Assembly: GCA_001244265.2 (NCBI GenBank)
Contig: LN717261.1
Location: 2,247,591 to 2,311,590 of the forward strand
Direction of reading: 5' to 3'
Source of the DNA: Microbotryum violaceum
Lineage: Eukaryota
Length of the DNA stretch: 64,000 bases
Shown here: positions 1 to 64,000 of the stretch, piece by piece
Numbering within the stretch: position 1 is the stretch's first letter
How the letters are laid out: each line of letters starts with the position of its first letter
Position numbers and translations under genes: made by a program
The notes under the pieces: model-generated
What the model saw: the letters and a program-made list of their open reading frames with translations, nothing else
Told to the model about the DNA's origin: nothing
Database searches by the model: none

Positions 1-1323
1 GTGGCCAAGAAACTCACACTCTGAGGCGGCGAGGTTGGTCTTTGATGGTGAGCAGTAGAGTTTGGCTCGGCGCAGGGCGTCCAGAACTTGGCAAACACGG
101 GCCTCGTGCTCCTCCAGTGTATCGGCGAATATGGTGATGTCGTCAAGGTAGACGAAACAGATGGTGCTGATTAATCCGTGCAGGGCGTCGTTGACACGGC
201 GCTGGTGGGTGGCGGGCGCATTGCAGAGTCCCATGGGCATGACCGTCCATTCGTACAAACCCTAAGGTGTCGCAACAGCGGTCTTTGCTATATCCTCTTC
301 CGCCATCTTGGTCTGAAAGAAGGAGTTAGTCATGTCAATCTTGGCCCAGAAGTGCGCTTTGGAGCACGTCGACAGGATGTCATCGGCCAGGGGCAAGGGT
401 GTGCGGTCCTTGATGGTGTGCCGATTGAGGTGGCGGTAGTCGTTCACCCATCGCGGTGCAATGGTGGGGTCCACATCCGAGCCCTTCTTGGGTATGATGA
501 ACGCCGGCGACGCGTATGGCGAACGTGAGGGGCGAAGACGGCCACTTGCGAGGTGCTTTTGAAGCAGCAGGTACCATGCCTGGCGGTGGCGTTTGGCGAC
601 CGGATAGCCGCGCAGGTTGATCACAGTACGCGGGTTGTCAAGCTCGATATGGTGTCGCACCGGGGATTGGTAGGTGGCAACCGGTGGAATGTCGTCAGGG
701 AAGCGATCAGCGTAAACCGCGCGCAGGCGCCGGTCGAGCGCGGCAAGGCGGAGCTGTTCGTCCTCGTTGATGGGCGCAATGGCGGCCACGGGCGACGTGG
801 CGCGCGGCTGGGACGATAGTTCAAGCAGGTCAATTGGCTCCTCCGGGTTATTCTTACACGTGAGGTGGGGGTGGGGGAAATGACCTAAGTCAATCTTGTG
901 CGTGTAGATGAAGTTGCCTCCAAGAATAAGCTCGAGGTCCCTCCCAAGGGGCGCCAATTCGGTATCACGAAGGGGCAAAGAGATAGGAGAGGTGAGCCGG
1001 ACGTAGGGGCTCGAGGCGAGGGACGAGGGACGAGTCGGCGGTGAGCTGGGGACGGGGGTCCCCCCGAGGCTGGGGTGGTGGTGGGAGCGGGTCGCGTCGT
1101 CGAGCCCGTTGCGAAGGCCGTCGGTCGGGTGTGGGGCCTCTGTTGTAGTCTGTTGTTGGAGGGCGGCAACTTGGGTCGCGATGGCCGCTCGGCGTTGCAA
1201 TGACTCCCCACTCTTCGCGTCCGATCCGTTCGAATACTTGTTAGTCGAACTTCCCGGGTTGGTCCGCCGGTGCATCGCTGTAGACGTCGGTTTCCGACAT
1301 GACCACAGCGGGGGCGGGAGCAT
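1..1323 (-). mobile_element. Ty3/gypsy LTR-retrotransposon pol remnant (end of protease plus reverse transcriptase), interrupted by an in-frame TAG; runs off the window edge
   Basis: The minus frame reads SPYASPAFIIPKK...RWVNDYRHLN...KIDMTNSFFQ...[28 protein letters not shown]...FVYLDDI...EEHEARV...EFLGH. This contains the gypsy RT motifs including YLDD. The stop at 262-264 replaces the usual W of TPWG. LILGGNF resembles the end of the aspartic protease. No LTR was identified. Confidence 0.93.
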
Positions 1324-2720
1324 CGAGGACGAGTCTCTCGAGTGAGAGGTCGGACCATCCAGCTAGCGACGAGACAACATGCGTGCGGAGGAGTCGGCAC
1401 TACATTGGCTGCAATTCAGCAATTCGGGCCTTCTGAATTTCCTCCCCCTCAAAAGTCAATGTATCGACTCAAACGATGCACAAATTCTTGATTTGATGTA
1501 GGAAGCTCAAAAACGGAGTTTCAGGTCACGATGTAGTGATCTGAAGCCGAAGTCTCCAAACTTACACCTGTCTTACTTTATGGGAAAATCCGTCCACCGA
1601 AAATTTTCTCAGGTTTGACTGTACTGAAGACTCCACATGGAATTTGGGCGCCTTCTCGACTCCTGAGTACTGAACCTCGATCGCTGCGGGCTCTAACAGG
1701 CTCTCCTTTCATCGTCCAGCGCAGCAGCCGAGGAGACCCCTGACAACCTGCCAATTGCGGGGGCCCTTGCTACGCAGCATCGCGCTTGCGTAAACGATGC
1801 ATTTCCACCGCTTTGAAAGTCTGCCCCAGAGAGATATGTTGAACACCCTGACACCATTCCTTGCTTCGTACAAAGCGTACAGGCTGGCACGGAACAGTAC
1901 TAGCTTCTGCGTCTTCGTTCACCACCTGTAGGGCGTTCCTCACTCCTAAATTACCTCCCACTGCGCCGACGAAGTCGCTGACCAAGCGTTCGGCCTTGGA
2001 CGTTCACAGCTGCAAGCAGTTCGCCACCACAAAGCCTCTACGTTACTCACCTTGAATAACTCGGAGTGAGTGCCTTGATACATCTGCGCTTGTCGCGACA
2101 TTTTGATTCCTACAAGATAATTGTAAGCGCCGATCCTCGGCAGTTCTTTTCGGCAACACGCCGCTAATTGCATAACTCCCAGGCTCCAGCAGACGCTTTG
2201 CCTCCTTTCGCGCCATCTGCGCCGATCAGCCCTTAAACAAGTGACTTGTCTTTGTCGCAAAGGCATACTGAGACGATCGATGAACTTCTCCATCATAAAT
2301 TGCAGCCCACTGACATCTGCAAACCTTGCCTTAATCGCAAGGCTCCAAATCGTGATCTAAGCTCTTCTGGTTCGTAGTCTCGAAAATTACTGCCACCGCC
2401 ACCACGAGACTCCCAAAGACGGCAATGTCAGGAGCATCGCTTCGGCCCCTCTTTCCGAAGTTTTCAACGTCTTCAGACGCCGACGCCACAGCTCCCGTCC
2501 TATGCCGTTTTGATAAATCAAATTAAAAGAGAGTGTAGGCTTTGACTTCCTCCAATAATTGTAGGCTTTGACTTCCCAAGATGGCAAGGCGCAGTCTGAC
2601 TAAGGAGTCCGGCATATTTGGTCACGACCTGGAACAATCCACATCGTCCAAACTTCCCCCTTTATTGCTATGACACCCTCGATAGATTTTTCTTGGATTT
2701 TTACGTCTATTTTAGGAGCG

Positions 2721-5630
2721 CGCCCCCGGAGGGGGCGACGGGTCCCTGAACCTCTGACGGAGTACATAACACCGACTGACAGCGTCAGCTAGTATTACTA
2801 AGAACGTGTCATGGATCGGGTATGCAGCAACGAGTTCCCGAGTCAGTTCGGTTCACATGAATGAGGCGTGTAAATGTGCCAAACGTTAATGAACCTTGCA
2901 GACAACGAGATCGAGCCAGAGCCGGGGTGTAAATGCATAAGTTGAGATCACTCGACATCGCCCATGTCACAGTGCGCGTCTGGACGAGTTTGTGTTCGCC
3001 TGTGGTCGTCAGCGTTGGGGACCCACATCGCGCGCTCACCGAAGTCAGCTGTAAGAAGTGATTTCAGTTGATGTTGAGAGATCGGGACTTCCGGGAGCGA
3101 CTTGGGCGCGAGATGGCCTGGCTAGGCGTGGTGAATGTGTCCACCGCTGAGAGACATGGGAATCAAATGGCAAGGAGTGTCAGTATTCCCCACAGATCTT
3201 TCACAGTGGGAATAGCGTTACAACCCACGATTAGATGCATTTTTGTCGTTGGCCTAAACGGTATCTGCTTGGTCGAGAATCTTGTCCTTGATGCGCCCAA
3301 AGCTGAGATACCTCGTCATCGCAACGGTGAGTGTAAATCTGCCTGGTTGACGGTGACGGAAGAGGGTGTACATACCGAACGCGTTGACGTTTCCGCGGAT
3401 CTAATTCCTCATGTCGAGCATCTGCGCAGTTGTGCCGTGAATTTTGTCTCCGACACTGTGCAATTCCGCCATAATACGGTTGATATGCTTCTCTGCTTCT
3501 GTTGTTGCCTTGTACCTTTTGGTGTCCTTAATTTTTTTATCATTTCGGACACAACATCCATGTCGATTTCGAGCAGTGCTGCTCCGATTCGAGCCACCTC
3601 TTTGGGGACCCGAAAAGCGAGTTGGCGAAACACTTCTCGTCGGCGGAGCATGTTCGAGACGATGAATGGGAAAGACGGGTCGCATCGAAATCGCTGTCGT
3701 ATAAATTGAACAAATGGTTGACTTGCTCGTCCAGAGAAATCTTGAGGTTGCGCTCGACACAGAAATCGATGAGACCAAATGGATCGAGGTGTGGCCACAG
3801 CTTTGAGAGCACGAGCTCGTCCGAGAGTTCCCACAAAGGGGCGTCGCCTGTCGGAATGACATAGGTGGGCTTGTCCTGGTTGAGATAACGGAGAGCTTTC
3901 TCAAAGAGCAGTCACGAGTGAATTGGTTCGTCGGTAGGGGGTGGCGGCACATGGACGTGTTCGAATACTGGTTCATCAGAGTCGTTATGCAGTGCGTTGT
4001 TGCGTAGCCTTCAAAGAGCGATGATGTTGGTTCCACTGTCTCTGCGGTCACCACATTCGCCAAAACTACGTCGGGCACGAGACCGTCTCCATCCGCGATT
4101 TGTCGATCCGATACTTGGGGAGCAACCCAGACGGAAGCCGAAATCGAAGTGAAAGCTGAAACCGCCGTAGAAGCTGGAGAGGTCGGGTTGAGCGCACCCG
4201 GGCCGGAACTGCGTCGAACGAGCTGTGCAATCGCGCAGAGTGCGCCGAATTCTTGCTTTCGTTGATCAACCACCTGAGCATCTTTTGGATGCGACTCTGC
4301 TTCACGTCATGGGTCGACACTTGTCCAGCTCCGCAAGGTTGGAGCTCCCTCCGCAGAATAAAATGCAAACACACTGTCAGCGAGTTACTCGACTGACATG
4401 GGCAGTACACCGGTGAACGAAGCGGTGTTCTGGCTTAAGATGAGGGTGTTTTCGCGCGTAGGTTCTTGTTGAGCTTTCGGGATATCGGAAACGAGTTAGC
4501 TTGTACACGATCTTGTAGGCTCTGGCGCGCGCAGTGACGAGGTGCTCAAGCTGACTCGCGTTGGAGAAGCAATCTCGGACATCAGCGGAGACGTGATCCA
4601 GTGCGGGATAAAATCGTTGCTAACGACTGAGGGGGCTTAGTTGGTGGCCCTGTGGTAAGAACAGTCGTTTGAAGCAGTCTGAACAGAGCGAGCACTGAAG
4701 CGTGTTGTTCGTCGGCGAGTACGCGATCTGATCGATTAAAGAGTCGCTCGGTCGATGGAGAGGTCGGGGATGGATGAGCGCGCCCCGTCAAGCTGAAAAA
4801 TCGTAAGTCAGAGGTTCGTCCGTAGTGTAGAATTGGTTAATCTCCAAATCCCTGATCCCTCACCCTTGATGTCGTCTTCAGGCACCCATCGTACGTTATG
4901 CCCGAACACTCTCTCGGAACACACCAGGCAGCAGAAGAGACGGGAACGAGCGTCGCTGAAGTAATCATTCTATTCAGAACGGTTCTCGGTCTTGAACTGA
5001 TCGGATGCTGGCGCAAAATGGGATGTCACTTTACCGGGATCTTCTTGTGCGGGTTCGGGATGCAGCGGTGGACGTCTGTGCAGCGTTTGTTTAGAGTCAG
5101 TCGCTGAGACGTTCTCGCGGTACGTCTGGACTTCCTCGTTCAGTCAGGCTCGAAGCACGTCAACAGGTTTTGATGCGTACGCTCTATGGTCGGCACGGAG
5201 AAGCAATGACGACGTGGCCGAGTCACGGGACTCGCCGCTTCGCTTGTTGCATTCTAAAAACATACCCAGTTGAACAAGCATTACAGTGGGGATCGCACGA
5301 CCAAAGGAGCGCTTGTAGGGATAGCTCTTCCGCAAGCGGGTTCCTCCTGGAGTATCCTTCCACGTGATGCGCCCCAAAAAGCTCCAGGAGATCCATGCTG
5401 AAGTTGATGCTGCTGCGCACGAGCTGCCCAAGACTGCATTTGTCAACCACATCATCGAGTGCTGACACTGGACTGTTGCGTAAGAGCGGACCGGAATACA
5501 CATACTGTGCTTGGTCGGTGCGGCGGGAGGATCGGCTGTCGCTAGTGGTGGACGCGAGGCTTAACACGTTGCCGAAATTCGGGCGCTGTGCACTGCAGTG
5601 GGCTGACCTCGATAGTGCGGAGGTGTACAA
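2721..5630 (-). mobile_element. Degenerate Helitron (DUF6570-like and Helitron Rep/helicase N-terminal region) with many stops and frameshifts; helicase domain not seen
   Basis: Minus-strand fragments in order: CSLCSDC; FSNASQLEHLVTARARAYKIVYKL (~4580-4500); QNTASFTGVLP...LADSV; RIQKMLRWL; LWPHLDPFGL...KISLDEQVNHLFNL / DPSFPFIVSNMLRRR (~3830-3640); MRN*IRGNVNAFGMYTLF / VTVNQADLHSP (~3420-3325). These match fungal Helitron motifs as I recall them. A GC hairpin at 2721-2737 lies downstream. Boundaries are approximate. Confidence 0.8.
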
Positions 5631-5745
5631 GATCAGAAAGCAGTGACATGACGGCGGTTGTGTGATAGCCTGTCTTAGAAATGTGAGGAAACTCGGTCCA
5701 AGTTAGAACAAGGCAGTACTACATAATGATCGGCGCGCTTAGCCG

Positions 5746-5882
5746 GGGTCCTCCTATCCGGGGGGCATTGTTCAAACCGATCGGCGCTGAAATCGGGCTC
5801 CCCTATTGCACTCTTAGACAGGGTCCTCCTATCCGGGGTAGCATATTCGCACCAATCGGCGCTGAAATCGGGCTCTCCTATG
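5746..5882. repeat. Imperfect tandem duplication, 75-bp period, 2 copies
   Basis: GGGTCCTCCTATCCGGGG...ATCGGCGCTGAAATCGGGCTC(C/T)CCTAT starts at both 5746 and 5821. Confidence 0.9.
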
Positions 5883-6930
5883 GGACTTCAACAGCCACGC
5901 GCGTGCGGGGTATTTCGGCCATTTCGTCCAATAAAATCTTAGAATAGCATCATTTTCGAGGCTGGGACCGCTCCCCATTTTTCGAAACGAAACCTTCAGC
6001 TCTAACGAGCTTCAGGGATTTTATGTTGCCGTAGCACTGCTGTACGACTACCCCCTATGTCTCTGAAGAGTCTTCAACCTCCCACTAGCTAACCTCCACT
6101 AGCCAACCTCCACACGAACTGTTTCGGTGTCGGTCAAGCTAGTGCCCGGAAGAAGGCACTATGCCAAACTTGCGTCCCCGTTTGAGTCGTTTTGGGTAGT
6201 TGTTGTCGAGACAGCGGACAGTGCGCAATCGATTACATAGGCTCGACGACTGTGCGAACGAACCAAAATGTACCGATACCATTGTGCTCTTGTTAGACAC
6301 AATTACGGACCGGTGACACGTGTCAACATTCACCAAATTGTACATCAGCCGGCGTCAAAGTTGGAACGGGAAATCACTACCTCTACCCCATCATCGGCGA
6401 ACCGATTCAAAGCAGAAAGTCGGGGTCATCACCTTTCAGCCAGTAACACGATTTTATGACTCATGATGGATGACGTGCTCGACCACCCGTCGAACGATTC
6501 TGAACCACCCGCTTAATTCAGGGGCTGTATGCGTTCCGGGACCGAAGCCCCCTCCCCGAAGTCGGCCGAGTGAGCGCGCGATTGGCGGAGGACTCGCTCA
6601 GGTATCTCCTTCTGGCGATGACCGCGTTCGACACTCGGGTAAACTCCAGGTTATTGTGTTGCACGGACTCTCAGTTATCACACGGTGCCTTCCATAGGAA
6701 GGTCCTTAGTCTGCAGTGGTCCACGCCCCACAGAAAATATTGCCCGAGGGCCGGGGCTCGGACGAACCAAAGCGGCCTCACCTCATGGTCTTCGACGCTT
6801 CCAGACTGAACCTCCCCCCCCCCCCCCCCCCCCCCTCTCTCTCTTGATTACCTAGCCATCACATCCCACACCTTCAACCGAACCTCGAAATTGTCATCTC
6901 ATCAATCCGAACGCACGCATCCAAAAAAAA

Positions 6931-7701
6931 ATGCAACTATCTTTCGTCGTCCTACTACTCACTGCAGCCATCAGCTTCGTCGCTGCGTTACCCTTCGATA
7001 GTAATCGCGAACAGCCTCGTACTACGAGTTGCCCCTCGGTGCCATACCCCAAGTCAGTTCGGCCTCAGGCAGTGCAGCTACTGCCAGTGTTGAAGGAGCA
7101 AGCGTTGGGCTCGGGGCTGTATATGATATAAACCATGTTATGGTTGATCACTGAACAAATTATTGCCATGCTACTAACTATTGGGATAGGGAATCCAAGT
7201 CATCCAAGTCTGATCACAAGTGAGTTCTACGACGCGCGACTCAGTCCACTGGATCGCCGATTCGATGACTTACCGTTACTGAAGTCATCATAATGCTACG
7301 AGGTAATCAGCCCATGCTTAGACAACAAAGGCAGTACCTACCCAAACTCAAAGGTGGAAAACCATGCGCCGGCGCAAAGATGTGCGGAGGCACTGGCAAG
7401 GCTACTAGGAGGAGAGGCGTAAGCACGCCGAGAACATCATTCATCCATGTTCTCAACACCGACCTGAGTTCAAATTTCTTTTTACGCCCTGTTGGGCTTC
7501 CATCAACTCGACCTCTTTCGCAGTGACGCAAGACTCAAACGCATTGTCAAAGTAAGGTCGATCACTGAAACTTCGGCCGCTGGCACCCCTGGCACTGCCG
7601 CCTGTCTCGAGGACTCAGTGCACACTTCCAAATACTGGTCGAACAACAAGCCCAGCCAATTTCTTAAACGTGGTGGAGCATTTTCGACCATGTCTTTATG
7701 A
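6931..7701 (+). CDS. Putative small secreted protein, multi-exon, unknown function
   Basis: MQLSFVVLLLTAAISFVAALP looks like a signal peptide and follows an A-rich leader. Later plausible exons (YEVISPCLDNKG...QRCAEALARLLGGE; DARLKRIVK...FSTMSL*) join through a GTAAGC...CAG intron. Internal exons are uncertain. Confidence 0.5.
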
Positions 7702-8213
7702 ACGACTGCGGTAAAGTCCTCTTACTCTAGCGAAAAACTGAACGAGGGTGAACATCAAGAAGCGGCGAGTGACTTTACTCAGGGAGAAGGAGGAGGTCAG
7801 TTTCGACCGAACTTGAAGCCGTCTCGATTGATTTTTCAGTCTAGCCCAACCTATCTGACCTATCTGACTTTATTGTGGGGCCCTGCTCAGTCTCCCGAAA
7901 CCCATAGGGCCTTGGGCCGAAACTCCTCCCCTAGATCCTCAACACCATTCCATGATTCACATGTTTCTTCGTTATTCCCCTGTAATATCTCGCTTGGTTC
8001 TATTTTTCTCCGTCTTCTGTAGATGACTTGAACGCAAACCTCACTCCTGACATGCTCCGTTCGCAGCGTGTACAAGAAAAACTCCGGGTATCAAATCATG
8101 ATCATATTGAAATACCACCAGAAAAAAAAAGAAGAGAAAAAAAAGCCAGAAAGTGCATACAACAAAACCACAAAAGACACAGAAATGTGTCCCCCCACCC
8201 TTTCCCCCCTTCC

Positions 8214-10263
8214 TCACCTCCCACTCTTTTTAAACTTTTTAAAATCAACCTCTTCCCCCACCTGACCCAACAAGTGTCTTCGAGTATAAGCGTTCAGCAA
8301 AACGCCTTTCGGATCGACTCGTTCCCTCACGTTCAAAAAATCCCCCAACTTCGGATACAATTTTTCCAACCCTCTAGTTCCGACTGTATGACTCTTGGCC
8401 CAATGAGGTCGTCCGCCATGTTGAAGTAATATGTTTTCAAAAGCCTTGAACAATTTCTTGTAAGGTACGGGAAGGTTGAATGGTCGATATTGAATCGCTC
8501 CAATGTAAGTCGCGCGTTGACCATAAGTCGGTGATAACCAAACCTCGTCCGCGGCGGTGTAGCGAATTTCGATGGGGAAATGCGAACGAAGACCTTTAGG
8601 ATCGTACAATTGTTCGAGGTGGAAGGTGGAGAGCGATTCGAGGCATTTGCCCGTCTCGAAATAAGGTACGGCACCCTCGTAAGTGTACTGTGGGAAACCG
8701 CAGTCGTAGTTAAAGACCTCAACCGATGAAGCGACGCGATATGTAGGGGTCGTCAAAAGGGGCAAGAGGATGTTTTTAGTCAGAGGGACCTCCCCGGCGT
8801 CCGAAAGAGGGGGACTTGGTAACGGTGCTACCTCGACGGTCGGATGCGACGACTCCTTCTCGTCCAAGATAAAGGTAGGTCTTGTAGTCGTCGTTTCGTA
8901 AGAGCTCGCTACCGTCGGCCAAACAGGCCGGAGCAGATCGGCGATGCGAAGTGGCGCAGGCCGATGGACGAGCGCCCACATGACATTGGCGTGATAAGGC
9001 AAGATGTTGGGGAAGAAGCGCGCAATAGCGAGCACCACGGCGTGAAAATGTTTGGCCAGGACGACGTCGAACCAATACGTCTTGAACCGAGACGGTAGCG
9101 CAGTCAGGGTCTGTGGAACGAAAGCTCAAGTTGGCTCTTGGACATCGCTTACTGGGACGAGCGGGTCTTGATAACCTACCTTGTCAGTCCTGTTCAATCT
9201 GGACACTTTGACCTGCCCAACTTGCGGGAACCACCAACACCGGACATGCTCGGCTGATTCGGCAATTTCCTGCCACCGCTCGACGAAATCTGCGAACGAG
9301 ATCGTCCACAATTCCTCCTCAAGGTTGAAAGCACGTTCGCATCGCATGCAGACACCGACGATGACACCGACGAGACCTAGGCCACAAGCGGCGGCGTAGA
9401 ACAGATCCGAATCGTGGTCTTTGGACACTCGAACGAGCGGTGCACCAGGGGTCGGCAGGACGAGTTCGAAAAACTCGACGCAAGATGAGAGATTGCCATA
9501 GTTGACTCCCGAGCCGTGTGTTGCGGTGGAGAGACAGCCGGCTAATGTTTGGTCCGAGATGGAACCGAGCGACGAGATGGCAAGGTCGTGCTCGCGCAGG
9601 ATCGGATGCAACGCCGAGAGCTTGATCCCTCCCTCGGCATGAAATTTGGTGTTGGTGGTGTCGATCTGGGTTCGGGGATCAATACGAGCGTCTCAGCTTT
9701 GGCCACTTGATTGGAATGGTTGTCGATTGTGAAGCGTCGAATTCTGACCCAAGTGCGTGCCAGTAATCGTTCGAAAGCAGCCCTCAATGATGAGGACGAC
9801 GACCAAGATCGCACGGCACGAAGGGGGTTCGCCATCGCGTGCGCGACCTTTGCCGATCGATCGACGTTTCGGAGACCGACGGGACATTCGAGGGACGATG
9901 AAGGATGAACGGTGACGCACTAAAGCTCACCTCAAGAACCGTGTCCAGTCGATCGAGGTTGATGATATACCCCTCGGTGCAGACCAAGTCACTCGGCGAA
10001 TGGCCGCTTCCCGAAGCCCTCAACTCGACGCCTTCCCTCCTCGCCAACTCGACCACGTAGCGCACCTCGTCGACGGTTCTAGGTCGGAACAAGGACAAAG
10101 TTTGGCACGAGTAGGTCGTGGCCCAATTGGTAAAGATCGATCGGGAGGATGAGGGCAGCGATCGGATCGGGGCGACGAGCTTGATTAGCTCCAAGGTGGC
10201 GAGATGGGCCAGTGAGGCACGCTCGGTAGAGGCGGTCTTGTTGGTTGTACTGATGGGGCCCAT
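8214..10263 (-). CDS. ALO1: D-arabinono-1,4-lactone oxidase / L-gulonolactone oxidase (FAD-linked), multi-exon
   Basis: Motifs: FTNWATTY; GSGHSPSDL (covalent FAD His); LGSISDQTLAGCLSTATHGSG; HFPIEIRY; GGRPHWAK; DPKGVLLN. Confidence 0.93.
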
Positions 10264-11149
10264 AGTTGCGGTGTTGTTGCGACTCGAATACTGTGGGGAA
10301 CGGGCAACCGGGGAATGGGGTCGGAGTAGCTGGTGTGGCGTGGGGGCAGATGGAGCAACGCCAAGATGGCGCACTGCATTCGCAAGTCGGCGATGCGGGT
10401 GTCCAGCGATGTTCAACTCGATTTCGTAATCGGCGCGCGGCTGCGTTCGCCACTGGTCCGAGCTGGTGTCGGCCTCGGCACGTGGGCGATCACCGGATCA
10501 CCAAACGCCGCCCCTTCCCCTTGCACCTCTCGCTCGCATCACTGCCCGACAGAAGAGAGTGATTTGAGTCCTCAGAATAGGAGGCAACCTCATATCCAAT
10601 AACTCAGATCGTATTCGACCCAGAACAAAACAAATGATGGCTAGACAAGATCCATAAAAGAAACATGAAAATATGAATATCGGACCGATTGCTGACGGCA
10701 GAGTGGTAAGAGGCCAGATATATGTACTGACGAGATTCTGACTCTTGTCACCATTGCGGTGTACCCTTGTGCGCGCAACCACGATCCAACCGATGCACTG
10801 CCACTATAGTTCGTCCGCGAAGGTATGGAAGCTATCTAACTCATCTGTCCTGACATTCAAAAAGAATCCAGAGCGAGGTCCCAAAAAATAAACAAAAATG
10901 CCGACACGAGTGCACGAACTTGTTCGCATCCGCACGAATCAAGGCTCTCCCTAACAATCGCTTCTAGCCTATATCGGTGCATCACCTTCACCATTTAAAA
11001 TTACACCCCTACCTAGGTCTTCTACACGTCGTCGAAAACCCATATTCATTAACCCATAACCCCGAGACGAAAGAAAGACGGAGCGAAAACGACGGGCTAG
11101 AAAAAAGGATTCGTCGTCATTGAGTTCTCCGCTTTCTCCGTTCTCCCGT

Positions 11150-14100
11150 TCAGAACAGTAAATCATCGAACCCTCCACTCTCGGCCGGTGGTGGCGGATG
11201 CGCTGAAGAAGTTTGACTAGATGATAGGGAGAGACAGTTCATTGAAGAGGGTGACATGGTTGCTCCGTTGGAATTGGGGGAAGTAAAATCGTCCATACCG
11301 CCGAACGGCGACGATTCGAATGACATGGTTGGCATCGCTACGCCCATGCTTGTTGAGGAAGAGGTCAAGGCAGGTGCAACTGCTGGCCCTCCGAACAGGC
11401 CCAAGAGATCTGAAAAGTGATGGTTAGAAATGGGATCAGGACGAGTCAAAGTAGAATCAACTCTAATCGTCCTTCCGACTTACCTTCGAGCGGGTTCGCA
11501 CTAGCGTTCGTCGTTGAAGGTGCCCCGAACATGTCGCTCACGGTCTGCGATTCGCCGATCGGTTCCTCGTCATCAAAGTCCAGCAACTGTAGAACAACGA
11601 CGGAACTTAAGAGATCAGACGTTGCAACGCAAGGAACAGTTTGCAACCTGGTAATTACTCACGTTCTCTGCCTTTTGTCCAGCAACGAGAGTGGCGAGCG
11701 CTGCCTCGCGCGTGACTTGCTCGTTGACGCGTTGCTGAGAAATCTGATCGGCACCGAGCTTGCCACCGGCGATGAAAGCCTGCACCGGCTTGTGGTACAC
11801 CGCACTACATGAACACGAGGACGCCATAAGCATCGATATGAAACCCAAAACCACGGACGCTCACTAAAGTCACTCACGACAGACTGCCTAGCTCTCCAAT
11901 CAGATCCTCCAACAGCCCGGCAGGCACACTTGTCTCTGGCCAGGAGATCGGTGGTCGACTGGCCAAAATGACCCTCTTGGCCGTCTCCGTATCCGAACTC
12001 AACAACCTCCATTGGATGTACGCACGATCCCTCAAATCAGGGTTATCCGCCGTTTTGGTCGCCAATGCCAAGACTCGTTGCACCAATGCCTGAGCTTCGT
12101 CAGGACGTTGGAGGAAGAGTTTGACCACGGCCGTCAAAGCTTGCAGTTGCACTTGAATCGGTTCTTCGGCGTAGTTGGTCAAGAAAGAACCAAGCAATTC
12201 GGCGGCGTTGTCGATTTTGGAGGCGTACTCTCCGAGGATCCAGATAAGCGAGGCTTTGGCTTCGGGCTCGTCGAGCTCGTCCAAGGACGCGCATAGTGTA
12301 GGGATGATGCCTTCGTAGCGTTGGGGATATTTACGGAAGATGTCCTTAAGCAAGCCGAATGGGATTCAGTGACCGATACTCCCTCGCAAACGGAATCATA
12401 AAAAGTGACTCACTTTGATGACAATGATAGATTCCTGAACGACGTAGCTAACCCTCGTCGAGATGAGCTCAAGTAGCACATTGACGCAACGCTCCGCCGC
12501 GCCTTCGATTTTGATCGCGCATTGCCCGATCGCTCGCACACTCTTGCGCACGAAATCGACGTCGACCTCGGAAGCGTACTCCTTGAGTTCGGACAAGAAA
12601 GTATCAACGTTCTTCTCGGTCACGAGTTTGATCATGATCGCGAGTTTCTCGACCTTGACGTATGGGGAATCGTTGTACTTGCAGAAGAAGACGCGCATCT
12701 CATGCGAGAGCGCGTCGGGGCGGCGCTGGAGGATGAGGTTGATGTTGCGCAGTGCGACCCATTGCACCTCGGGTGCGGACGATACGAGCGTCACGAGCGG
12801 CGGCGCCATTTTGCGCAGGATCGATTTGACAAACTCTTCCCGCGAGACGGATCGGATGTGGATCATGATGACCTGATACAAATAAAGCCGACAAGGGTCA
12901 GTTTTGGAGCTGGACATTCCAACTGTGGGGTGTCCTGGCTTAACGCACCTTGATAGCGGCCAATACGACACTCCCGTTCGCGTGTTGGAACTGGGGAATC
13001 ACGCGTTCACAAATGTGCTCGGCCTCCTTCTCGTCCTCGGCCTTGTACTTTGCGACCGCGTTGAGAATCGCTATCCGGCCCCATTCGGTGCATTCTCCGA
13101 GTGCAATCAGCAAACGGGACAAGGTTGTCGAGTCGAGCACAAAGATCGAGTCGTCCTCGGCCGACTCTTGGATCTCGGTCAGGGCCAGCACGGCGTTCGC
13201 AACGACCTGGGCGGGGTGGGGGGGATGGCGGCATCAGCCTGTTTCCATGTATGCATAAATCCACAATTTAGGACCACTCACCATCGGATTCGAGTCCGTG
13301 ACCATCTCCTGCAGTTGGGTGATGAAACCGTTGTCGATGCACAAACTCGGCTTGAGATCGTACAGCTTGACGACACCGATCGCTGCCGTCTTGCGAACGT
13401 AAGGGTTTTCGTCGCGCAGACACTTGCGCAAGGGGTCGCAGACGTAATCGAGGATTTTGTCGGCGCGGAGACAACCCATTGTACGGATGGCAAGAGCTCG
13501 GATCAACGGGTTTGGGTCATCGGTGTCCTGTACAAAGCCGAGTAGGTGAGCAGGGGCGACCGAGGTGGAAGCACGACGACTAGCGCACCTTTACGAACGT
13601 GTTGACGGCAAGAATGACGAGTTCAGGTTGGGTTTTGGCATAGTTCATGAGGTAGAGGTAGACGAGCTTTTTTTGTTCGAGACTGTGCAGTAGGAGTGTC
13701 GCCGAGGGTCAGCTCCGGCACTCGGTGTTGCCCTCGTCATGCTAGAATGGCCAGACGGACTCTTCGGTTTGCATGTTCTTGAGCACATCGGGAAAGAGGG
13801 CTGTAGACAAGGACAAGCCGTGTCAGTGCGGTGGTTCGTCTGCGCGGTGCGAGGTCGGGGAAGCAGCTGCCTGGCTGAGGCAAGTGACACGCGTGCAGTC
13901 GCGAGCGTGTGTCGGCGTCGGGGTCTACGAGGCACTCCCCACTGTACCAAGGTGCGCAGAGCTGTCACGCACCCGATACATCTTTTCCGACTGCACCCAA
14001 CACCAAGGAGAAGAATTATCGTCAGCCGGTCACCTATGATTCCGACTCGGCCCACCCCAAGCGGTGACTGACCGGTCATGCTCGCAATCACACGCTTGAT

Positions 14101-14214
14101 CGCCTCCTTGCGAGGGTCACGGTACTGCGAGTTGAGATCCGCTCGCAGTTCGGCATTCTCTCCTCTTGCTCGGGTATTCGGTCCTGTACGGGGGGCGGGA
14201 CCACGCGACGCCAT
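11150..14214 (-). CDS. APL2: AP-1 clathrin adaptor complex beta subunit (beta-adaptin), multi-exon with an 18-nt microexon at 13973-13990
   Basis: Motifs: [102 protein letters not shown]. The tail ends DDLLF. AP-1 rather than AP-2 is by recalled similarity. Confidence 0.9.
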
Positions 14215-14549
14215 TGTCGTCGAAGGAGGAACGCGGCGGGGGGTTTCCGGCGGTTCGATCAGGATCAGCGTTTAGCACGCGCTCGGCGGATCCCTGAGCT
14301 CGTGGATGAGGAGGAGGAGAGGTCAACCGATATTCTGAGGTCCGTAGATACCCCCTTTTTTTAAATGCGCTCAGCCGTGTCGTATAAGTGGGTGTGACGG
14401 AAGCGGTGAACACCGTTGAACAGAGCCGAGCCGCGTTGTCGACACGTCGAGTGGAGGTCCACATAATCAGATTAGTAATACAACCAAGCTCTTGAACTCT
14501 CATCTACCGGGGGCAAATGACAGTTGGATAACCCCCCGCGTCACTATGA

Positions 14550-16319
<1,770 letters not shown>

Positions 16320-17247
16320 GAATTGGCGCTGGCCCTCACCCAGCAGCATGCTCTCTTACTCTCATCGTTCTTCTTTTTCCAATTCGTCGAAACCCGGTTG
16401 TTGCACTGCATTACTTCGGCCGTCGGTTAGACGTAGTCGTTTCGACTTCTCAAATAAAGCGACTCGGAGTTGGGGTCATCAGTGGGTTATGGCTTCGCAA
16501 TAGGTTCGGGATGATGAACGAGGTTTGGAGGGGAGGGGAGGGGAGGGGGGTACGTGAAGATCCAGGTAGGATATGGAGTATTCCTCGGAGTAATTCCTGG
16601 AATTCGTGCTGGCCGAAGAATGCTTGAATCGGCTCTTGGGAGCTTGGGAAAGTGGGGGGGCAAAGATGGGCTTCAAGAGTTTTTTAGGAGTCATGTCTTC
16701 GAGGATTGTATTATGAGAGTGGGGTATTGTGCTATCCACCGGGACCAGGTTCAACAGTTTTGAGTACGACCGTTGCTCTAGAAGCCTCGACCGGACACGC
16801 GTTCCATGACCTCTTGCAACCCCCTAGCGGGCTTCGACGAAAGTACTTCGTTGTTCCGACTCGGAGACTTGGGTGTTGAATGAGGCAGGGAGTTGTGTGT
16901 AAGGACCTTGGTCTCTATGTATCAGTCCATCAAGTACTCGACCTACAATAGGTACATAAAACACTTAATCTGTGCTCGCATGGGTGCCGTGCTCTCCTAC
17001 AAGGAGTGAAGCTACATTGACGATTCAGTTGACCAGTTTCGTGACAGGGGGCTATTCTGACAGATCCACTTTCCGCGTGTCCTGAAGGCAGTGTCGCTAA
17101 TTTTTTTTTTCTTTCTCGGCGAGCTTTGTACCTCTTGAGCCATGCAAGTTCCTTTCGGGCATATAACAAAATGGTGTATCTATCTCTCACAGAGTATGAG
17201 GAGAAACAACTGAAATGCAACTTCAGTACCTCTGGGGAGGCGCCAAA

Positions 17248-20200
17248 CTACAACCAAGCCTCAATCAAACTCTTGCCAAATTCATCACTCCAAATCGGCA
17301 TCCCCGTTCTCTCCTCCAATATCTTCCCCATCGTCATCAAGCGCAGTTCGACATTCCCTCGATCCGTCCGTACGACTTGCGATAACTGTTTCAAAACAGA
17401 GAGAGAAGGCGCGCGGTGGTGCACGAGGTAAAGTGAGAACGCTTGGCCTTGAATTGGGTCCGAGGGCCATCTGCCGTGGAGGACGTAATCCCTTAGCGAT
17501 GAGGAAGAATCGTCGACGTGGGAAGCCACGGGTTTTGGAGGCTGAGCGAGGTAGTCAATAAAAGCAGATCGAAAGAGTTTTTCCTTGACAGAGGGCGTCG
17601 AACCAGTTTTTGAAGTAGCCCTTTTCGTCGAAGAAGTTTTCCCATCCCCGAATAAAGTCCCAAAGACTTTATTACCGTACAAATCAACGATGAAACTGAT
17701 CTGTTCTTGTGCCCAAATCTTGCCGTGCTCTTCTTCAAGTTGTTTGGCGTGGAAGAGACCATGATAAACCCCGACCAGGTCTTTTTTGTCCCGAGTGAGG
17801 CATTCGAGCAAGACTGTTGAAGCGAAAGCTTCGAATTCTGTCGGTGGCTTGTATCGCGTCGAAGAAGGGTCGCAGATGTACGAAACCATCGCCAAAGCTT
17901 CGACATCGTCTGAAAAACTGTTGACGAATTCTTGTAATCCCGCAGAAGAAGGTGACAGTAAACGTACGGTCCGACCAAAGTCAAGCACGGCCGATCCAGT
18001 CTCGGACTTTGAACGCGTAAAAATTGAGCGTACACCTCGGGGATCTTGAGCATACGATAAGTGACCTGTACGTCGTTTGACCCAAAGTGTAGTGTGATCG
18101 GCCAAAAAAGCCTCACGTTGGTGCGCCGACGAAGGCGAAGTTAGATTGAGCGCAAAAGGCCAGTACCGCGGTGTATCGACTTGAATGGTTTGAATCAACT
18201 TTAGTTCGGGGATCAATGTAGGCGCGACCAGTTGTTTGGCGCGCACTTCGGACTGCGCACCGGCGGTCGAGGTCGATATAGGGTCGACCAAACGTAATCG
18301 TACGGGTAAGAAAGTCGATTCGTCCGTGTCGATATCCCGGGCTACGAGGCAGCGCGGTTCGACGGCAATGGTCCACAGATGCCTGTAGGCTTGCAGATGA
18401 GAACGATTCTCACCGGGCATGGGTGGAAAGGCGGGGAAGAACGAGATGACGAGTGCTGCAATCGCGGCGTTTGAGGTCCCTAGGGTGTATTGACCGGAGC
18501 CAGCACACAGCAGCCCCAGTGCCATGTGTGAAGCAAGGTGCGTGCCGTACGTGACACCCTCACCGAAATGACCGTGGGCGACGCGTAGGCGACGCAAGAC
18601 GTTGATCTCTCCCGTTCCTGCCATGACCATCGACAACGCGACCGCCATAATGGACAAGCACGACCGGATCGCGTGGCGTCTGATCTTGGCTTGTACGGTC
18701 GGAGCTGCGCAATTTGACAAGGTGGGGGTTAGCACCTGCTTTCAAAACAAAAGTTGACGCTAGCTCGCTCTCAACTCTCACCTTTGGTATAAGCCGCTCT
18801 GGTCAATTGATCCAGGTAGTGAATCAAAGTCCCGTGGGCCTCCGCTGCCGCTGTTCCTGCAAACTTGAGTCCGATCGCAAAGCATGCACCGGCAATGATG
18901 CTCCATCTCGCAATCTCTAGATCCGCATCCGCTGCAACGCCCTTCTGCTTCGCCGTTTCGACAGCTTGGGAGATGAACATCGGTACGTGGGATTCAACCC
19001 ACGTCTTGGAGAGTTGAATACGATTCCAGAGGATCATCGCTCTGGCCAGCGTACGTACGAGAAGAAGATCAGCGCGAACGTAATCGAGGCGACGAGGGGT
19101 GTCTGGTATCTCGAGCAAGGAAGCGACGTCGTGGCGCTCGGTGCGAAGGTACATGAATGCTAGTGCCATTGTCGCTGCTGAGCTGGTCACGTTGATATCG
19201 GTGACGTGGCACGCTTTGGACGTTGACCCAGCAGGCGTGGGGAGAGGTCGATGCGATTCTCCGGTAACGAGTGCCCTCAACGTTTTGAGCAGTGCCACCT
19301 CTCCCGGTGTGGCTTCCGCGTTCGTACCGCTCGCGAGCATGATGAGACCAAACGAAAATCCTGCGGATAAAGCGTACGCTTCTCTACATGCCGCAGCGTC
19401 CTCGGTGGTCGTCACGTGAATCGCGCACAATTCCCTAACCATCACGTCCGCAAGTGTACGTTTCGAAGACCCAAGATGCAACAACCCCAGACCAAATAGC
19501 GAAGCGGCTTGTGTCATACCCGAGACGTTCAGTGTCGACGAGTTGGGTGGATGCAGAGCCGCCAAGTGGACCGAGAGAAGGCTCATGACCTTGGGGTCGC
19601 ATGTTCCTAGATACGTCGCGGCCAATCCCAATAAGAGTCCTATCGAGGTCGGATCGTGCTTCATCCGGAGATACTCAAACACTTGGTTGAACGCGATCTT
19701 GCTCAAATGCCCCGAAAGACCAAGCCCAAACAGGAACCCGGCATGCTTCGAATCGAGTTCGGCAGGTTTGTTGAAGGAGATGTGCGAGGCGTCGAAACCG
19801 AAATCGTTCATAGGACCAACAGAGCTCGTTGTGGAAGCAGCTTGGTACTGCAACGCCGCAGCGACACCGGCATGGAAGTTTGGCCACTCTAAACGCTCGC
19901 CATGACCCGGACTCCCGCTCTCGCGAGGCTCCTTTTCGACGAGTGAGACGGGCGAAGGCATTGGCAAGATGCGCGCAGACGTATTGATGGACGGAATCGT
20001 CACAGCATCCGTGGGCGGTCCCGAATTGGTGCGATAGGTGAACATCGCATAGCCAACGGGAAGAGCGAGCGTTCGATGCGAGAGGTAGAGCAGGAGCGAT
20101 TGTTGTGTCTGAGGTGTGAGCTGGTCGAGGGTTCGGTCGGCCCGATCTCCGCCAATAGTGACGGGCTCCACGAACTGCAGCATACGCATCACCTCTTCTA

Positions 20201-23200
20201 ATCGCCGATCCTCGTTGAACCTGACCGCGTTCGAGGTGCTGACGGCAAGGTCGTCTCTGTTGGCGGACGGTTGGCTCGACGAAAGGAAGAGACTCGTGGC
20301 CTTGCCAGCCTTTATCGTCTGTGCGATTTGGTCGATCGCGGTGGAACCACTCAAACTCGCGAGCTGGCCAGTCATAAAAGAGTTCAGTTCAACCGCTGTA
20401 CTATGCACTCCATCTAAGGTGATTTTTTTCTTACCTCCTTGTGCCCGTCAGTCGCATCTCGCTCCGGTCCTCTTCCTTGCCGCGCCAAATCGGGTCTCCT
20501 GATCAGCTCGTACGCCTTCTCGCCCATTCCAGCCGGTGCAGCACTCTGGCAAGCTCTAGCCGCTTCTCTCAACACCATGCCCACCCCAAGAGCAAGACGA
20601 TCGAGGGCTGCAGCATCGATACCCAACTCGACCATACGTTCGACGACGGGTTTAGAACGCAAGAGTGGGGTTTTGTTTGGGTCGTGGGATTCGACGAGGG
20701 TCGTAAAGAGCTGGAATAGCGAGTCGATCGTTTGGACTGGATGAGGCTTCAGAGCGTTATAAAAGTAGGCGCCGTCGGTACCGAACTGGTCTGCAATCCC
20801 TGAAAGCGTACACCATGACCGACGAAGTGGCAAGGTCGAATCCGACGAGGCGGTGCCTCGCAGGAGGATGGAAAGCTGATCCAATACTCTCGGTGGCGAT
20901 CGAGGCAGTGGCGAGAGCTTACCCGCAAGTGGCACATCTGTGTGCATGAAAGAGATCAGCGTGGTGAACTTGTTTTGGAAGAGACGAGCTGCGAACATAC
21001 TGTACGCCGTCTCATCCGAGGGGATCCCCAAAGACCGTCGGTAGACATCGACCCATTCCTCCAGACCCAATGACGCAGCCAATGAGAAAACCAATTGGCT
21101 GAGCCTTTTGCATTCGTCCATTTTTAACGTCGATAGCCTGAGATCCTCGGCGACGAGATGAAGCGTTGCGACGACTACTTTTAGATCCTCCCTTTCGGTT
21201 GCATCAAGTGGTGAGGCGATCTGACGAGCGTTCGATGGTGCGACCTTGGCTGACCGCAAGCTGCGAAACACACCGAGTACCGGGTCGTTGGGCGCATCAT
21301 TCGTAGCTTGGATGATCACGGTGGCCGCATCCCGGTGGTTTCCGGAAACTTCCACTTCACCCTGTCGCAGCAGTATAGCGGTGAACGCTGCCCATGCCCC
21401 TGACCGGTCTCTTTGACAGGTGACGCGAACCTTGCGTTCAAGTGAGACAAACTGGTCCGTTGACAACGTGAGGCTGAGCGCCTGCAAACAGGTCCTCGTC
21501 AAATCTTCGCGAAGCAGTTCATTCGTAGGGAGCTCCACGAGCGATCGATTCCCGTCCAGAGTGGTGACGCAGACGTGACCACTACCATTGCCCTCGAGCT
21601 TTCGGATAGGCCCTTCTCCGATTCGGCCATCGAAGGTGATGGGCTCGTCATGGCCCTGGACATGCGCAATTCTCCATCCCTGCGCACCTGGTTGCTTGAC
21701 CAAGAGATCTTTCACACCATTGCCTCGTAAGTGAGAGACGACACATGCGTGCGTGGCCGAGGTTTGACGTATCGGTGCGACTGACTGCGCGTCGACGGAA
21801 AGGTAGAGTAGAGTCTGGCTCTGGGGCAGAAGAATAGCGAGCATCGACTTGTCCCGTCGGGTGTCGAAGAGGAAGGCTTGTATATCGTCAAAGACGGACC
21901 TGCAAGGGTGAACATTGAGAGTCAGACATCAGGACATAAGCTCCTATACCAGGGCGAGGAATAACACGTACGGTCCATGGCTGTTTGAGAAAGCCATCCC
22001 CCACTTTTTCTCGACGACCCATTCACTCGTTTCTCGCTCCTCCAACAGGCTTTCGACATCGGCACCTAGCACCGGATTGAACCACGTGCGATCACCCGCA
22101 TCTCCGGTGATTGCGTTGACGGTCGTTAGAACATGACCTTGGCTTGAACCTCCACCTTGGCCGAGTGCCATCCGATCCATGGTCACGCTCAGCTCGTTCC
22201 GTGTGAGAGACGTCCGTCGATTCTCGTGGGCCAGCCCTGCCGAGGAAGCCTTCGTCGCATTGCGTCGCATCCCGACCGATCCTGAAGCGCCCGAAGCAGC
22301 CAACACTTCCATGAGAAGGTGTTCCTCATTCGCTTCTGCGGCGTACGAAGATGTCGGTGGTGCGGAGAAAGAGATGCGTCGATTGACGGAAGTGGAAGCC
22401 CCCGCGGCCAGCGACGATGAGCCAACGCTCATCCGAGGCGCAGTAGCAGCGATCGAACCGTTCCTCTTGCGCTTCGATCCTACTCGATCAATGGCTGCAG
22501 GATCCTGGTGAGTCATTTCCTCTAGTCCAGAAAGGATCATCGAGCGGCGCGCCGTCAAGTCGGACTTGACTCGCGCTTTACCCTTTGTCGAAGATTCTTT
22601 GGGTCTGTCGAGATTCGATCGGGTGCAGCTCCACACGTCGAGCTTAGACTCGACCGTGTTGATTGTGACGAGTAAGGCGTGATCGTCCAGGTTGAGAGCG
22701 AGAACCTGAACGATCTTGTGCGGTCGCAGGGTCGTTGTTGTGAGTTCTGGGTCTTCGATGCGTTTGATCGAGTGTTTGACATTGTCGAGCGTATGCCAGT
22801 GCCCTCCCTTGGTTTCGATCAAGACGTCGCGGGGTAGGGACCACATCTTGTTCTCCTCCGCTGATGGGGCATGGGTCGAAGAAGGTGGTGAAGATTCGTG
22901 TTGGGCCAAAGTGAGAGGGACGATCCATGGTCCAGCTCCCGTCGGTGCGAGTGGGTAAACGTATAGCTCGTCGGTCGAAAGGGAAACGAGCAAATGTCGT
23001 TCGAGGACTTGTTGGGTTGCGAAATTTTCTTGTTCGTTCTCCGATGTGGGTTCGGGTGGATGTAGGGGTAAGGGTAGAGGGTCGTCGGTCCATGGCATCG
23101 GAGGTGCAGGTTGGAAAGGGCCGAATAGAGCAGCGAGTCGATCTGGTCCGGCAGCCGTTGTCCTGGACGCAGATGAGGATGATGACGCGCCCGAGCTGTT

Positions 23201-23590
23201 GACTGAATGCTCGTGATTTGTGGCTCGGGTGGGAAGCTGAGCGAATACTGCCTGTCGTACGACGGCGTGGGGGAAAGAGTATGTGCGAGCGATCGAGGAC
23301 CCCGAAGAGTGCACGACGCGATGGCCGGACCAGGACAGGTGCTCGATAGTTGACGAGGACTGTGGGGACGCAACGAACAAGTGGGTAGATGAGGACAATG
23401 AGGAGGCCGGCGCTTCGGCTCGACGCGAGAGCTGCACGAGGCGGTCCAGATAGCTCGAACGCGTCGACGTCGCGGCTGTTGAGCCATCGTCGCGTCGCGA
23501 ATGGGACGTCGAGGATGATGCGAGCGGTGGTGATGCACCCAGCAAAGTGAAAGGGTCAGGATCGAGCCTCGGTACGTCGAATGCGAGCAT
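17248..23590 (-). CDS. APC1: Anaphase-promoting complex subunit 1 (APC1/BimE), multi-exon
   Basis: Motifs: RFNEDRRLEEV; WPNFHAGVAAAL; HAGFLFGLGLSGHL; REAYALSAGFSFGL; VMAGTGEINVLRRLR; YGTHLASHMALGLL; HLQAYRHLW. The start is placed at ATG 23590 (MLAFDVP); the ORF-track GTG at 23698 lies inside the transposon TIR. Confidence 0.93.
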
Positions 23591-23695
23591 TTCGGTTGGT
23601 TTTGTCTGGCCGCAAGCGGTGGAGGGAGGGAGCTTCCGTGCGACCGCGTTCGCTCCCCGCACTGGCCATTGAAGCGGTCCAAGCTCAAAAGCTCG

Positions 23696-23831
23696 CACCT
23701 CTGGCTATATATATAAGCACGCTAATAAGTGGCGCGCGCCGCGCGCCTCCGACCCTCGCTTCCGCGCGACGTAGCCATACATGTTGCCCCCCCTGCAACC
23801 CGGGTTGCTGGATGGCGCGAGGACTAGCGCA
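23696..23831 (+). repeat. Left terminal inverted repeat (136 bp)
   Basis: Reverse complement of 34179-34314 with 7 mismatches by manual comparison. Contains a TATATATATA run and the palindrome GCAACCCGGGTTGC (23795-23808). Confidence 0.97.
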
Positions 23832-23998
23832 ACTTGCTAATGAGATTGACCTATTATTAGGGAGTACTTGTGCAGTCGCCCGCAGAGCTGTCTCTTCCAG
23901 CCTCCCCCGCTCAGCGCCAAATCAGACCCGCCTCAGTTCTAAGACGAGCACCAACTATTGTAACACACAGTAATACATTCTCGGATTTGCATCAGACA

Positions 23999-26900
23999 AT
24001 GGGCAGGCATAAATGGAATCGCTTCAAGTTCCGACCTGACTACTTCGAGGGACATCCTGACTATAAGCCCCGACGCCTTCGTTCGGACCCTCAACTCCGC
24101 ACCAACATCCCGGAACCCGGCACATGGTTACGTACACTGCGCGCCAAATTCAGCAAAGAACCTTCAATGAACATGCTCGTGGCGAAGCTAGCTCGCCGTC
24201 TCCTCGGCCTCCAATGGCCCCTCCGATTCAGGCCGATTTCGACGAAGCCGCCAACCCGAGTGGGATGGATTGGGATGATGAACGCCACAGCGAGTACGGT
24301 GGTGGCTATGAACGCGACTTTAGTCCGGCCCCATACTTTCCGGATCGAACATCCCATATACCAATCGCGCCTGACTATAGTGCAACCGCCGAGCGATTAT
24401 CACTGGCTGATCTGCGCCAAGACGAAAGTTTCGAACCAGCCACACGTGGTCAGTCGAAGCAAGAAACGTACAAGCAGTTCGTGTTCAACGACTCTCGTCT
24501 TAGGCGCTTGGAACGGCCAGCGCTTCTGCGCCAGTACATCGCGTTTTGCGCTGGGGTCAAAGGTCATCTACGGCCCTTGATTGACGTGGACGAGGAGCTG
24601 TGCCAGGGTTCGGTCGCTAGCGAAGTGCCGCCGCCTTGTTCATGCGAGAGCCCCCTCACATTACTGCTTGACGTGTACGACCTCATAAGCTGTATGTGAA
24701 TAAGGCAAGTTGGGTCACTGTGTCGAATAACGCGCTGACAAGGTCGAATCGATGCAGTGGTCGAGGTACCGATCGCTTTTTGTCCGAGATCCAGCAACGA
24801 TAGCCCATGCCTTACGTACGCCGAGCGCCTTGCTCAGATCGGATTGATCGGATCGACCGCAGCTGCTCCTCGCTCTGCCTTCACCTTTCGACTTGTACAA
24901 TTTCTCGACTCCTGGTGGAGGACCGCGCCGTTTCCTGTTGATGGAGCAGCTCGCGGGCTCGACATTTTCTATGAGCAAACTGGATGGGGTCGGCCGGGCC
25001 TGAGTCAGCATAAATTCGTGAGCTCGACCCCCTGTCATGGTTGCTATTGATCATTGTCTGATATTTATCATCGTTCGCGCAGGACAAGGAGCTGCGAAAG
25101 CAACTCCAGCGCGCCCTTGACGAATTTCGGGCTCTCACGACATCCGAGCGAGAATTGGGCGACCTCGTCCTCGGTGTCGCGGGTTCTCTCTCGGATAAGT
25201 GTCCAGCATGCTACGGATCGACGCGTCTAGATCAAGCCCACCATAGAGTCGAAGTGCAGCATCTTGTCGCTCTGGATGGCAACTTCCAACATTCTCGCGA
25301 CACCTCAGCCAAACACGATTTTCAGGAGTCGACGCCAGCCCTCTTCATCGGCGAAGGCGAGCTCGAATCGATGAAGGAGATCTGTGATGGTGGCGACAGC
25401 AAGAAGTTAGAAAAGGTCCGCTGATCCGAGCCGCCCCCTGCGATCCTCTCAACGCGCTGACGCCCTTCCTCTCGCGTCTTGAAGGCCTGTGCCGATTCGT
25501 GGAAAGCGGCCAACGGCGGTGCGACACAAATCTCGCGGGGCAAGTCCGATACGGGCCTAGTTGTCTGTGTTTGCCGTCACGATATCGCGTTGAAGATGAT
25601 CAACTTGTATCAATCAGGCGAAGAGGTTCGTCAGCTCAGCTCCTCTCTCAACCGCTTACAAGGCCTGACGCTTGTTTTTGATGAGGCAGGCGCTACTACG
25701 GCTTATCGCTGCTGCAACATATTTCGAACCAACTCCCTTCCAACGATACACTCGGAGTGCTGTATGATGTTGCGTGTAATTTGGACGGCTACATGCAATC
25801 GGTCAGCAAGAGTGGCGGATCCGTCGTTCCTTAGATTTCTGGCCCTGGGGCGCCGCTGACCTGTACTGTACTTCGATCGCCTGCAGAGAAGTATCCTTCC
25901 CGATCTGTTTCCGAGATTGAAGTTTGCCACGAGCGTGTTTCATGCTTTTGCTCATCAATGGCCCTGCCAGCTTGAGTACAACCCGCGCCTGATTCAGCAC
26001 TTTGGGTTGACGGATGGGGAGGGATGCGAACGCGTTTGGAGTCAGCTCCGATCGCTCATCCCGATCAATCGTCCTGCGAGCGCTTCTCACCGGCGCGTCA
26101 ACATCTCGCGTCGCATCGACCTGATGAACAAGAACGGTGTTGACAGCCTCGGTATACTCTGCCATCCACACTTTCACGCCGTGTTCGTTACTTAATTGTG
26201 CGGTCCCTCCGAATGCTCAAGATCAGCTTGGAAGGACACAAACTGATCTGAGTGACGTTTCGGCAATATGGTCCGAGTCTGACCTTCTCGCGCAATGGGA
26301 TTTACAACGAGCTGCTCAAGCGGCCACAACGGCGGGTCAACGTCGGGAGAACGAGGACAAGGAGCGATTAGAGCTGTTTAACATTGTACAGAGGCTACAC
26401 CACATGGAAGAAAGGCTGTACGTTCGGCGCGTCAAACCCCATTGGAGGACGAGGGCGTAAAATTGACACTGTGTCTTGGCATTGTGTGTTCAGATTCGAT
26501 CCAATGGCTTCCGATGAAGCGAAGGCTCGCTTGCAGCAACAGCTAAGAGCTTACCAACAAGAATACGATCGCACGAAGGAGCTTGCAGCTTCAGGTGCGG
26601 CGCGCGTCCTATCTTTATGTGTATCGCCACCTGATGTTTGATGTCCCATGACATACCTAGATTTCCAGCATTTGTGCAACTGCGTAGTCAAACTTCGCGC
26701 ATTACACAAAGCGACGGTCCAATTGCAATGCTGTCAAGAACGAATTGACTCAATGGGTCGCGGACGAAGCGGCGCAACAATCGGTCAAGTCGAAGCCAGC
26801 AAGCTTGTCAGCGTCTCACAGACGCACAGCAAGAAAGTAAAAGTGGCAATCGATATGTACAATAAAGCGGTCGGGGATTACCGAAATGCTGCGACCGAGC

Positions 26901-28019
26901 AATCGACCCAGATTCTGGACAACTTACCGCTCGCTACCACAATCAAGTCGCTTGTGACTCTGTCGCCAACGGACGCTTTCTGGCAAAACGGTTTTTTCGT
27001 ACACGACACTGCGCCTTGGGCGATTGATACCGATGTTCAGAAAGGGATCAAGGCGGTTTTACTCAAAGCCAGGGCGGGAGAAGAGATTCTCCGGATCGGA
27101 GCTGAGGTTCGACAACTACTTGCGTGGCTCGAAGATGAGGACACTCGCTTTGTTAGGGTATCTCAGGCATGGGCAGAGGACCGAGGTGAGATGGACACAC
27201 CCTTTCTTTGTGTTGGTGCTGTACCTTACGTCGCCCCTTCTATTAGTTCCCGAAGAAACGCTCGAAGCGGCTAAGAAACTTCTCGGAACTGACGGCGCGG
27301 GCGAGGTTGGCACTGCGGTGTGGCATGTGCTTCAACGCCGGCAGATTTAGTTCAAAGAGCGTCTGGATCGGCTGGCCGAACGCGATGATCTCTCGGTTGT
27401 CTGGTTTAGAACGCGTTCACTCGCACTTCATGAATCGCGGCCCTCGGCATTTGGTTTGATCGGGGGACTTTTCGCCGGACGGGCGAAACAGGTGTCGCGC
27501 CATTCGCGCAGTAGTCCACGTCATTTCGGTCGCCGCCATTCGACGCTAAATAATACTCAAATGCAGAGCCCCATCGCTGAGTCGAGCCGCAGCTTATCAG
27601 GTCCCTCTGCCGTGGACGTGCGCCACACACCCATCGACCTCGACGCATTCCGAAGGGAACTTGGCCTGACCCCCGATCCAGCCGCGGAGCAGGCCGAGCG
27701 AGACCGTGATGACGTGTATGAAAGACGAATGGAAGAACTTTTGAGTTCACTATCGGAGCAGGAGGTCGAGGAAGAAGATGATGCTGAGTACGGGGAGGGC
27801 GACGGAGAGTCGGGCTCGACAAGCGTTGAAGACTCGGACGACCTCGAGATTCTCGACGGAGCCCATGGGCTAGCTAGGGATGGTTTGGCGCATTTGTTGA
27901 CTGTAGGTTATTTGTTATTGAAGGACTTTGCTTTTTTTATGCGGCCCATATCGCACATGGTGGAATGTGGACGCCAGTGCACAAAAGTAAAATGGATGTC
28001 AGCCTTAATGAGGCGTTGA
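23999..28019 (+). pseudogene. KDZ transposase with N-terminal CxC1-like cysteine cluster; intron-containing and probably disabled
   Basis: Motifs: CSC...DVYD; FCP...LAQIGLIGST..PRSAF; KCPACY; LDGNFQH; CADSWKAA; DTGLVVCVCRHDI; LGVLYDVACN; SVFHAFAHQWPCQLEYNPR; GLTDGEGCERVWSQL; APWAID..VQKGI; RAGEEILRI; acidic tail. There is an apparent frameshift near 24120 and an in-frame TAG at 27348-27350. The 3' end is uncertain. Confidence 0.9.
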
Positions 28020-28387
28020 CGCGTTGACCACGATCCCATGAGCCGGTCGCCACCGCCACACTCACCGAACTGCAGTACGTGACAAGCTTGAAGGTTCTGC
28101 TAAGTTGAAGACTAAAAATTGGTGCGCATCGGTGCTGACATTTGCAGGTTCAGGTTTGGGAACGTTGCCAGAGGGGGCGGGGGCGGTGAGGATTGGTGTT
28201 GCTGTAGTTGTTCTGTTCCAACAGCACCCCGAAGTGGGTCCAGACGCGTCCAACGGCGCTCCGTTGTACAGTGCTTGCGATAATATGTCAGCAAAAATCA
28301 ATGAAATACGTCACCGCATACCTACTCCGTTGACGTGATAGTTTATGAAGTCGGATATTGGTCCATCGGCCAAGGACATTGTAGGGG

Positions 28388-29028
28388 CTGTGTACTCCCG
28401 GGGGTACACACACACAGAGTCGGCGCGCGATAAGAGTGTAACCCCGGGGACCCGGCCTGTGCCGTCGACAAAGCTGTGTACTCCGGGGTACACAGTCATT
28501 CGGCGCGCAGGGTGTGATCACTCCCGGGGTACACAAGGCGCAAGCGGGGCCCCCCGGGAGTACACAGGCGCTTTCGGGCTTGCGCCTTGTGTACCCCCGG
28601 GGTGCCAAGCCGGTCACCGGTGGCAGATCACTGTATAATAACATGTCCGATTCTACACCGGCAGGCGGTTAATCCTTTCGGTAACTTCAGACACATCCTG
28701 GGCTTTGAGCGGGAGCGTGGAAGTTTGTTGTAATGCAGTTTCGCTCTGCTCGGTGGTTCGAACGGAGATTCAGTTAGAGAAGTGCATGGGCCTTGCGGGC
28801 TTTTCAGAGTGCAAGTCGGATGTAGCAAACGAATATTTCGTCGGTTTCGTCGCAGGAGGGTGTTCCATTCAGTAACTGCAGACACATCCTGAGCTCTGAA
28901 CGGGTGCGTGGAAGTTTGTTGTAGTGCAGTCAGCAAGGACGTCGGCGACGGACCGCGCCTGAGCCGTGGAACCCCGGGAGTACACAGCTGGAGAGGGCAC
29001 CGATCATGTGTACCTCCGGGGGTACACA
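28388..29028. repeat. Cluster of 8 full or partial GTGTAC(Y)CCCGGG(R)GTACAC palindromes, a hairpin with a ~27-bp stem, and an internal 59-bp direct repeat pair
   Basis: Copies are centred near 28399, 28445, 28484, 28525, 28555, 28598, 28975 and 29017. The inverted pair is 28519-28545/28578-28604. The direct repeats are 28681-28739 and 28872-28930. Confidence 0.93.
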
Positions 29029-29326
29029 CCGCCACGCCGGTTGTACAGTGCTTGTTAAGAGTGTCCTAGAATTGATGAAGCATGTCGTCGCATACCGCTT
29101 CCTCATTTCCGGAGGCGCGGGACTCTGTTGTAGTGTATCTACGCCCTGCCCTAAGGTTTAAGATTGAACTAGAATTTCCGCCTTCGGAGTGCGTTGTACC
29201 TCGGAGTGAATCATGATTGCAGAGCAGGATCTCCATTAACACAACATACAAGCTAGACAGCTACACACGCTCACGGAAAACTCGGGATGGTCATCGCCTA
29301 ACCGGTGAATTGACACTCATGGTGCC

Positions 29327-30774
29327 TCATGTCCCAGTATCCAGGCCGCGCTCCAGCTCGCTCAGGCTGGTCAGCTCGGAGAGGGCGGAGAGGTTGCTTT
29401 TGGCCTCCGAGCTGGCTGCTGATCCGTGGTCGGAATGTTGGCCGGTTGCCGAACTGTGTTCCAATATCGCGTCGTCCTCTCATGCCCCTGAGGTCGACGC
29501 GGCACCCTCTCCGCCGGACCCCTTCTTGCGCATCCAACGCTACACGTCTCTCTGTTTGCTCGACAGCGCCAACCACCTGTGCGCACACTCAACAATTCAG
29601 GAGTCCCAGATCTTCTTCCTTTCGGGCTCGAGGTCCGCATCGGTGGGCGGCTTGGGAGGTTCGGGAACGTGGACGAGCACCGTCGTTGCAAATCGTCTGA
29701 GCGCTGCTTGCCAGGTGCGATGTTCGCTTTCTAACTGATCCCGGTAATCGTCCGGGACACGTTTCCCGAGAAAAGGGCGGTACGCCTTTCGGATCCATCT
29801 TAAAAGGCGGTCACTCCCCCTCCTGGTCCTCGTCGGTCCTTACATCGTCCTCAGGGAGGGGGCGTTGGCACTCTTGGTACAGGGGTGAAAGGATTTCACT
29901 GAATAGGCGCAATTCCTCATGTTCAGCGGCAATGTCGACGGGGACGGTGAAGATGCGCGCGAGGATATCGTCGAAGTCTTGGATGCGGGTCCTATACTCC
30001 TTCAAAACTCTCGCGCTCCCTCCACCTCTCTTTCGCTTCTGGTTATCGTATGCATCGAACAACACGTTCCTCCAATGGATGAGCACGGTCAACAGGCTCC
30101 GAGGCAGACGTCCATTCGCTTTGTACCCTGCCCATTCATCCCAAACAGGCCACATGACGTAGTCGATCTCCTCCCGGACCTCATAGTCAAAATTTTCGAC
30201 GCCCTCAGGGATTGGGTCTTGAGTCATGATGTCTTTGGGTTCCATCACCAGCCGACGCGCCCTTTCCGCCGCCCACTCGTCGTGCCTCGCACGGTCCGCT
30301 TTCCCCGGCGCCTCCAACATGTCAAGCTTGGCCTGCAACTGCCGGCGGTATCTTTTCTTTAGGTGGCCAAAACCCTAATCAGATCAGATAAGTACATCAA
30401 CAAAGGTTTAGCCGAATTCCATATAGTTTGTTTCTGATCTCCTGGGAAAGCTGTCTAGCACTCACTGCTTGGACCTCACAGTCGGTACCGATCAGCTCAA
30501 ACGCCGCCTCGTTGCATCTGTACCGACTGTCGACCGTAGACGAATTGAACGCGCGCTTGTGTATACGAATGATTTTTTTGTTTTGGTTTCGTTTGGCCTC
30601 ATGTGCATGTTCCGGTGCTACAGTTGGTCCGTCGAGTGACCTGTACCCTCCAGGCAGCTTGTAGTGTCTGTTGCAAAGTTCACAACGGACACGCCATTGG
30701 CCGGACTCGTCACGGATGAGATGCGAGTCGATGTCGAGCCAAGCGCGCTCGCCCTCGGTGGCGCGTGGTGCCAT
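29327..30774 (-). pseudogene. Transposon cargo gene of unknown function with an N-terminal CxxC...H putative zinc finger; 3' part has stops and a frameshift
   Basis: MAPRATEGERAWLD...WRVRCELCNRHY...EHAH. A phase-0 GTGAGT..TAG intron joins EVQA to GFGHLKKRYRRQLQAKLD (ORF 29811-30338). The protein-like frame continues past several stops (KKIWDS*IVECAHRW...). Confidence 0.55.
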
Positions 30775-30836
30775 GTTGGAACTTGGAGTGGGGGTGAGGG
30801 GTGAGATCGGTGAGAGGGAAAGAGCAGTGTCCCAAT

Positions 30837-30857
30837 GTGTACCCCCGGGGGTACACG
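30837..30857. promoter_or_regulatory. Isolated perfect palindrome GTGTACCCCCGGGGGTACAC between divergent cargo ORFs; candidate operator
   Basis: The sequence is seen directly, about 60 bp from ATG 30774 (-) and about 90 bp from ATG 30949 (+). The regulatory role is inference. Confidence 0.55.
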
Positions 30858-30948
30858 TCGCGCCTCGCGTCACCTCACGTCACCGAGCGCGCGCGCTCTC
30901 CTCTCACAGCATCACCGACACCGCGCGCGTCACAGCCGATCCGATCCG

Positions 30949-31605
30949 ATGCCCTCAGCGAATCACGACAAGTTACAATCAGCGATTCTCTCTGCAGGAC
31001 ACAAAGGTCAAGGTCATCGAGTATTTGCACGAGACAAGATATACTGGCCACCTGGCACATTGCCTGTCCCAGACGGGAAGCAACTTGAATACGTAGTCGG
31101 CACCGAGCGCGTCGGACCTATATGGAAGCTTGCAGTGTATGCAAGCGACTCGGCCAACAACGAGCTTTGCTACTACGAAGTCATTGACGCCTCAGCACCA
31201 AGCTGCCACTATATCGATGCCGAGTTTACGCGCCCTTCCATTGACAATTCAGCAGAAAAGGCATTGATTACGCGTAATGCAGCGTCGTATCTCCCTGGCA
31301 CATATGGTCAGCTAGCCAGCTCGGACACCTTGCGATCTTGCGTCTGCAGGTCAGAACTGCCGAACTACCTTGTTCCCTGCTTCTGTTTTATATCTATTGT
31401 TCCAGCGTCAACGAACAATCTCGGCTTTCATTCTCACCGCGGGCACACCGTTTGGAGAACCCAACGCGAAGCGTGTTATTACGGACATTCTCGACAGCTT
31501 GAAGGTTCTGCTCTCACTTCGCCGGCGTCTCGGGGGTCCGAAGGGGTAGTCGGAGAAATTTGGGTGCTTTGCTGTTGTCACCCCCAAGCTCTGGGGCGAG
31601 CTTAA
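30949..31605 (+). CDS. Hypothetical cargo ORF divergent from 29327-30774
   Basis: Open frame MPSANHDKLQSAILSAG...IYWPPG...LEYVVG...WKLAVY...YYEVID. No family recognised, and introns are possible. Confidence 0.35.
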   Translation: MPSANHDKLQSAILSAGHKGQGHRVFARDKIYWPPGTLPVPDGKQLEYVVGTERVGPIWKLAVYASDSANNELCYYEVIDASAPSCHYIDAEFTRPSIDNSAEKALITRNAASYLPGTYGQLASSDTLRSCVCRSELPNYLVPCFCFISIVPASTNNLGFHSHRGHTVWRTQREACYYGHSRQLEGSALTSPASRGSEGVVGEIWVLCCCHPQALGRA

Positions 31606-31918
31606 CTGCAGTTTGACATTAGGTAGGATGCGTGAGTGCTTTATTTGGACATCCATTAAATGCCTGAATTGAATGTCCGGAGTAAAGTCTAAAACGTTAG
31701 GCGTCAGTAAATCTATTTGCTTTGCGATCAAAATCGCGTCGCATAATTGATCAACGGACGAATCAGCTAGTCAAGATGCGTGGAAACTTGTTGAATACCT
31801 CTTGCCACACATAGGTCAATATCACCTCAACGACTACAAACAGTTTGGCCATCTATCTCAACGCGCAATAGGCGCACCAACAATATACTGAACAACAGAA
31901 ATGTAGTCGGATTCGGAA

Positions 31919-33780
31919 TCAGGATGTTGCAGCTCCCAAATCAGCATCAGAATCGGAATTAGAATTAGAATCAGAACCAAGATCAGAAGCAGAAGCAGAA
32001 TCAGATCCAGAGACTTGGTCTTCTGGCTCCGTTTCCAACTGACCGGTTGTCACAGTACCTTCGGCACGAGTGCGGTCAAAAGAGCCCTGGCCTATCTCCT
32101 CTTTGAGTGAGAAAGTAAGGCCACCCTGTCGCATCAGAGGGATGATTCTTCTCAAATCCGCAACGGTCGGCTTCTTGCCATTTGTGGGACTGCGGAGATC
32201 ACGCTCTTGAAGACCATTTCCGAACTCGACAATAAGAGCGATTGGATCCTTCGCAAGAGTTGCCTGGTTATAACTCGTAAGCTTGGAAAGCACGTAGGGC
32301 TGAGTAGATCTATTTCTCTGGTGGTGACGACGGAGCGCTTGATCTGCACGGCCACAGATGTTCAGTACTAGGCTGCAAAATGTGGGCGCAGAGCCGTGGA
32401 ATGGTTGCTCACTATAGTGATCGCCGATTATGATGCTATACCATGCGCAGAGCACTCGTTGAGACGCCTTGTCAACATCGCCATGATTAGCTGCTCATCA
32501 GATTTTGGATTCAGCGCCAATCCAACACCGAGCACAAATTACGTCCTAAAGCTTGCTTGACAAACCCCGCATCTTATATTGTTCATTTTGCTCCTGATTA
32601 AACCGAGTGCCATTAACTCAATCCGTGAAGTTGACTAGAATATCTTTTTGCTGGTCAGAATCCCAGCCTTGGCGCCGCATGAAAGCTGCGCCGCCAAGCG
32701 TAGAAACGATAAAACGATCATTTTTGTTCTCGAGCTTGTTCGAGCTGACGATGACTAACGCGTCGAAGCCGTAGCCCTCAGCATACTGCTCAACCTAATT
32801 CGGTGCCGAGCTACGTAAGTCAGCAGGGGGAACTTGGCCTCTGAGGAGGCGGAAGCGGAGAGCCGAGTCTTCACGGACCAGCTCGTTCATCGCATTTTCG
32901 TATCTGCGCCGCAGTTTGGAGATGGTAGCAGAATCGATTCGCCATCGCTTGAGGGGCCGAGCGGTCTCCTTTCGATCACGCGCTTCACTTGCCCTCGCTT
33001 CCTTCCATTGTTCCCAGAGTTCTGGTGAGTTTTTGACTTGTTCCCAGTAGCGTGATCCAATCGCCTGTAGCGCAGAGAAGTCTTTCGGGACTTTGTAGGG
33101 GTCCGAGTGATGGATTTGTCTGTCAGAGTAGCGTCTTGTAATGGAGAGCAAACGGTTTCGGGATGAGTCAGGAAGGCAGACGCTACACTTACCCTCGAGT
33201 CCGTTCTTTTCGAGGAGACAACGGAAGAAGCGGCTGGTCTTGAAGTCATTCCAGTCGTTTCGGTCGTTGCTTCGAGTCGCAGGGGGCGTGTACGAGTCGA
33301 GATCGTCGTCCCGAACTCCATGCCGCAAACAGTATTGCATCTTTTCGAGGCGACGTTGCAAGTTATAAAGCACGTGGGTCTCCTTTTGCGACGATGACAG
33401 GCGCGAAGTCGAAGGCAACGCTCGAACGGCATCGTGGAGGGCTCGGATCTCATCCTGAACCTCTTCGATTCGATGACTCATTGAGTTGGACGAGTTGGAC
33501 GTGGTCGGCCTTGAGGCGAGCGTCGTGCTTCGTCCATCTTCCGCGATGCTGGAAGCAGAAATGTGGTGCTGTTGTGTCTGAACGGTCGCTGAGGACGACA
33601 GTACAGACCCCATTTCGGGGCTGCTGGTCGATTGCACCGAAGCATCTTCGGCGGTAACAACGAGGAATGAGGAGTAGGGTCAGCAGACAATAACAAAACA
33701 ATCAAGACACGAGGACGCGTCTCACGGTCGGGAGCGGCAAACGCTGACGCGTTACTGGGAGCAGACAGGAGAGGCAACAT
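31919..33780 (-). pseudogene. KDZ-element companion gene convergent with the transposase (helical, possibly HMG-like segment); contains in-frame stops
   Basis: The spliced reading is MLPLL...|...NDWNDFKTS...IGSRYWEQVK..PELWEQWKE...RRYENAMNEL|VEQYAEGYGFDALVIVSS...GGAAFM...NFTD*VNG...SKL*, then ORF 31919-32455 with an acidic S/D tail. Stops are at 32618-32620 and 32546-32548. Confidence 0.6.
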
Positions 33781-34178
33781 ATCGTATGGTCGGATGGCTT
33801 CGAGTCAAGATATACGACCGAAAGCGGAAGGGAACAGAAAGTAGTAAGACCAGGACTGTGATCGATAACGGCGCGTCAAGCGGCAACGCTATCGCTCGCT
33901 CGCGCTCAGGCTCGCTACGGCCGGTCTACCAGCGTGGTGAGATGGCACGTGACTTAACCACGTCCATCAATGCTACCTTATCCCCACCGCTAATGAGGTA
34001 ATGATGTAATGATGTTCTAATCGATCTTCTTCTCGCTACTAATCTAAAGAAGAAATTGACGATGAGTTTTCCGAATATGCTTTATACACAATGGCAGCAT
34101 TTATAAGATTGGATTACCCCGATACGAGCTCGCACGTACATGAGATGAACGTGTTGAAGGCCACACCAGCCTCCGTGC

Positions 34179-34314
34179 TGCGCTAGTCCTCGGGCCATCC
34201 AGCAACCCGGGTTGCAGTGGGGGCAACATGTATGGCTACGCCGCGCGGAAGTGAGGGTCGGAGGCGCGCTGCGTGCGCCACTTTTTAGCGTGCTTATATA
34301 TATAGCCAGAGGTG
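34179..34314 (-). repeat. Right terminal inverted repeat (136 bp)
   Basis: Reverse complement of 23696-23831. Confidence 0.97.
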
Positions 34315-34472
34315 TTAAGCCGTGCCTAATAAGCCTAATAAGCCAGCCAAGAGTCAGCCGAAGCCCGAAGCTCATGCTCATGAGCGATGATCGATGTTCG
34401 GGCGCGCTTCTGACTCTCACCACCTCCACCGTCTTACACCAACACCAACTCCAACTACTTTACTTTACAAAC

Positions 34473-36497
34473 ATGCCCGGACTCAAAGTGAGTTCGTCCT
34501 CGCCAAGCCGTTTCACCCACTCTATACGAGCGAGTGGTGGGCCCCTCTCTAGCCCCTTACCCCCCGCCCCCGCCTTACTCGGCAGCTGACCCAACGCGTT
34601 ACGCGTTACGTGTTACCCCGGTCGTCGTTGGGTGGTGCGCTTCTCCTTTGCAGGTCGCTCTTCTTGGTGCCGCTGGTGGTATCGGACAACCGCTTGCTCT
34701 CTTGCTCAAGCAGGTACGTTCTGTTCTACTCGACCAGTCCAGAGTAACGCTTCTCTGGTAACTGACGACGGTTGTTGGGTTCCCGCCGCGCTCCCGCTCT
34801 CCGCCCCGCTGCGACCGCCGCGTAGAACCCTGCCGTCACCGAATTGGCCTTGTTCGATGTCGTTCCCGTCGTGAAGGGTACGTCCAAAAGAGCACACGCT
34901 TGATTCATCAACTGCTGTGACTGACCCCCGTTACTCTTCCCCTCCTCCAGGTGTCGCTGCCGACATCTCCCACGTCGACAGTCCCGCGGTCACGACCGGT
35001 TATACCAAGGACGACGATGGACTCAAGCACGCCTTGAAGGATGCCCAGGTCGTCGTTATCCCCGCTGGTGTTCCCCGCAAGGTCAGTGGTTTTCTTTTGA
35101 TTCCCGCGTCGATGCACGCCTCCGTCATTCACCGCCAAAGTGGGCAGTGAGCGCCCCCGTGCCCGCCCGAACTGGTTGGAACCGCGTAGAGAGTCGATGG
35201 GTCACCATCTATCCCATCCCCGGAACTCCGAATTTCCTCCTCGGCTGGCCACAGAGCGTACAACCCCCATTCGAGAAGGCGCCTCTCCTGTAGTACTCGA
35301 CTGACTCTGTTCTTGCATCTACTACACTGCTCAATCACGTAAACTCTTGATGGCGACGCTCTTGGCGACCTCGTAGCCCGGCAGTGAGTGATCACCACAA
35401 TCAGCATCCCGAGCAGCCTGCGCCTAGAACTGCCCTGAATACACAATCGATTCGCAGTGACCCGCGATGACTTGTTCAACATCAACGCCGGCATCGTTCG
35501 CGACCTCGCCACCGCCATCGCCGAGGTCTGCCCCCAGGCTTTTGTCTGCGTAAGTGATCTATCGGCGACACCTTCCTGTATGGACCACCAGACCTGACTC
35601 ATCTCATTGACATTGCGCGCGATTCAGATCATCTCCAACCCTGTCAACTCGACGGTGAGTGTCGAAAGTGAGACCTACGTCCCCTCATCAATTGAAACTC
35701 ACCACGAATTCGTCCTCTTGGTCACAGGTCCCTATCGCTGCCGAGGTCTTCAAGAACGCCAACGTCTTTGACCCCAAGCGGTGAGCACAACACTCCACTG
35801 TCACTATTAAAAATCTATGGCCGCCCAACTCACACCTGTTTTCTCACAGCGTCTTTGGTGTCACCACGTTGGACGTCGTTCGATCGTCGACCATGACGGC
35901 CCAAGCGATCGGTGAGCCGACCCATGGTCCCAAGTACAAGATCCCGGTCATCGGTGGTCACTCGGGTGTGACGATACTACCCCTCCTCTCGCAATCCGCG
36001 CCCGCCTTACCTTCCTCGCTCTTGAACGACCAAGACAAGTTGTCCAAATTGATCACCCGAATCCAACAAGGTGGTGACGAAGTAGTTCAAGCTAAAGCCG
36101 GTGCAGGATCCGCTACTTTATCGATGGCTTATGCTGGATACAAGTTCGTCGAGAGGTTAATCGAAGCCGCTTTCAAGGGAAAGAAGGGAGTGATTGAACC
36201 TACGTACGTTTACGTCAAGGATGACGCCAAGTTGCAAAAGGAGATTGGAACGCCTTTGGATTTCTTCGCCGTTCGTGTCGAATTGGGTCCCAATGGGGCT
36301 GAAAAGTTGTTACCTTTGGGTTCGATGAGTGAATTCGAGAAGGGCTTGATGAAAGCCGTGACCGGTGAATTGGGAGGTTCGATCACGAGTGAGTTGAGAG
36401 TGGTTCGTCCTTCGGGATTGGCTTACCCTTCGGATGGCTGATGGCTTTCGAGGTTCTCGTCGTCGCAGAGGGTGTCGAGTTCATCTCCAAGCTTTAG
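34473..36497 (+). CDS. MDH: NAD-malate dehydrogenase with C-terminal SKL (peroxisomal/cytosolic type), many short exons
   Basis: [83 protein letters not shown]. The last exon gives KGVEFISKL*. No mitochondrial presequence. Confidence 0.96.
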
Positions 36498-36676
36498 ATT
36501 ACGCTTTGCGATATCTTGCTACTTCTGCCTTTGCGTTCTTTGTTCAAAACAAAACTCCATCTGTCTTTTTCCCCAAAATAAAACCCCCTTGGAATGTGAT
36601 ATAAATCAAATCAACACCGAAAATCTCATTTTTCCTCAAAAAGTCACCCCACCCTTCTTCCAAGCAAAACCCAGGC

Positions 36677-38062
36677 TTATACTTTCCCTTCCTCGACGAC
36701 CTTATTAATCGAACTACCAATACCCCCACTCACTTCGACCTTAAAACTCGAACCATGAACCAGAATTTCTTTAGGTTCATAGAAGAAACCTATACCACTT
36801 GGCGTTCCGGTGAGGATGATCGTACCAGCTTTGAGAGTCGTACCGCGTGAGAGGAAGGCTATGATTTTAGGGATCGAGAAGCTGAGATCACTGATTTTTT
36901 TTTTGAAGTGAGCGTAGGGGTTAGTAAGGAGAGAGATTGTGAGATTTTTTGGGTCTTTTGTTGGAAAAAAAATGTGCGTACTTACTTGAGAGGACTATCT
37001 TGTAGCGTCTTGGTTTGAACATTGGGGTTCGTCTTGTGACCTTTGTTGAAGAGTTTGCTAGGCCCGGGATCGAAGACGTCGAAACGATCACGGGGCCTGG
37101 AGGTAGAATGAGAATGTAAGGTAGGAGTTTGAAAAAAAAGTTCCATGAATTTCGGTATAGTCTCGTGTCATTTGCTGACGAACCAATGGGGCATGCCGTA
37201 TCGAATCCTTTCGAGAAGCACCATTGAGATTGTTCGAATTGCACCTGCCAGAGTCGGTCGAACAAATACAATCAGTCGCCCCCAAAAAGTGGACGATCCT
37301 CGTTCTTACTCACCTTTCTGGACGAAACATCATTCCCCGTCGTATATCCCAATACATAATCCAAAGCCTCCTCCTCTTTAACATCTTTACAATCTTTACC
37401 TATTACTACGACCAATTCAGATTCGTAATCTGCCGCTTCGTCGTCGATGACGGAATGTGGGATGATGATTTTAGAAGGGTGAGAACCGGTTAGGGAGGTC
37501 GAGGGTTTGAGGAATAGGATGGGGACGGTAGGGATGGGGAGAGAGGCTTCTTTGGCGTGCTTGCGGTAGTTGAGGCCGCTGCAGTGTCGAGTCAGGTGGG
37601 GAGGAAAGGGAGATGATTGAGGAGGTTAGGAACAGAAGCGAACTTTCTATCATCAGGTTCAGCGAGACTTGGGGGATCGACGGAGCGGTAGTACAGAACG
37701 TTGAGAAGAAACTTAGTGACTGACATGCCTCGAATGGTGCCCACCTCCTCCTGACCCAACGGACTTAACAACTCGCCAATCTCCACCTCTTCCCCTGTAG
37801 CTTGACCAGCATTCAACACCGAATTACCGGTATACAACTTGACTTTGACGGTTTCTTTGGCTTCGTAAATCGCTCGACCGATATCGAGAGCTGCGTCGAC
37901 GGGTTCACCGATCACCGGTGAGGAGGATCCATGTGGGGACTCGGAGGGAATGAATCGAACGAGACGGGACCATTGAGAGGTGGGGGTGGTGGTCATGGTG
38001 CGTTTACGGAGAGCAGAAAAGGTAAACGGGAGCTGTCTCAGAGGGGTAGGGCTGAAGACCAT
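36677..38062 (-). CDS. Fumarylacetoacetate hydrolase family protein (FAHD/FMP41-like); apparent 1-nt frameshift near 37062
   Basis: Motifs: WSRLVRF; GLNYRKHAKE; LFLKP; DYESELVVIIGK; NDVSSR; QWCFSKGFDTACPIGP; GTTLKAGTIILTGTPSG. The upstream extension resembles a mitochondrial presequence; there is an alternative ATG at 37996. Confidence 0.88.
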
Positions 38063-38250
38063 GAAAGAGGGATGAGGGAAGAGAGAGGGATAAATCGAGG
38101 ACAGAACTGGCGGCAGAGTCGGATTGCGGAGCTCCCGGGCCGGAGCACGATGGTCTCAACAGCGTGGCTCGCGAACTTTCACCTCCTTTCGCGTCTCGGA
38201 GTCCGATCCAGGCCCCTAACGGCGACTTGACTCTCTGAAACTCTCCAAAG

Positions 38251-40187
38251 ATGCGGCTTCACACTTTACCGGTCTCACTCATCGCTCTCCTGCACCTCTG
38301 CATCGGAGCTTCATGTTCGTCGTCAACTGACACGTCGAACGCGACCCATCCACCGTTGTTCGTTGCCCCGAATCCTCGACTAAAGACATATCACACCGCC
38401 CTATCGACACTGCTTCCGATCCTCCCCATCCTCGCACCTCCGCCAACACATACGCTTCTGGTGACCTTGGCGACCTCAGCTTTCAAACCCTTGCTGTACA
38501 ACTACCTCTGTTTCCTCCGCTACAGAGCCAAGTGGGGGACGACCTCGCCAACGCACGAGCAATCCAGCGGAAACGAGACCGAGTCCAACGACCGATGGTC
38601 CTTCATACGACGCAAACATGTCTACGAGGATACGCAGAAAATCCTCATCGTCACTTCGGATCAAGCGCTCGCGGAGGAATTGAGCGAATTCGGCATCGTC
38701 GTTTGGTATTTGGATGCGATTGATTGGGATTCAACGGAGGCGCAGGAGTACATCGATGAGACGTTGGAGGATGAGAAGCTCAGGAAGGAGTTTGAAAGAA
38801 TTATAAGGGATGATCTGTTCGCTACTGTGAGGATGATGGATCTCTTGTTGCCGCCGACGAGGAGCGAGTCCAATTCACGGTCGGCGATAAGACAGATTCG
38901 ACCGAGTGTGAAGGGTTTCGGCACCAAGATGTTGGAATGGGGGTCATTGCATTACCAGTCATTGATGCTCGAACGGACACTCGTCATGTCGACACTGGTT
39001 GGAGCATTGGTGGAGGCGCAACAAGTTGACACGAGGTGGAGGGTGCAGCAAGAGCGGGGGTGGAAGGACAAGTGGGAGTATCATGACTGGGATAACGAAC
39101 CGCCGTTGATCGAAGAGCCCTTTGTGGGTGTCAAAGGCGTTTTGCTAGCTGATAATGATGCAGTCTGGTAAGTGCATATATAAAGTCGCTCTCTCGCTTG
39201 ATGACACAGCAGTGCTGACTCCTTCGATCTTCTATTCCCAGGCTCTCCAACCCAGCCTCATTCTTCGCCCATCACTACCGACCCCAGGGCTCGCACCCCT
39301 CTTTTGTCGTCGCATCCGACACCGATCCCTACTCACCCCATCTCAGCCAATACGGTCTATCCTACACCCCTTGCGCATGCTTCATCTACTCTCGAACCAG
39401 CGATGCCGAAGCCCCTTCGGCTTCTCCGAATCCCCTCCCCGAAGCAAAGGAATATTACAGCCCTTCAACTGGAGCAGCAACAGGTTGGCGATTCACAGCG
39501 ATCTGTCATATCGCGATGATTCTTCGATCTATCGAAGACGGTCTCGCACAACTAATTGGAGCGGATAATGCGGAATTGGACGTCGAAGGTAAAGCGAGGT
39601 TATCAACTCTACGTCGAGCGATCGCCCCTTCTTTTCAAGGGACCTCGTTGGGTCCGGCGATGTTCTTGGCTGAAGATGAGGATCCGGTATTACCCGTCCT
39701 TACGCATGAGGAATGGATGGAAACCCTTGGATCGTTCGACGAGTCCAAAATTATTGGCTTACTCAAGGAAGCTGGACTGGGAGGCGCTTTGAGGGACCTC
39801 ATCAATGACCCGGAAGCTTACGCTAACAATGCTCGGGATCGTCGGAAGATGTGTGAAGATTTGGCGATCAGCAAATCCAAACGGACGACCTGTCCGAATC
39901 CCATACCAGAGATGGATAGAACCTCGTTGACGATTCCTGCTCAGAATGGGAGGGCCTTCCATCGGGGTATCAAGACCGAGGTCTTGCCTTACGACATCTT
40001 CCCGCCAGGGATGCGATACTTTGATGGTGGTCTGGCAAGTGGGGAGAGGCCTTGCGTCGTTCATGCGAATTATGCGACGGGAAAGACGAAGACGGAGCTT
40101 CTGAAGAGGGAAAAGCTGTGGGCTTTGGTGCAGGATGAGCGGGGGCAGTATAGATGCGATGCTGAGGTTATGGATAGAGCCAAGTAG
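38251..40187 (+). CDS. Secreted or Golgi nucleotide-diphospho-sugar transferase (GT77-like), 2 exons
   Basis: Hydrophobic N-terminus, DxD motif LADNDAVW at the intron, and C-terminal LPYDIFPPG..YF and VVHANY. The frame is continuous after the GTAAGT..CAG intron. Confidence 0.72.
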
Positions 40188-40343
40188 AGCGTGGAATGTC
40201 CAGATGAGACTTAAACGAGGGAAAGGGCGCATAATAGTTGAATCGTAACGATTGCAGGACATGAAATGATGGAGGGAGGAAATCCCCTTAAAAGGAGGCC
40301 AAGGGTATATTTTTGCATCAGTCTTGTATTCAAGAGCGGTTAC

Positions 40344-42215
40344 TCAGTTGTTGGCGACTCCGATGATGCCGAAGTCGTGCCCACCCGTTGAGGACGATGG
40401 CAGGATTTCGCACGTCAACAGATGTTCTCCAAACTCGATCGGATCCACCACAGTAGTCCAAGAGCTTCCCGCCGCTTCCCCAGACTTGTGCACATCGACA
40501 ATCACCCCGCTCTGCACCTTATCGTCGACCCAACACCTCGCCTGACCAGGTTTGACAGCATTTCCAGCGCTATTCGTCGCCCAGACGAAGAGGCCTAGTC
40601 GAGCACCGGTGAATTTGAAGGAGAGGATGGCGCCGACTTCGGAAGAGGTCCGGGCTTGTTGTCCATTCCATTCTTCTTTGCGCCACTTCTCGAACCCGGC
40701 GTGGTCGGTGGGCACCAGAGGATCTGCTTCCGAGGCGAGGAACTTGCATGTGAGTAGGATTGGATCGGCGACCTTATCAGCCGAGAACTGTGAGCATGAA
40801 CGAATAGCGTTAGCTACTGATATCAGTAGATGCTTTATTCCGATCGATCTTACGGGTTCCCATAGGTGCAGGCGGGGAATGTGGCCCAGGCTATCCTCTT
40901 TTGGCCAAATCGTCTCGGACAGATCAGGAGTCTCGAGATACTGTTAAAGCGACAAGACGGAACGCGGATGCCGATGACGGGGACGTCGAAGAAAGCCGAG
41001 GTGCCGACATTGGAGACGAAACCGCGCAGCAATTCGTTGAACCACAGCGCAAAGACGGACACTCGGATCACCACGGGTTCTTGTGCAAGTCCAAGGAGGC
41101 CACGGTAGAGTTGATCATCGGCAATTAATCTTCCGGGCACCCGGAAGCAGTATGACGTGTATTGAGGTCAGTCTAGATGATGACGTGTCAGGTTACAGAG
41201 CAGCCATCTTACGGGTCATTGTTATCGAGCTCGATCATGTACAGGTCCAGGTCCCTCGGAAGGACGGAGTCGAAGCAAAATGCAAAGAATTTACCTAACG
41301 GAAGGAGATCAAACCTTCGTCAAATTAGCTGCTGCCTAGACTCCAGATGTGCGCCTAATGAAACTTGCCACTCACTATTCATTCCCGCCTTCGCTCCGAC
41401 ATGCACCTTGATATTGGGAAAATCGACTTTCAACTGCTCTGCCATCCTCTCATGCCAGCTAGGTCCCTTGCTAAGACCATGTCCAGCCGTCACACTGGCA
41501 CCTATGACTTCGATTGCCGAATATTGTCGATACCGTATACACAGAGGGAGTTGTGCGGGTCGACGATACAGAGTTCGCATGACAGAGTCGCTCGATTGGC
41601 CCCGGAAAATACCCGAGTCAAAGACGTGAGGAAAGCATCGGTCGAGCCGATGGTCGAAGTGACTCCGGCCCAGGCGTGTTTCGGAGATGTCTTTAAGAGC
41701 GACGCCCACGCTTGAGCTAGGAGTTCACGTTGCCTTTGCAACATATTGTCGTTCGATGAAAGCGAGTTCGTCGCAAGCGTTGATGTCGAGTTGCTCAAAT
41801 ATTCATTCATACCGTTCATTCCCGGATCGTCGACGCCTCTTTTCTGGAAGTGTGAAGTCAAGACGAGCATGCTGAAGACGATGACCGGCACCAGGAACAG
41901 GAACACTCTGCGTTGAGCGCCAAGGCTTGCGGCCCTCCTCGTCCGAGCGATTCGAGGCGAGGAATGCCCCAACAGTGGTGTCCGACTGCCGCAGTTATTC
42001 CCATCATCCTCAAATGGTCGTATTCTTCCTCTAGAGCTCGTTGTAACCCCGACAGATCTTGTCACTGCTGCTGGTAGGCGGGCCAAAGTCGAAAAGAGAC
42101 GAGACTTGGCGGTAGAGTTGGTCGCAGAGGAGATTCGACAATGATGCTGGAGTTCGCTCGTCTTTTCGTTCGCTGCGAGCGTATTTCGAGGGGTTGATGC
42201 TGGCGAAAGAACCAT
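40344..42215 (-). CDS. CAP64/CAS3-like SGNH-fold type II membrane protein
   Basis: Transmembrane segment VFLFLVPVIVFSMLVL; VIGASVTAGHG; AKAGMNS; FFAFCF; IELDNND; C-terminal HLLTCEIL..SSTGGHDFGII. The start is uncertain. Confidence 0.68.
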
Positions 42216-42516
42216 GGGTACGGAAAGCGTACGATTCTTCCAGAACTTAATGCTGAGCCAACTGCTTCACAATTTACTGTATGTTCGAGGTTCCGGAGTT
42301 CGGGCGGATAGCGAGCCTGGGTTTGCCGCGAAAAGTCGACCCTGCAGGACCATCGGAGATGCTGTCGAGGATTCTGTACCAGCTGGGGTGGTTGAGTTGG
42401 AATGTGCTTAGTCCTTTGGCTAGACGTGAGAGCAGTGCAAGGCGAGGAACAAGCCACCACGAACTGGCCACCACGAACTGGAAGTGATGGAGGAGTGTGA
42501 GGAGGGTTCCACTACT

Positions 42517-42656
42517 CGCTTAAGACTCCTCGCGCGCTTTGTTTGCATACGCAAAGCGGTCCGTAAGCGCTCTTATGCGCGCAGGCGTCCTTATGCGCAT
42601 CTTATGCACCGTTAAGCGCTGTTAAGCGCGCGTAATCTCGGGCGAATCCTTAAGCG
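42517..42656. repeat. 140-bp patch with about 8 TTA(A/T)GCG motifs, bounded by inverted CGCTTAAG...CTTAAGCG; MITE-like
   Basis: Motifs are seen directly near 42517, 42563, 42573, 42590, 42601, 42612, 42622 and 42650. Confidence 0.55.
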
Positions 42657-43424
42657 GGTTCGCGCGCGTGGCCATTTTGCTGATGTCTGCTCAGGACGCG
42701 AAGCAAGGAGGCGATGCTATAGACCACAGAAACCTAAACCGTGGGCAATAATGTTTACAAACTGGCTCAACTCTCTCAAGTTGAGCGGTAGCCCTTTTCC
42801 ACGCTAGTTCTTTCTCAAATCCTGTTCAGTCGAGTCGGATGTGACCGACTCTTGTCAGGTGGCGCCGGACAGGCTTCTCCGAACTTCGGCGAGAGCAAAA
42901 CCTGCACGATCACTCGACGTCGCCGCTGGGTATTTATGTAGCGAAACTCTTATTGCATGAGTGTGGCTTCACAACTACAACAGAGCAGGATAAGTCAGCT
43001 ACAGCTTGCAGACACCCCAAGAGCAAGTAGCCCGTATGTTCAACAAGAAGTTACCGACTCCTACATCCCGACACCCCTGAGAAGGTCTACGCCTTCGATA
43101 AATTGTGTGTATTCGTCTTGTGCAACTGAATTCAACTTATGTTCAAGAGAGATACTTCTATGTCCAGTCATGTTCACTGGACGGCTGTGCAGATCCCAAG
43201 ATTACAATGGACTGCAAGCTCAACTCTCGTCATGTCTCGCTGCATTCTTCAGCTAGTAGGCAAGTTAGGGATTGTGATTTCGACAGCATGTACATGAGAG
43301 GTCTGCACACATCAGGTATAGTGGACAGGCGAATGGGGAAAGAAAAAAGGAACAAGTGACAACAGAGACCAACTTTCGAATGCGTGTTGTGTTAAGATGT
43401 ACGACCTTGAATGGGCGAAATAGA

Positions 43425-46400
43425 TCAAGAAGGTGTCATTTTGGACAGGTTCGAAGTCGGGCGTTGATTGGGGCTGTTGAGCGAACTGTTCGAATGACTC
43501 GCGAGATGACCCAAGACGTATCCCGCACTCCTAGGTGAGGCCTTATCATTCGAAGAATCAAAACCCGTCGGCATGGCTCCTGTCACAGGCGTTGAAGGAC
43601 TAGAGGTCCCATCCAAACCCAGACTAGGCGAATCGCCTCCCGTTCCTCCAGGAGTTGAGGAGCTCGACTTGGATCGACCGCTGCCGTTGAGGTTTTGGGC
43701 GCGTTTGCGTTCGATCAGTTTCTTGATCCAGTCCTTGGTGAAAGCTTTGACTTTGCTCATTTTTTCGGGGGTGAGCGAGTCGTACGGTTCTTTGTTGTAC
43801 GAAGGGTGCTTCTTTTCCTTTTCACAAAGGAGGATGGTGACCTGATAGAAAGCAAATGTCAGGTCAGTGAGCCGAGACGACGTGCCGAGAGGGCACAGCT
43901 AGCACGATACTTACCTCCTTGGCGCGCTTCTTGAATTGATCCGGATCCAAAGCCCCCTTGTACTTGCTCATCACCTGAACAACCACACCCGAGAACAACG
44001 CCATCACCTTCTTATCCTTGGCACTGTCCGAGCCATGCCCATACCCATGTCCATTGACGTTGGAAGAAGACGTCGATCTCGAAAGGGAAGACGAAGACCG
44101 CATTTTGAGTTGTTCCAATTCGGCTTGTTTGAGTTCGAGTTCGCGTTTGAGGCGTTCTTTCTCCTCTCGTACTGCGACGGCTTCGGCTTCCCTTTGGACT
44201 TGGGCAATAATTTCGTTCACATCAATCGCTTTCATCTTGGTCGTGATGGGGGTGTGGACCGTCTCGGCCGAGGGACGATAAAAGGTCGAGGAGGATGATG
44301 GAGCGGGGTCGATGAGATGTTTCGTCGGTAAAGTCCACTGCACCTCCCTCGTCAAAGTGTTCTCGTAATACGGATCCCCAGAGTTCTTGTCAATATGCTT
44401 TTTCCATCCTCTTGGAAGCGTCGAAGAAGAAGTAGGAGGCGTTGGAGCGACCGTCACGGTAGCGGAAGGTTTGACCCATGCCGGTCTTCGAGGTGTGTCG
44501 AGATCGTAGGTTTTGGCTTCCTCTTCCGCTCGTGCTCGTTTGGTGATTTGGTCAATCGAGTACTCCCCACCTAGATATCTCTTCCTTTCGTTCAAAGCCG
44601 TCGAAGTACCCCCATCCCCTTGCGCACCATTCGGAATCGATGGATCCGCCTCCGCACCGCCATTGGCGCTCGTCGTCGATTCAGTTCGTACAGCCCTCGG
44701 TATTCGGTAACCCATCTCCAACGAGTCCCAGTAATCGAGAAGGTTTTGCGCGAGGGTTTGAATGTTCTTATTTTCGACCAAAAGGCACGCCTTGACGCAC
44801 GGTTCAATCTTGGACGACTCGACCTTATTCCTCGTTTTCAACTCCCACTTGGTCAAAATCTCCAAATCCAACGTGATCACTCTCTCGTCCGTAGGGTACT
44901 CTTTCAAGATGTGCGTCATCAAGTTGAAGCCGTGAAGGCGGAGAAGGTCGGAAAGGACTTCGGGGTCGTTGGTCATCTGAATTCGGGTCAAGATCTTTTC
45001 GAGGATACGCCGCGTTTGGATCGATTGACGAACCGCGGCCGATACTTTGGGCACTTCATCAATGTCGATGGGGCGGAGAAGAGGCGGGAAATCTTCATCG
45101 AGTTTCTTGCCCTTCTTTTTCTTGGTTCCTCTTAATCCGAGCGCTTCCACTTCTTCGGCGATACCGAGAGCTGAACGGGCCAAGAGTGTTGACCGTCAGC
45201 TCTGGAACCGACCCATCGAGATGACCAGACGATATCCCAGTACTGACCATCAAGGTACAAATCATCCATCCCGCCAATATCCGTCTGCGTCTTTCCGCCA
45301 ATGAAGCCGACACAATTCGGTTCGCCACAATAACATTCCTGCGCGACATGACCATACCGATCGACGTTATAATTGAACGTCAATTCTTCGTTGGCCTTGA
45401 TGGAACGTTTGGTAAATATTCCCATGCGCATCTTTTTGCCGATGGTCCATTTCGCGACGAAGCAGTTGGGGTTGCACGAGTGATTCAGGAAGCGCCCTTT
45501 GCCGCCTTTTTTGGTCGCGTCGATGAACTGAAAATCGGGCACGTCCAAGCCAGTATTGGCAAAGTGCACTTCCAAAAAAATATGTCCAGTGACTTACAAT
45601 GTCCTTGTCAAGAGCCATAAAGTAAAAATGTTTCACCCCCTCATTCGCATAGTCCTTCATCCTCTTGGCGAACACCGTTGGCCCAATGACCTCGCCTACA
45701 TACTCGTACACGAATGTATCACTTTTATGATGAAAAGAGACGCGTTTCAGCTTCCATCGCGTCGTGGGCCGATTCATAATTCATTTCTCATCACTCACGT
45801 CGTCATGTCCTGCGTTGCACGAACGCCGAAACCTTTCCTCTCCGTTTTGACGATCTCAATTTTGGCGTATTCCTTCTTTTGGAATCTAGTGGCTCACGCC
45901 AAAACAAAGATTGGCAAATCAATGCCCCGACGAAAGCCGAACTGCCTCATTTTACAGACGCACCTTTGGTTCTGACAGCGTTGACCGCATCGACAATCGC
46001 CCGCGACGCATTCGATCTGCATCAACCGATTGACGCATTGAGATTCCTCACCGCACGCTTGCTCGAGAACGGGGAAGCCTGCCCCGAGCAATTCAAAAAG
46101 TGAGTCTAGAACATCAGCATTCATGGACTTTGAGTATGGTAAAGAGGGATATGCTGCATGGACTGACCAGCCGTGTAGGAGCATTCGCACCGGGTCAAAT
46201 CTTCGTCAAAGTAGGCGAGATTACCCAGAGACTTGTTGGCGTACGTGCAATCGGTAATTTCGGTATAGGATCTTCCGGCCTAAGACGAGAACCAGTGGGG
46301 GTGGGATGGTCAGTTCTTGAGCCGCCAGGGAGACCGGACCGCGGCGTTCGGACCATACATGAGCGTGCGTAGGGTTCGTAAACGTACCTGATCTTCCGCG

Positions 46401-46921
46401 CGGGGTAAATCCTTTATCAATTGAGGTTCGGACACGACCTGCACCTTTTTCGTCTTTTTGGCCGGCCTTCGCATCGGCTTGACCTCTTCTTCTTCTTCTT
46501 CAGTGTCCTCCTCCTCCTTTTCGTTTACCTGATCCAGTTCTACTTTAACAATAGGTTTGTTCTCCCCACCCCCATCCTCGTCACTCGTTTCGTTCCCTTG
46601 GTCCATATCGACTGAGCCATTTCCGTCTCCTTCTTTGGGGTCGGAAGAGGAAGCGAGGGATGCGGATCCGGATCGGGATCTCGGTCGAGTGTTGATGCGT
46701 GGCGGCGCACGTTCGAGCGGTGTATTGGCCAACGCGGAAGTGGAAGCTACAGGTGTGATCGACATGGACTCGTCGACTACGGGGTTGGACAGGGAGCTGG
46801 AGGATGTCGCTGGTAGGTCGTAGGAGGCCAGGGTCGGCTGAGCGAGCGAGGTGGAAGTTGTCGAGGGAGAAGAATGAGGACGCGCGCTCGTCGAACTGGG
46901 AGCAGCCTGAGCGTCTGCCAT
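43425..46921 (-). CDS. SET2: Histone H3K36 methyltransferase (AWS-SET-postSET, WW and SRI domains)
   Basis: Motifs: [10 protein letters not shown]...[59 protein letters not shown] domain LPRGWK...YYEN...QWTLP; SRI-type [12 protein letters not shown]. Confidence 0.96.
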
Positions 46922-47863
46922 CGGGCGATCGGTCGAGGCGACGGCCGCTCGTTCACCCCGATGAAAATATGGCAAAGGCGTACTTGGAACGAGGTGTAGG
47001 CAGCGACACGGTCGGCCGTGCAACAGCTCGGGACTAGCGAGAGTCGCGTCGGACCTCTGTCAGACCAGGAACCGGGCCCCGAACCCAACGCACATCACAG
47101 ACACAGTCGATCGATCGGATAGAAAAACGGTCAGTAACTCATCTACTACATGTCGCTGCGAGTCATGCCCGGTGCATCGCGTGCTGCAGCCAGGGCAGCT
47201 GCTGAAGATAGCCTCCACTTGGTCCGCCAGCTTTGCCTTCCCGCAGCCTCGACTCACCTGGTACAGTCCCCGCTTGATAGCTGCCTACCTGACTCGGTAG
47301 GATCCACCCGATCTGTCTGCCGAGCCGGGTCGGGATACGAAGGTGGGCGGTTACGGTGAGACCGGGGTCAGACAGACGATGTTGAGTTGGTCGAAAGGTG
47401 GCCGTACAAGAGGCGATCACCCGAGACTGGAACAATACAGTGTCGTATCGCACACCTTTCTCCTTGAACGTCTTTTGAACCGGTGTAGTATGTCCGCTTA
47501 GAGCTAGAGAGACCGGACAGTCCAAATGTGGATCAGGGTCAGCGCTCGCTTCCGAGCGGCGCATACCGTGTACATACCTCTGTCACGTAAGAGCTCAGGA
47601 AGGTCACACCCTCTTGATTTGGTCTTTTGAATTGCGAATAGGGCCCGGTACACGCCAGAAGAGGAGCGGTCGCTGGCGTTTCTCGTCTCGCGATCGGGCG
47701 CAGGCCAAAGTGTGGTTCAGGGCGAAGAATCACAAATACGCCGCCTAACGCTCTAAGCGGAGCGTCGCCCTCCAGGCCAGAAAGTAATCTTTGGGGTTCA
47801 TTTTACGTTTATAGTCATTACAACAACAGAATCTTATCCTTCCTAGTCTTAGACTCCCAACTT

Positions 47864-48543
47864 TTACGCCTCAACAAGTTCCCACGGCATCTTTTGTCGC
47901 CTCCTCTGCATACGCTTCACAATCATGGACAAATCCCCCGAATGAGCGAGCACGTGCACTTGGTATGATGGTGCATCTGTATCCGACAATTGTTTCTTGA
48001 TGGACCCAAATGGGATTGAGGTGATTAGAGCATGCGCCGAGCTGGTGAGAGAGGCCAAGTTTTCGACCCGAGATGAGGGGGAGGTCAGCAAAAAGCTCGC
48101 TCCTCTTTGCCGTATTACTTCTAGTGGGAGCTACTGACCAAGTATCAACCCTCACTATTCCGAGTCGGACATTTCCCTCCACTTCTTCTGGTCCTGCTTC
48201 GGTCGAGGCCCTCAGATCGAGTACGTCGAATTTGGTGGTCGAACCTCCTACGCTACCGTACCATTCGCTCATTGTCTTGAGCATCATCTGGTGCAACGTT
48301 ACCGCGTCCACTGGGGCTGAAGAAGACGAGGTGCTTGAAGACCTTGGAATTCTGGATCAACAGGGGAGGCCGGGTCAATGACCCCGTGAGCGCGCTCGAA
48401 GCGACGGAAGCTGAAGGGACTCACATCTCCAACAGAACGTAATGCCATGGACCAGAGCGGATATCAATCGGGATTCGGGACTGGAGGAAAGTATCCGGTT
48501 TGGGGGTTGATCGAGGTGTTCGCGCCATTGATGCGTCGGCCAT
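47864..48543 (-). CDS. Probable RNase P/MRP subunit (Pop8/Rpp14-like), 3 exons
   Basis: The spliced reading is MADASM...GPWHYVLLE|IIP...VDAVTLHQMM...WYGSVGG...FDVLD...IVRVDT|...VHVLAHSGDL. This fits the Pop8/Rpp14 pattern as recalled. Confidence 0.55.
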
Positions 48544-48760
48544 GGCGGATAACGGCGAACGGCGAGGAAGACGAAAAGAAAGCGAGTCAGCTTACGCGGT
48601 CACGTGCGACGAAACGGCGAGCGCTTTGGCGCACGGACCTCATCACTCAAACTCGACTCGGGGGGGGGGGTTCGCTGTTGAAGCTTCCTCCTTCCCGTCC
48701 CCACAGCGCCTCGGTAATACTTCACTCCCTTCCCGAGCCTCACTAGAAGCCGAAGGAGCC

Positions 48761-50400
48761 ATGTATGGTTCATGCCTCAATAAGGAGCATGTCAAGATGA
48801 TCCAACAGATCTATTCGACCGCCGAACAAGGTACGACTCGCACTGACTACACACGCCTGCTTCAGAGCTTCTCAAGCCAAATCCTCACTCCCTTCTCTTC
48901 CGGCCCTGACTAACAATTCTCGTTCACACATGTACAGACCTCCGCCCCTGCGGTCCCGCAGTGCTTCAACTCTTCAACTCCATCAAGCCTCTCTACATCG
49001 GTCATCCCCCTCAAGATCCTCAAGATCAACATCTCGAGCTTGAGCAGATCACCTCTTCCCTCATCCGTTTAGCAGATGAAAGGATCCTTTCCTACCACTA
49101 CAAGGACGTGCCGACCTGTTGGAGACAACTTCATACGGATGCGAGTCTACTCCAAGCTATTCTGACCGTTGTATCTTATATGACCGACTTGACACCGGAG
49201 GAGCAAAAGTCGAGATTCCTCAAGACGATTCGTCAGTTGGATTTGGTCATCATTGTCGCTGGGGCTCCTGGGCAAGGGAGGTATGAACTCGTACTCGATC
49301 TCATTAAACGTATTCAAAAAAGGTATACCAAAGTCAGGGACGACAATCAACCGAGGCAGTCCCCTGCGAAAAGGCGAAAACTTTCCGAGGACAACCGAAA
49401 AGAACAAGCCAAAGCTCGACCAAGGATCCCTTCTTCACCTATGGTCGACCACCCAATCATAAGCCTCCGTAGTTTCCCTTCCTTCGAATCCTATCTCGAG
49501 CTTTACCACAAGGAACCTTTCATCGTCTCGGGAGGAAGCCTCGATTGGCCTGCAAACGAACTCTGGTGCGATCAAAAGTATCTACAAGAGAAAGCCGGCG
49601 TCGGCCGGTGTGTCCCTGTCGAGGTCGGCAAGGAGTATACGGAGCGGGAGTGGCGGCAAGAGATCTTACCTTTTGAACAAGTCTTGAATTCAGTGTTTGA
49701 GGTGTCCGAATATCGACCAATGACCCGAGTCATACACAGTGACGGCCAAGTAACGTCGAGGTACAACTTGCCAAAGCCCGTCCATTACCTCGCCCAACAT
49801 GACCTCTTTCGACAAATTCCCGATTTGAGGAACGATATTCTCATCCCCGATATTGTGTATAGCGCGCCGCCTGAAGGTTCGAAGGAGTGTCCGGAGTATG
49901 TGTCGCCAAAAAATGAGGATGGGTATGTGCTGAACGCGTGGCTTGGACCGAAGGGGACGCTCAGTCCGGCGCATACGGATCCTTATTACAATTGCTATGG
50001 TGAGTTGGACGGGCAGAGCAGCATTTCCGCTGTAGTGTATGCCACTGATCAAAGGGAAGCATCTACAGCTCAAGTCGTAGGTTCGAAATGGATTTGGGTC
50101 GCACCCCCTTCCTGTTCCCCAGCCATGTCAGCCTTCGGCCTCTCCTCCTCAACCGAAGATCCCACCTCCGATGAAACTGAAGACGACGACCAATCCCCTC
50201 ACCACTCGCACCTTCTAACCAACACGTCCCGAATCGACGTTTCCTCCCCCGACACATACGACGCGGCCTTCAAAGAACAAGTCGTACCCTTTGCCCAACA
50301 AGCGGTGTTGCAAAAAGGCGACGTGTTGGTCTTGCCTCCGGGTTGGTGGCATTCGTTGAAAGGGCTGGAAGTGAGTTTCAGTGTGAGTATTTGGTTTTGA
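48761..50400 (+). CDS. JmjC-domain protein, JMJD5/KDM8-like
   Basis: Motifs: VPVEVGKEY; YLAQHDLFRQIPDLRNDI; NAWLGPKGTLSPAHTDPY (HxD); QVVGSK; LPPGWWHS; SFSVSIWF. Confidence 0.92.
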
Positions 50401-52174
50401 GTGAGTGAGGATGGGGGTGGAGGATTGAGGGATTTTGCAGATTGCGCTGTTATTGGCATGGAAGTTGGACTTCAAGTGGGGCATTGTTCGCGCGGAGGTG
50501 TCTCCCAACAATCTGTATTGTCCGATGGGCAACTGTACATTCCGACCTGTCCACAAAACAATTTGACATCTTGAAATGCATCTATCTTCTTACAATCAAG
50601 CCGCTTGAAGCTGCTTGATTAACTTGCCCTCGCGCGGAATTGCCTTATGATTATTCCATAGATCTCAATCCTTTCCCCCATTAGAGAACCACCAAGGTCG
50701 ACTATAGTTGACGTCACCTATTGACCCTTGTCGCCAGAGGCCATAAAGTTCTTGGTGTTCGCGCGATAGGTGAGGGAGGACCCAGGGGCTCTTGAGCTGA
50801 GGTCGATTTGGTATTGCTCGATCGGCTTTTCGGAGCGTTTGAATTGGCGCGAAAGGTCTTGTAAGGGAAGAGACGACTGAACAAAGCGATGATAGCCTTA
50901 TGGTTCGTGAGTATCGCGGTGGGATTTCGGAACCTCAAGTCGGCGTCGGCGTCTTGCCGTGGACTCAGCCGGGGTAAGCTCGTTTCCTTGACGATCCGGC
51001 CGATTATGGTATGCATCTCATTCAGCTACTCCTATCTCCGCCGTCTTTTGATCCCTCCTGTTGCGCACCTGAGCTCTTCGAAGAAGATCGTTTTGATGTC
51101 CAGCTCGACGGAATCCTGCCCTCGCACTACCGCATGGTGGACCCCTATAAAGATCCCGGTCATCCCATGCGACTTCAGTTTCACTTTGTCACCAACATGA
51201 AAGATCGCCGGCCTTGGTGGAGGCTAGTTGATCCAGGTTCCGAGTGTGTAAGCCAACAAGCCGAGGCAGTGGAACGAGACCTACTATCGCAAGCTTCATT
51301 CAGCGTGGCCAAAAAAAAACTGGTGCTAGCAACAGACAAGTTATACCTTTCGGAATGCCTCCTTAGGCCAGTACGATGTCTCAAGATGTATCAGGTGCGG
51401 TACGATCAGGAGTCTAGAGCCGCCCGCCGAGCCAGGTGCACTGGTGTCGAGTAGCGTGCCAGGGGCTCCGAGCGGGGGCGGGCGCGGCGGCAGCGGCGAT
51501 CTTGACGTTGACAGATTGCGAGGGTCTTACTACCTCTAAATACCTGCCCTTTGGAGTTGGGGTATATCCTACAGGAGCTTGAAATGTGGGAAACATCGAA
51601 TTTCCGCCGCTTTGGAGGCGGCAGGCCACTACACTGACAGGCGCGGCCGCCGGCGGAAAAGGGGCCCGCCGTCGAGCCACTTTGCTTTCACTCAGCAATT
51701 TCGTCACTACACATCGGCGCGTGAGCCCTATGGGCTCCGCATGGGCGCGTCTAGTTTCTGGCCTCCGCCTGGAATTCTTGCGGGCTCCATAATGCAATTC
51801 AATCTGGAATCCATATGGGTGACTTCCGTCTGGGCCCCGCGTTGAATCCATGGAGACTCCGTGAGCTTGGCCCACGTGGCCTCCGGGTTGGAGACCTGTA
51901 CGGGCACCATTGGAGATCCGTGCAGGTTCCATGGAGCTCGACATGGATCCGCCGCACGGAGGGGCCGCAGGTGTCCCCGGTGGACTCTCTATAGGCTTGA
52001 TTTGGTGGACTTTATAGGCTCGATGGAGATATATTTCAAGGAGCCCATGGGTTTACGCTACAGAGCCTTTATGGTCACCCGGCCAGGTGCGATATGGATT
52101 CCTTGTGGCAGCCGCGAATACTAAAATTCACTATTCTCAACATCAGGGACTGTCGGCGATAGGAGATCTTTGCT

Positions 52175-53340
52175 TCATGGCGTCCGAGCTGAAATTCGGC
52201 GCCTGGAGGACCTCATATGACGGTCCTCGCGGCAGGAGAGAGGTTTATGCTGAGACTGACTTTCGGGGACGAGGTGCCGGAGGAGTTCTCGAGGGAGCAT
52301 CATCAGGTTAGGACTGCGAAGCAACTGAAGCTGGACTTGAACTGTAGGGTTTCTTGAGAAGGGTAAGGAATGTAATTGCAAAGGAGTGTTGTAGGAGTAT
52401 GAGGTATTGGTATGAGGATGAGTATGAGTTGTTGCTTGCAGGAAGCAAAATTGAGAAACTATCCCGGCGAAGCGACGAAATCTGATATTATTCCGACAGT
52501 ATTAGGGGTAGCTCCCTGAAGGAATCAAACAGTATGGTGTGCTTGCACAACGCTATGATTTTTTCGCATCGCTTGGCGGAGCTGTAACCCCTGCGGCCCT
52601 GCCACGCCATTGGACTCGATCTCTCATTTCGATCAGCCGCCCCGCACGCCTCCCCGCGCCCGCAAACGCTCGGACCGCGTTTTCGAGGAAATTTGGGCGG
52701 TTTTTGGACATGTAGAACACATTCTAATATCGCTTCGAGGTGCGTGGGAATTTGACATGTTTGGGCCAAAGGAGGGTGTAAAAGGCTGGCAATGAGTTCA
52801 GAAAAGTGCGTTTTTCCACCATAGGCCTCTGTGCGACCGGGCTTTTGGCCTGACAGGCCCTGACTTGCTGACTCGGGAGGACTCGGGCGACTCAGGAGTC
52901 AGGTTGCTCTGACTCGAGCGTGCTCCGCGTTGCTCAGTGGTCCGCTACCTGCCGCGTTCGGTACCTCTTCCACATGGCACATGTCCCACACCGCTTGCCC
53001 AGACGCTTAGAAACAGAAGAAGATGCCGTACTTCGAAAGGGTTAGTGTTTGAGTCCTTGATCGACCGCTACAGGTAAGTGTGGCTGCTGGTTGCGGCAGG
53101 GCCGATTTCCGCCGGAGACTTACGCTTGGCTGCATTCGTACAGAGTTCCTCATTCACAGTTCTTCCGTTCGATCCATTATCGGTTACCAATGTCAATATT
53201 GTGTCTCGAGACGCATGCGCAGAAGCCATGCGCTCAAGCATGCCGCTTCGGCCAGACACCGTGCGAGAGTCCCCGTGCTTGGTGACATCGCAGTGCTTCT
53301 TCCAACACCATGGTAAGCCCACCTCACCTGGTCTCAGCAC
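52175..53340 (-). pseudogene. Possible hAT transposase remnants
   Basis: ILTLVTDNGSN (~53200-53170) resembles the hAT TDNxxN motif. PNLMMLPRELL...SSRRRISART (~52310-52180) weakly resembles the hAT dimerisation domain. The two are in the correct order. Highly degenerate. Confidence 0.4.
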
Positions 53341-56125
53341 GATTCGTCTACTCCCAGCTCAAGTCGCCCCCTTTCCGCAAGAAGTGCTCGAACTGACCGG
53401 ACCGGACTTGCAGTGACACGTCGTCCTCCCCTCCAGCGCACGAGCGTCATCGGTCCGGCGCGATGAAGGTGGTGCACCCCCGATGTCCTCCGCCTCCCGC
53501 ACTCCTCGCACGGTCACCGCTCTCAGCGACATCACCAAGAACCTTGTCGACACCAAAACCGACCTTTCGGCGGGCAAAGAAAGAGTCCCTGCGAAGGCTC
53601 ACCAGCGAGCCCCCTCGAACAAGGCCAAGCCCAGCCAGGCCGCCGCCGCGACGGCCTCTCACTTGCCAAACCTATCGAGCCGGTCAAGCCTGGGGAGCCT
53701 GGGAAGGTACGTCAATCATACTACGGGCCGGAACTCGGACACTTTTTTGTCCAGAGACTCTTGGGGGTACCAGTTGAATTTACATGCGTGCCTCAAACAG
53801 ATTGGCGGAGCGGCGGATGAGGTTGCTCACACCAACATGCGAGCGAGTTTGAGCAGCCCCCAACAGGTCAGCTCAACTTTGCAGACATCTCGTTGACGGC
53901 GAGGCTGAACGCTACATCGATACTGATCGACTCGTGATCTGTTCTGCGGGGAAAGGCAATCCGCCCATGCAAGCCCAACGATGCCGCCTCCAGCATACTG
54001 ACCGGCATGGGCATCTCTGCTTCCCTCCACATGTTGTGTTGCGCTCAAGTGAGTGGGTTTTTATGTGTCATGACGGCCGTCTGTGCCGCTTCTAATTTGG
54101 TCGTTTGTTGCCTCTTAGGCCTTAGTCGAAGATGCAGAGTTGCGATCTCGACCCGGTCTACTGCGTCTCTGCCTTCTGCAAATGCGAGGTCAACATGAGC
54201 TCCAGAGGGTTGTCGAAACACTCGGGGAGGAGATAAAGGCACTAAGGAGTACGGTGACGAAGCAGAGCGTGGACAACTTAAAGGTTCGTGCACTCTTGTC
54301 GCGTTTGGAAGCCTCACGTTTGAGAGGAGAACGGAGGCTGACCGCGTCATGAAACCCTCGACTCTTTGCCACAGCGCAAGGTGGCCCCTCTGGCCAAGAT
54401 CTTTGTCGCAACACCGTTTCTCCTGACCTAGCTGAAAGGAGCGCCGATTTTCGCGGTGAGGGTTCTTTCCTCCATTTCCGTCACCCGACCCGCATATTAG
54501 GGTTCACTGACGAGGCAAGCTCGCTCGCCCGCAGGAAGCGTTGCTGCGTTTTGGCACCGTCCAAACAGATTATTGGAACGCCAATCCAGACTTTCATTCC
54601 AGCGCGTTGTCACTTTACGCATACGTCCTCTCGACCGCTCGCTCGGACCTACGCAAGTTAGTGAGTGACTTGCCTTCCCTTGGTCGATCCGTCGCCTCGC
54701 CACTCGGAGCCTTATTGATTGCGCAAACCTGGGCGTGGTGCGCCCCATTCTCGCGAATAGATTCGCCGAACGCACCTGGACGAGATTGACATCGTTCAGG
54801 CTTTGCAGATCTGGTACAAGGACCATCCGTTGGCGCACACAGATGAGCACCTGGTGTGGTGGTCGGTGTTGGTCAGTCACGGCAACTGAGATTTGCCCAG
54901 CTTGCTCGCGCTTAATTGTGACGCGCCTCCGTTGGTCTGCAGTGTGTTGTCAAGCGCCACGAGGGTGGAGAGAAGAAGCGCGAGTACTGGCAGGTGCACA
55001 GCACCGTCGCGAATGACCTCGCGACCAAGGCGGGCCAACATCACGGCTCCAAAAGGTACTGCCCCGATGGGATGTTTGACTGCGCTACGTACGTGCGCTA
55101 CGTACGTACACTCGTACCCTCTCGACATCAACGAGCATGGCGCCAGCTGATCAGGCAGATTTACTTGTTTGAATATGTTTCTCGCCGGCACCGTCCTTAG
55201 GCTGTACTACCCGGAGAGCCAGCACCCCAAGATGATGCAAGCCAAAGTGTCGACTACGGACTCGTCGTTCCAGGCGGTTCGCACCTTGGTCCTTGGGACA
55301 TACCAGCCCTCCGCCGACTTCCGGCATCTCGTCCTCGTGAGTACACACCCGCTCTTCCGGCATCCACATCGCTTTTGCGTCGCCACTGACAGTCGCGTTC
55401 CATCCCCACTGGACATTGATGCGACAGGATCGGGCGCGAGAGATGGCGGAGGGGACGTTGAAGGGACAAGACGAATTGAAGCATGGCGAGTGAGTGGACA
55501 TGGATAGGGTGACAGTAGCGATCGACACCCGATCTTCGATGGGTGTTCCGGCATATGGGATGCGAAGGTTTGGTCTCGCTGTTCGTGCTTGGGTAGGGAT
55601 ACTTTTCATGGCATATAGTGTTGCAATGTGTGTTTATGTACCTCGTCGACATTAGCCGTGCCAACAAGAGTGCTGCAAGGCCATATTGTGGTGTAACAAT
55701 ACCAGATTCTGGATGGAGTCGACACGGGAGCTGTTCTTAGTCTCTACGGAGTCTTTCAGGTCACTCACTGTATGGGGCAAGTATGGCGGTCCACACAGAG
55801 CCCGTAAGGAGACTCGCACAGACACTCTGCGGGCCCAGCTATCACTCAGTGCAGCCTCCGTACGGAATCCAGGTTTTGGGTGCGTATGGAGTCTGCGAAT
55901 GTATTGTAATCTCCCCGTCCGGGCTCCATGCCGCCGAGCCGCCTAGGCGCCGGACGGCCACCCTATGGGCGCCGCGTTTCGAGTGAAGTTCGCGCGCCGA
56001 TGTGTAGCAGCCACTGGCCGAAATCGGCCCGGGCGAACGCATTCACTCAGCTTTCCTTCGCTCGATCACCTTCTCCCTACCCAATCCATCCCGTCCCTCA
56101 CATGCTCGCCTGTCTGTTGTACATA

Positions 56126-57446
56126 ATGCCAGAACAATACACAGGTAGGTTCAATCGACTGAACTGACCGAAATGTCCACGCTGGAACATTGACCCTTCC
56201 TCCCCACATGCGGTCCCTTTCTCCTCCGCTCGCTCCGACTTACCCATCGCTCGCTCATTCCTTCGCACATGGTCACCACGCTCAAATAGGACCTCTGAGC
56301 GGCTATCGCAAGGGCGAGCTCAAGGAAATTGTATCTGCGATGAACAATGGCATTGACACGACCATCATCCGCGCCGAACGTACGTTCTCACTTCTGAGCC
56401 TTTCGCGCCTCTCTCCCTGACAAATCTCGTTGTTGACTCGATGCAAATCTACCTTGATGGGTTTTCTGCCCTCCATCAGTTGAGAATCATATCCGCAAGG
56501 CCCTTCGCGAAAGGGAGAGCTTGCGCACCGACAAGCAGTTCAAGGGTCTGTGGGACGCTTTGCCCGAAACCGAACAGAACATCGAGATCAACACCCTTGG
56601 CGAAGCGGCTTCCCAAGCCGTCTCGGCCATCAAGTCCATGTCTCGTAACCCGAAGAAGAGTCTCACCAAGTTGGCTTCCAACGTCTCGACCCCTGTCGGA
56701 GACGTCTTGGCCAGCGTCGAGAAGCAAGCCAAGGCGCTCGTTCCTTCGAAGGAGACGCCGGCCCGCCTCAGAAAGTCGCACAATGACACCGTCACCGTCT
56801 ACCGCCGCAAGAGCTCGATGAACCTCCGAGAAGCCGCGTCCCAGGCCCGTGAGGTCGTCGCCGCAACGCAGGAGATTGCCTCGTCGGCTTGGACCATCAC
56901 CTCGGTCTTGATCGCCGCTGAAACCTCTTACCTCGCCTGGTCCGCCATCCCCTGGGGTGCAAAGGTGAGTCGCAGTGATGGGAGAATCTGCTAGGGCCAA
57001 ATCACTGATCTGCCCGCCCCTTTCATTTCCCCTAGGCGTTCGGCCCTCATGAATGGCTCACGCGCTCAGCGACGCCCGCCTTCGTCGTTCGATACCCCGA
57101 TGTCTTGGTCCTGGCGCACCCGACTTTCACGCACGCGTTCCTCAAGTGGTCCTTCTTGACGATCCTCCTCCCCTTGATCGCCTCGGTCGTGCTCGCTTTC
57201 CCGCAAAACTCCAAGCACACCTCGGGTCGACCCGGTCGTCGTTCGGCGAACCAGGACGACGTCTCGGCTCCCAACCCGCTCTCGTTCGCATTGGCACGTA
57301 CTTCGATCGTCTTCTTGAACGGTTACATCTTTTCCCGTGCCGTGAGCAAGATTCACTGGTCGTTCGAGGCCGTTGAGGGCTACCCTGCCATCTCTTTGCT
57401 CACGAGTGCTCTGTCAGCCGTCTTTGCGGCTTACGAGCAAAAGTGA
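56126..57446 (+). CDS. Hypothetical membrane protein with an N-terminal SAP/HeH-like helix pair and C-terminal transmembrane helices
   Basis: The spliced reading is MPEQYT|GPLSGYRKGELKEIVSAM...RAE|LENHIRKAL...FKGLW, followed by hydrophobic segments (WSFLTILLPLIASVVLAF; NPLSFALAR; SAVFAAYE). Introns are canonical. Confidence 0.75.
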
Positions 57447-58500
57447 GCTCCTGCTCCACGGCTTGGCGGTGAGGTGTGAATAGTAAAGAGAGCTTTCATT
57501 CCACCTTTCACTCCCTCTGGATATACTTTGAAATTTGGAGGGATTCTTTCTCTTGCTCTTGTATCCGCTCATCCGAATTCGTCTATCGTCGACACCTCAG
57601 GCTCCTGTTGACACGCTTCCCCCGCTTGACTCTTTGAGATCCTAAGAATTTGAGAGTTTTGTAATGCAAATATATCTTCTCCATCCTCTTCGCTTCGACA
57701 TCTCCTCGAGTGCGTCGTACACTTGAAGAAGCACCACGCGGCCGAGGCTCTCTTCGACCCGCGCAGGTGCTGCGTTTATGCAGTGCTGAGGAGGAATACA
57801 TGATTCGTGCGATTAGTCGACTCAAAAATTGGTGAGTAATCACAAGGGGTAGATCGGCCCGAGTGATGGTACCCCTTTAGTAGGTAGCGCATGATTTTGC
57901 AGAAGTGATGATCCGGGCTAATTCTCCTCCGAGTCACCCGAACGTGGCGTGTGGCGTGACGAGCCTCACCGTGACCAAGGGTGCGTGTGCGGCCTCCACG
58001 GTGCCAGAATGTTCTAACATTCGGCCCTCGAGTGTATGGCGATAATGTAGCATGGCAAGGTTCTAACCTTAGTTCTACACGGTTCTTATTTCCCTGCTGA
58101 GTTTCTTTTGAACATCCGTTCGCCGCGCTCCGAGTCATCGCTTTCCCAAAGAGGAGACCTCAGACGACCCAGTTTGCCCAAAACGGCGCCGAGGCCACGG
58201 CCGCGCGAGCCGACTGAGTTGAGTCAATTCGATCGATGTTCACATGAATCTCGCGGGACTCGAATCGGGACCCACAACAGGACAGCTCGTTGCTTTTTAT
58301 CCGAACCGGTTTTTCGAAGAAGGTTGCTTCACTCCCCTCCCCTACTAGTACTCTTGAACCGGAACCGACTGAATTTGCAAGATTCGTTTCCGGCGAGCTG
58401 GTGGTGCTACTTACCTCGGACTCGCCAGTCCGACGCTCTTTTCATCCCACCATACCTTACCTGACGTTCATCTTCTCATCTCGTACACCCTTTAAGCAGG

Positions 58501-60833
58501 ATGCAATACCTCCAGAACAGCGAGACGCACTCCAAGTCGACGGTCGAGTCGTCGCTCAAACTGCACAAGGGTACGTCATACGCACGGGTCGCATCTGTCT
58601 CGGACATCAGTGCATCAGCACCCAACTTCCGATCGCTCTGACGGCACATCGTTCCGAGCGATGTGCTGACGAATTTCTTATCTTCATTCCATGGGTTGCT
58701 TTTACCCGCGTTCAGTCGAGACTGTTGCACTCGAAGGTCATATCGCCACTGACGTACATGGCCATTCGTTGATTGCTATCGACGAGAAGGCCGAGGCGGC
58801 GCTGCGGTGGAAATTGGATCTTCACATCTTGCCCGTGGTGGCGGTGCTGTACTTGTTCTGGTGAGTACAGCGGGTCAATAACCTGCACTATTCTGTGAAA
58901 TGTGCTCATGGGGGCTTGCGGTCGCACTCTCAGCTTCATCGATCGAGCCAACATTGGAAAGTAAGTCAAACACTAGGAGCAGGCGCTGCCCACTGCCGCC
59001 GAATATGCTGAACTCGTGTCCTCCGTTCTTACAGCGCTCGTGTTGCAGGTCTCGAAGCCGACCTCAAAATGACGGGCAAATACGACTTCAACATCCTCCT
59101 CAGTGCAGTCTACGTCGCTTTCGTCTTCTGCGAGATTCCTTCCAACTACTTGTGCAAGGTCATCGGTCCAGCGATCTTCATTCCGGCGTTGTCACTCGGG
59201 TTTGGTGCCTTCTCACTCGCGATGGCTTTCGTTATGACGTTCAAGAGTGGAATTGCGATTCGTTTCATGCTCGGAATATTTGAAGCGGGAATCTTCCCCG
59301 GTCGGTCCCTCCACAGCTCTCAAGCGCCCTTCCCCCGATCTCCCGACTGACGATGACCTTCTTCGGCTATTCTGACACCAGGTATCGCCTACTATCTCTC
59401 TCGCTGGTATCGCAAGGACGAGCTCGGATTTCGCCTCGCTCTGTACATCGTCTTTGCCCCTCTCGCAGGAGCGTTCGGAGGCATGTTTGCTGCCGCGTTA
59501 CTGATGATCCCCAAATTTGGGATGGTGACGTCGTGGCGCATGAGTGAGTCGAAGCTAACTCTCCTCAAAACAAAAACAAAAACCCACCAAAAAAAATCTC
59601 ACTCCTATCTTCCTATCATTCATGTGATTCATAGTCTTTTTTGTCGTGAGTCACTATCCCAGCGCTATGTGCCTGCGCACTCTTTCGCGCCCTCAACTGA
59701 GGAATACTGTCCGTCCGCCGGTGAAATAGGAGGGACTTATGACGATGACAGTGGCAATCATCGCATTCTTTCTCCTCTCTGATCGTCCTGATACCGCCAA
59801 GGTGAGTATGTGTGTTGTCAATTTCTAGGAAAGAAGGAACGGCGGTCACTGATATGATTTACACTTTGCACCAACTTTTCAGTGGTTAACGCCCGAAGAA
59901 AAGGCACTTTGCGCAGCGAGGAGCAAAAGTGAGAACGTCGGCGCAGCTGTTGTTGTCGACGAACTCAAGACCCAGGTCTTCCTTTCAGGCATGTTCAATA
60001 CAAGTAAGTTCCCGGTTCTTGGATGTAAAGGGTGACTATCGATCACTGATGGTAACTCCACCTAAACTGTATTTACGCAGCTTCAATCGTCGTCGCCGTC
60101 ATTTTCCTTTTGACCAACCTCACCGTACACAGCCTTAGTTTCTTCCTCCCCGCGATCGTCAAGACCATCTTCCTCACCATGAGCGTGATCCACCTAGAAC
60201 TGATGACGGTCCCCGTCTACGTCGTCGGAGCTATCATGTCCCTCCTCCTGCCTTATCTCTCCTGGAAGACCGGTCGAAGAGCCTTATGGATGACGCTCTC
60301 CGCGCTTCTGATGATCGTAGGTTATTCCATCTTCGTCGCTACGAATAACCCTAGCGCACGTTACGTAGGATGTTTCTTCATCGCTTCGGGTACTTTTGCC
60401 TTGATTTCATTTTCGAATACTTGGTCAGCGATTAATACGACTTCGGATACGGCTAGAGCAGGAGCGATTGCTATGACGGTCTTTGGTGGGAATTTAGGTG
60501 GGGTAGCTGCTACTTGGTCGTTCTTACCTCAGTGAGTTTTCTCAACGATCGAAAAGCACACCTTTCTTTCAGGGTACTACACACCATTATCAGACCTGAC
60601 CTTTTACACCTCTTCACGTTTGAAGATACGCACCCCATCAACTCCCAGGCAACGCTCTTAACTTAGGAACGTCGACCGTACTCCTGGTTTTGACCCTAGG
60701 TTTATGGGCCTGGCAAAACCGACAGAACGAACTTCGTGAACAGGGGAGTTTGAATTATTTGTTGGAGGGTAAAACGAGAGAAGAGGTGGCGGCGATGGGG
60801 ACGAAACATCCGGGTTTTAGGTTTAAGACTTGA
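58501..60833 (+). CDS. MFS transporter, anion:cation symporter (allantoate/nicotinate permease-like) family; many exons
   Basis: Motifs: KLDLHILP..AVLYLFC|FIDRANIGN|AR; EIPSN; RFMLGIFEAGIFPG; SRWYRKDELGFR; WRM|IFFV|EG; LPAIVK; TVPVY. Ends HPGFRFKT*. Confidence 0.93.
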
Positions 60834-61558
60834 AAAGAGTGGGGAAGGGTGGGGTGGGGGGGGGGGGGGGGGGGGGGGAGTGGGGGATCGGACGGGGCAA
60901 TTCGTTGGGGTTGGGTCACGGCTGCAGGGAACGAAAGTCGAGTTGAACCCCGAGGTAATCCCCCCTCCGAGGATATACTTACGCGATTGAGTGGCGCGCG
61001 CGACTGCAGTGGGCCGAGGACTGAGCTTGATCAGATATGGACACGCCTTAGGCCGTAGCATATATGAATTTAGATGAATGTAGTTGAACTCAATTTGTAC
61101 AGCATCGGAAAAATCGCAAGGTGAGCTCGGCTCCCCTCGTCATTATTGGAGCTGGGAACTTGAGCGCGGCGCTGAGCGCGGTGCAGGTGCAGTGAGATTT
61201 CCGCCGGTGGCAAATTGGCGCGTATATTATGTACTTGAAAGTGAATTGCATGATTTTGGTTAGAGTCTTTGTTTAATCAGGAGTTACCCTTGAAAGATTA
61301 GAGAGCGTCTACGACCCGTCGCCGAGCCATCATCGAGCCCTGCACCGTGACTAGCGGTACAACGGTGCCGGCCCGGCATGAAACGAAGCGGATCGAACAA
61401 GCGCGAACACGTCAAACGACACGTCAGCCGAAAAAAAGGACGGGCACCTGCCGCGCGATTTCGATCCCCTTCTTCTTTCACTTGGCCTCCCTCTCTCTCG
61501 CCTTGACACACAGACCCCGTCTCGTGTCGGTTGCTAACCACTATCCACCGAGTGCACC

Positions 61559-64000
61559 ATGCGGCTGTCGTTAGCTACACTGCTACCGCTCTTGAGCGTC
61601 TCGACAAAGACTTTATGTTCGGCCGCGTCCCTGCTCGCGATCGATCTGGGTACGGACTCGCTCAAGGCTTCGCTCGTCAAACCCGGAGTGCCTTTCGATG
61701 TGCTGTTGACGAAAGAAGGAAGGAGGAAGACACCGGTGGTAATGACGATCAGGAAGGGGGAGCGTAGCTTTGGTGGCGAGGCGGTCAATTTGGTACGTTT
61801 CGCCTGGTGGCCCAGCTCGGGTCCCGACTTTGGGCAGGCGCACGGACGATGTTCACGTCTTGCCCTGCCAAACACGACTCGTGGCAGAGACGTGATGAAT
61901 GTGAACTAAAACTCCCGCTCTGGTTCGAACAGGCTACGCGTTCCCCACAAGACACGTTCTCTTCTCTCAAGCTCGTACTCGGCCACCCTTCCTCGCACCC
62001 TCAATCCCAACTCCACTCCGCGCTCTACGACCTCCCCATCTCCACCACCGCGCGAGGATCGCCTTCTCTTTCATCCTCTTCAGGTTCATTTGCGATCGAA
62101 GAATTATTGGCGATGCAGTTCACGAATACGCGTGAATTGGCCGAAGAAGTAGCCGGTGAATTCGTCAAGGACGTCGTCGTAACCGTGCCCGCTTGGTGGA
62201 CTCAATCCGAACGACAAGCTGTGATCGATGCGCTCGACTTGGCTGGGCTGAGATCGATTGGTTTGATCAATGATGGAACGGCTGGTTCGTAATTCACTTG
62301 AAAGTTGCGGCGGCGAGAAGGAAAAAAAAAGGAAAAAAGACTGACCCTCCTCTCGGTTTGTGATTTACGTTTCCAGCCGCGGTCAACTATGCCATGACGC
62401 GTTCGTTCCCTTCCGAATCGTCCTATCACCTCTTGTACGATCTAGGAGCTGGATCCTTACGTACGACTTTGGTTTCCCTTAAATCGTCCCTCCTGCCCGA
62501 CCCTTACTCGTTGGCCTTCAAACCCGAACTCAAGAACGTCACTTCCCTCACCGTCCTTGGCGTAGGCTTCGACGTCCACGTCGGTGGATACGTTTTCGAT
62601 AAGATCGTGAGGGATTTGATGGTGGAAGAATTCGAGAAGAACGGTCCAGGTTCCAAAATGGATAAGAAGGCTATGGCCAAGTTGTTGAAAGAGGCGAGTA
62701 AGGTTAAGCAAGTTTTGAGTGCGAATACTGAGAGTACGGCTAGGGTAAGTTAGACAATTCTAGGGCGTCTTTTTGAACCGATCCCCACTTTTTTTTGGTT
62801 GCTCATATCCTCTTTTTCCGACTCTACCCAGATCGAAGGCCTGATCGACGACATCGATTTCAGCACGCTCATCACTCGTGATCAATTCGAACAACGCAGT
62901 CAAGACCTCTTACCCCGTTTCACCCAACCTATTCAACACGCCCTCCTCTCCGCAAACATTACCATTCCCCAACTCGAATCTGTCATTTTAATCGGTGGTT
63001 CTTCCCGCGTTCCAATGGTTCAAGCCGCGGTGGCAGCTTTCGTAGGCGAAGACAAGATCGCCAAGAACGTTAACGCGGATGAAGCTGCCGTTCTAGGAGC
63101 GGCTTTGTATGGTGCAGGTTTAACGAAAGGGTTCAGGACGAAGGATATTCGAGTACAAGATATCACACCTTTCGGTATCGACGTAACTTACCCCGTCGAT
63201 ACTAAAACGAACGAACGAGAACCTCCTAGGATCATCACTACTCATTTATTTCCCTCCGGTTCGAAAACCTCGATCAAGAAAACGATGACTTTGAAAAAAA
63301 CAAAGGATTTCACTCTTAAGTTTTCTTATCAATCTCCTTCGAATGAAGCTTGGAAGGAATGGGTTCCTCAAGATTTGTTCGAAATTAGTTTGAAGGGGAT
63401 TGAAGAGAAGCTGGTCAGTTTGACGGAGGAGACTTTGAAGAACGTTTCGGTTTTGGTGACGATCGAATTGGATGGTTCGAATATGGTTAAAATCGATTCG
63501 GCGACGTTGAAATTGGGGGAGGAGAGGGAGGAGAAGGAGAAGGATAAGGAGGGGATTAATGAGAAGATCAAGGGGTTGTTGACCAAGTTTGGTTCGAAGA
63601 AGGATAAGAAGAAGGAAGGGGCAGGGGAGGGGGAGGGGATGGGGGAACAGAGGGATGAGGAGGGTGAAAAGGAAGGGGAGGAGAAGGATCCTTTGGAAGG
63701 TCTCGACGCGGAGAAATTGGACGAGTTGCTCAAGATGTCGATGCCACCCCCCAAGAGTATTCACTTGACACCTACGACGATTTCGCTCGAACGCGTGCCC
63801 ATGTCCGCGGAGGAGAAGAAGGACGCCCGTACGCGTATGAGGGAGATGAAGCTCGCCGAAACGCGCAAGTTGCAACGCGAAGAAGCGAGGAACATCCTTG
63901 AGGCTTTCCTCTACAAGGCCAAGGAACTCATTACGTCGTCCGAGTTCGAAGGGGCTTCTCAACCTCATGAGAGGAAGATCTTGGAAGAGAAGGTCGCATC
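61559..64000 (+). CDS. LHS1: ER lumenal Hsp70-family nucleotide exchange factor (Lhs1/Grp170/HYOU1), truncated by the window end
   Basis: Signal peptide; AIDLGTDSLKASLVKPGVPFDVLL; VVTVPAWW; YDLGAGS; KQVLSAN; IGGSSRVPMVQ; NVNADEAAVLGA; EEARNILEAFLY. Confidence 0.93.

Follow-up and report, generated by a model that had tools for sequence, protein, structure and literature searches.

The KDZ elements count among the largest cut-and-paste transposons, and among those least understood. Among the closest described systems are those of Cryptococcus, elements of 9-11 kb in which a CxC1-KDZ transposase is combined with ORFs without known domains (10.1101/2024.08.15.608186; 10.1101/2025.05.19.654958). 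Their CxC1-KDZ proteins have been placed in Dileera (Huang et al., 10.1101/2024.08.15.608186). Accessory genes have been called frequent in fungal KDZ elements (PMC12477816), and target-site duplications of characterised elements measure 7-8 bp (PMC12730594) or 4-8 bp (10.1101/2025.05.19.654958). The role of the extra genes is a question in Cryptococcus, where KDZ jumps cause drug resistance (10.1101/2024.08.15.608186; 10.1101/2025.05.19.654958). In Microbotryum, elements with terminal inverted repeats (TIRs) were treated as one minor class (PMC10502011). The literature searched contained no description of KDZ elements in this genus; Repbase or the supplements of papers may already contain the family reported here.

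The window analysed here is a 64-kb stretch of DNA of the anther-smut fungus Microbotryum violaceum; named homologues of its genes likewise point to this genus. Its positions 23696-34314 (10.6 kb) enclose a CxC1-KDZ transposase gene on the plus strand, a convergent companion gene on the minus strand, a palindrome cluster and ORF-C on the minus strand (Table 1). We consider it probable, at about 0.8, that this is a copy from a three-gene DNA transposon family which Microbotryum carries in multiple copies, and that the family belongs to the KDZ superfamily and moves by cut-and-paste with a DDE-type CxC1-KDZ transposase. The elements KDZ1, KDZ2 and KDZ3 of C. neoformans are alike in size (9.2-10.9 kb), in their long TIRs (139-241 bp compared with 136 bp), in a single large gene with a KDZ domain and a CxC1 domain (in the Microbotryum element a probable one) and in the presence of few to several copies per genome with insertion polymorphism. 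They also carry two further genes without known domains (CNAG_00127 and CNAG_07313 in KDZ1), a likeness drawn from their description. Multi-ORF CxC1-KDZ elements of this size were thus already described in Cryptococcus (10.1101/2024.08.15.608186; 10.1101/2025.05.19.654958), and the reading of the extra genes as something unrecognised, given in a preliminary description, is not supported. The C. neoformans elements differ in that they generate target duplications of 8 bp (KDZ1) or 4-8 bp (KDZ2/3), whereas the Microbotryum insertion has none. In addition, their mobility was demonstrated experimentally, while that of the Microbotryum element is shown by an empty site only.

The TET/JBP-carrying Dileera of rust fungi (e.g. 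Zisupton-1_PGr; Kojima 2025, PMC12730594) likewise belong to the KDZ superfamily, come from Pucciniomycotina and have TIRs as well as a further gene next to the transposase. Yet the TET/JBP dioxygenase and the 8-bp duplications reported for them (PMC12730594) were found neither in the Microbotryum element nor at its insertion site, and its extra genes code for a weakly HMG-like and a Cys/His-containing protein. That no TET/JBP dioxygenase is seen had been noted before, and none was found in 25 ORF pieces or proteins scanned with Pfam (E up to 0.01-1); these pieces, the cluster of palindromes and both TIRs add up to the length of the element. The giant KDZ elements of Ectocarpus and Chlamydomonas share transcribed accessory genes and rearranged or nested copies; they differ in being algal and 15-30 kb long (PMC12477816), compared with a fungal element of 10.6 kb. 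Unlike theirs, the accessory genes of the Microbotryum element are, as far as found, restricted to Microbotryum. The locus offers clean bounds, an empty site, transposase introns supported by RNA, an alignable family of diverged accessory proteins and a candidate array of binding sites. It is a usable start for work on the function of the accessory proteins of KDZ elements.

Table 1. Features of the element and of its insertion point (positions in the window).
Feature	Position	Strand	Structure	Basis or remark
Left flank at insertion point	23688-23695		reads AAAGCTCG	
Left TIR	23696-23831		136 nt; TATATATA at 23706, some 10 nt inside the tip	repeat search and self-BLAST
CxC1-KDZ transposase	23999-28019	+	at least 10 exons; ATG 23999; TGA 28017-28019	Pfam, spliced contigs, codons read
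Palindrome cluster	28383-29032		GTGTAC-CCCCGGGG-GTACAC sites and half-sites; two 79-nt direct repeats	
ORF-C	29327-30774	-	exon 1 30774-30466; intron 30465-30375; exon 2 from 30374	
Perfect 20-bp palindrome	30837-30856		63 nt ahead of the ORF-C start codon	separates ORF-C from ORF-D
ORF-D	30949-31605	+	218 codons from ATG, 263 from stop to stop	open frame alone; doubtful as a gene
Companion coding region	31919-33613	-	HMG-box-like segment; conserved C-terminal part	convergent to transposase
Right TIR	34179-34314		136 nt; TATATATA at 34295	repeat search
Right flank at insertion point	34315-34322		reads TTAAGCCG	

An empty site defines the ends of the element

The TIRs had been given as 136 bp long and about 95% identical. 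Repeat search and self-BLAST agreed with this (94.85% complementary, 7 mismatches in 136 nt), and self-BLAST detected no second copy of the TIRs within the window. At positions 23726, 34252, 34270 and 34274 other copies carry the letter which restores identity of the arms; some TIR changes of the window copy were not seen in other copies.

The earlier expectation that the ends can be defined exactly was borne out. Record 1 of run X1, a contig of 11.7 kb, covers 21000-23696 and 34315-37000, and the two segments adjoin without a gap at record positions 8034/8035. Because this contig represents the empty site, with 23696 joined to 34315, the ends of the element are exact. At the left tip (23695/23696) contigs of runs X1, X3 and X7 begin or end their match and the flanks differ. 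Behind the right tip (34314) loose ends were present in X1 (five contigs), X3 (four) and X16 (one). In X1, different flanks were found in four contigs at the left tip and in five at the right tip. Run X3 contains the filled site; its record 14 starts in the left flank and continues within the element as far as 23725 with 0 other letters. The insertion is therefore polymorphic, empty in X1 and filled in X3. It is located in the short gap between the divergently oriented genes for APC1 and malate dehydrogenase, and X1 differs from the window in 25 of 2697 and 3 of 2686 letters of the flanks. A target-site duplication was absent at this one site: the two flanks read differently (Table 1) and the join in X1 is without repeated letters.

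The transposase gene is spliced

Pfam matched three of the nine plus-strand ORF pieces scanned. The KDZ domain (PF18758, curated cut-off 26.6 bits) was found at 25461-25859 (E 3.4e-10, 40.4 bits) and at 25860-26195 (E 1.7e-22, 80.6 bits), the two matches spanning profile positions 51-101 and 144-215 of 217. The CxC1 domain (PF18802, profile positions 45-101 of 105) was matched at 24739-25050 with E 3.1e-5 and 24.5 bits, 2.4 under its cut-off of 26.9, in a scan of a single exon. The CxC-KDZ transposase which the preliminary description had placed on the plus strand was thus recovered, with KDZ above and CxC1 just under the cut-off. Spliced contigs of run X16 provided eight splice joints, six of them reported as GT..AG, and an open reading path via canonical introns was found. 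The X16 contigs demonstrate that a related organism transcribes the transposase gene and splices its transcript.

The companion belongs to a diverged Microbotryum family

A convergent gene on the minus strand had also been proposed and was confirmed; its product is 98% identical to the annotated 518-residue protein P0004. In the P0004 model a leader and introns extend to about 34198, with the start within the right TIR. A full HMMER search with the first 272 residues of the companion returned eight matches among 1.84 billion representatives; the two most distant full-length matches were from Microbotryum. Paralogues are present in multiple copies in Microbotryum (the P0014 cluster has 11 members). 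At 24-26% identity they aligned from end to end, and 33 columns were invariant.

The Pfam HMG_box profile matched none of eight members of the companion family at E up to 10. A search of PDB sequences returned no HMG proteins; a telomere-binding Myb protein of plants was matched, marginally, at E 0.42-0.86. The HMG-like segment comprises about residues 186-250 of P0004, and the model of this domain has a pLDDT of 73.8. Foldseek against the PDB gave no match at E ≤ 0.001. A PDB fold search independent of Foldseek had 12 of the 50 top entries titled HMG; three more (Sox11, Abf2p and TFAM box B) we take to be HMG-box proteins, in total 15 of 50. The HMG entries aligned over 52-69 residues with rmsd of 2.6-4.7 and VIA Z of 3.3-4.4, and all VIA Z values were below 5. 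Weakly, the predicted fold of the companion appears closer to HMG boxes than to Myb.

The central module is a regular part of the family

Between transposase and companion a divergent pair of ORFs had been described. The ORF-C half of this pair stood. Homologues are 18 annotated proteins (2 + 16) from three species, M. lychnidis-dioicae, M. silenes-dioicae and M. saponariae, with 13 sequences represented by a single cluster; relatives have 396-458 residues. All were at least 83% identical in a word-based search. Unlike for the companion, old and diverged paralogues were not seen, which is weak evidence as the search requires shared 5-residue words. Scanned at E up to 1, neither P0020 nor P0016 had a Pfam match. 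Atlas feature matches pointed to two zf-BED clusters with a language-model score of 0.81, under the tool's line of 0.9, and an N-terminal CELC...HAH is kept in all six full-length relatives read. The ORF-D half remained an open frame without further support. It had no Pfam match and no PDB sequence match, and its GC contents at codon positions 1/2/3 (0.57/0.51/0.50) are without the low second position of the eight confirmed exons measured. ORF-D is doubtful as a gene.

The palindrome cluster, likewise part of the preliminary description, sits between the 3' ends of transposase and ORF-C. The 20-mer GTGTACCCCCGGGGGTACAC had four matches with up to three mismatches, all within the element, when 0.01 were expected. 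Its 12-nt half-site occurred 17 times in the window compared with 3.89 expected, and 14 of the 17 were in 28390-30856. Tandem Repeats Finder reported no regular array in the cluster.

Run X1, which is without the window insertion, has module contigs at 28011-28488, 30016-30416 and 31498-32356 (coverage 30 of 30 bins). Because the module is present in X1 and ORF-C recurs in other Microbotryum genomes, it is a regular part of the element family and not a one-off. The refutation offered earlier, a one-off nested insertion, thus fails. In other Microbotryum genomes, too, companion and ORF-C accompany the element; they are multi-copy in several species and, at loci other than this one, show physical linkage to sequence of the transposase or of the TIR. 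This speaks against the proposal that they are captured, uncharacterised cargo. Outside the window locus no contig bridged transposase, module and companion in one piece; for other copies, linkage over the full length is therefore supported by tiling and by chimeric protein models.

These chimeras are P0002, P0023 and P0025, in which a transposase N-terminus is fused to the C-terminal half of ORF-C (three of the three partial-coverage models fetched). The models require an inverted ORF-C segment, and a joint of 27296 with 33733 in inverted orientation was present in three of four runs. The placeable breakpoints, about 24543/30017 and 27296/33733, are outside the palindrome cluster, and at these two no microhomology was found beyond chance matches of 6-8 nt.

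A model for the accessory proteins and its alternatives

Transcription would proceed inward from the TATA-bearing TIRs, for the transposase from the left and for the companion from the right. The companion is predicted to bind DNA through its HMG-box-like domain, and the N-terminus of ORF-C may be a BED-like Cys/His structure. Binding of the palindromes is pure inference: companion and/or ORF-C may recognise the internal palindromic array or the TIRs and so help to assemble or regulate transposition. Such a role would parallel that of the second, non-catalytic protein of PIF/Harbinger elements (Nuwa; PMC12730594), the DNA-binding domain of which is small and helical. This is a working analogy only, as PIF/Harbinger is another superfamily and its second protein is of the Myb/SANT type, while the companion fold seems more HMG-like. 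A more far-reaching and decidedly improbable proposal is a Microbotryum KDZ lineage with its own accessory machinery. In it, the HMG-box-like companion would be common to a number of KDZ families of the genus that are old and diverged. ORF-C, as a BED-like protein, would bind the array of 20-bp palindromes, alone or together with the companion, and build or restrain the transposition complex; integration would leave the target unduplicated. The fusion of transposase N-terminus and ORF-C C-terminal half would be expressed from an abundant, rearranged 4-kb derivative (approximate size) and would act as a repressor, like truncated P-element proteins.

Possibly the palindrome cluster does not bind protein but is a structure-prone or silencing-related segment, for example a source of hairpin or small RNA, or a recombination hotspot from which inverted derivatives arise. 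Many near-perfect palindromes and inverted pairs (I2-I6) within 650 bp would agree with this, as would the inversion joint and the inverted ORF-C segment. Yet both placeable breakpoints are outside the cluster and lack microhomology beyond chance, and the lone perfect palindrome near the ORF-C promoter is better explained as a regulatory site; we consider such a reading unlikely. It is quite unlikely that the whole central module (28.0-31.9 kb) was foreign DNA in the founder of the family, whether nested transposon or segment captured from the host, with ORF-C and the palindromes as true cargo without a role in transposition. The high identity of ORF-C homologues compared with the diverged companions could be read in this way, if the word-based search is given weight, and the inverted pair I3 (28387-28409/28966-28988, 23 nt, 91%) could bound a MITE-like insert of 600 bp. 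A Starship-like cargo role was also raised for the extra KDZ ORFs of Cryptococcus (Huang et al., 10.1101/2024.08.15.608186). Against foreign DNA, three species and a genome without the window insertion have all kept the module, the derivatives keep the C-terminal half of ORF-C in frame with the transposase N-terminus and Pfam scans found no host-like domain.

The least probable of these alternatives concerns the arrival of the copy, either by a route other than ordinary KDZ integration or with the X1 allele as a clean loss in place of an ancestral empty site. The exact joining of the flanks in X1 matches the look of an unoccupied site. The zero-length duplication, which would suggest an unusual route, was read at a single site, and duplications of Cryptococcus KDZ2/KDZ3 are already variable (4-8 bp; 10.1101/2025.05.19.654958). 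The copy, with its TIR mismatches and at least seven disabling changes in its genes, is far more altered than the flanks; repeat hypermutation, documented in Microbotryum (PMC10502011; PMC12730594), can explain this excess.

The window copy is decayed

The preliminary description had called the element complete. This holds for its structure, not for its coding content, as transposase, companion and ORF-C are all broken by frameshifts or stops. In the transposase one nucleotide is deleted after 24108; all four runs show an additional C there, and comparison with P0025 reveals the frame switch. A TAG at 27348-27350 interrupts a frame otherwise open to the terminal TGA. In the companion a TGA at 32620-32618 replaces a Cys of P0004. 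ORF-C shifts frame near 29820 and contains three stops, at 29599-29597, 29542-29540 and 29482-29480; at 29540 all four runs carry the letter that gives Tyr and not a stop. The window copy could move only via proteins from intact copies. This is reminiscent of the giant KDZ elements of Ectocarpus and Chlamydomonas, in which the transposase is often a pseudogene and copies are moved in trans (PMC12477816).

Ends of the element and its insertion site

The 136-nt inverted repeat of the element was found at precisely the coordinates assigned to it in the preliminary description, with 7 mismatches between the arms. At four of the seven mismatch positions other copies, as seen in contigs of the sequencing runs, carry the arm-matching letter. 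Within the 64-kb window self-BLAST detected no further copy of the element. In an 11.7-kb contig of sequencing run X1, 21000-23696 is joined at the next letter to 34315-37000. This contig adjoins both flanks without a gap and therefore represents an unoccupied site; the joining of 23696 to 34315 bears out the earlier claim that the ends can be defined exactly. A contig of run X3 extends across the left boundary, out of the flanking DNA into the element, with 0 differences. With a filled site in X3 and an empty one in X1 the insertion is thus polymorphic. Further X1 contigs continue into unlike sequence, four of them beyond the left tip and five beyond the right, hence other copies are located elsewhere. 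The k-mer depth was about 577 in the element vs 61.5 in the flanks for X1 and about 52 vs 6.4 for X3; this depth is not a copy number and is taken only as a sign that the element is repeated.

Features of the element and of its flanks (window coordinates)
Feature	Position	Strand	Remarks
APC1 homologue	17248-23590	-	APC1_C, E 4.7e-37 (Pfam)
Left TIR arm	23696-23831		
Transposase gene	23999 to about 28019	+	Pfam and splice joints of run X16
Palindromic-site cluster	between 3' ends of transposase and ORF-C		
ORF-C	30774 down to 29327	-	91-nt GT..AG intron; related proteins 396-458 aa
ORF-D	30949-31605	+	open; doubtful as gene
Companion gene	33613 down to 31919	-	98% identical to the annotated model P0004 (518 aa)
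Right TIR arm	34179-34314		
Malate/lactate dehydrogenase	34400-36500	+	Ldh_1_C, E 1.6e-33 (Pfam)

The insertion point is flanked by AAAGCTCG (left) and TTAAGCCG (right), and comparison of the flanks at this one site disclosed no target-site duplication around 23696-34314. In contrast, characterised KDZ elements have duplications of 7-8 bp according to the text available from one study (PMC12730594), and the accessible part of another report gives 4-8 bp, together with TIRs of 139-241 bp (10.1101/2025.05.19.654958). Cryptococcus KDZ elements, with 4-8 bp, differ accordingly from the single Microbotryum insertion. A palindromic duplication hidden within the TIR tips was ruled out, as the tips, CACCTCTG, are not palindromic, and so was a piggyBac-like TTAA site, TTAA being present only at the right flank. 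Adjoining the left tip, at 23680-23695, CAAGCTCA is followed by AAAGCTCG, two tandem 8-mers that agree at 6 of 8 positions. The pair resembles an 8-bp footprint of older date beside the present insertion, or has arisen by chance.

About 10 nt inside each tip both TIRs contain TATATATA (23706-23713 and 34295-34302). The P0004 companion model starts inside the right TIR. The TIRs may act as inward-facing promoters.

Coding content of the copy

The preliminary description had termed the transposon complete. This applies to the outline; it does not apply to the content, as three genes are disabled. Because all three carry frameshifts or stops, the copy in the window is dead in content. Overall, what had been observed was confirmed and its interpretation was supported in part. 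No TET/JBP dioxygenase was identified by Pfam in any of 25 scanned ORF pieces or proteins, in agreement with the first reading.

Nine plus-strand ORF pieces were scanned with Pfam and three had a match: KDZ (PF18758) was hit twice, with E-values of 3.4e-10 and 1.7e-22, and CxC1 once, at 3.1e-5 and 2.4 bits below the curated cut-off. Spliced contigs of run X16, which is regarded as RNA-derived solely on account of these contigs, supplied eight splice joints in the transposase gene. Of these, six were reported as GT..AG, and local differences of the X16 copy make the other two irregular. Given canonical introns near these joints, the frame is open up to 27347. After 24108 one base is absent compared to contigs of all four runs (X1, X3, X7 and X16). 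A TAG at 27348 interrupts the frame; beyond it 222 further codons of coding-like composition follow, and the TAG probably is a mutation.

The companion gene contains a TGA at 32620-32618 in a conserved stretch where P0004 has a Cys. A 12-nt periodic repeat at 31939-32004 codes for its Ser/Asp-rich C-terminal tail (...SGSDSASASDLGSDSNSNSDSDADL). Using the first 272 aa as a query, a full HMMER search of 1.84 billion representatives matched 8 proteins. The distant full-length matches P0009 and P0010 and the relatives P0011, P0012, P0014 and P0015 are Microbotryum proteins; they align with P0004 end to end at 24-26% identity with 33 invariant columns, and several of these diverged relatives are multi-copy. 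The companion thus is an old accessory protein of several Microbotryum repeat families.

Does the companion possess a known fold? A Pfam domain was not found in it. The model of the whole protein had a pLDDT of 47.1, and the matches of a fold search with it were all helical hairpins (Z 7.3-8.5), rated as common by the search tool. The conserved segment was modelled with a pLDDT of 73.8, and a Foldseek-independent PDB search with this model listed 15 HMG-box entries in the best 50 rows (Z 3.3-4.4). Foldseek itself gave no match for the segment model at E ≤ 0.001, a companion profile had 0 matches in PDB sequences at E up to 1, and a profile of the companion domain reached only marginal plant TBP1 Myb matches (E 0.42-0.86). 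When metagenome contigs were scanned with the companion alignment, 234 pattern matches emerged, 0 of which were confirmed. The odds that the modelled segment is HMG-box-like are about even, and we consider it a lead.

The central module

Of the divergent ORF pair in the preliminary description ORF-C is sustained by homologous proteins, while ORF-D is open but doubtful as a gene: searches of Pfam and PDB sequences uncovered no homologue (0 PDB matches), and a coding-like GC pattern was not found. The reading frame of ORF-C is shifted near 29820 in the window copy and is broken by three stops; position 29540 has, in each of the four runs, the letter by which a Tyr is restored. A CELC...HAH motif is conserved, and beside it the only further support comes from a sub-threshold language-model similarity to BED-finger clusters. 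An Atlas search with exon 2 resulted in no usable match, and in PDB sequences the related protein P0020 had a single match at chance level (E 0.82).

The half-site of the palindromes matches 17 times in the window (3.89 expected window-wide), with 14 of the 17 located within 28390-30856, and a perfect 20-mer palindrome precedes the start of ORF-C by 63 nt. Tandem Repeats Finder detected no array in the palindrome region. X16 cover is thin over 28.5-29.5 kb and 30.6-31.7 kb and was not used for expression of ORF-D or the palindromes. By analogy to the second protein of PIF/Harbinger elements, the companion and ORF-C proteins might bind the palindromes or the TIRs.

Could the module be a one-off nested insertion, as the preliminary description had allowed? 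This is not so. In X1, which has no insertion at this site, 28011-28488, 30016-30416 and 31498-32356 are matched by contigs and 30 of 30 bins are covered, and ORF-C proteins occur elsewhere. Of the proteins matched in the ORF-C search, 2 are 102-328 aa long and 16 have at least 329 aa, and homologues are spread over numerous contigs in M. silenes-dioicae and M. saponariae. All database-named homologues are from Microbotryum (M. lychnidis-dioicae, M. silenes-dioicae and M. saponariae). A nested insertion is present within the 3' part of ORF-C in some other copies of the family. At 29672-29684 contigs of X1, X3 and X7 break into the same foreign sequence from both sides with a 13-nt overlap.

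Query coverage of the 16 longer homologues was at least 88% in seven and 24-41% in nine. In all three models examined (P0002 plus two of the nine low-coverage homologues, P0023 and P0025) the transposase N-terminus is joined to the C-terminal half of ORF-C; the transposase extends to ...LRQYIA (~24543) and ORF-C continues from ~30017 on the opposite strand. An inversion joint connecting 27296 and 33733 was present in three of four runs (X1, X3 and X7). From the fusion models and this joint we infer a common derivative of ~4 kb which consists of the left end to 24543, inverted 30017-27296, and 33733 to the right end. Microhomology was absent at the inferred breakpoints. The fusion protein annotated in M. 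silenes-dioicae could be a putative regulator.

Relation to known KDZ elements

Cargo of this architecture had been viewed as unrecognised. In the available text of Huang et al. (10.1101/2024.08.15.608186), KDZ1-3 of Cryptococcus neoformans measure 9.2-10.9 kb and combine long TIRs and a CxC1-KDZ gene with additional domainless ORFs, and the authors ask whether the extra ORFs are cargo. The accessible part of a brown-alga study states that accessory genes are frequent on fungal KDZ elements and that KDZ transposase genes often are pseudogenes (PMC12477816). The Microbotryum element shares the KDZ gene and the extra domainless ORFs with KDZ1-3. Because KDZ1-3 and accessory genes of fungal KDZ elements are published, the architecture is, as far as these texts go, already known. 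Novelty lies in the genus that hosts the element, in its particular accessory proteins and in the missing duplication. The sequence searches found no relatives of the accessory proteins beyond Microbotryum. A search of the Microbotryum literature for KDZ elements, with supplements and Repbase outside it, came across only an unrelated mention; TE surveys of the genus lump TIR elements together in the text available (PMC10502011).

Genomic setting

The surroundings of the element are gene-dense and not a repeat graveyard. It is located 106 nt upstream of the APC1 ATG and also upstream of the malate dehydrogenase gene; with the element removed the starts of both genes would be only ~230 bp apart. 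X1 differs from the window at 25 of 2697 letters in the left flank, far above the 3 of 2686 in the right flank. In the comparison with organism D (run X16), which comprises few contigs and is restricted to matches of at least 88%, 27 of 731 letters in the spliced transposase contig (within 24758-25622) are unlike the window, against 67 of 659 (22647-23305) and 44 of 538 (35849-36386) in contigs on the host genes at either side. The element would thus be closer between organism D and the window than the host genes are, which could reflect selection, introgression or transfer.

What the first reader, a model, noticed from the sequence alone, without database searches (positions are those of the whole stretch)
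28388..30857. Palindrome array plus a single operator-like copy between divergent cargo genes
Seen: eight full or half copies of GTGTAC-CCCGGG-GTACAC. Six are spaced about 30-46 bp apart with different intervening sequence, and two more lie about 380 bp on. One perfect copy sits 1.8 kb away, between ATG 30774 (-) and ATG 30949 (+). The minus gene encodes a CELC...H putative zinc finger. The TIRs hold a related CCCGGG-centred palindrome. Inference: an element-encoded DNA-binding protein with an autoregulatory operator and a multi-site array (decoy, transpososome enhancer or looping site). An alternative is a structured RNA with repeated hairpins.
Basis: partly seen in the sequence, partly recalled or inferred. 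Interest (0 to 1): 0.8.

Follow-up and report, generated by a model that had tools for sequence, protein, structure and literature searches.

The report
Captured primase-helicase element's palindrome array
The palindromes are one end of a small, apparently undescribed fungal DNA element that encodes a primase fused to a herpes-like origin-binding helicase; a jumping gene swallowed part of it, and the repeats most likely mark where the element's own proteins bind to start copying it.

Summary
The array is real: eight 20-bp-type sites GTGTAC-YCCCGGGR-GTACAC plus one perfect copy. All 50 genome matches lie in copies of one 10.6-kb KDZ transposon family, but the array is cargo, not a KDZ part. A diverged 8.1-kb element elsewhere in the genome has no transposase. 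It carries the same zinc-finger gene divergent from a full primase (AEP/PrimPol)-UL9-like helicase gene, with CCCCCGGGGG arrays and 190-bp repeats as inverted arms at both ends. Its lone palindrome sits 101 bp before the primase ATG, against 102 bp here, although the DNA between does not align. The window holds one arm, the zinc-finger gene and the first 585 bp of the primase gene. Homologous fusion proteins sit mostly on 4-10-kb contigs; 3 of 11 distinct fetched contigs end in their own palindrome arrays. Best reading (0.6): an origin or retention array plus an autoregulatory operator of a plasmid-like nuclear replicon, now decaying cargo. Binding and episomal replication are not shown. The scan earlier noted one relative only as a fold-back of a 'rare 7-kb mobile element'.

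The parts
23696..34314 (+). Host KDZ DNA transposon, 10,619 bp (carrier of the module)
   Evidence: 136-nt TIRs 95% complementary; CxC1 E 3e-5 (below cut-off) and KDZ E 2e-22; many two-ended copies have 8-bp TSDs, this copy has none
23696..23831 (+). Left TIR with GCAACCCGGGTTGC at 23795-23808
24000..28019 (+). CxC1-KDZ transposase gene, multi-exon (limits approximate)
   Evidence: Pfam; GT..AG joints in contigs of runs X16 and X18
28264..28270 (.). TTGTACA box 1; the same box follows the palindrome clusters in the diverged relative
   Evidence: sequence
28390..28610 (.). Six palindromic sites (full and half) with different spacers; varies between copies by deletion and inversion of site-spacer units
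28661..28930 (+). 191-bp tandem repeat; 1 to 5 marker hits per copy across 26 copies; the relative has a 190-bp repeat at the same place
   Evidence: homology of the two units weak (4 of 100 shuffles reach the score; local alignment 35 of 300)
28966..29027 (.). Two further palindromic sites, 42 bp apart
29041..29047 (.). TTGTACA box 2
   Evidence: sequence
29330..30774 (-). Zinc-finger gene, about 450 aa when intact: exon 1 30774-30466, intron 30465-30375, exon 2 from 30374 (3' limit approximate). C-x2-C-x32-H-x4-H finger; this copy lacks the first His and its exon-2 frame ends at 29814
   Evidence: 91-nt joint 30375-30467 in one contig of run X16
30837..30856 (.). Perfect 20-bp palindrome, candidate operator; centre 102 bp before the primase ATG (101 bp in both copies of the relative)
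30949..31533 (+). 5' fragment of a primase (AEP/PrimPol)-UL9-like SF2 helicase gene; cut after the first catalytic motif
   Evidence: 67% aa and 72% nt identity to the full gene of the relative; junction; family identity
31922..33679 (-). Second KDZ gene of unknown function, shared with other KDZ families that lack the module (limits approximate)
   Evidence: tblastn hits in 3 other KDZ loci; CT..AC joints in X16
34179..34314 (-). Right TIR

Best explanation
The array, the 191-bp repeats, the zinc-finger gene, the lone palindrome and the primase fragment are one arm and the middle of a small, transposase-free nuclear element that a KDZ transposon captured and then multiplied. Shown: the parent type survives as an 8.1-kb element laid out as [array arm] <- zinc-finger gene | palindrome | primase-UL9-like helicase gene -> [inverted array arm]. 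Inferred mechanism: a dimer of an element-encoded protein, most likely the BED-like zinc finger and less likely the helicase's C-terminal part, binds the dyad CCCCC|GGGGG on double-stranded DNA. One site about 101 bp before the primase-helicase start sets expression of the gene pair. Many sites in each arm load the primase-helicase to start replication, or tether the element, as EBNA1 does at oriP. Breaks or template switches at the dyads explain the deletions and inversions of site-spacer units. Inside the KDZ the primase gene is cut, so the module cannot replicate itself and is probably decaying cargo that is still partly transcribed.
For: Relative with the same gene pair, no KDZ, and arrays in inverted orientation at both ends closed by a short terminal inverted repeat found once in the genome. 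Core kept in array and promoter although synonymous sites of the zinc-finger exon differ at 50%; 9 of 12 genome-wide CCCCCCGGGGGG lie in the relative's copies. Site-to-ATG distance 101-102 bp in 7 of 8 window-family copies that keep the primase ATG region and in 2 of 2 relatives, with unalignable DNA between (85 of 500 shuffles reach the score) while the zinc-finger side differs by 87 bp. Partner gene: profile of 11 homologs hits herpes origin-binding protein at E 1e-12 and PrimPol at E 1e-4; 13 of 19 homologs pass the PF02399 cut-off; PHROG 'replication origin binding' E 1e-5. Five different spacers are 41-43 bp long, about four helical turns (73 of 103 short intervals in 26 related arrays). 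Each half-site varies independently and sites face both ways, as for a double-stranded DNA dyad. Distant homologs on small contigs: L104 and L107 begin with arrays of other palindromes, L117 ends in tandem repeats plus palindromes, L105 has 2.1-kb inverted repeats around the gene.
Against: No binding, replication or free form is shown. The flanking GTGTAC arms and the 42-bp spacing are not kept in the relative (about 25 bp), so helical phasing is not general. Within the window family the sites look no better kept than the spacers (by eye), and the zinc-finger gene shows pN/pS 0.4-2.3 by class, about 0.65 pooled, near neutral. One window-family copy of 17 examined had both a two-His finger and a full second exon. 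The likeness to UL9 covers only the first helicase lobe, not its origin-binding domain. The BED call rests on a motif: no Pfam BED hit, Atlas 0.83 (lead only), model pLDDT 54 with no fold match. Six of 11 distinct metagenome contigs show no array or long inverted repeat, and the array metric gave 4 or more in 3 of 28 control stretches and missed the window array itself. No zinc-finger homolog was found outside this genome. The spliced zinc-finger contig in X16 has a different 5' end from the window copy.
Confidence: 0.6

Rival explanations
1. The palindromes are structural sites of the same parent element (cruciform, nicking, resolution or recombination points), not sites read by a regulator.
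For: Deletions and inversions between copies end in or at the palindromes in both families; one copy of the relative lies in an 18.7-kb fold-back.
Against: No recombinase, resolvase or HUH nuclease was recognised in the element; palindromic repeats rearrange by slippage without help; a lone site at a fixed distance from an ATG fits an operator better.
Confidence: 0.14
2. Functionless repeat debris made by repeated fold-back and template switching around one G/C palindrome, carried along by descent.
For: Sites look no better kept than spacers within the window family; fold-backs are common in this genome according to earlier scan notes (unchecked).
Against: Core, TTGTACA box, repeat length and site-to-ATG distance persist across a split that changed half of the synonymous sites; unrelated palindrome arrays recur beside distant homologs.
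Confidence: 0.11
3. Structured RNA: the array is read as part of the transposase 3' region and forms hairpins or small RNAs that regulate the element.
For: 28380-28620 folds at z -5.2; a contig of run X16 covers 28110-28488.
Against: Palindromes fold by construction; asymmetric sites give a U-G pair on one strand and a C-A mismatch on the other and occur in both orientations; segments are inverted between copies; no Rfam match at E 0.5; the lone site lies between two divergent starts.
Confidence: 0.08
4. KDZ transpososome enhancer or decoy, bound by the transposase's CxC domain or kept by the KDZ for its own use.
For: All 19 two-ended copies carry the array, and the 4.4-kb non-autonomous derivative keeps it; the TIRs hold a CCCGGG-centred palindrome.
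Against: The derivatives share one junction, so retention is about one event; 11 stretches from other KDZ loci have no array; the array exists without KDZ in the relative.
Confidence: 0.07

Closest known systems
Transpovirons (linear plasmids of Mimiviridae; PMC3671162, passages read)
   Same: Small, capsid-less element with a helicase gene and a stand-alone zinc-binding protein; size near 7 kb and terminal inverted repeats (these two points recalled).
   Different: Here the helicase is UL9-like superfamily 2 fused to an AEP primase, not superfamily 1; the genes have spliceosomal introns and sit in a fungal nuclear genome; two main genes, not 6 to 8; no giant virus link seen.
Epstein-Barr virus oriP with EBNA1 (FR and DS elements; passage in PMC13483431; EBNA1 sites at its own Qp promoter recalled)
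   Same: Array of dyad sites plus a lone site at a promoter of the element's own gene; a non-helicase binder proposed.
   Different: No sequence homology tested or seen; oriP uses host replication factors, whereas this element encodes its own primase-helicase.
HSV-1 UL9 and oriS (PMC13483431, passages read)
   Same: Helicase lobe homologous (E 1e-12).
   Different: The origin-binding C-terminal domain was not matched; no Box I/II with an A+T spacer; UL9 is not fused to a primase.
End modules of entomopoxvirus-associated Polinton-like viruses (PMC11296320, passages read)
   Same: Primase-helicase gene beside inverted repeats that are proposed to be the origin.
   Different: Those have a D5 superfamily 3 helicase, a tyrosine recombinase and capsid genes; none was found here.
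Cryptococcus KDZ1-3 and Dileera transposons (PMC11343200; PMC12730594; passages)
   Same: The carrier: about 10 kb, CxC1 plus KDZ, TIRs, TSDs (8 bp in the Puccinia Dileera), extra genes.
   Different: No primase-helicase or palindrome cargo appears in the passages read; supplements were not read.
Yeast 2-micron plasmid (recalled)
   Same: Small nuclear selfish DNA with inverted repeats, a tandem-repeat locus and autoregulating proteins.
   Different: It uses Flp recombinase and host replication; no recombinase was recognised here.

Membership tests
KDZ transposon (carrier) | KDZ transposase domain with a CxC cluster | tested here: met
   PF18758 E 2e-22 over cut-off; CxC1 E 3e-5, 24.5 bits against a cut-off of 26.9 on one exon
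KDZ transposon (carrier) | TIRs and 8-bp TSD (Dileera, Zisupton) | tested here: met
   136-bp TIRs; clean 8-bp TSDs in 9 of 19 two-ended copies, read by eye, none in the window copy
KDZ transposon (carrier) | Placement in the Dileera, Kyakuja or Zisupton clade | not tested
   No transposase tree was built; Kyakuja of Laccaria has 7-bp TSDs and no TIRs, which does not fit
AEP/PrimPol primase | Catalytic motifs DxE, SxH, D | tested here: met
   Full gene reads YYIDVE, KLSFHIV, VFDLVPYGQHQLYRL (motif scheme recalled); profile hits PrimPol E 1e-4. The window fragment keeps only the first motif
UL9-like origin-binding helicase | Superfamily 2 helicase homologous to UL9 | tested here: met
UL9-like origin-binding helicase | C-terminal origin-recognition domain | tested here: inconclusive
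   Profile match covers positions 356-496 only; the large protein was not folded
BED zinc finger | W..C-x2-C...H-x3-5-H with a beta-hairpin and helix | tested here: inconclusive
   Motif present in intact copies (signature recalled); model shows strands and a helix at pLDDT 54; no Pfam BED hit, no fold match; Atlas BED clusters 0.82-0.83
Transpoviron | Superfamily 1 helicase | tested here: not met
   The helicase is UL9-like superfamily 2
Transpoviron | Free linear plasmid tied to a giant virus | not testable with these tools
   All three copies of the relative are chromosomal
Polinton / Polinton-like virus | Protein-primed PolB, integrase or recombinase, capsid genes | tested here: not met
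   The 8.1-kb element holds two main genes, a Piwi fragment and an inserted LTR retrotransposon
Helitron | HUH nuclease with a Pif1 helicase | tested here: not met
   None recognised between the arms; helicase-like scraps lie outside the arm in the C1 copy only, with no Pfam hit
MITE / CACTA subterminal repeat | Repeats next to CACTA-type ends with a 2-3-bp TSD, scattered apart from these genes | tested here: not met
   50 of 50 matches lie in this family's copies; the carrier makes 8-bp TSDs
Origin of replication | Supports autonomous replication and is bound by an initiator | not testable with these tools
   needs plasmid and binding assays

The most novel reading that the evidence does not exclude
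An undescribed class of small (5-10 kb), capsid-less, self-replicating nuclear DNA elements of fungi and other microbial eukaryotes. Each is built on one primase-UL9-like helicase fusion and a palindrome array that serves as origin and retention locus; it lives as an episome or linear plasmid, integrates now and then, and here gave a whole control arm to a cut-and-paste transposon. It would be a basidiomycete counterpart of the 2-micron plasmid that brings its own replication initiator.
Probability: 0.35. Interest if true: 0.9.

Novelty: new variant of a known kind. Interest (0 to 1): 0.72.

Why it matters
Nuclear plasmids are known from few eukaryotes, and I recall none from basidiomycetes. 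A two-gene element with its own primase-helicase, a defined candidate operator and a defined candidate origin is directly testable and could give a replicating vector for smuts, rusts and red yeasts. It would extend the UL9-type initiator beyond large viruses, and it gives a reading for a set of unnamed 1,000-1,500-aa proteins on small contigs. It also shows a KDZ transposon taking up the control region of another selfish element and spreading it through one genome.

Tried and rejected
The 18-bp consensus found one site only. Pfam gave nothing useful for the zinc-finger protein or the primase fragment. Two homolog searches with zinc-finger exon 2 found none; the Atlas gave no usable hit for exon 2. 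Models of exon 1 (pLDDT 54) and exon 2 (pLDDT 41) were poor; Foldseek and VIA-align found no match for exon 1, and exon 2 was not searched. Scans for close relatives of the primase-helicase found none in metagenome, viral and prokaryote contigs; only a scan with a sister clade returned loci. No listed sequencing run is on record as RNA; X16 and X18 were taken as RNA because of GT..AG joints, X12 behaved as DNA; contigs give no strand, ends or level. Methylation and small RNAs could not be checked. My palindrome-array metric missed the window array because its cores are imperfect. A site-specific recombinase reading (lox-like arms around an 8-nt core) was dropped because no recombinase was recognised and the arms are not kept in the relative. 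A coding reading (CTPGGTH repeats) was dropped because indels and inversions break any frame. A link between the TIR palindrome and the array was judged unlikely. No complex prediction was run. Ten paper searches showed no description of this element; the library lacks most subscription papers, Repbase was not available, and no supplements were read.

Full report
Observation. The sites are there. Eight centres lie at 28399, 28445, 28484, 28525, 28555, 28598, 28975 and 29017, and a perfect 20-bp palindrome lies at 30837-30856. It matches 5 times in the window with up to 3 mismatches and never in 100 shuffles. The core CCCCGGGG is absent from the 53 kb of the window outside the element and occurs once in 239 kb of control stretches. 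Between the two clusters lies a 191-bp tandem repeat, and a TTGTACA box stands at 28264 and 29041.

The carrier. The array lies inside a 10,619-bp element with 136-bp TIRs and a CxC1-KDZ transposase. The genome is 33 Mb in 20 contigs; earlier scan notes call it Microbotryum (not checked by me). A 16-bp terminus pattern matched 66 places. The 20-bp pattern matched 50 places (this may be a listing cap), and 50 of 50 lie within 60 bp of a match to the element. Of 19 two-ended copies, 9 show clean 8-bp TSDs by eye and the window copy none. This fits the Dileera type described for Puccinia and Cryptococcus (PMC12730594, PMC11343200; passages), but I built no transposase tree. At least 11 copies are one 4.3-4.5-kb derivative that keeps the array. 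They share a junction, so retention counts as about one event.

The array is cargo. A search with the 30774 protein found 44% identical relatives at three places. There the zinc-finger gene again faces away from the 30949 gene (67% aa), with no KDZ nearby, while 11 stretches from other KDZ loci had no array. On contig C3 the relative spans 1925145-1942283, which is 8.1 kb without an inserted LTR retrotransposon. Both ends carry the same parts in inverted orientation: CCCCCCGGGGGG sites, a TTGTACA box and 190-bp repeats. A short terminal inverted repeat closes it and occurs only there; no TSD was visible. The left arm has seven sites including one degenerate, the right arm one, and the C1 copy eight including three degenerate. 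Nine of 12 genome-wide CCCCCCGGGGGG are in these copies. The window keeps one arm, the zinc-finger gene and 585 bp of the partner gene, which breaks off at 31533.

The partner gene. In the relative it runs for about 4 kb. Its pieces hit PHROG 'replication origin binding' (E 1e-5). A search of 1.84 billion representatives with the last exon gave 124 hits. Thirteen of 19 tested pass the Herpes_ori_bp cut-off, and a profile of 11 hits solved herpes origin-binding proteins at E 1e-12 and PrimPol at E 1e-4. The three primase motifs are present in the full gene (motif scheme recalled). The UL9 match covers only the first helicase lobe. Named homologs come from Podosphaera, Starmerella, Lucilia and Skeletonema records. 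For most of the 30 clusters looked up, the longest contig is 3.5-10 kb; the nearest homolog (41%) sits on contigs of 7,529 and 7,552 bp. Short contigs are the norm in metagenomes, so this is only a hint of discrete elements.

The zinc-finger gene. It has two exons and about 450 aa. Intact copies read C-x2-C-x32-H-x4-H after a W-x-x-x-C, which recalls a BED finger (signature recalled). The window copy lacks the first His and its second exon is out of frame at 29814; one window-family copy of 17 had both features intact, though some homopolymer frameshifts may be sequencing errors. The predicted intron is joined, one base shifted, in a contig of run X16; that contig has a different 5' end, so it comes from another copy or strain. 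Structure did not settle the fold, and no homolog was found outside this genome.

What is conserved. Synonymous sites of exon 2 differ at 50% between the two families, and the arms share little that aligns beyond the core. Kept are the dyad core, the TTGTACA box, the repeat length (190 against 191; homology weak, 4 of 100 shuffles) and the lone site. Its centre is 101-102 bp before the primase ATG in 7 of 8 window-family copies that keep this region (the eighth has lost the site) and 101 bp in both relatives. The DNA between does not align better than chance (85 of 500 shuffles), and the distance between the two ATGs differs by 87 bp. In the window family five different spacers are 41-43 bp long (73 of 103 short intervals in 26 related arrays); the relative uses about 25 bp. 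Not kept: the GTGTAC arms and the spacing. Within the window family I saw no better conservation of sites than of spacers, and coding changes are near neutral.

Other elements. A scan with a sister clade returned 17 metagenome loci and 2 viral loci, 11 distinct contigs of 3.6 kb or more once duplicates and short pieces are set aside. L104 starts with repeats of TAAATCGCGATTTA and L107 with repeats of a CGATTTGAAATCG type; L117 ends in 84-bp tandem repeats and palindromes; L105 has 2,147-bp inverted repeats around the gene; L110 has two 94-bp units; six show nothing of the kind. A simple metric scored L104 13, L107 9 and L117 4, against 4 or more in 3 of 28 genomic control stretches. No size-matched metagenome control was possible, and some of the distant loci are probably giant-virus pieces.

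How it most likely works. Shown: the anatomy, the capture and the conservation above. Inferred: a dimeric element-encoded protein reads the dyad on double-stranded DNA; the lone site regulates the primase-helicase promoter; the arms act as origin or tether. Half-sites vary independently, asymmetric sites face both ways, and site-spacer units are deleted or inverted between copies. This suits a DNA dyad and argues against a one-stranded RNA, although the region folds well (z -5.2) and has no Rfam match. The logic resembles EBV oriP, with its FR and DS elements and the non-helicase EBNA1 (passage in PMC13483431), and the end modules proposed for Polinton-like viruses (PMC11296320). In the KDZ the primase gene is cut, so the module is most likely passenger DNA. 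How the parent integrates is unexplained: no integrase was recognised.

Known or new. It fails the tests for transpovirons (superfamily 1 helicase; PMC3671162), Polintons, Helitrons and CACTA or MITE repeats. Ten paper searches showed no such element; I read passages of five papers, only listings for the rest, and no supplements, and Repbase was not available. The scan's own notes describe the C1 copy as a fold-back of a 'rare 7-kb mobile element' (e1-7146285); a word search for a primase-UL9 element returned nothing. I rate it a new variant of a known kind (a primase-helicase plasmid-like replicon with a repeated-site origin), interest 0.72, with a 0.35 chance that it stands for a new class of nuclear episomes.

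Noticed in passing
L081:6382-6798 (-), G000:C3 about 1926240-1926980: An Argonaute Piwi-domain fragment (PF02171 E 3e-23) sits between repeat units in the left arm of the 8.1-kb element; RNA from it could target the host silencing gene (inference).
   Followed up: partly
window 23696-34314 against G000:C2:370721, C2:1645870, C1:395129: Two KDZ end types, about 80% alike in the ends and second gene, share a 90-100% identical middle (transposase plus module), which suggests recombination between subfamilies.
   Followed up: partly
L006-L015, L059: A 4.3-4.5-kb non-autonomous derivative (left end, inverted 27296-30041, right end) is present in at least 11 copies; the same joints appear in contigs of runs X4 and X12.
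   Followed up: partly
G000:C1:2423013-2441683: 18.7-kb fold-back (98.9%) holding two copies of the relative; this copy has two lone sites, 101 and 158 bp before the primase ATG. Noted earlier by the scan as e1-7146285.
   Followed up: partly
G000:C3:1930311-1939347: LTR retrotransposon with identical 279-bp LTRs, itself holding a second one, inserted in the primase-helicase gene of the C3 element.
   Followed up: no
window 28265-28325 and 29042-29096 (-): Two similar intron-like stretches (GTATGC...AAG) end next to the TTGTACA boxes on the minus strand; no joint for them appeared among the listed joints.
   Followed up: partly
P0035, P0048 and its cluster: Some primase-helicase homologs of 2,200-2,500 aa carry Ulp1 or UCH deubiquitinase domains; fragments are recorded from the diatom Skeletonema.
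   Followed up: no
L047, L048, L056: Three loci share the 16-bp KDZ terminus but nothing else with this family, so other families use the same end.
   Followed up: no
G000:C13:1054828-1055013 (-): A 37% identical piece of zinc-finger exon 2, perhaps from a third family; no array or primase found in 15 kb around it.
   Followed up: partly
L025, G000:C2 about 1651200-1652200: An insertion of about 0.9 kb that ends in a poly(A) run interrupts the 191-bp repeats of one copy.
   Followed up: no
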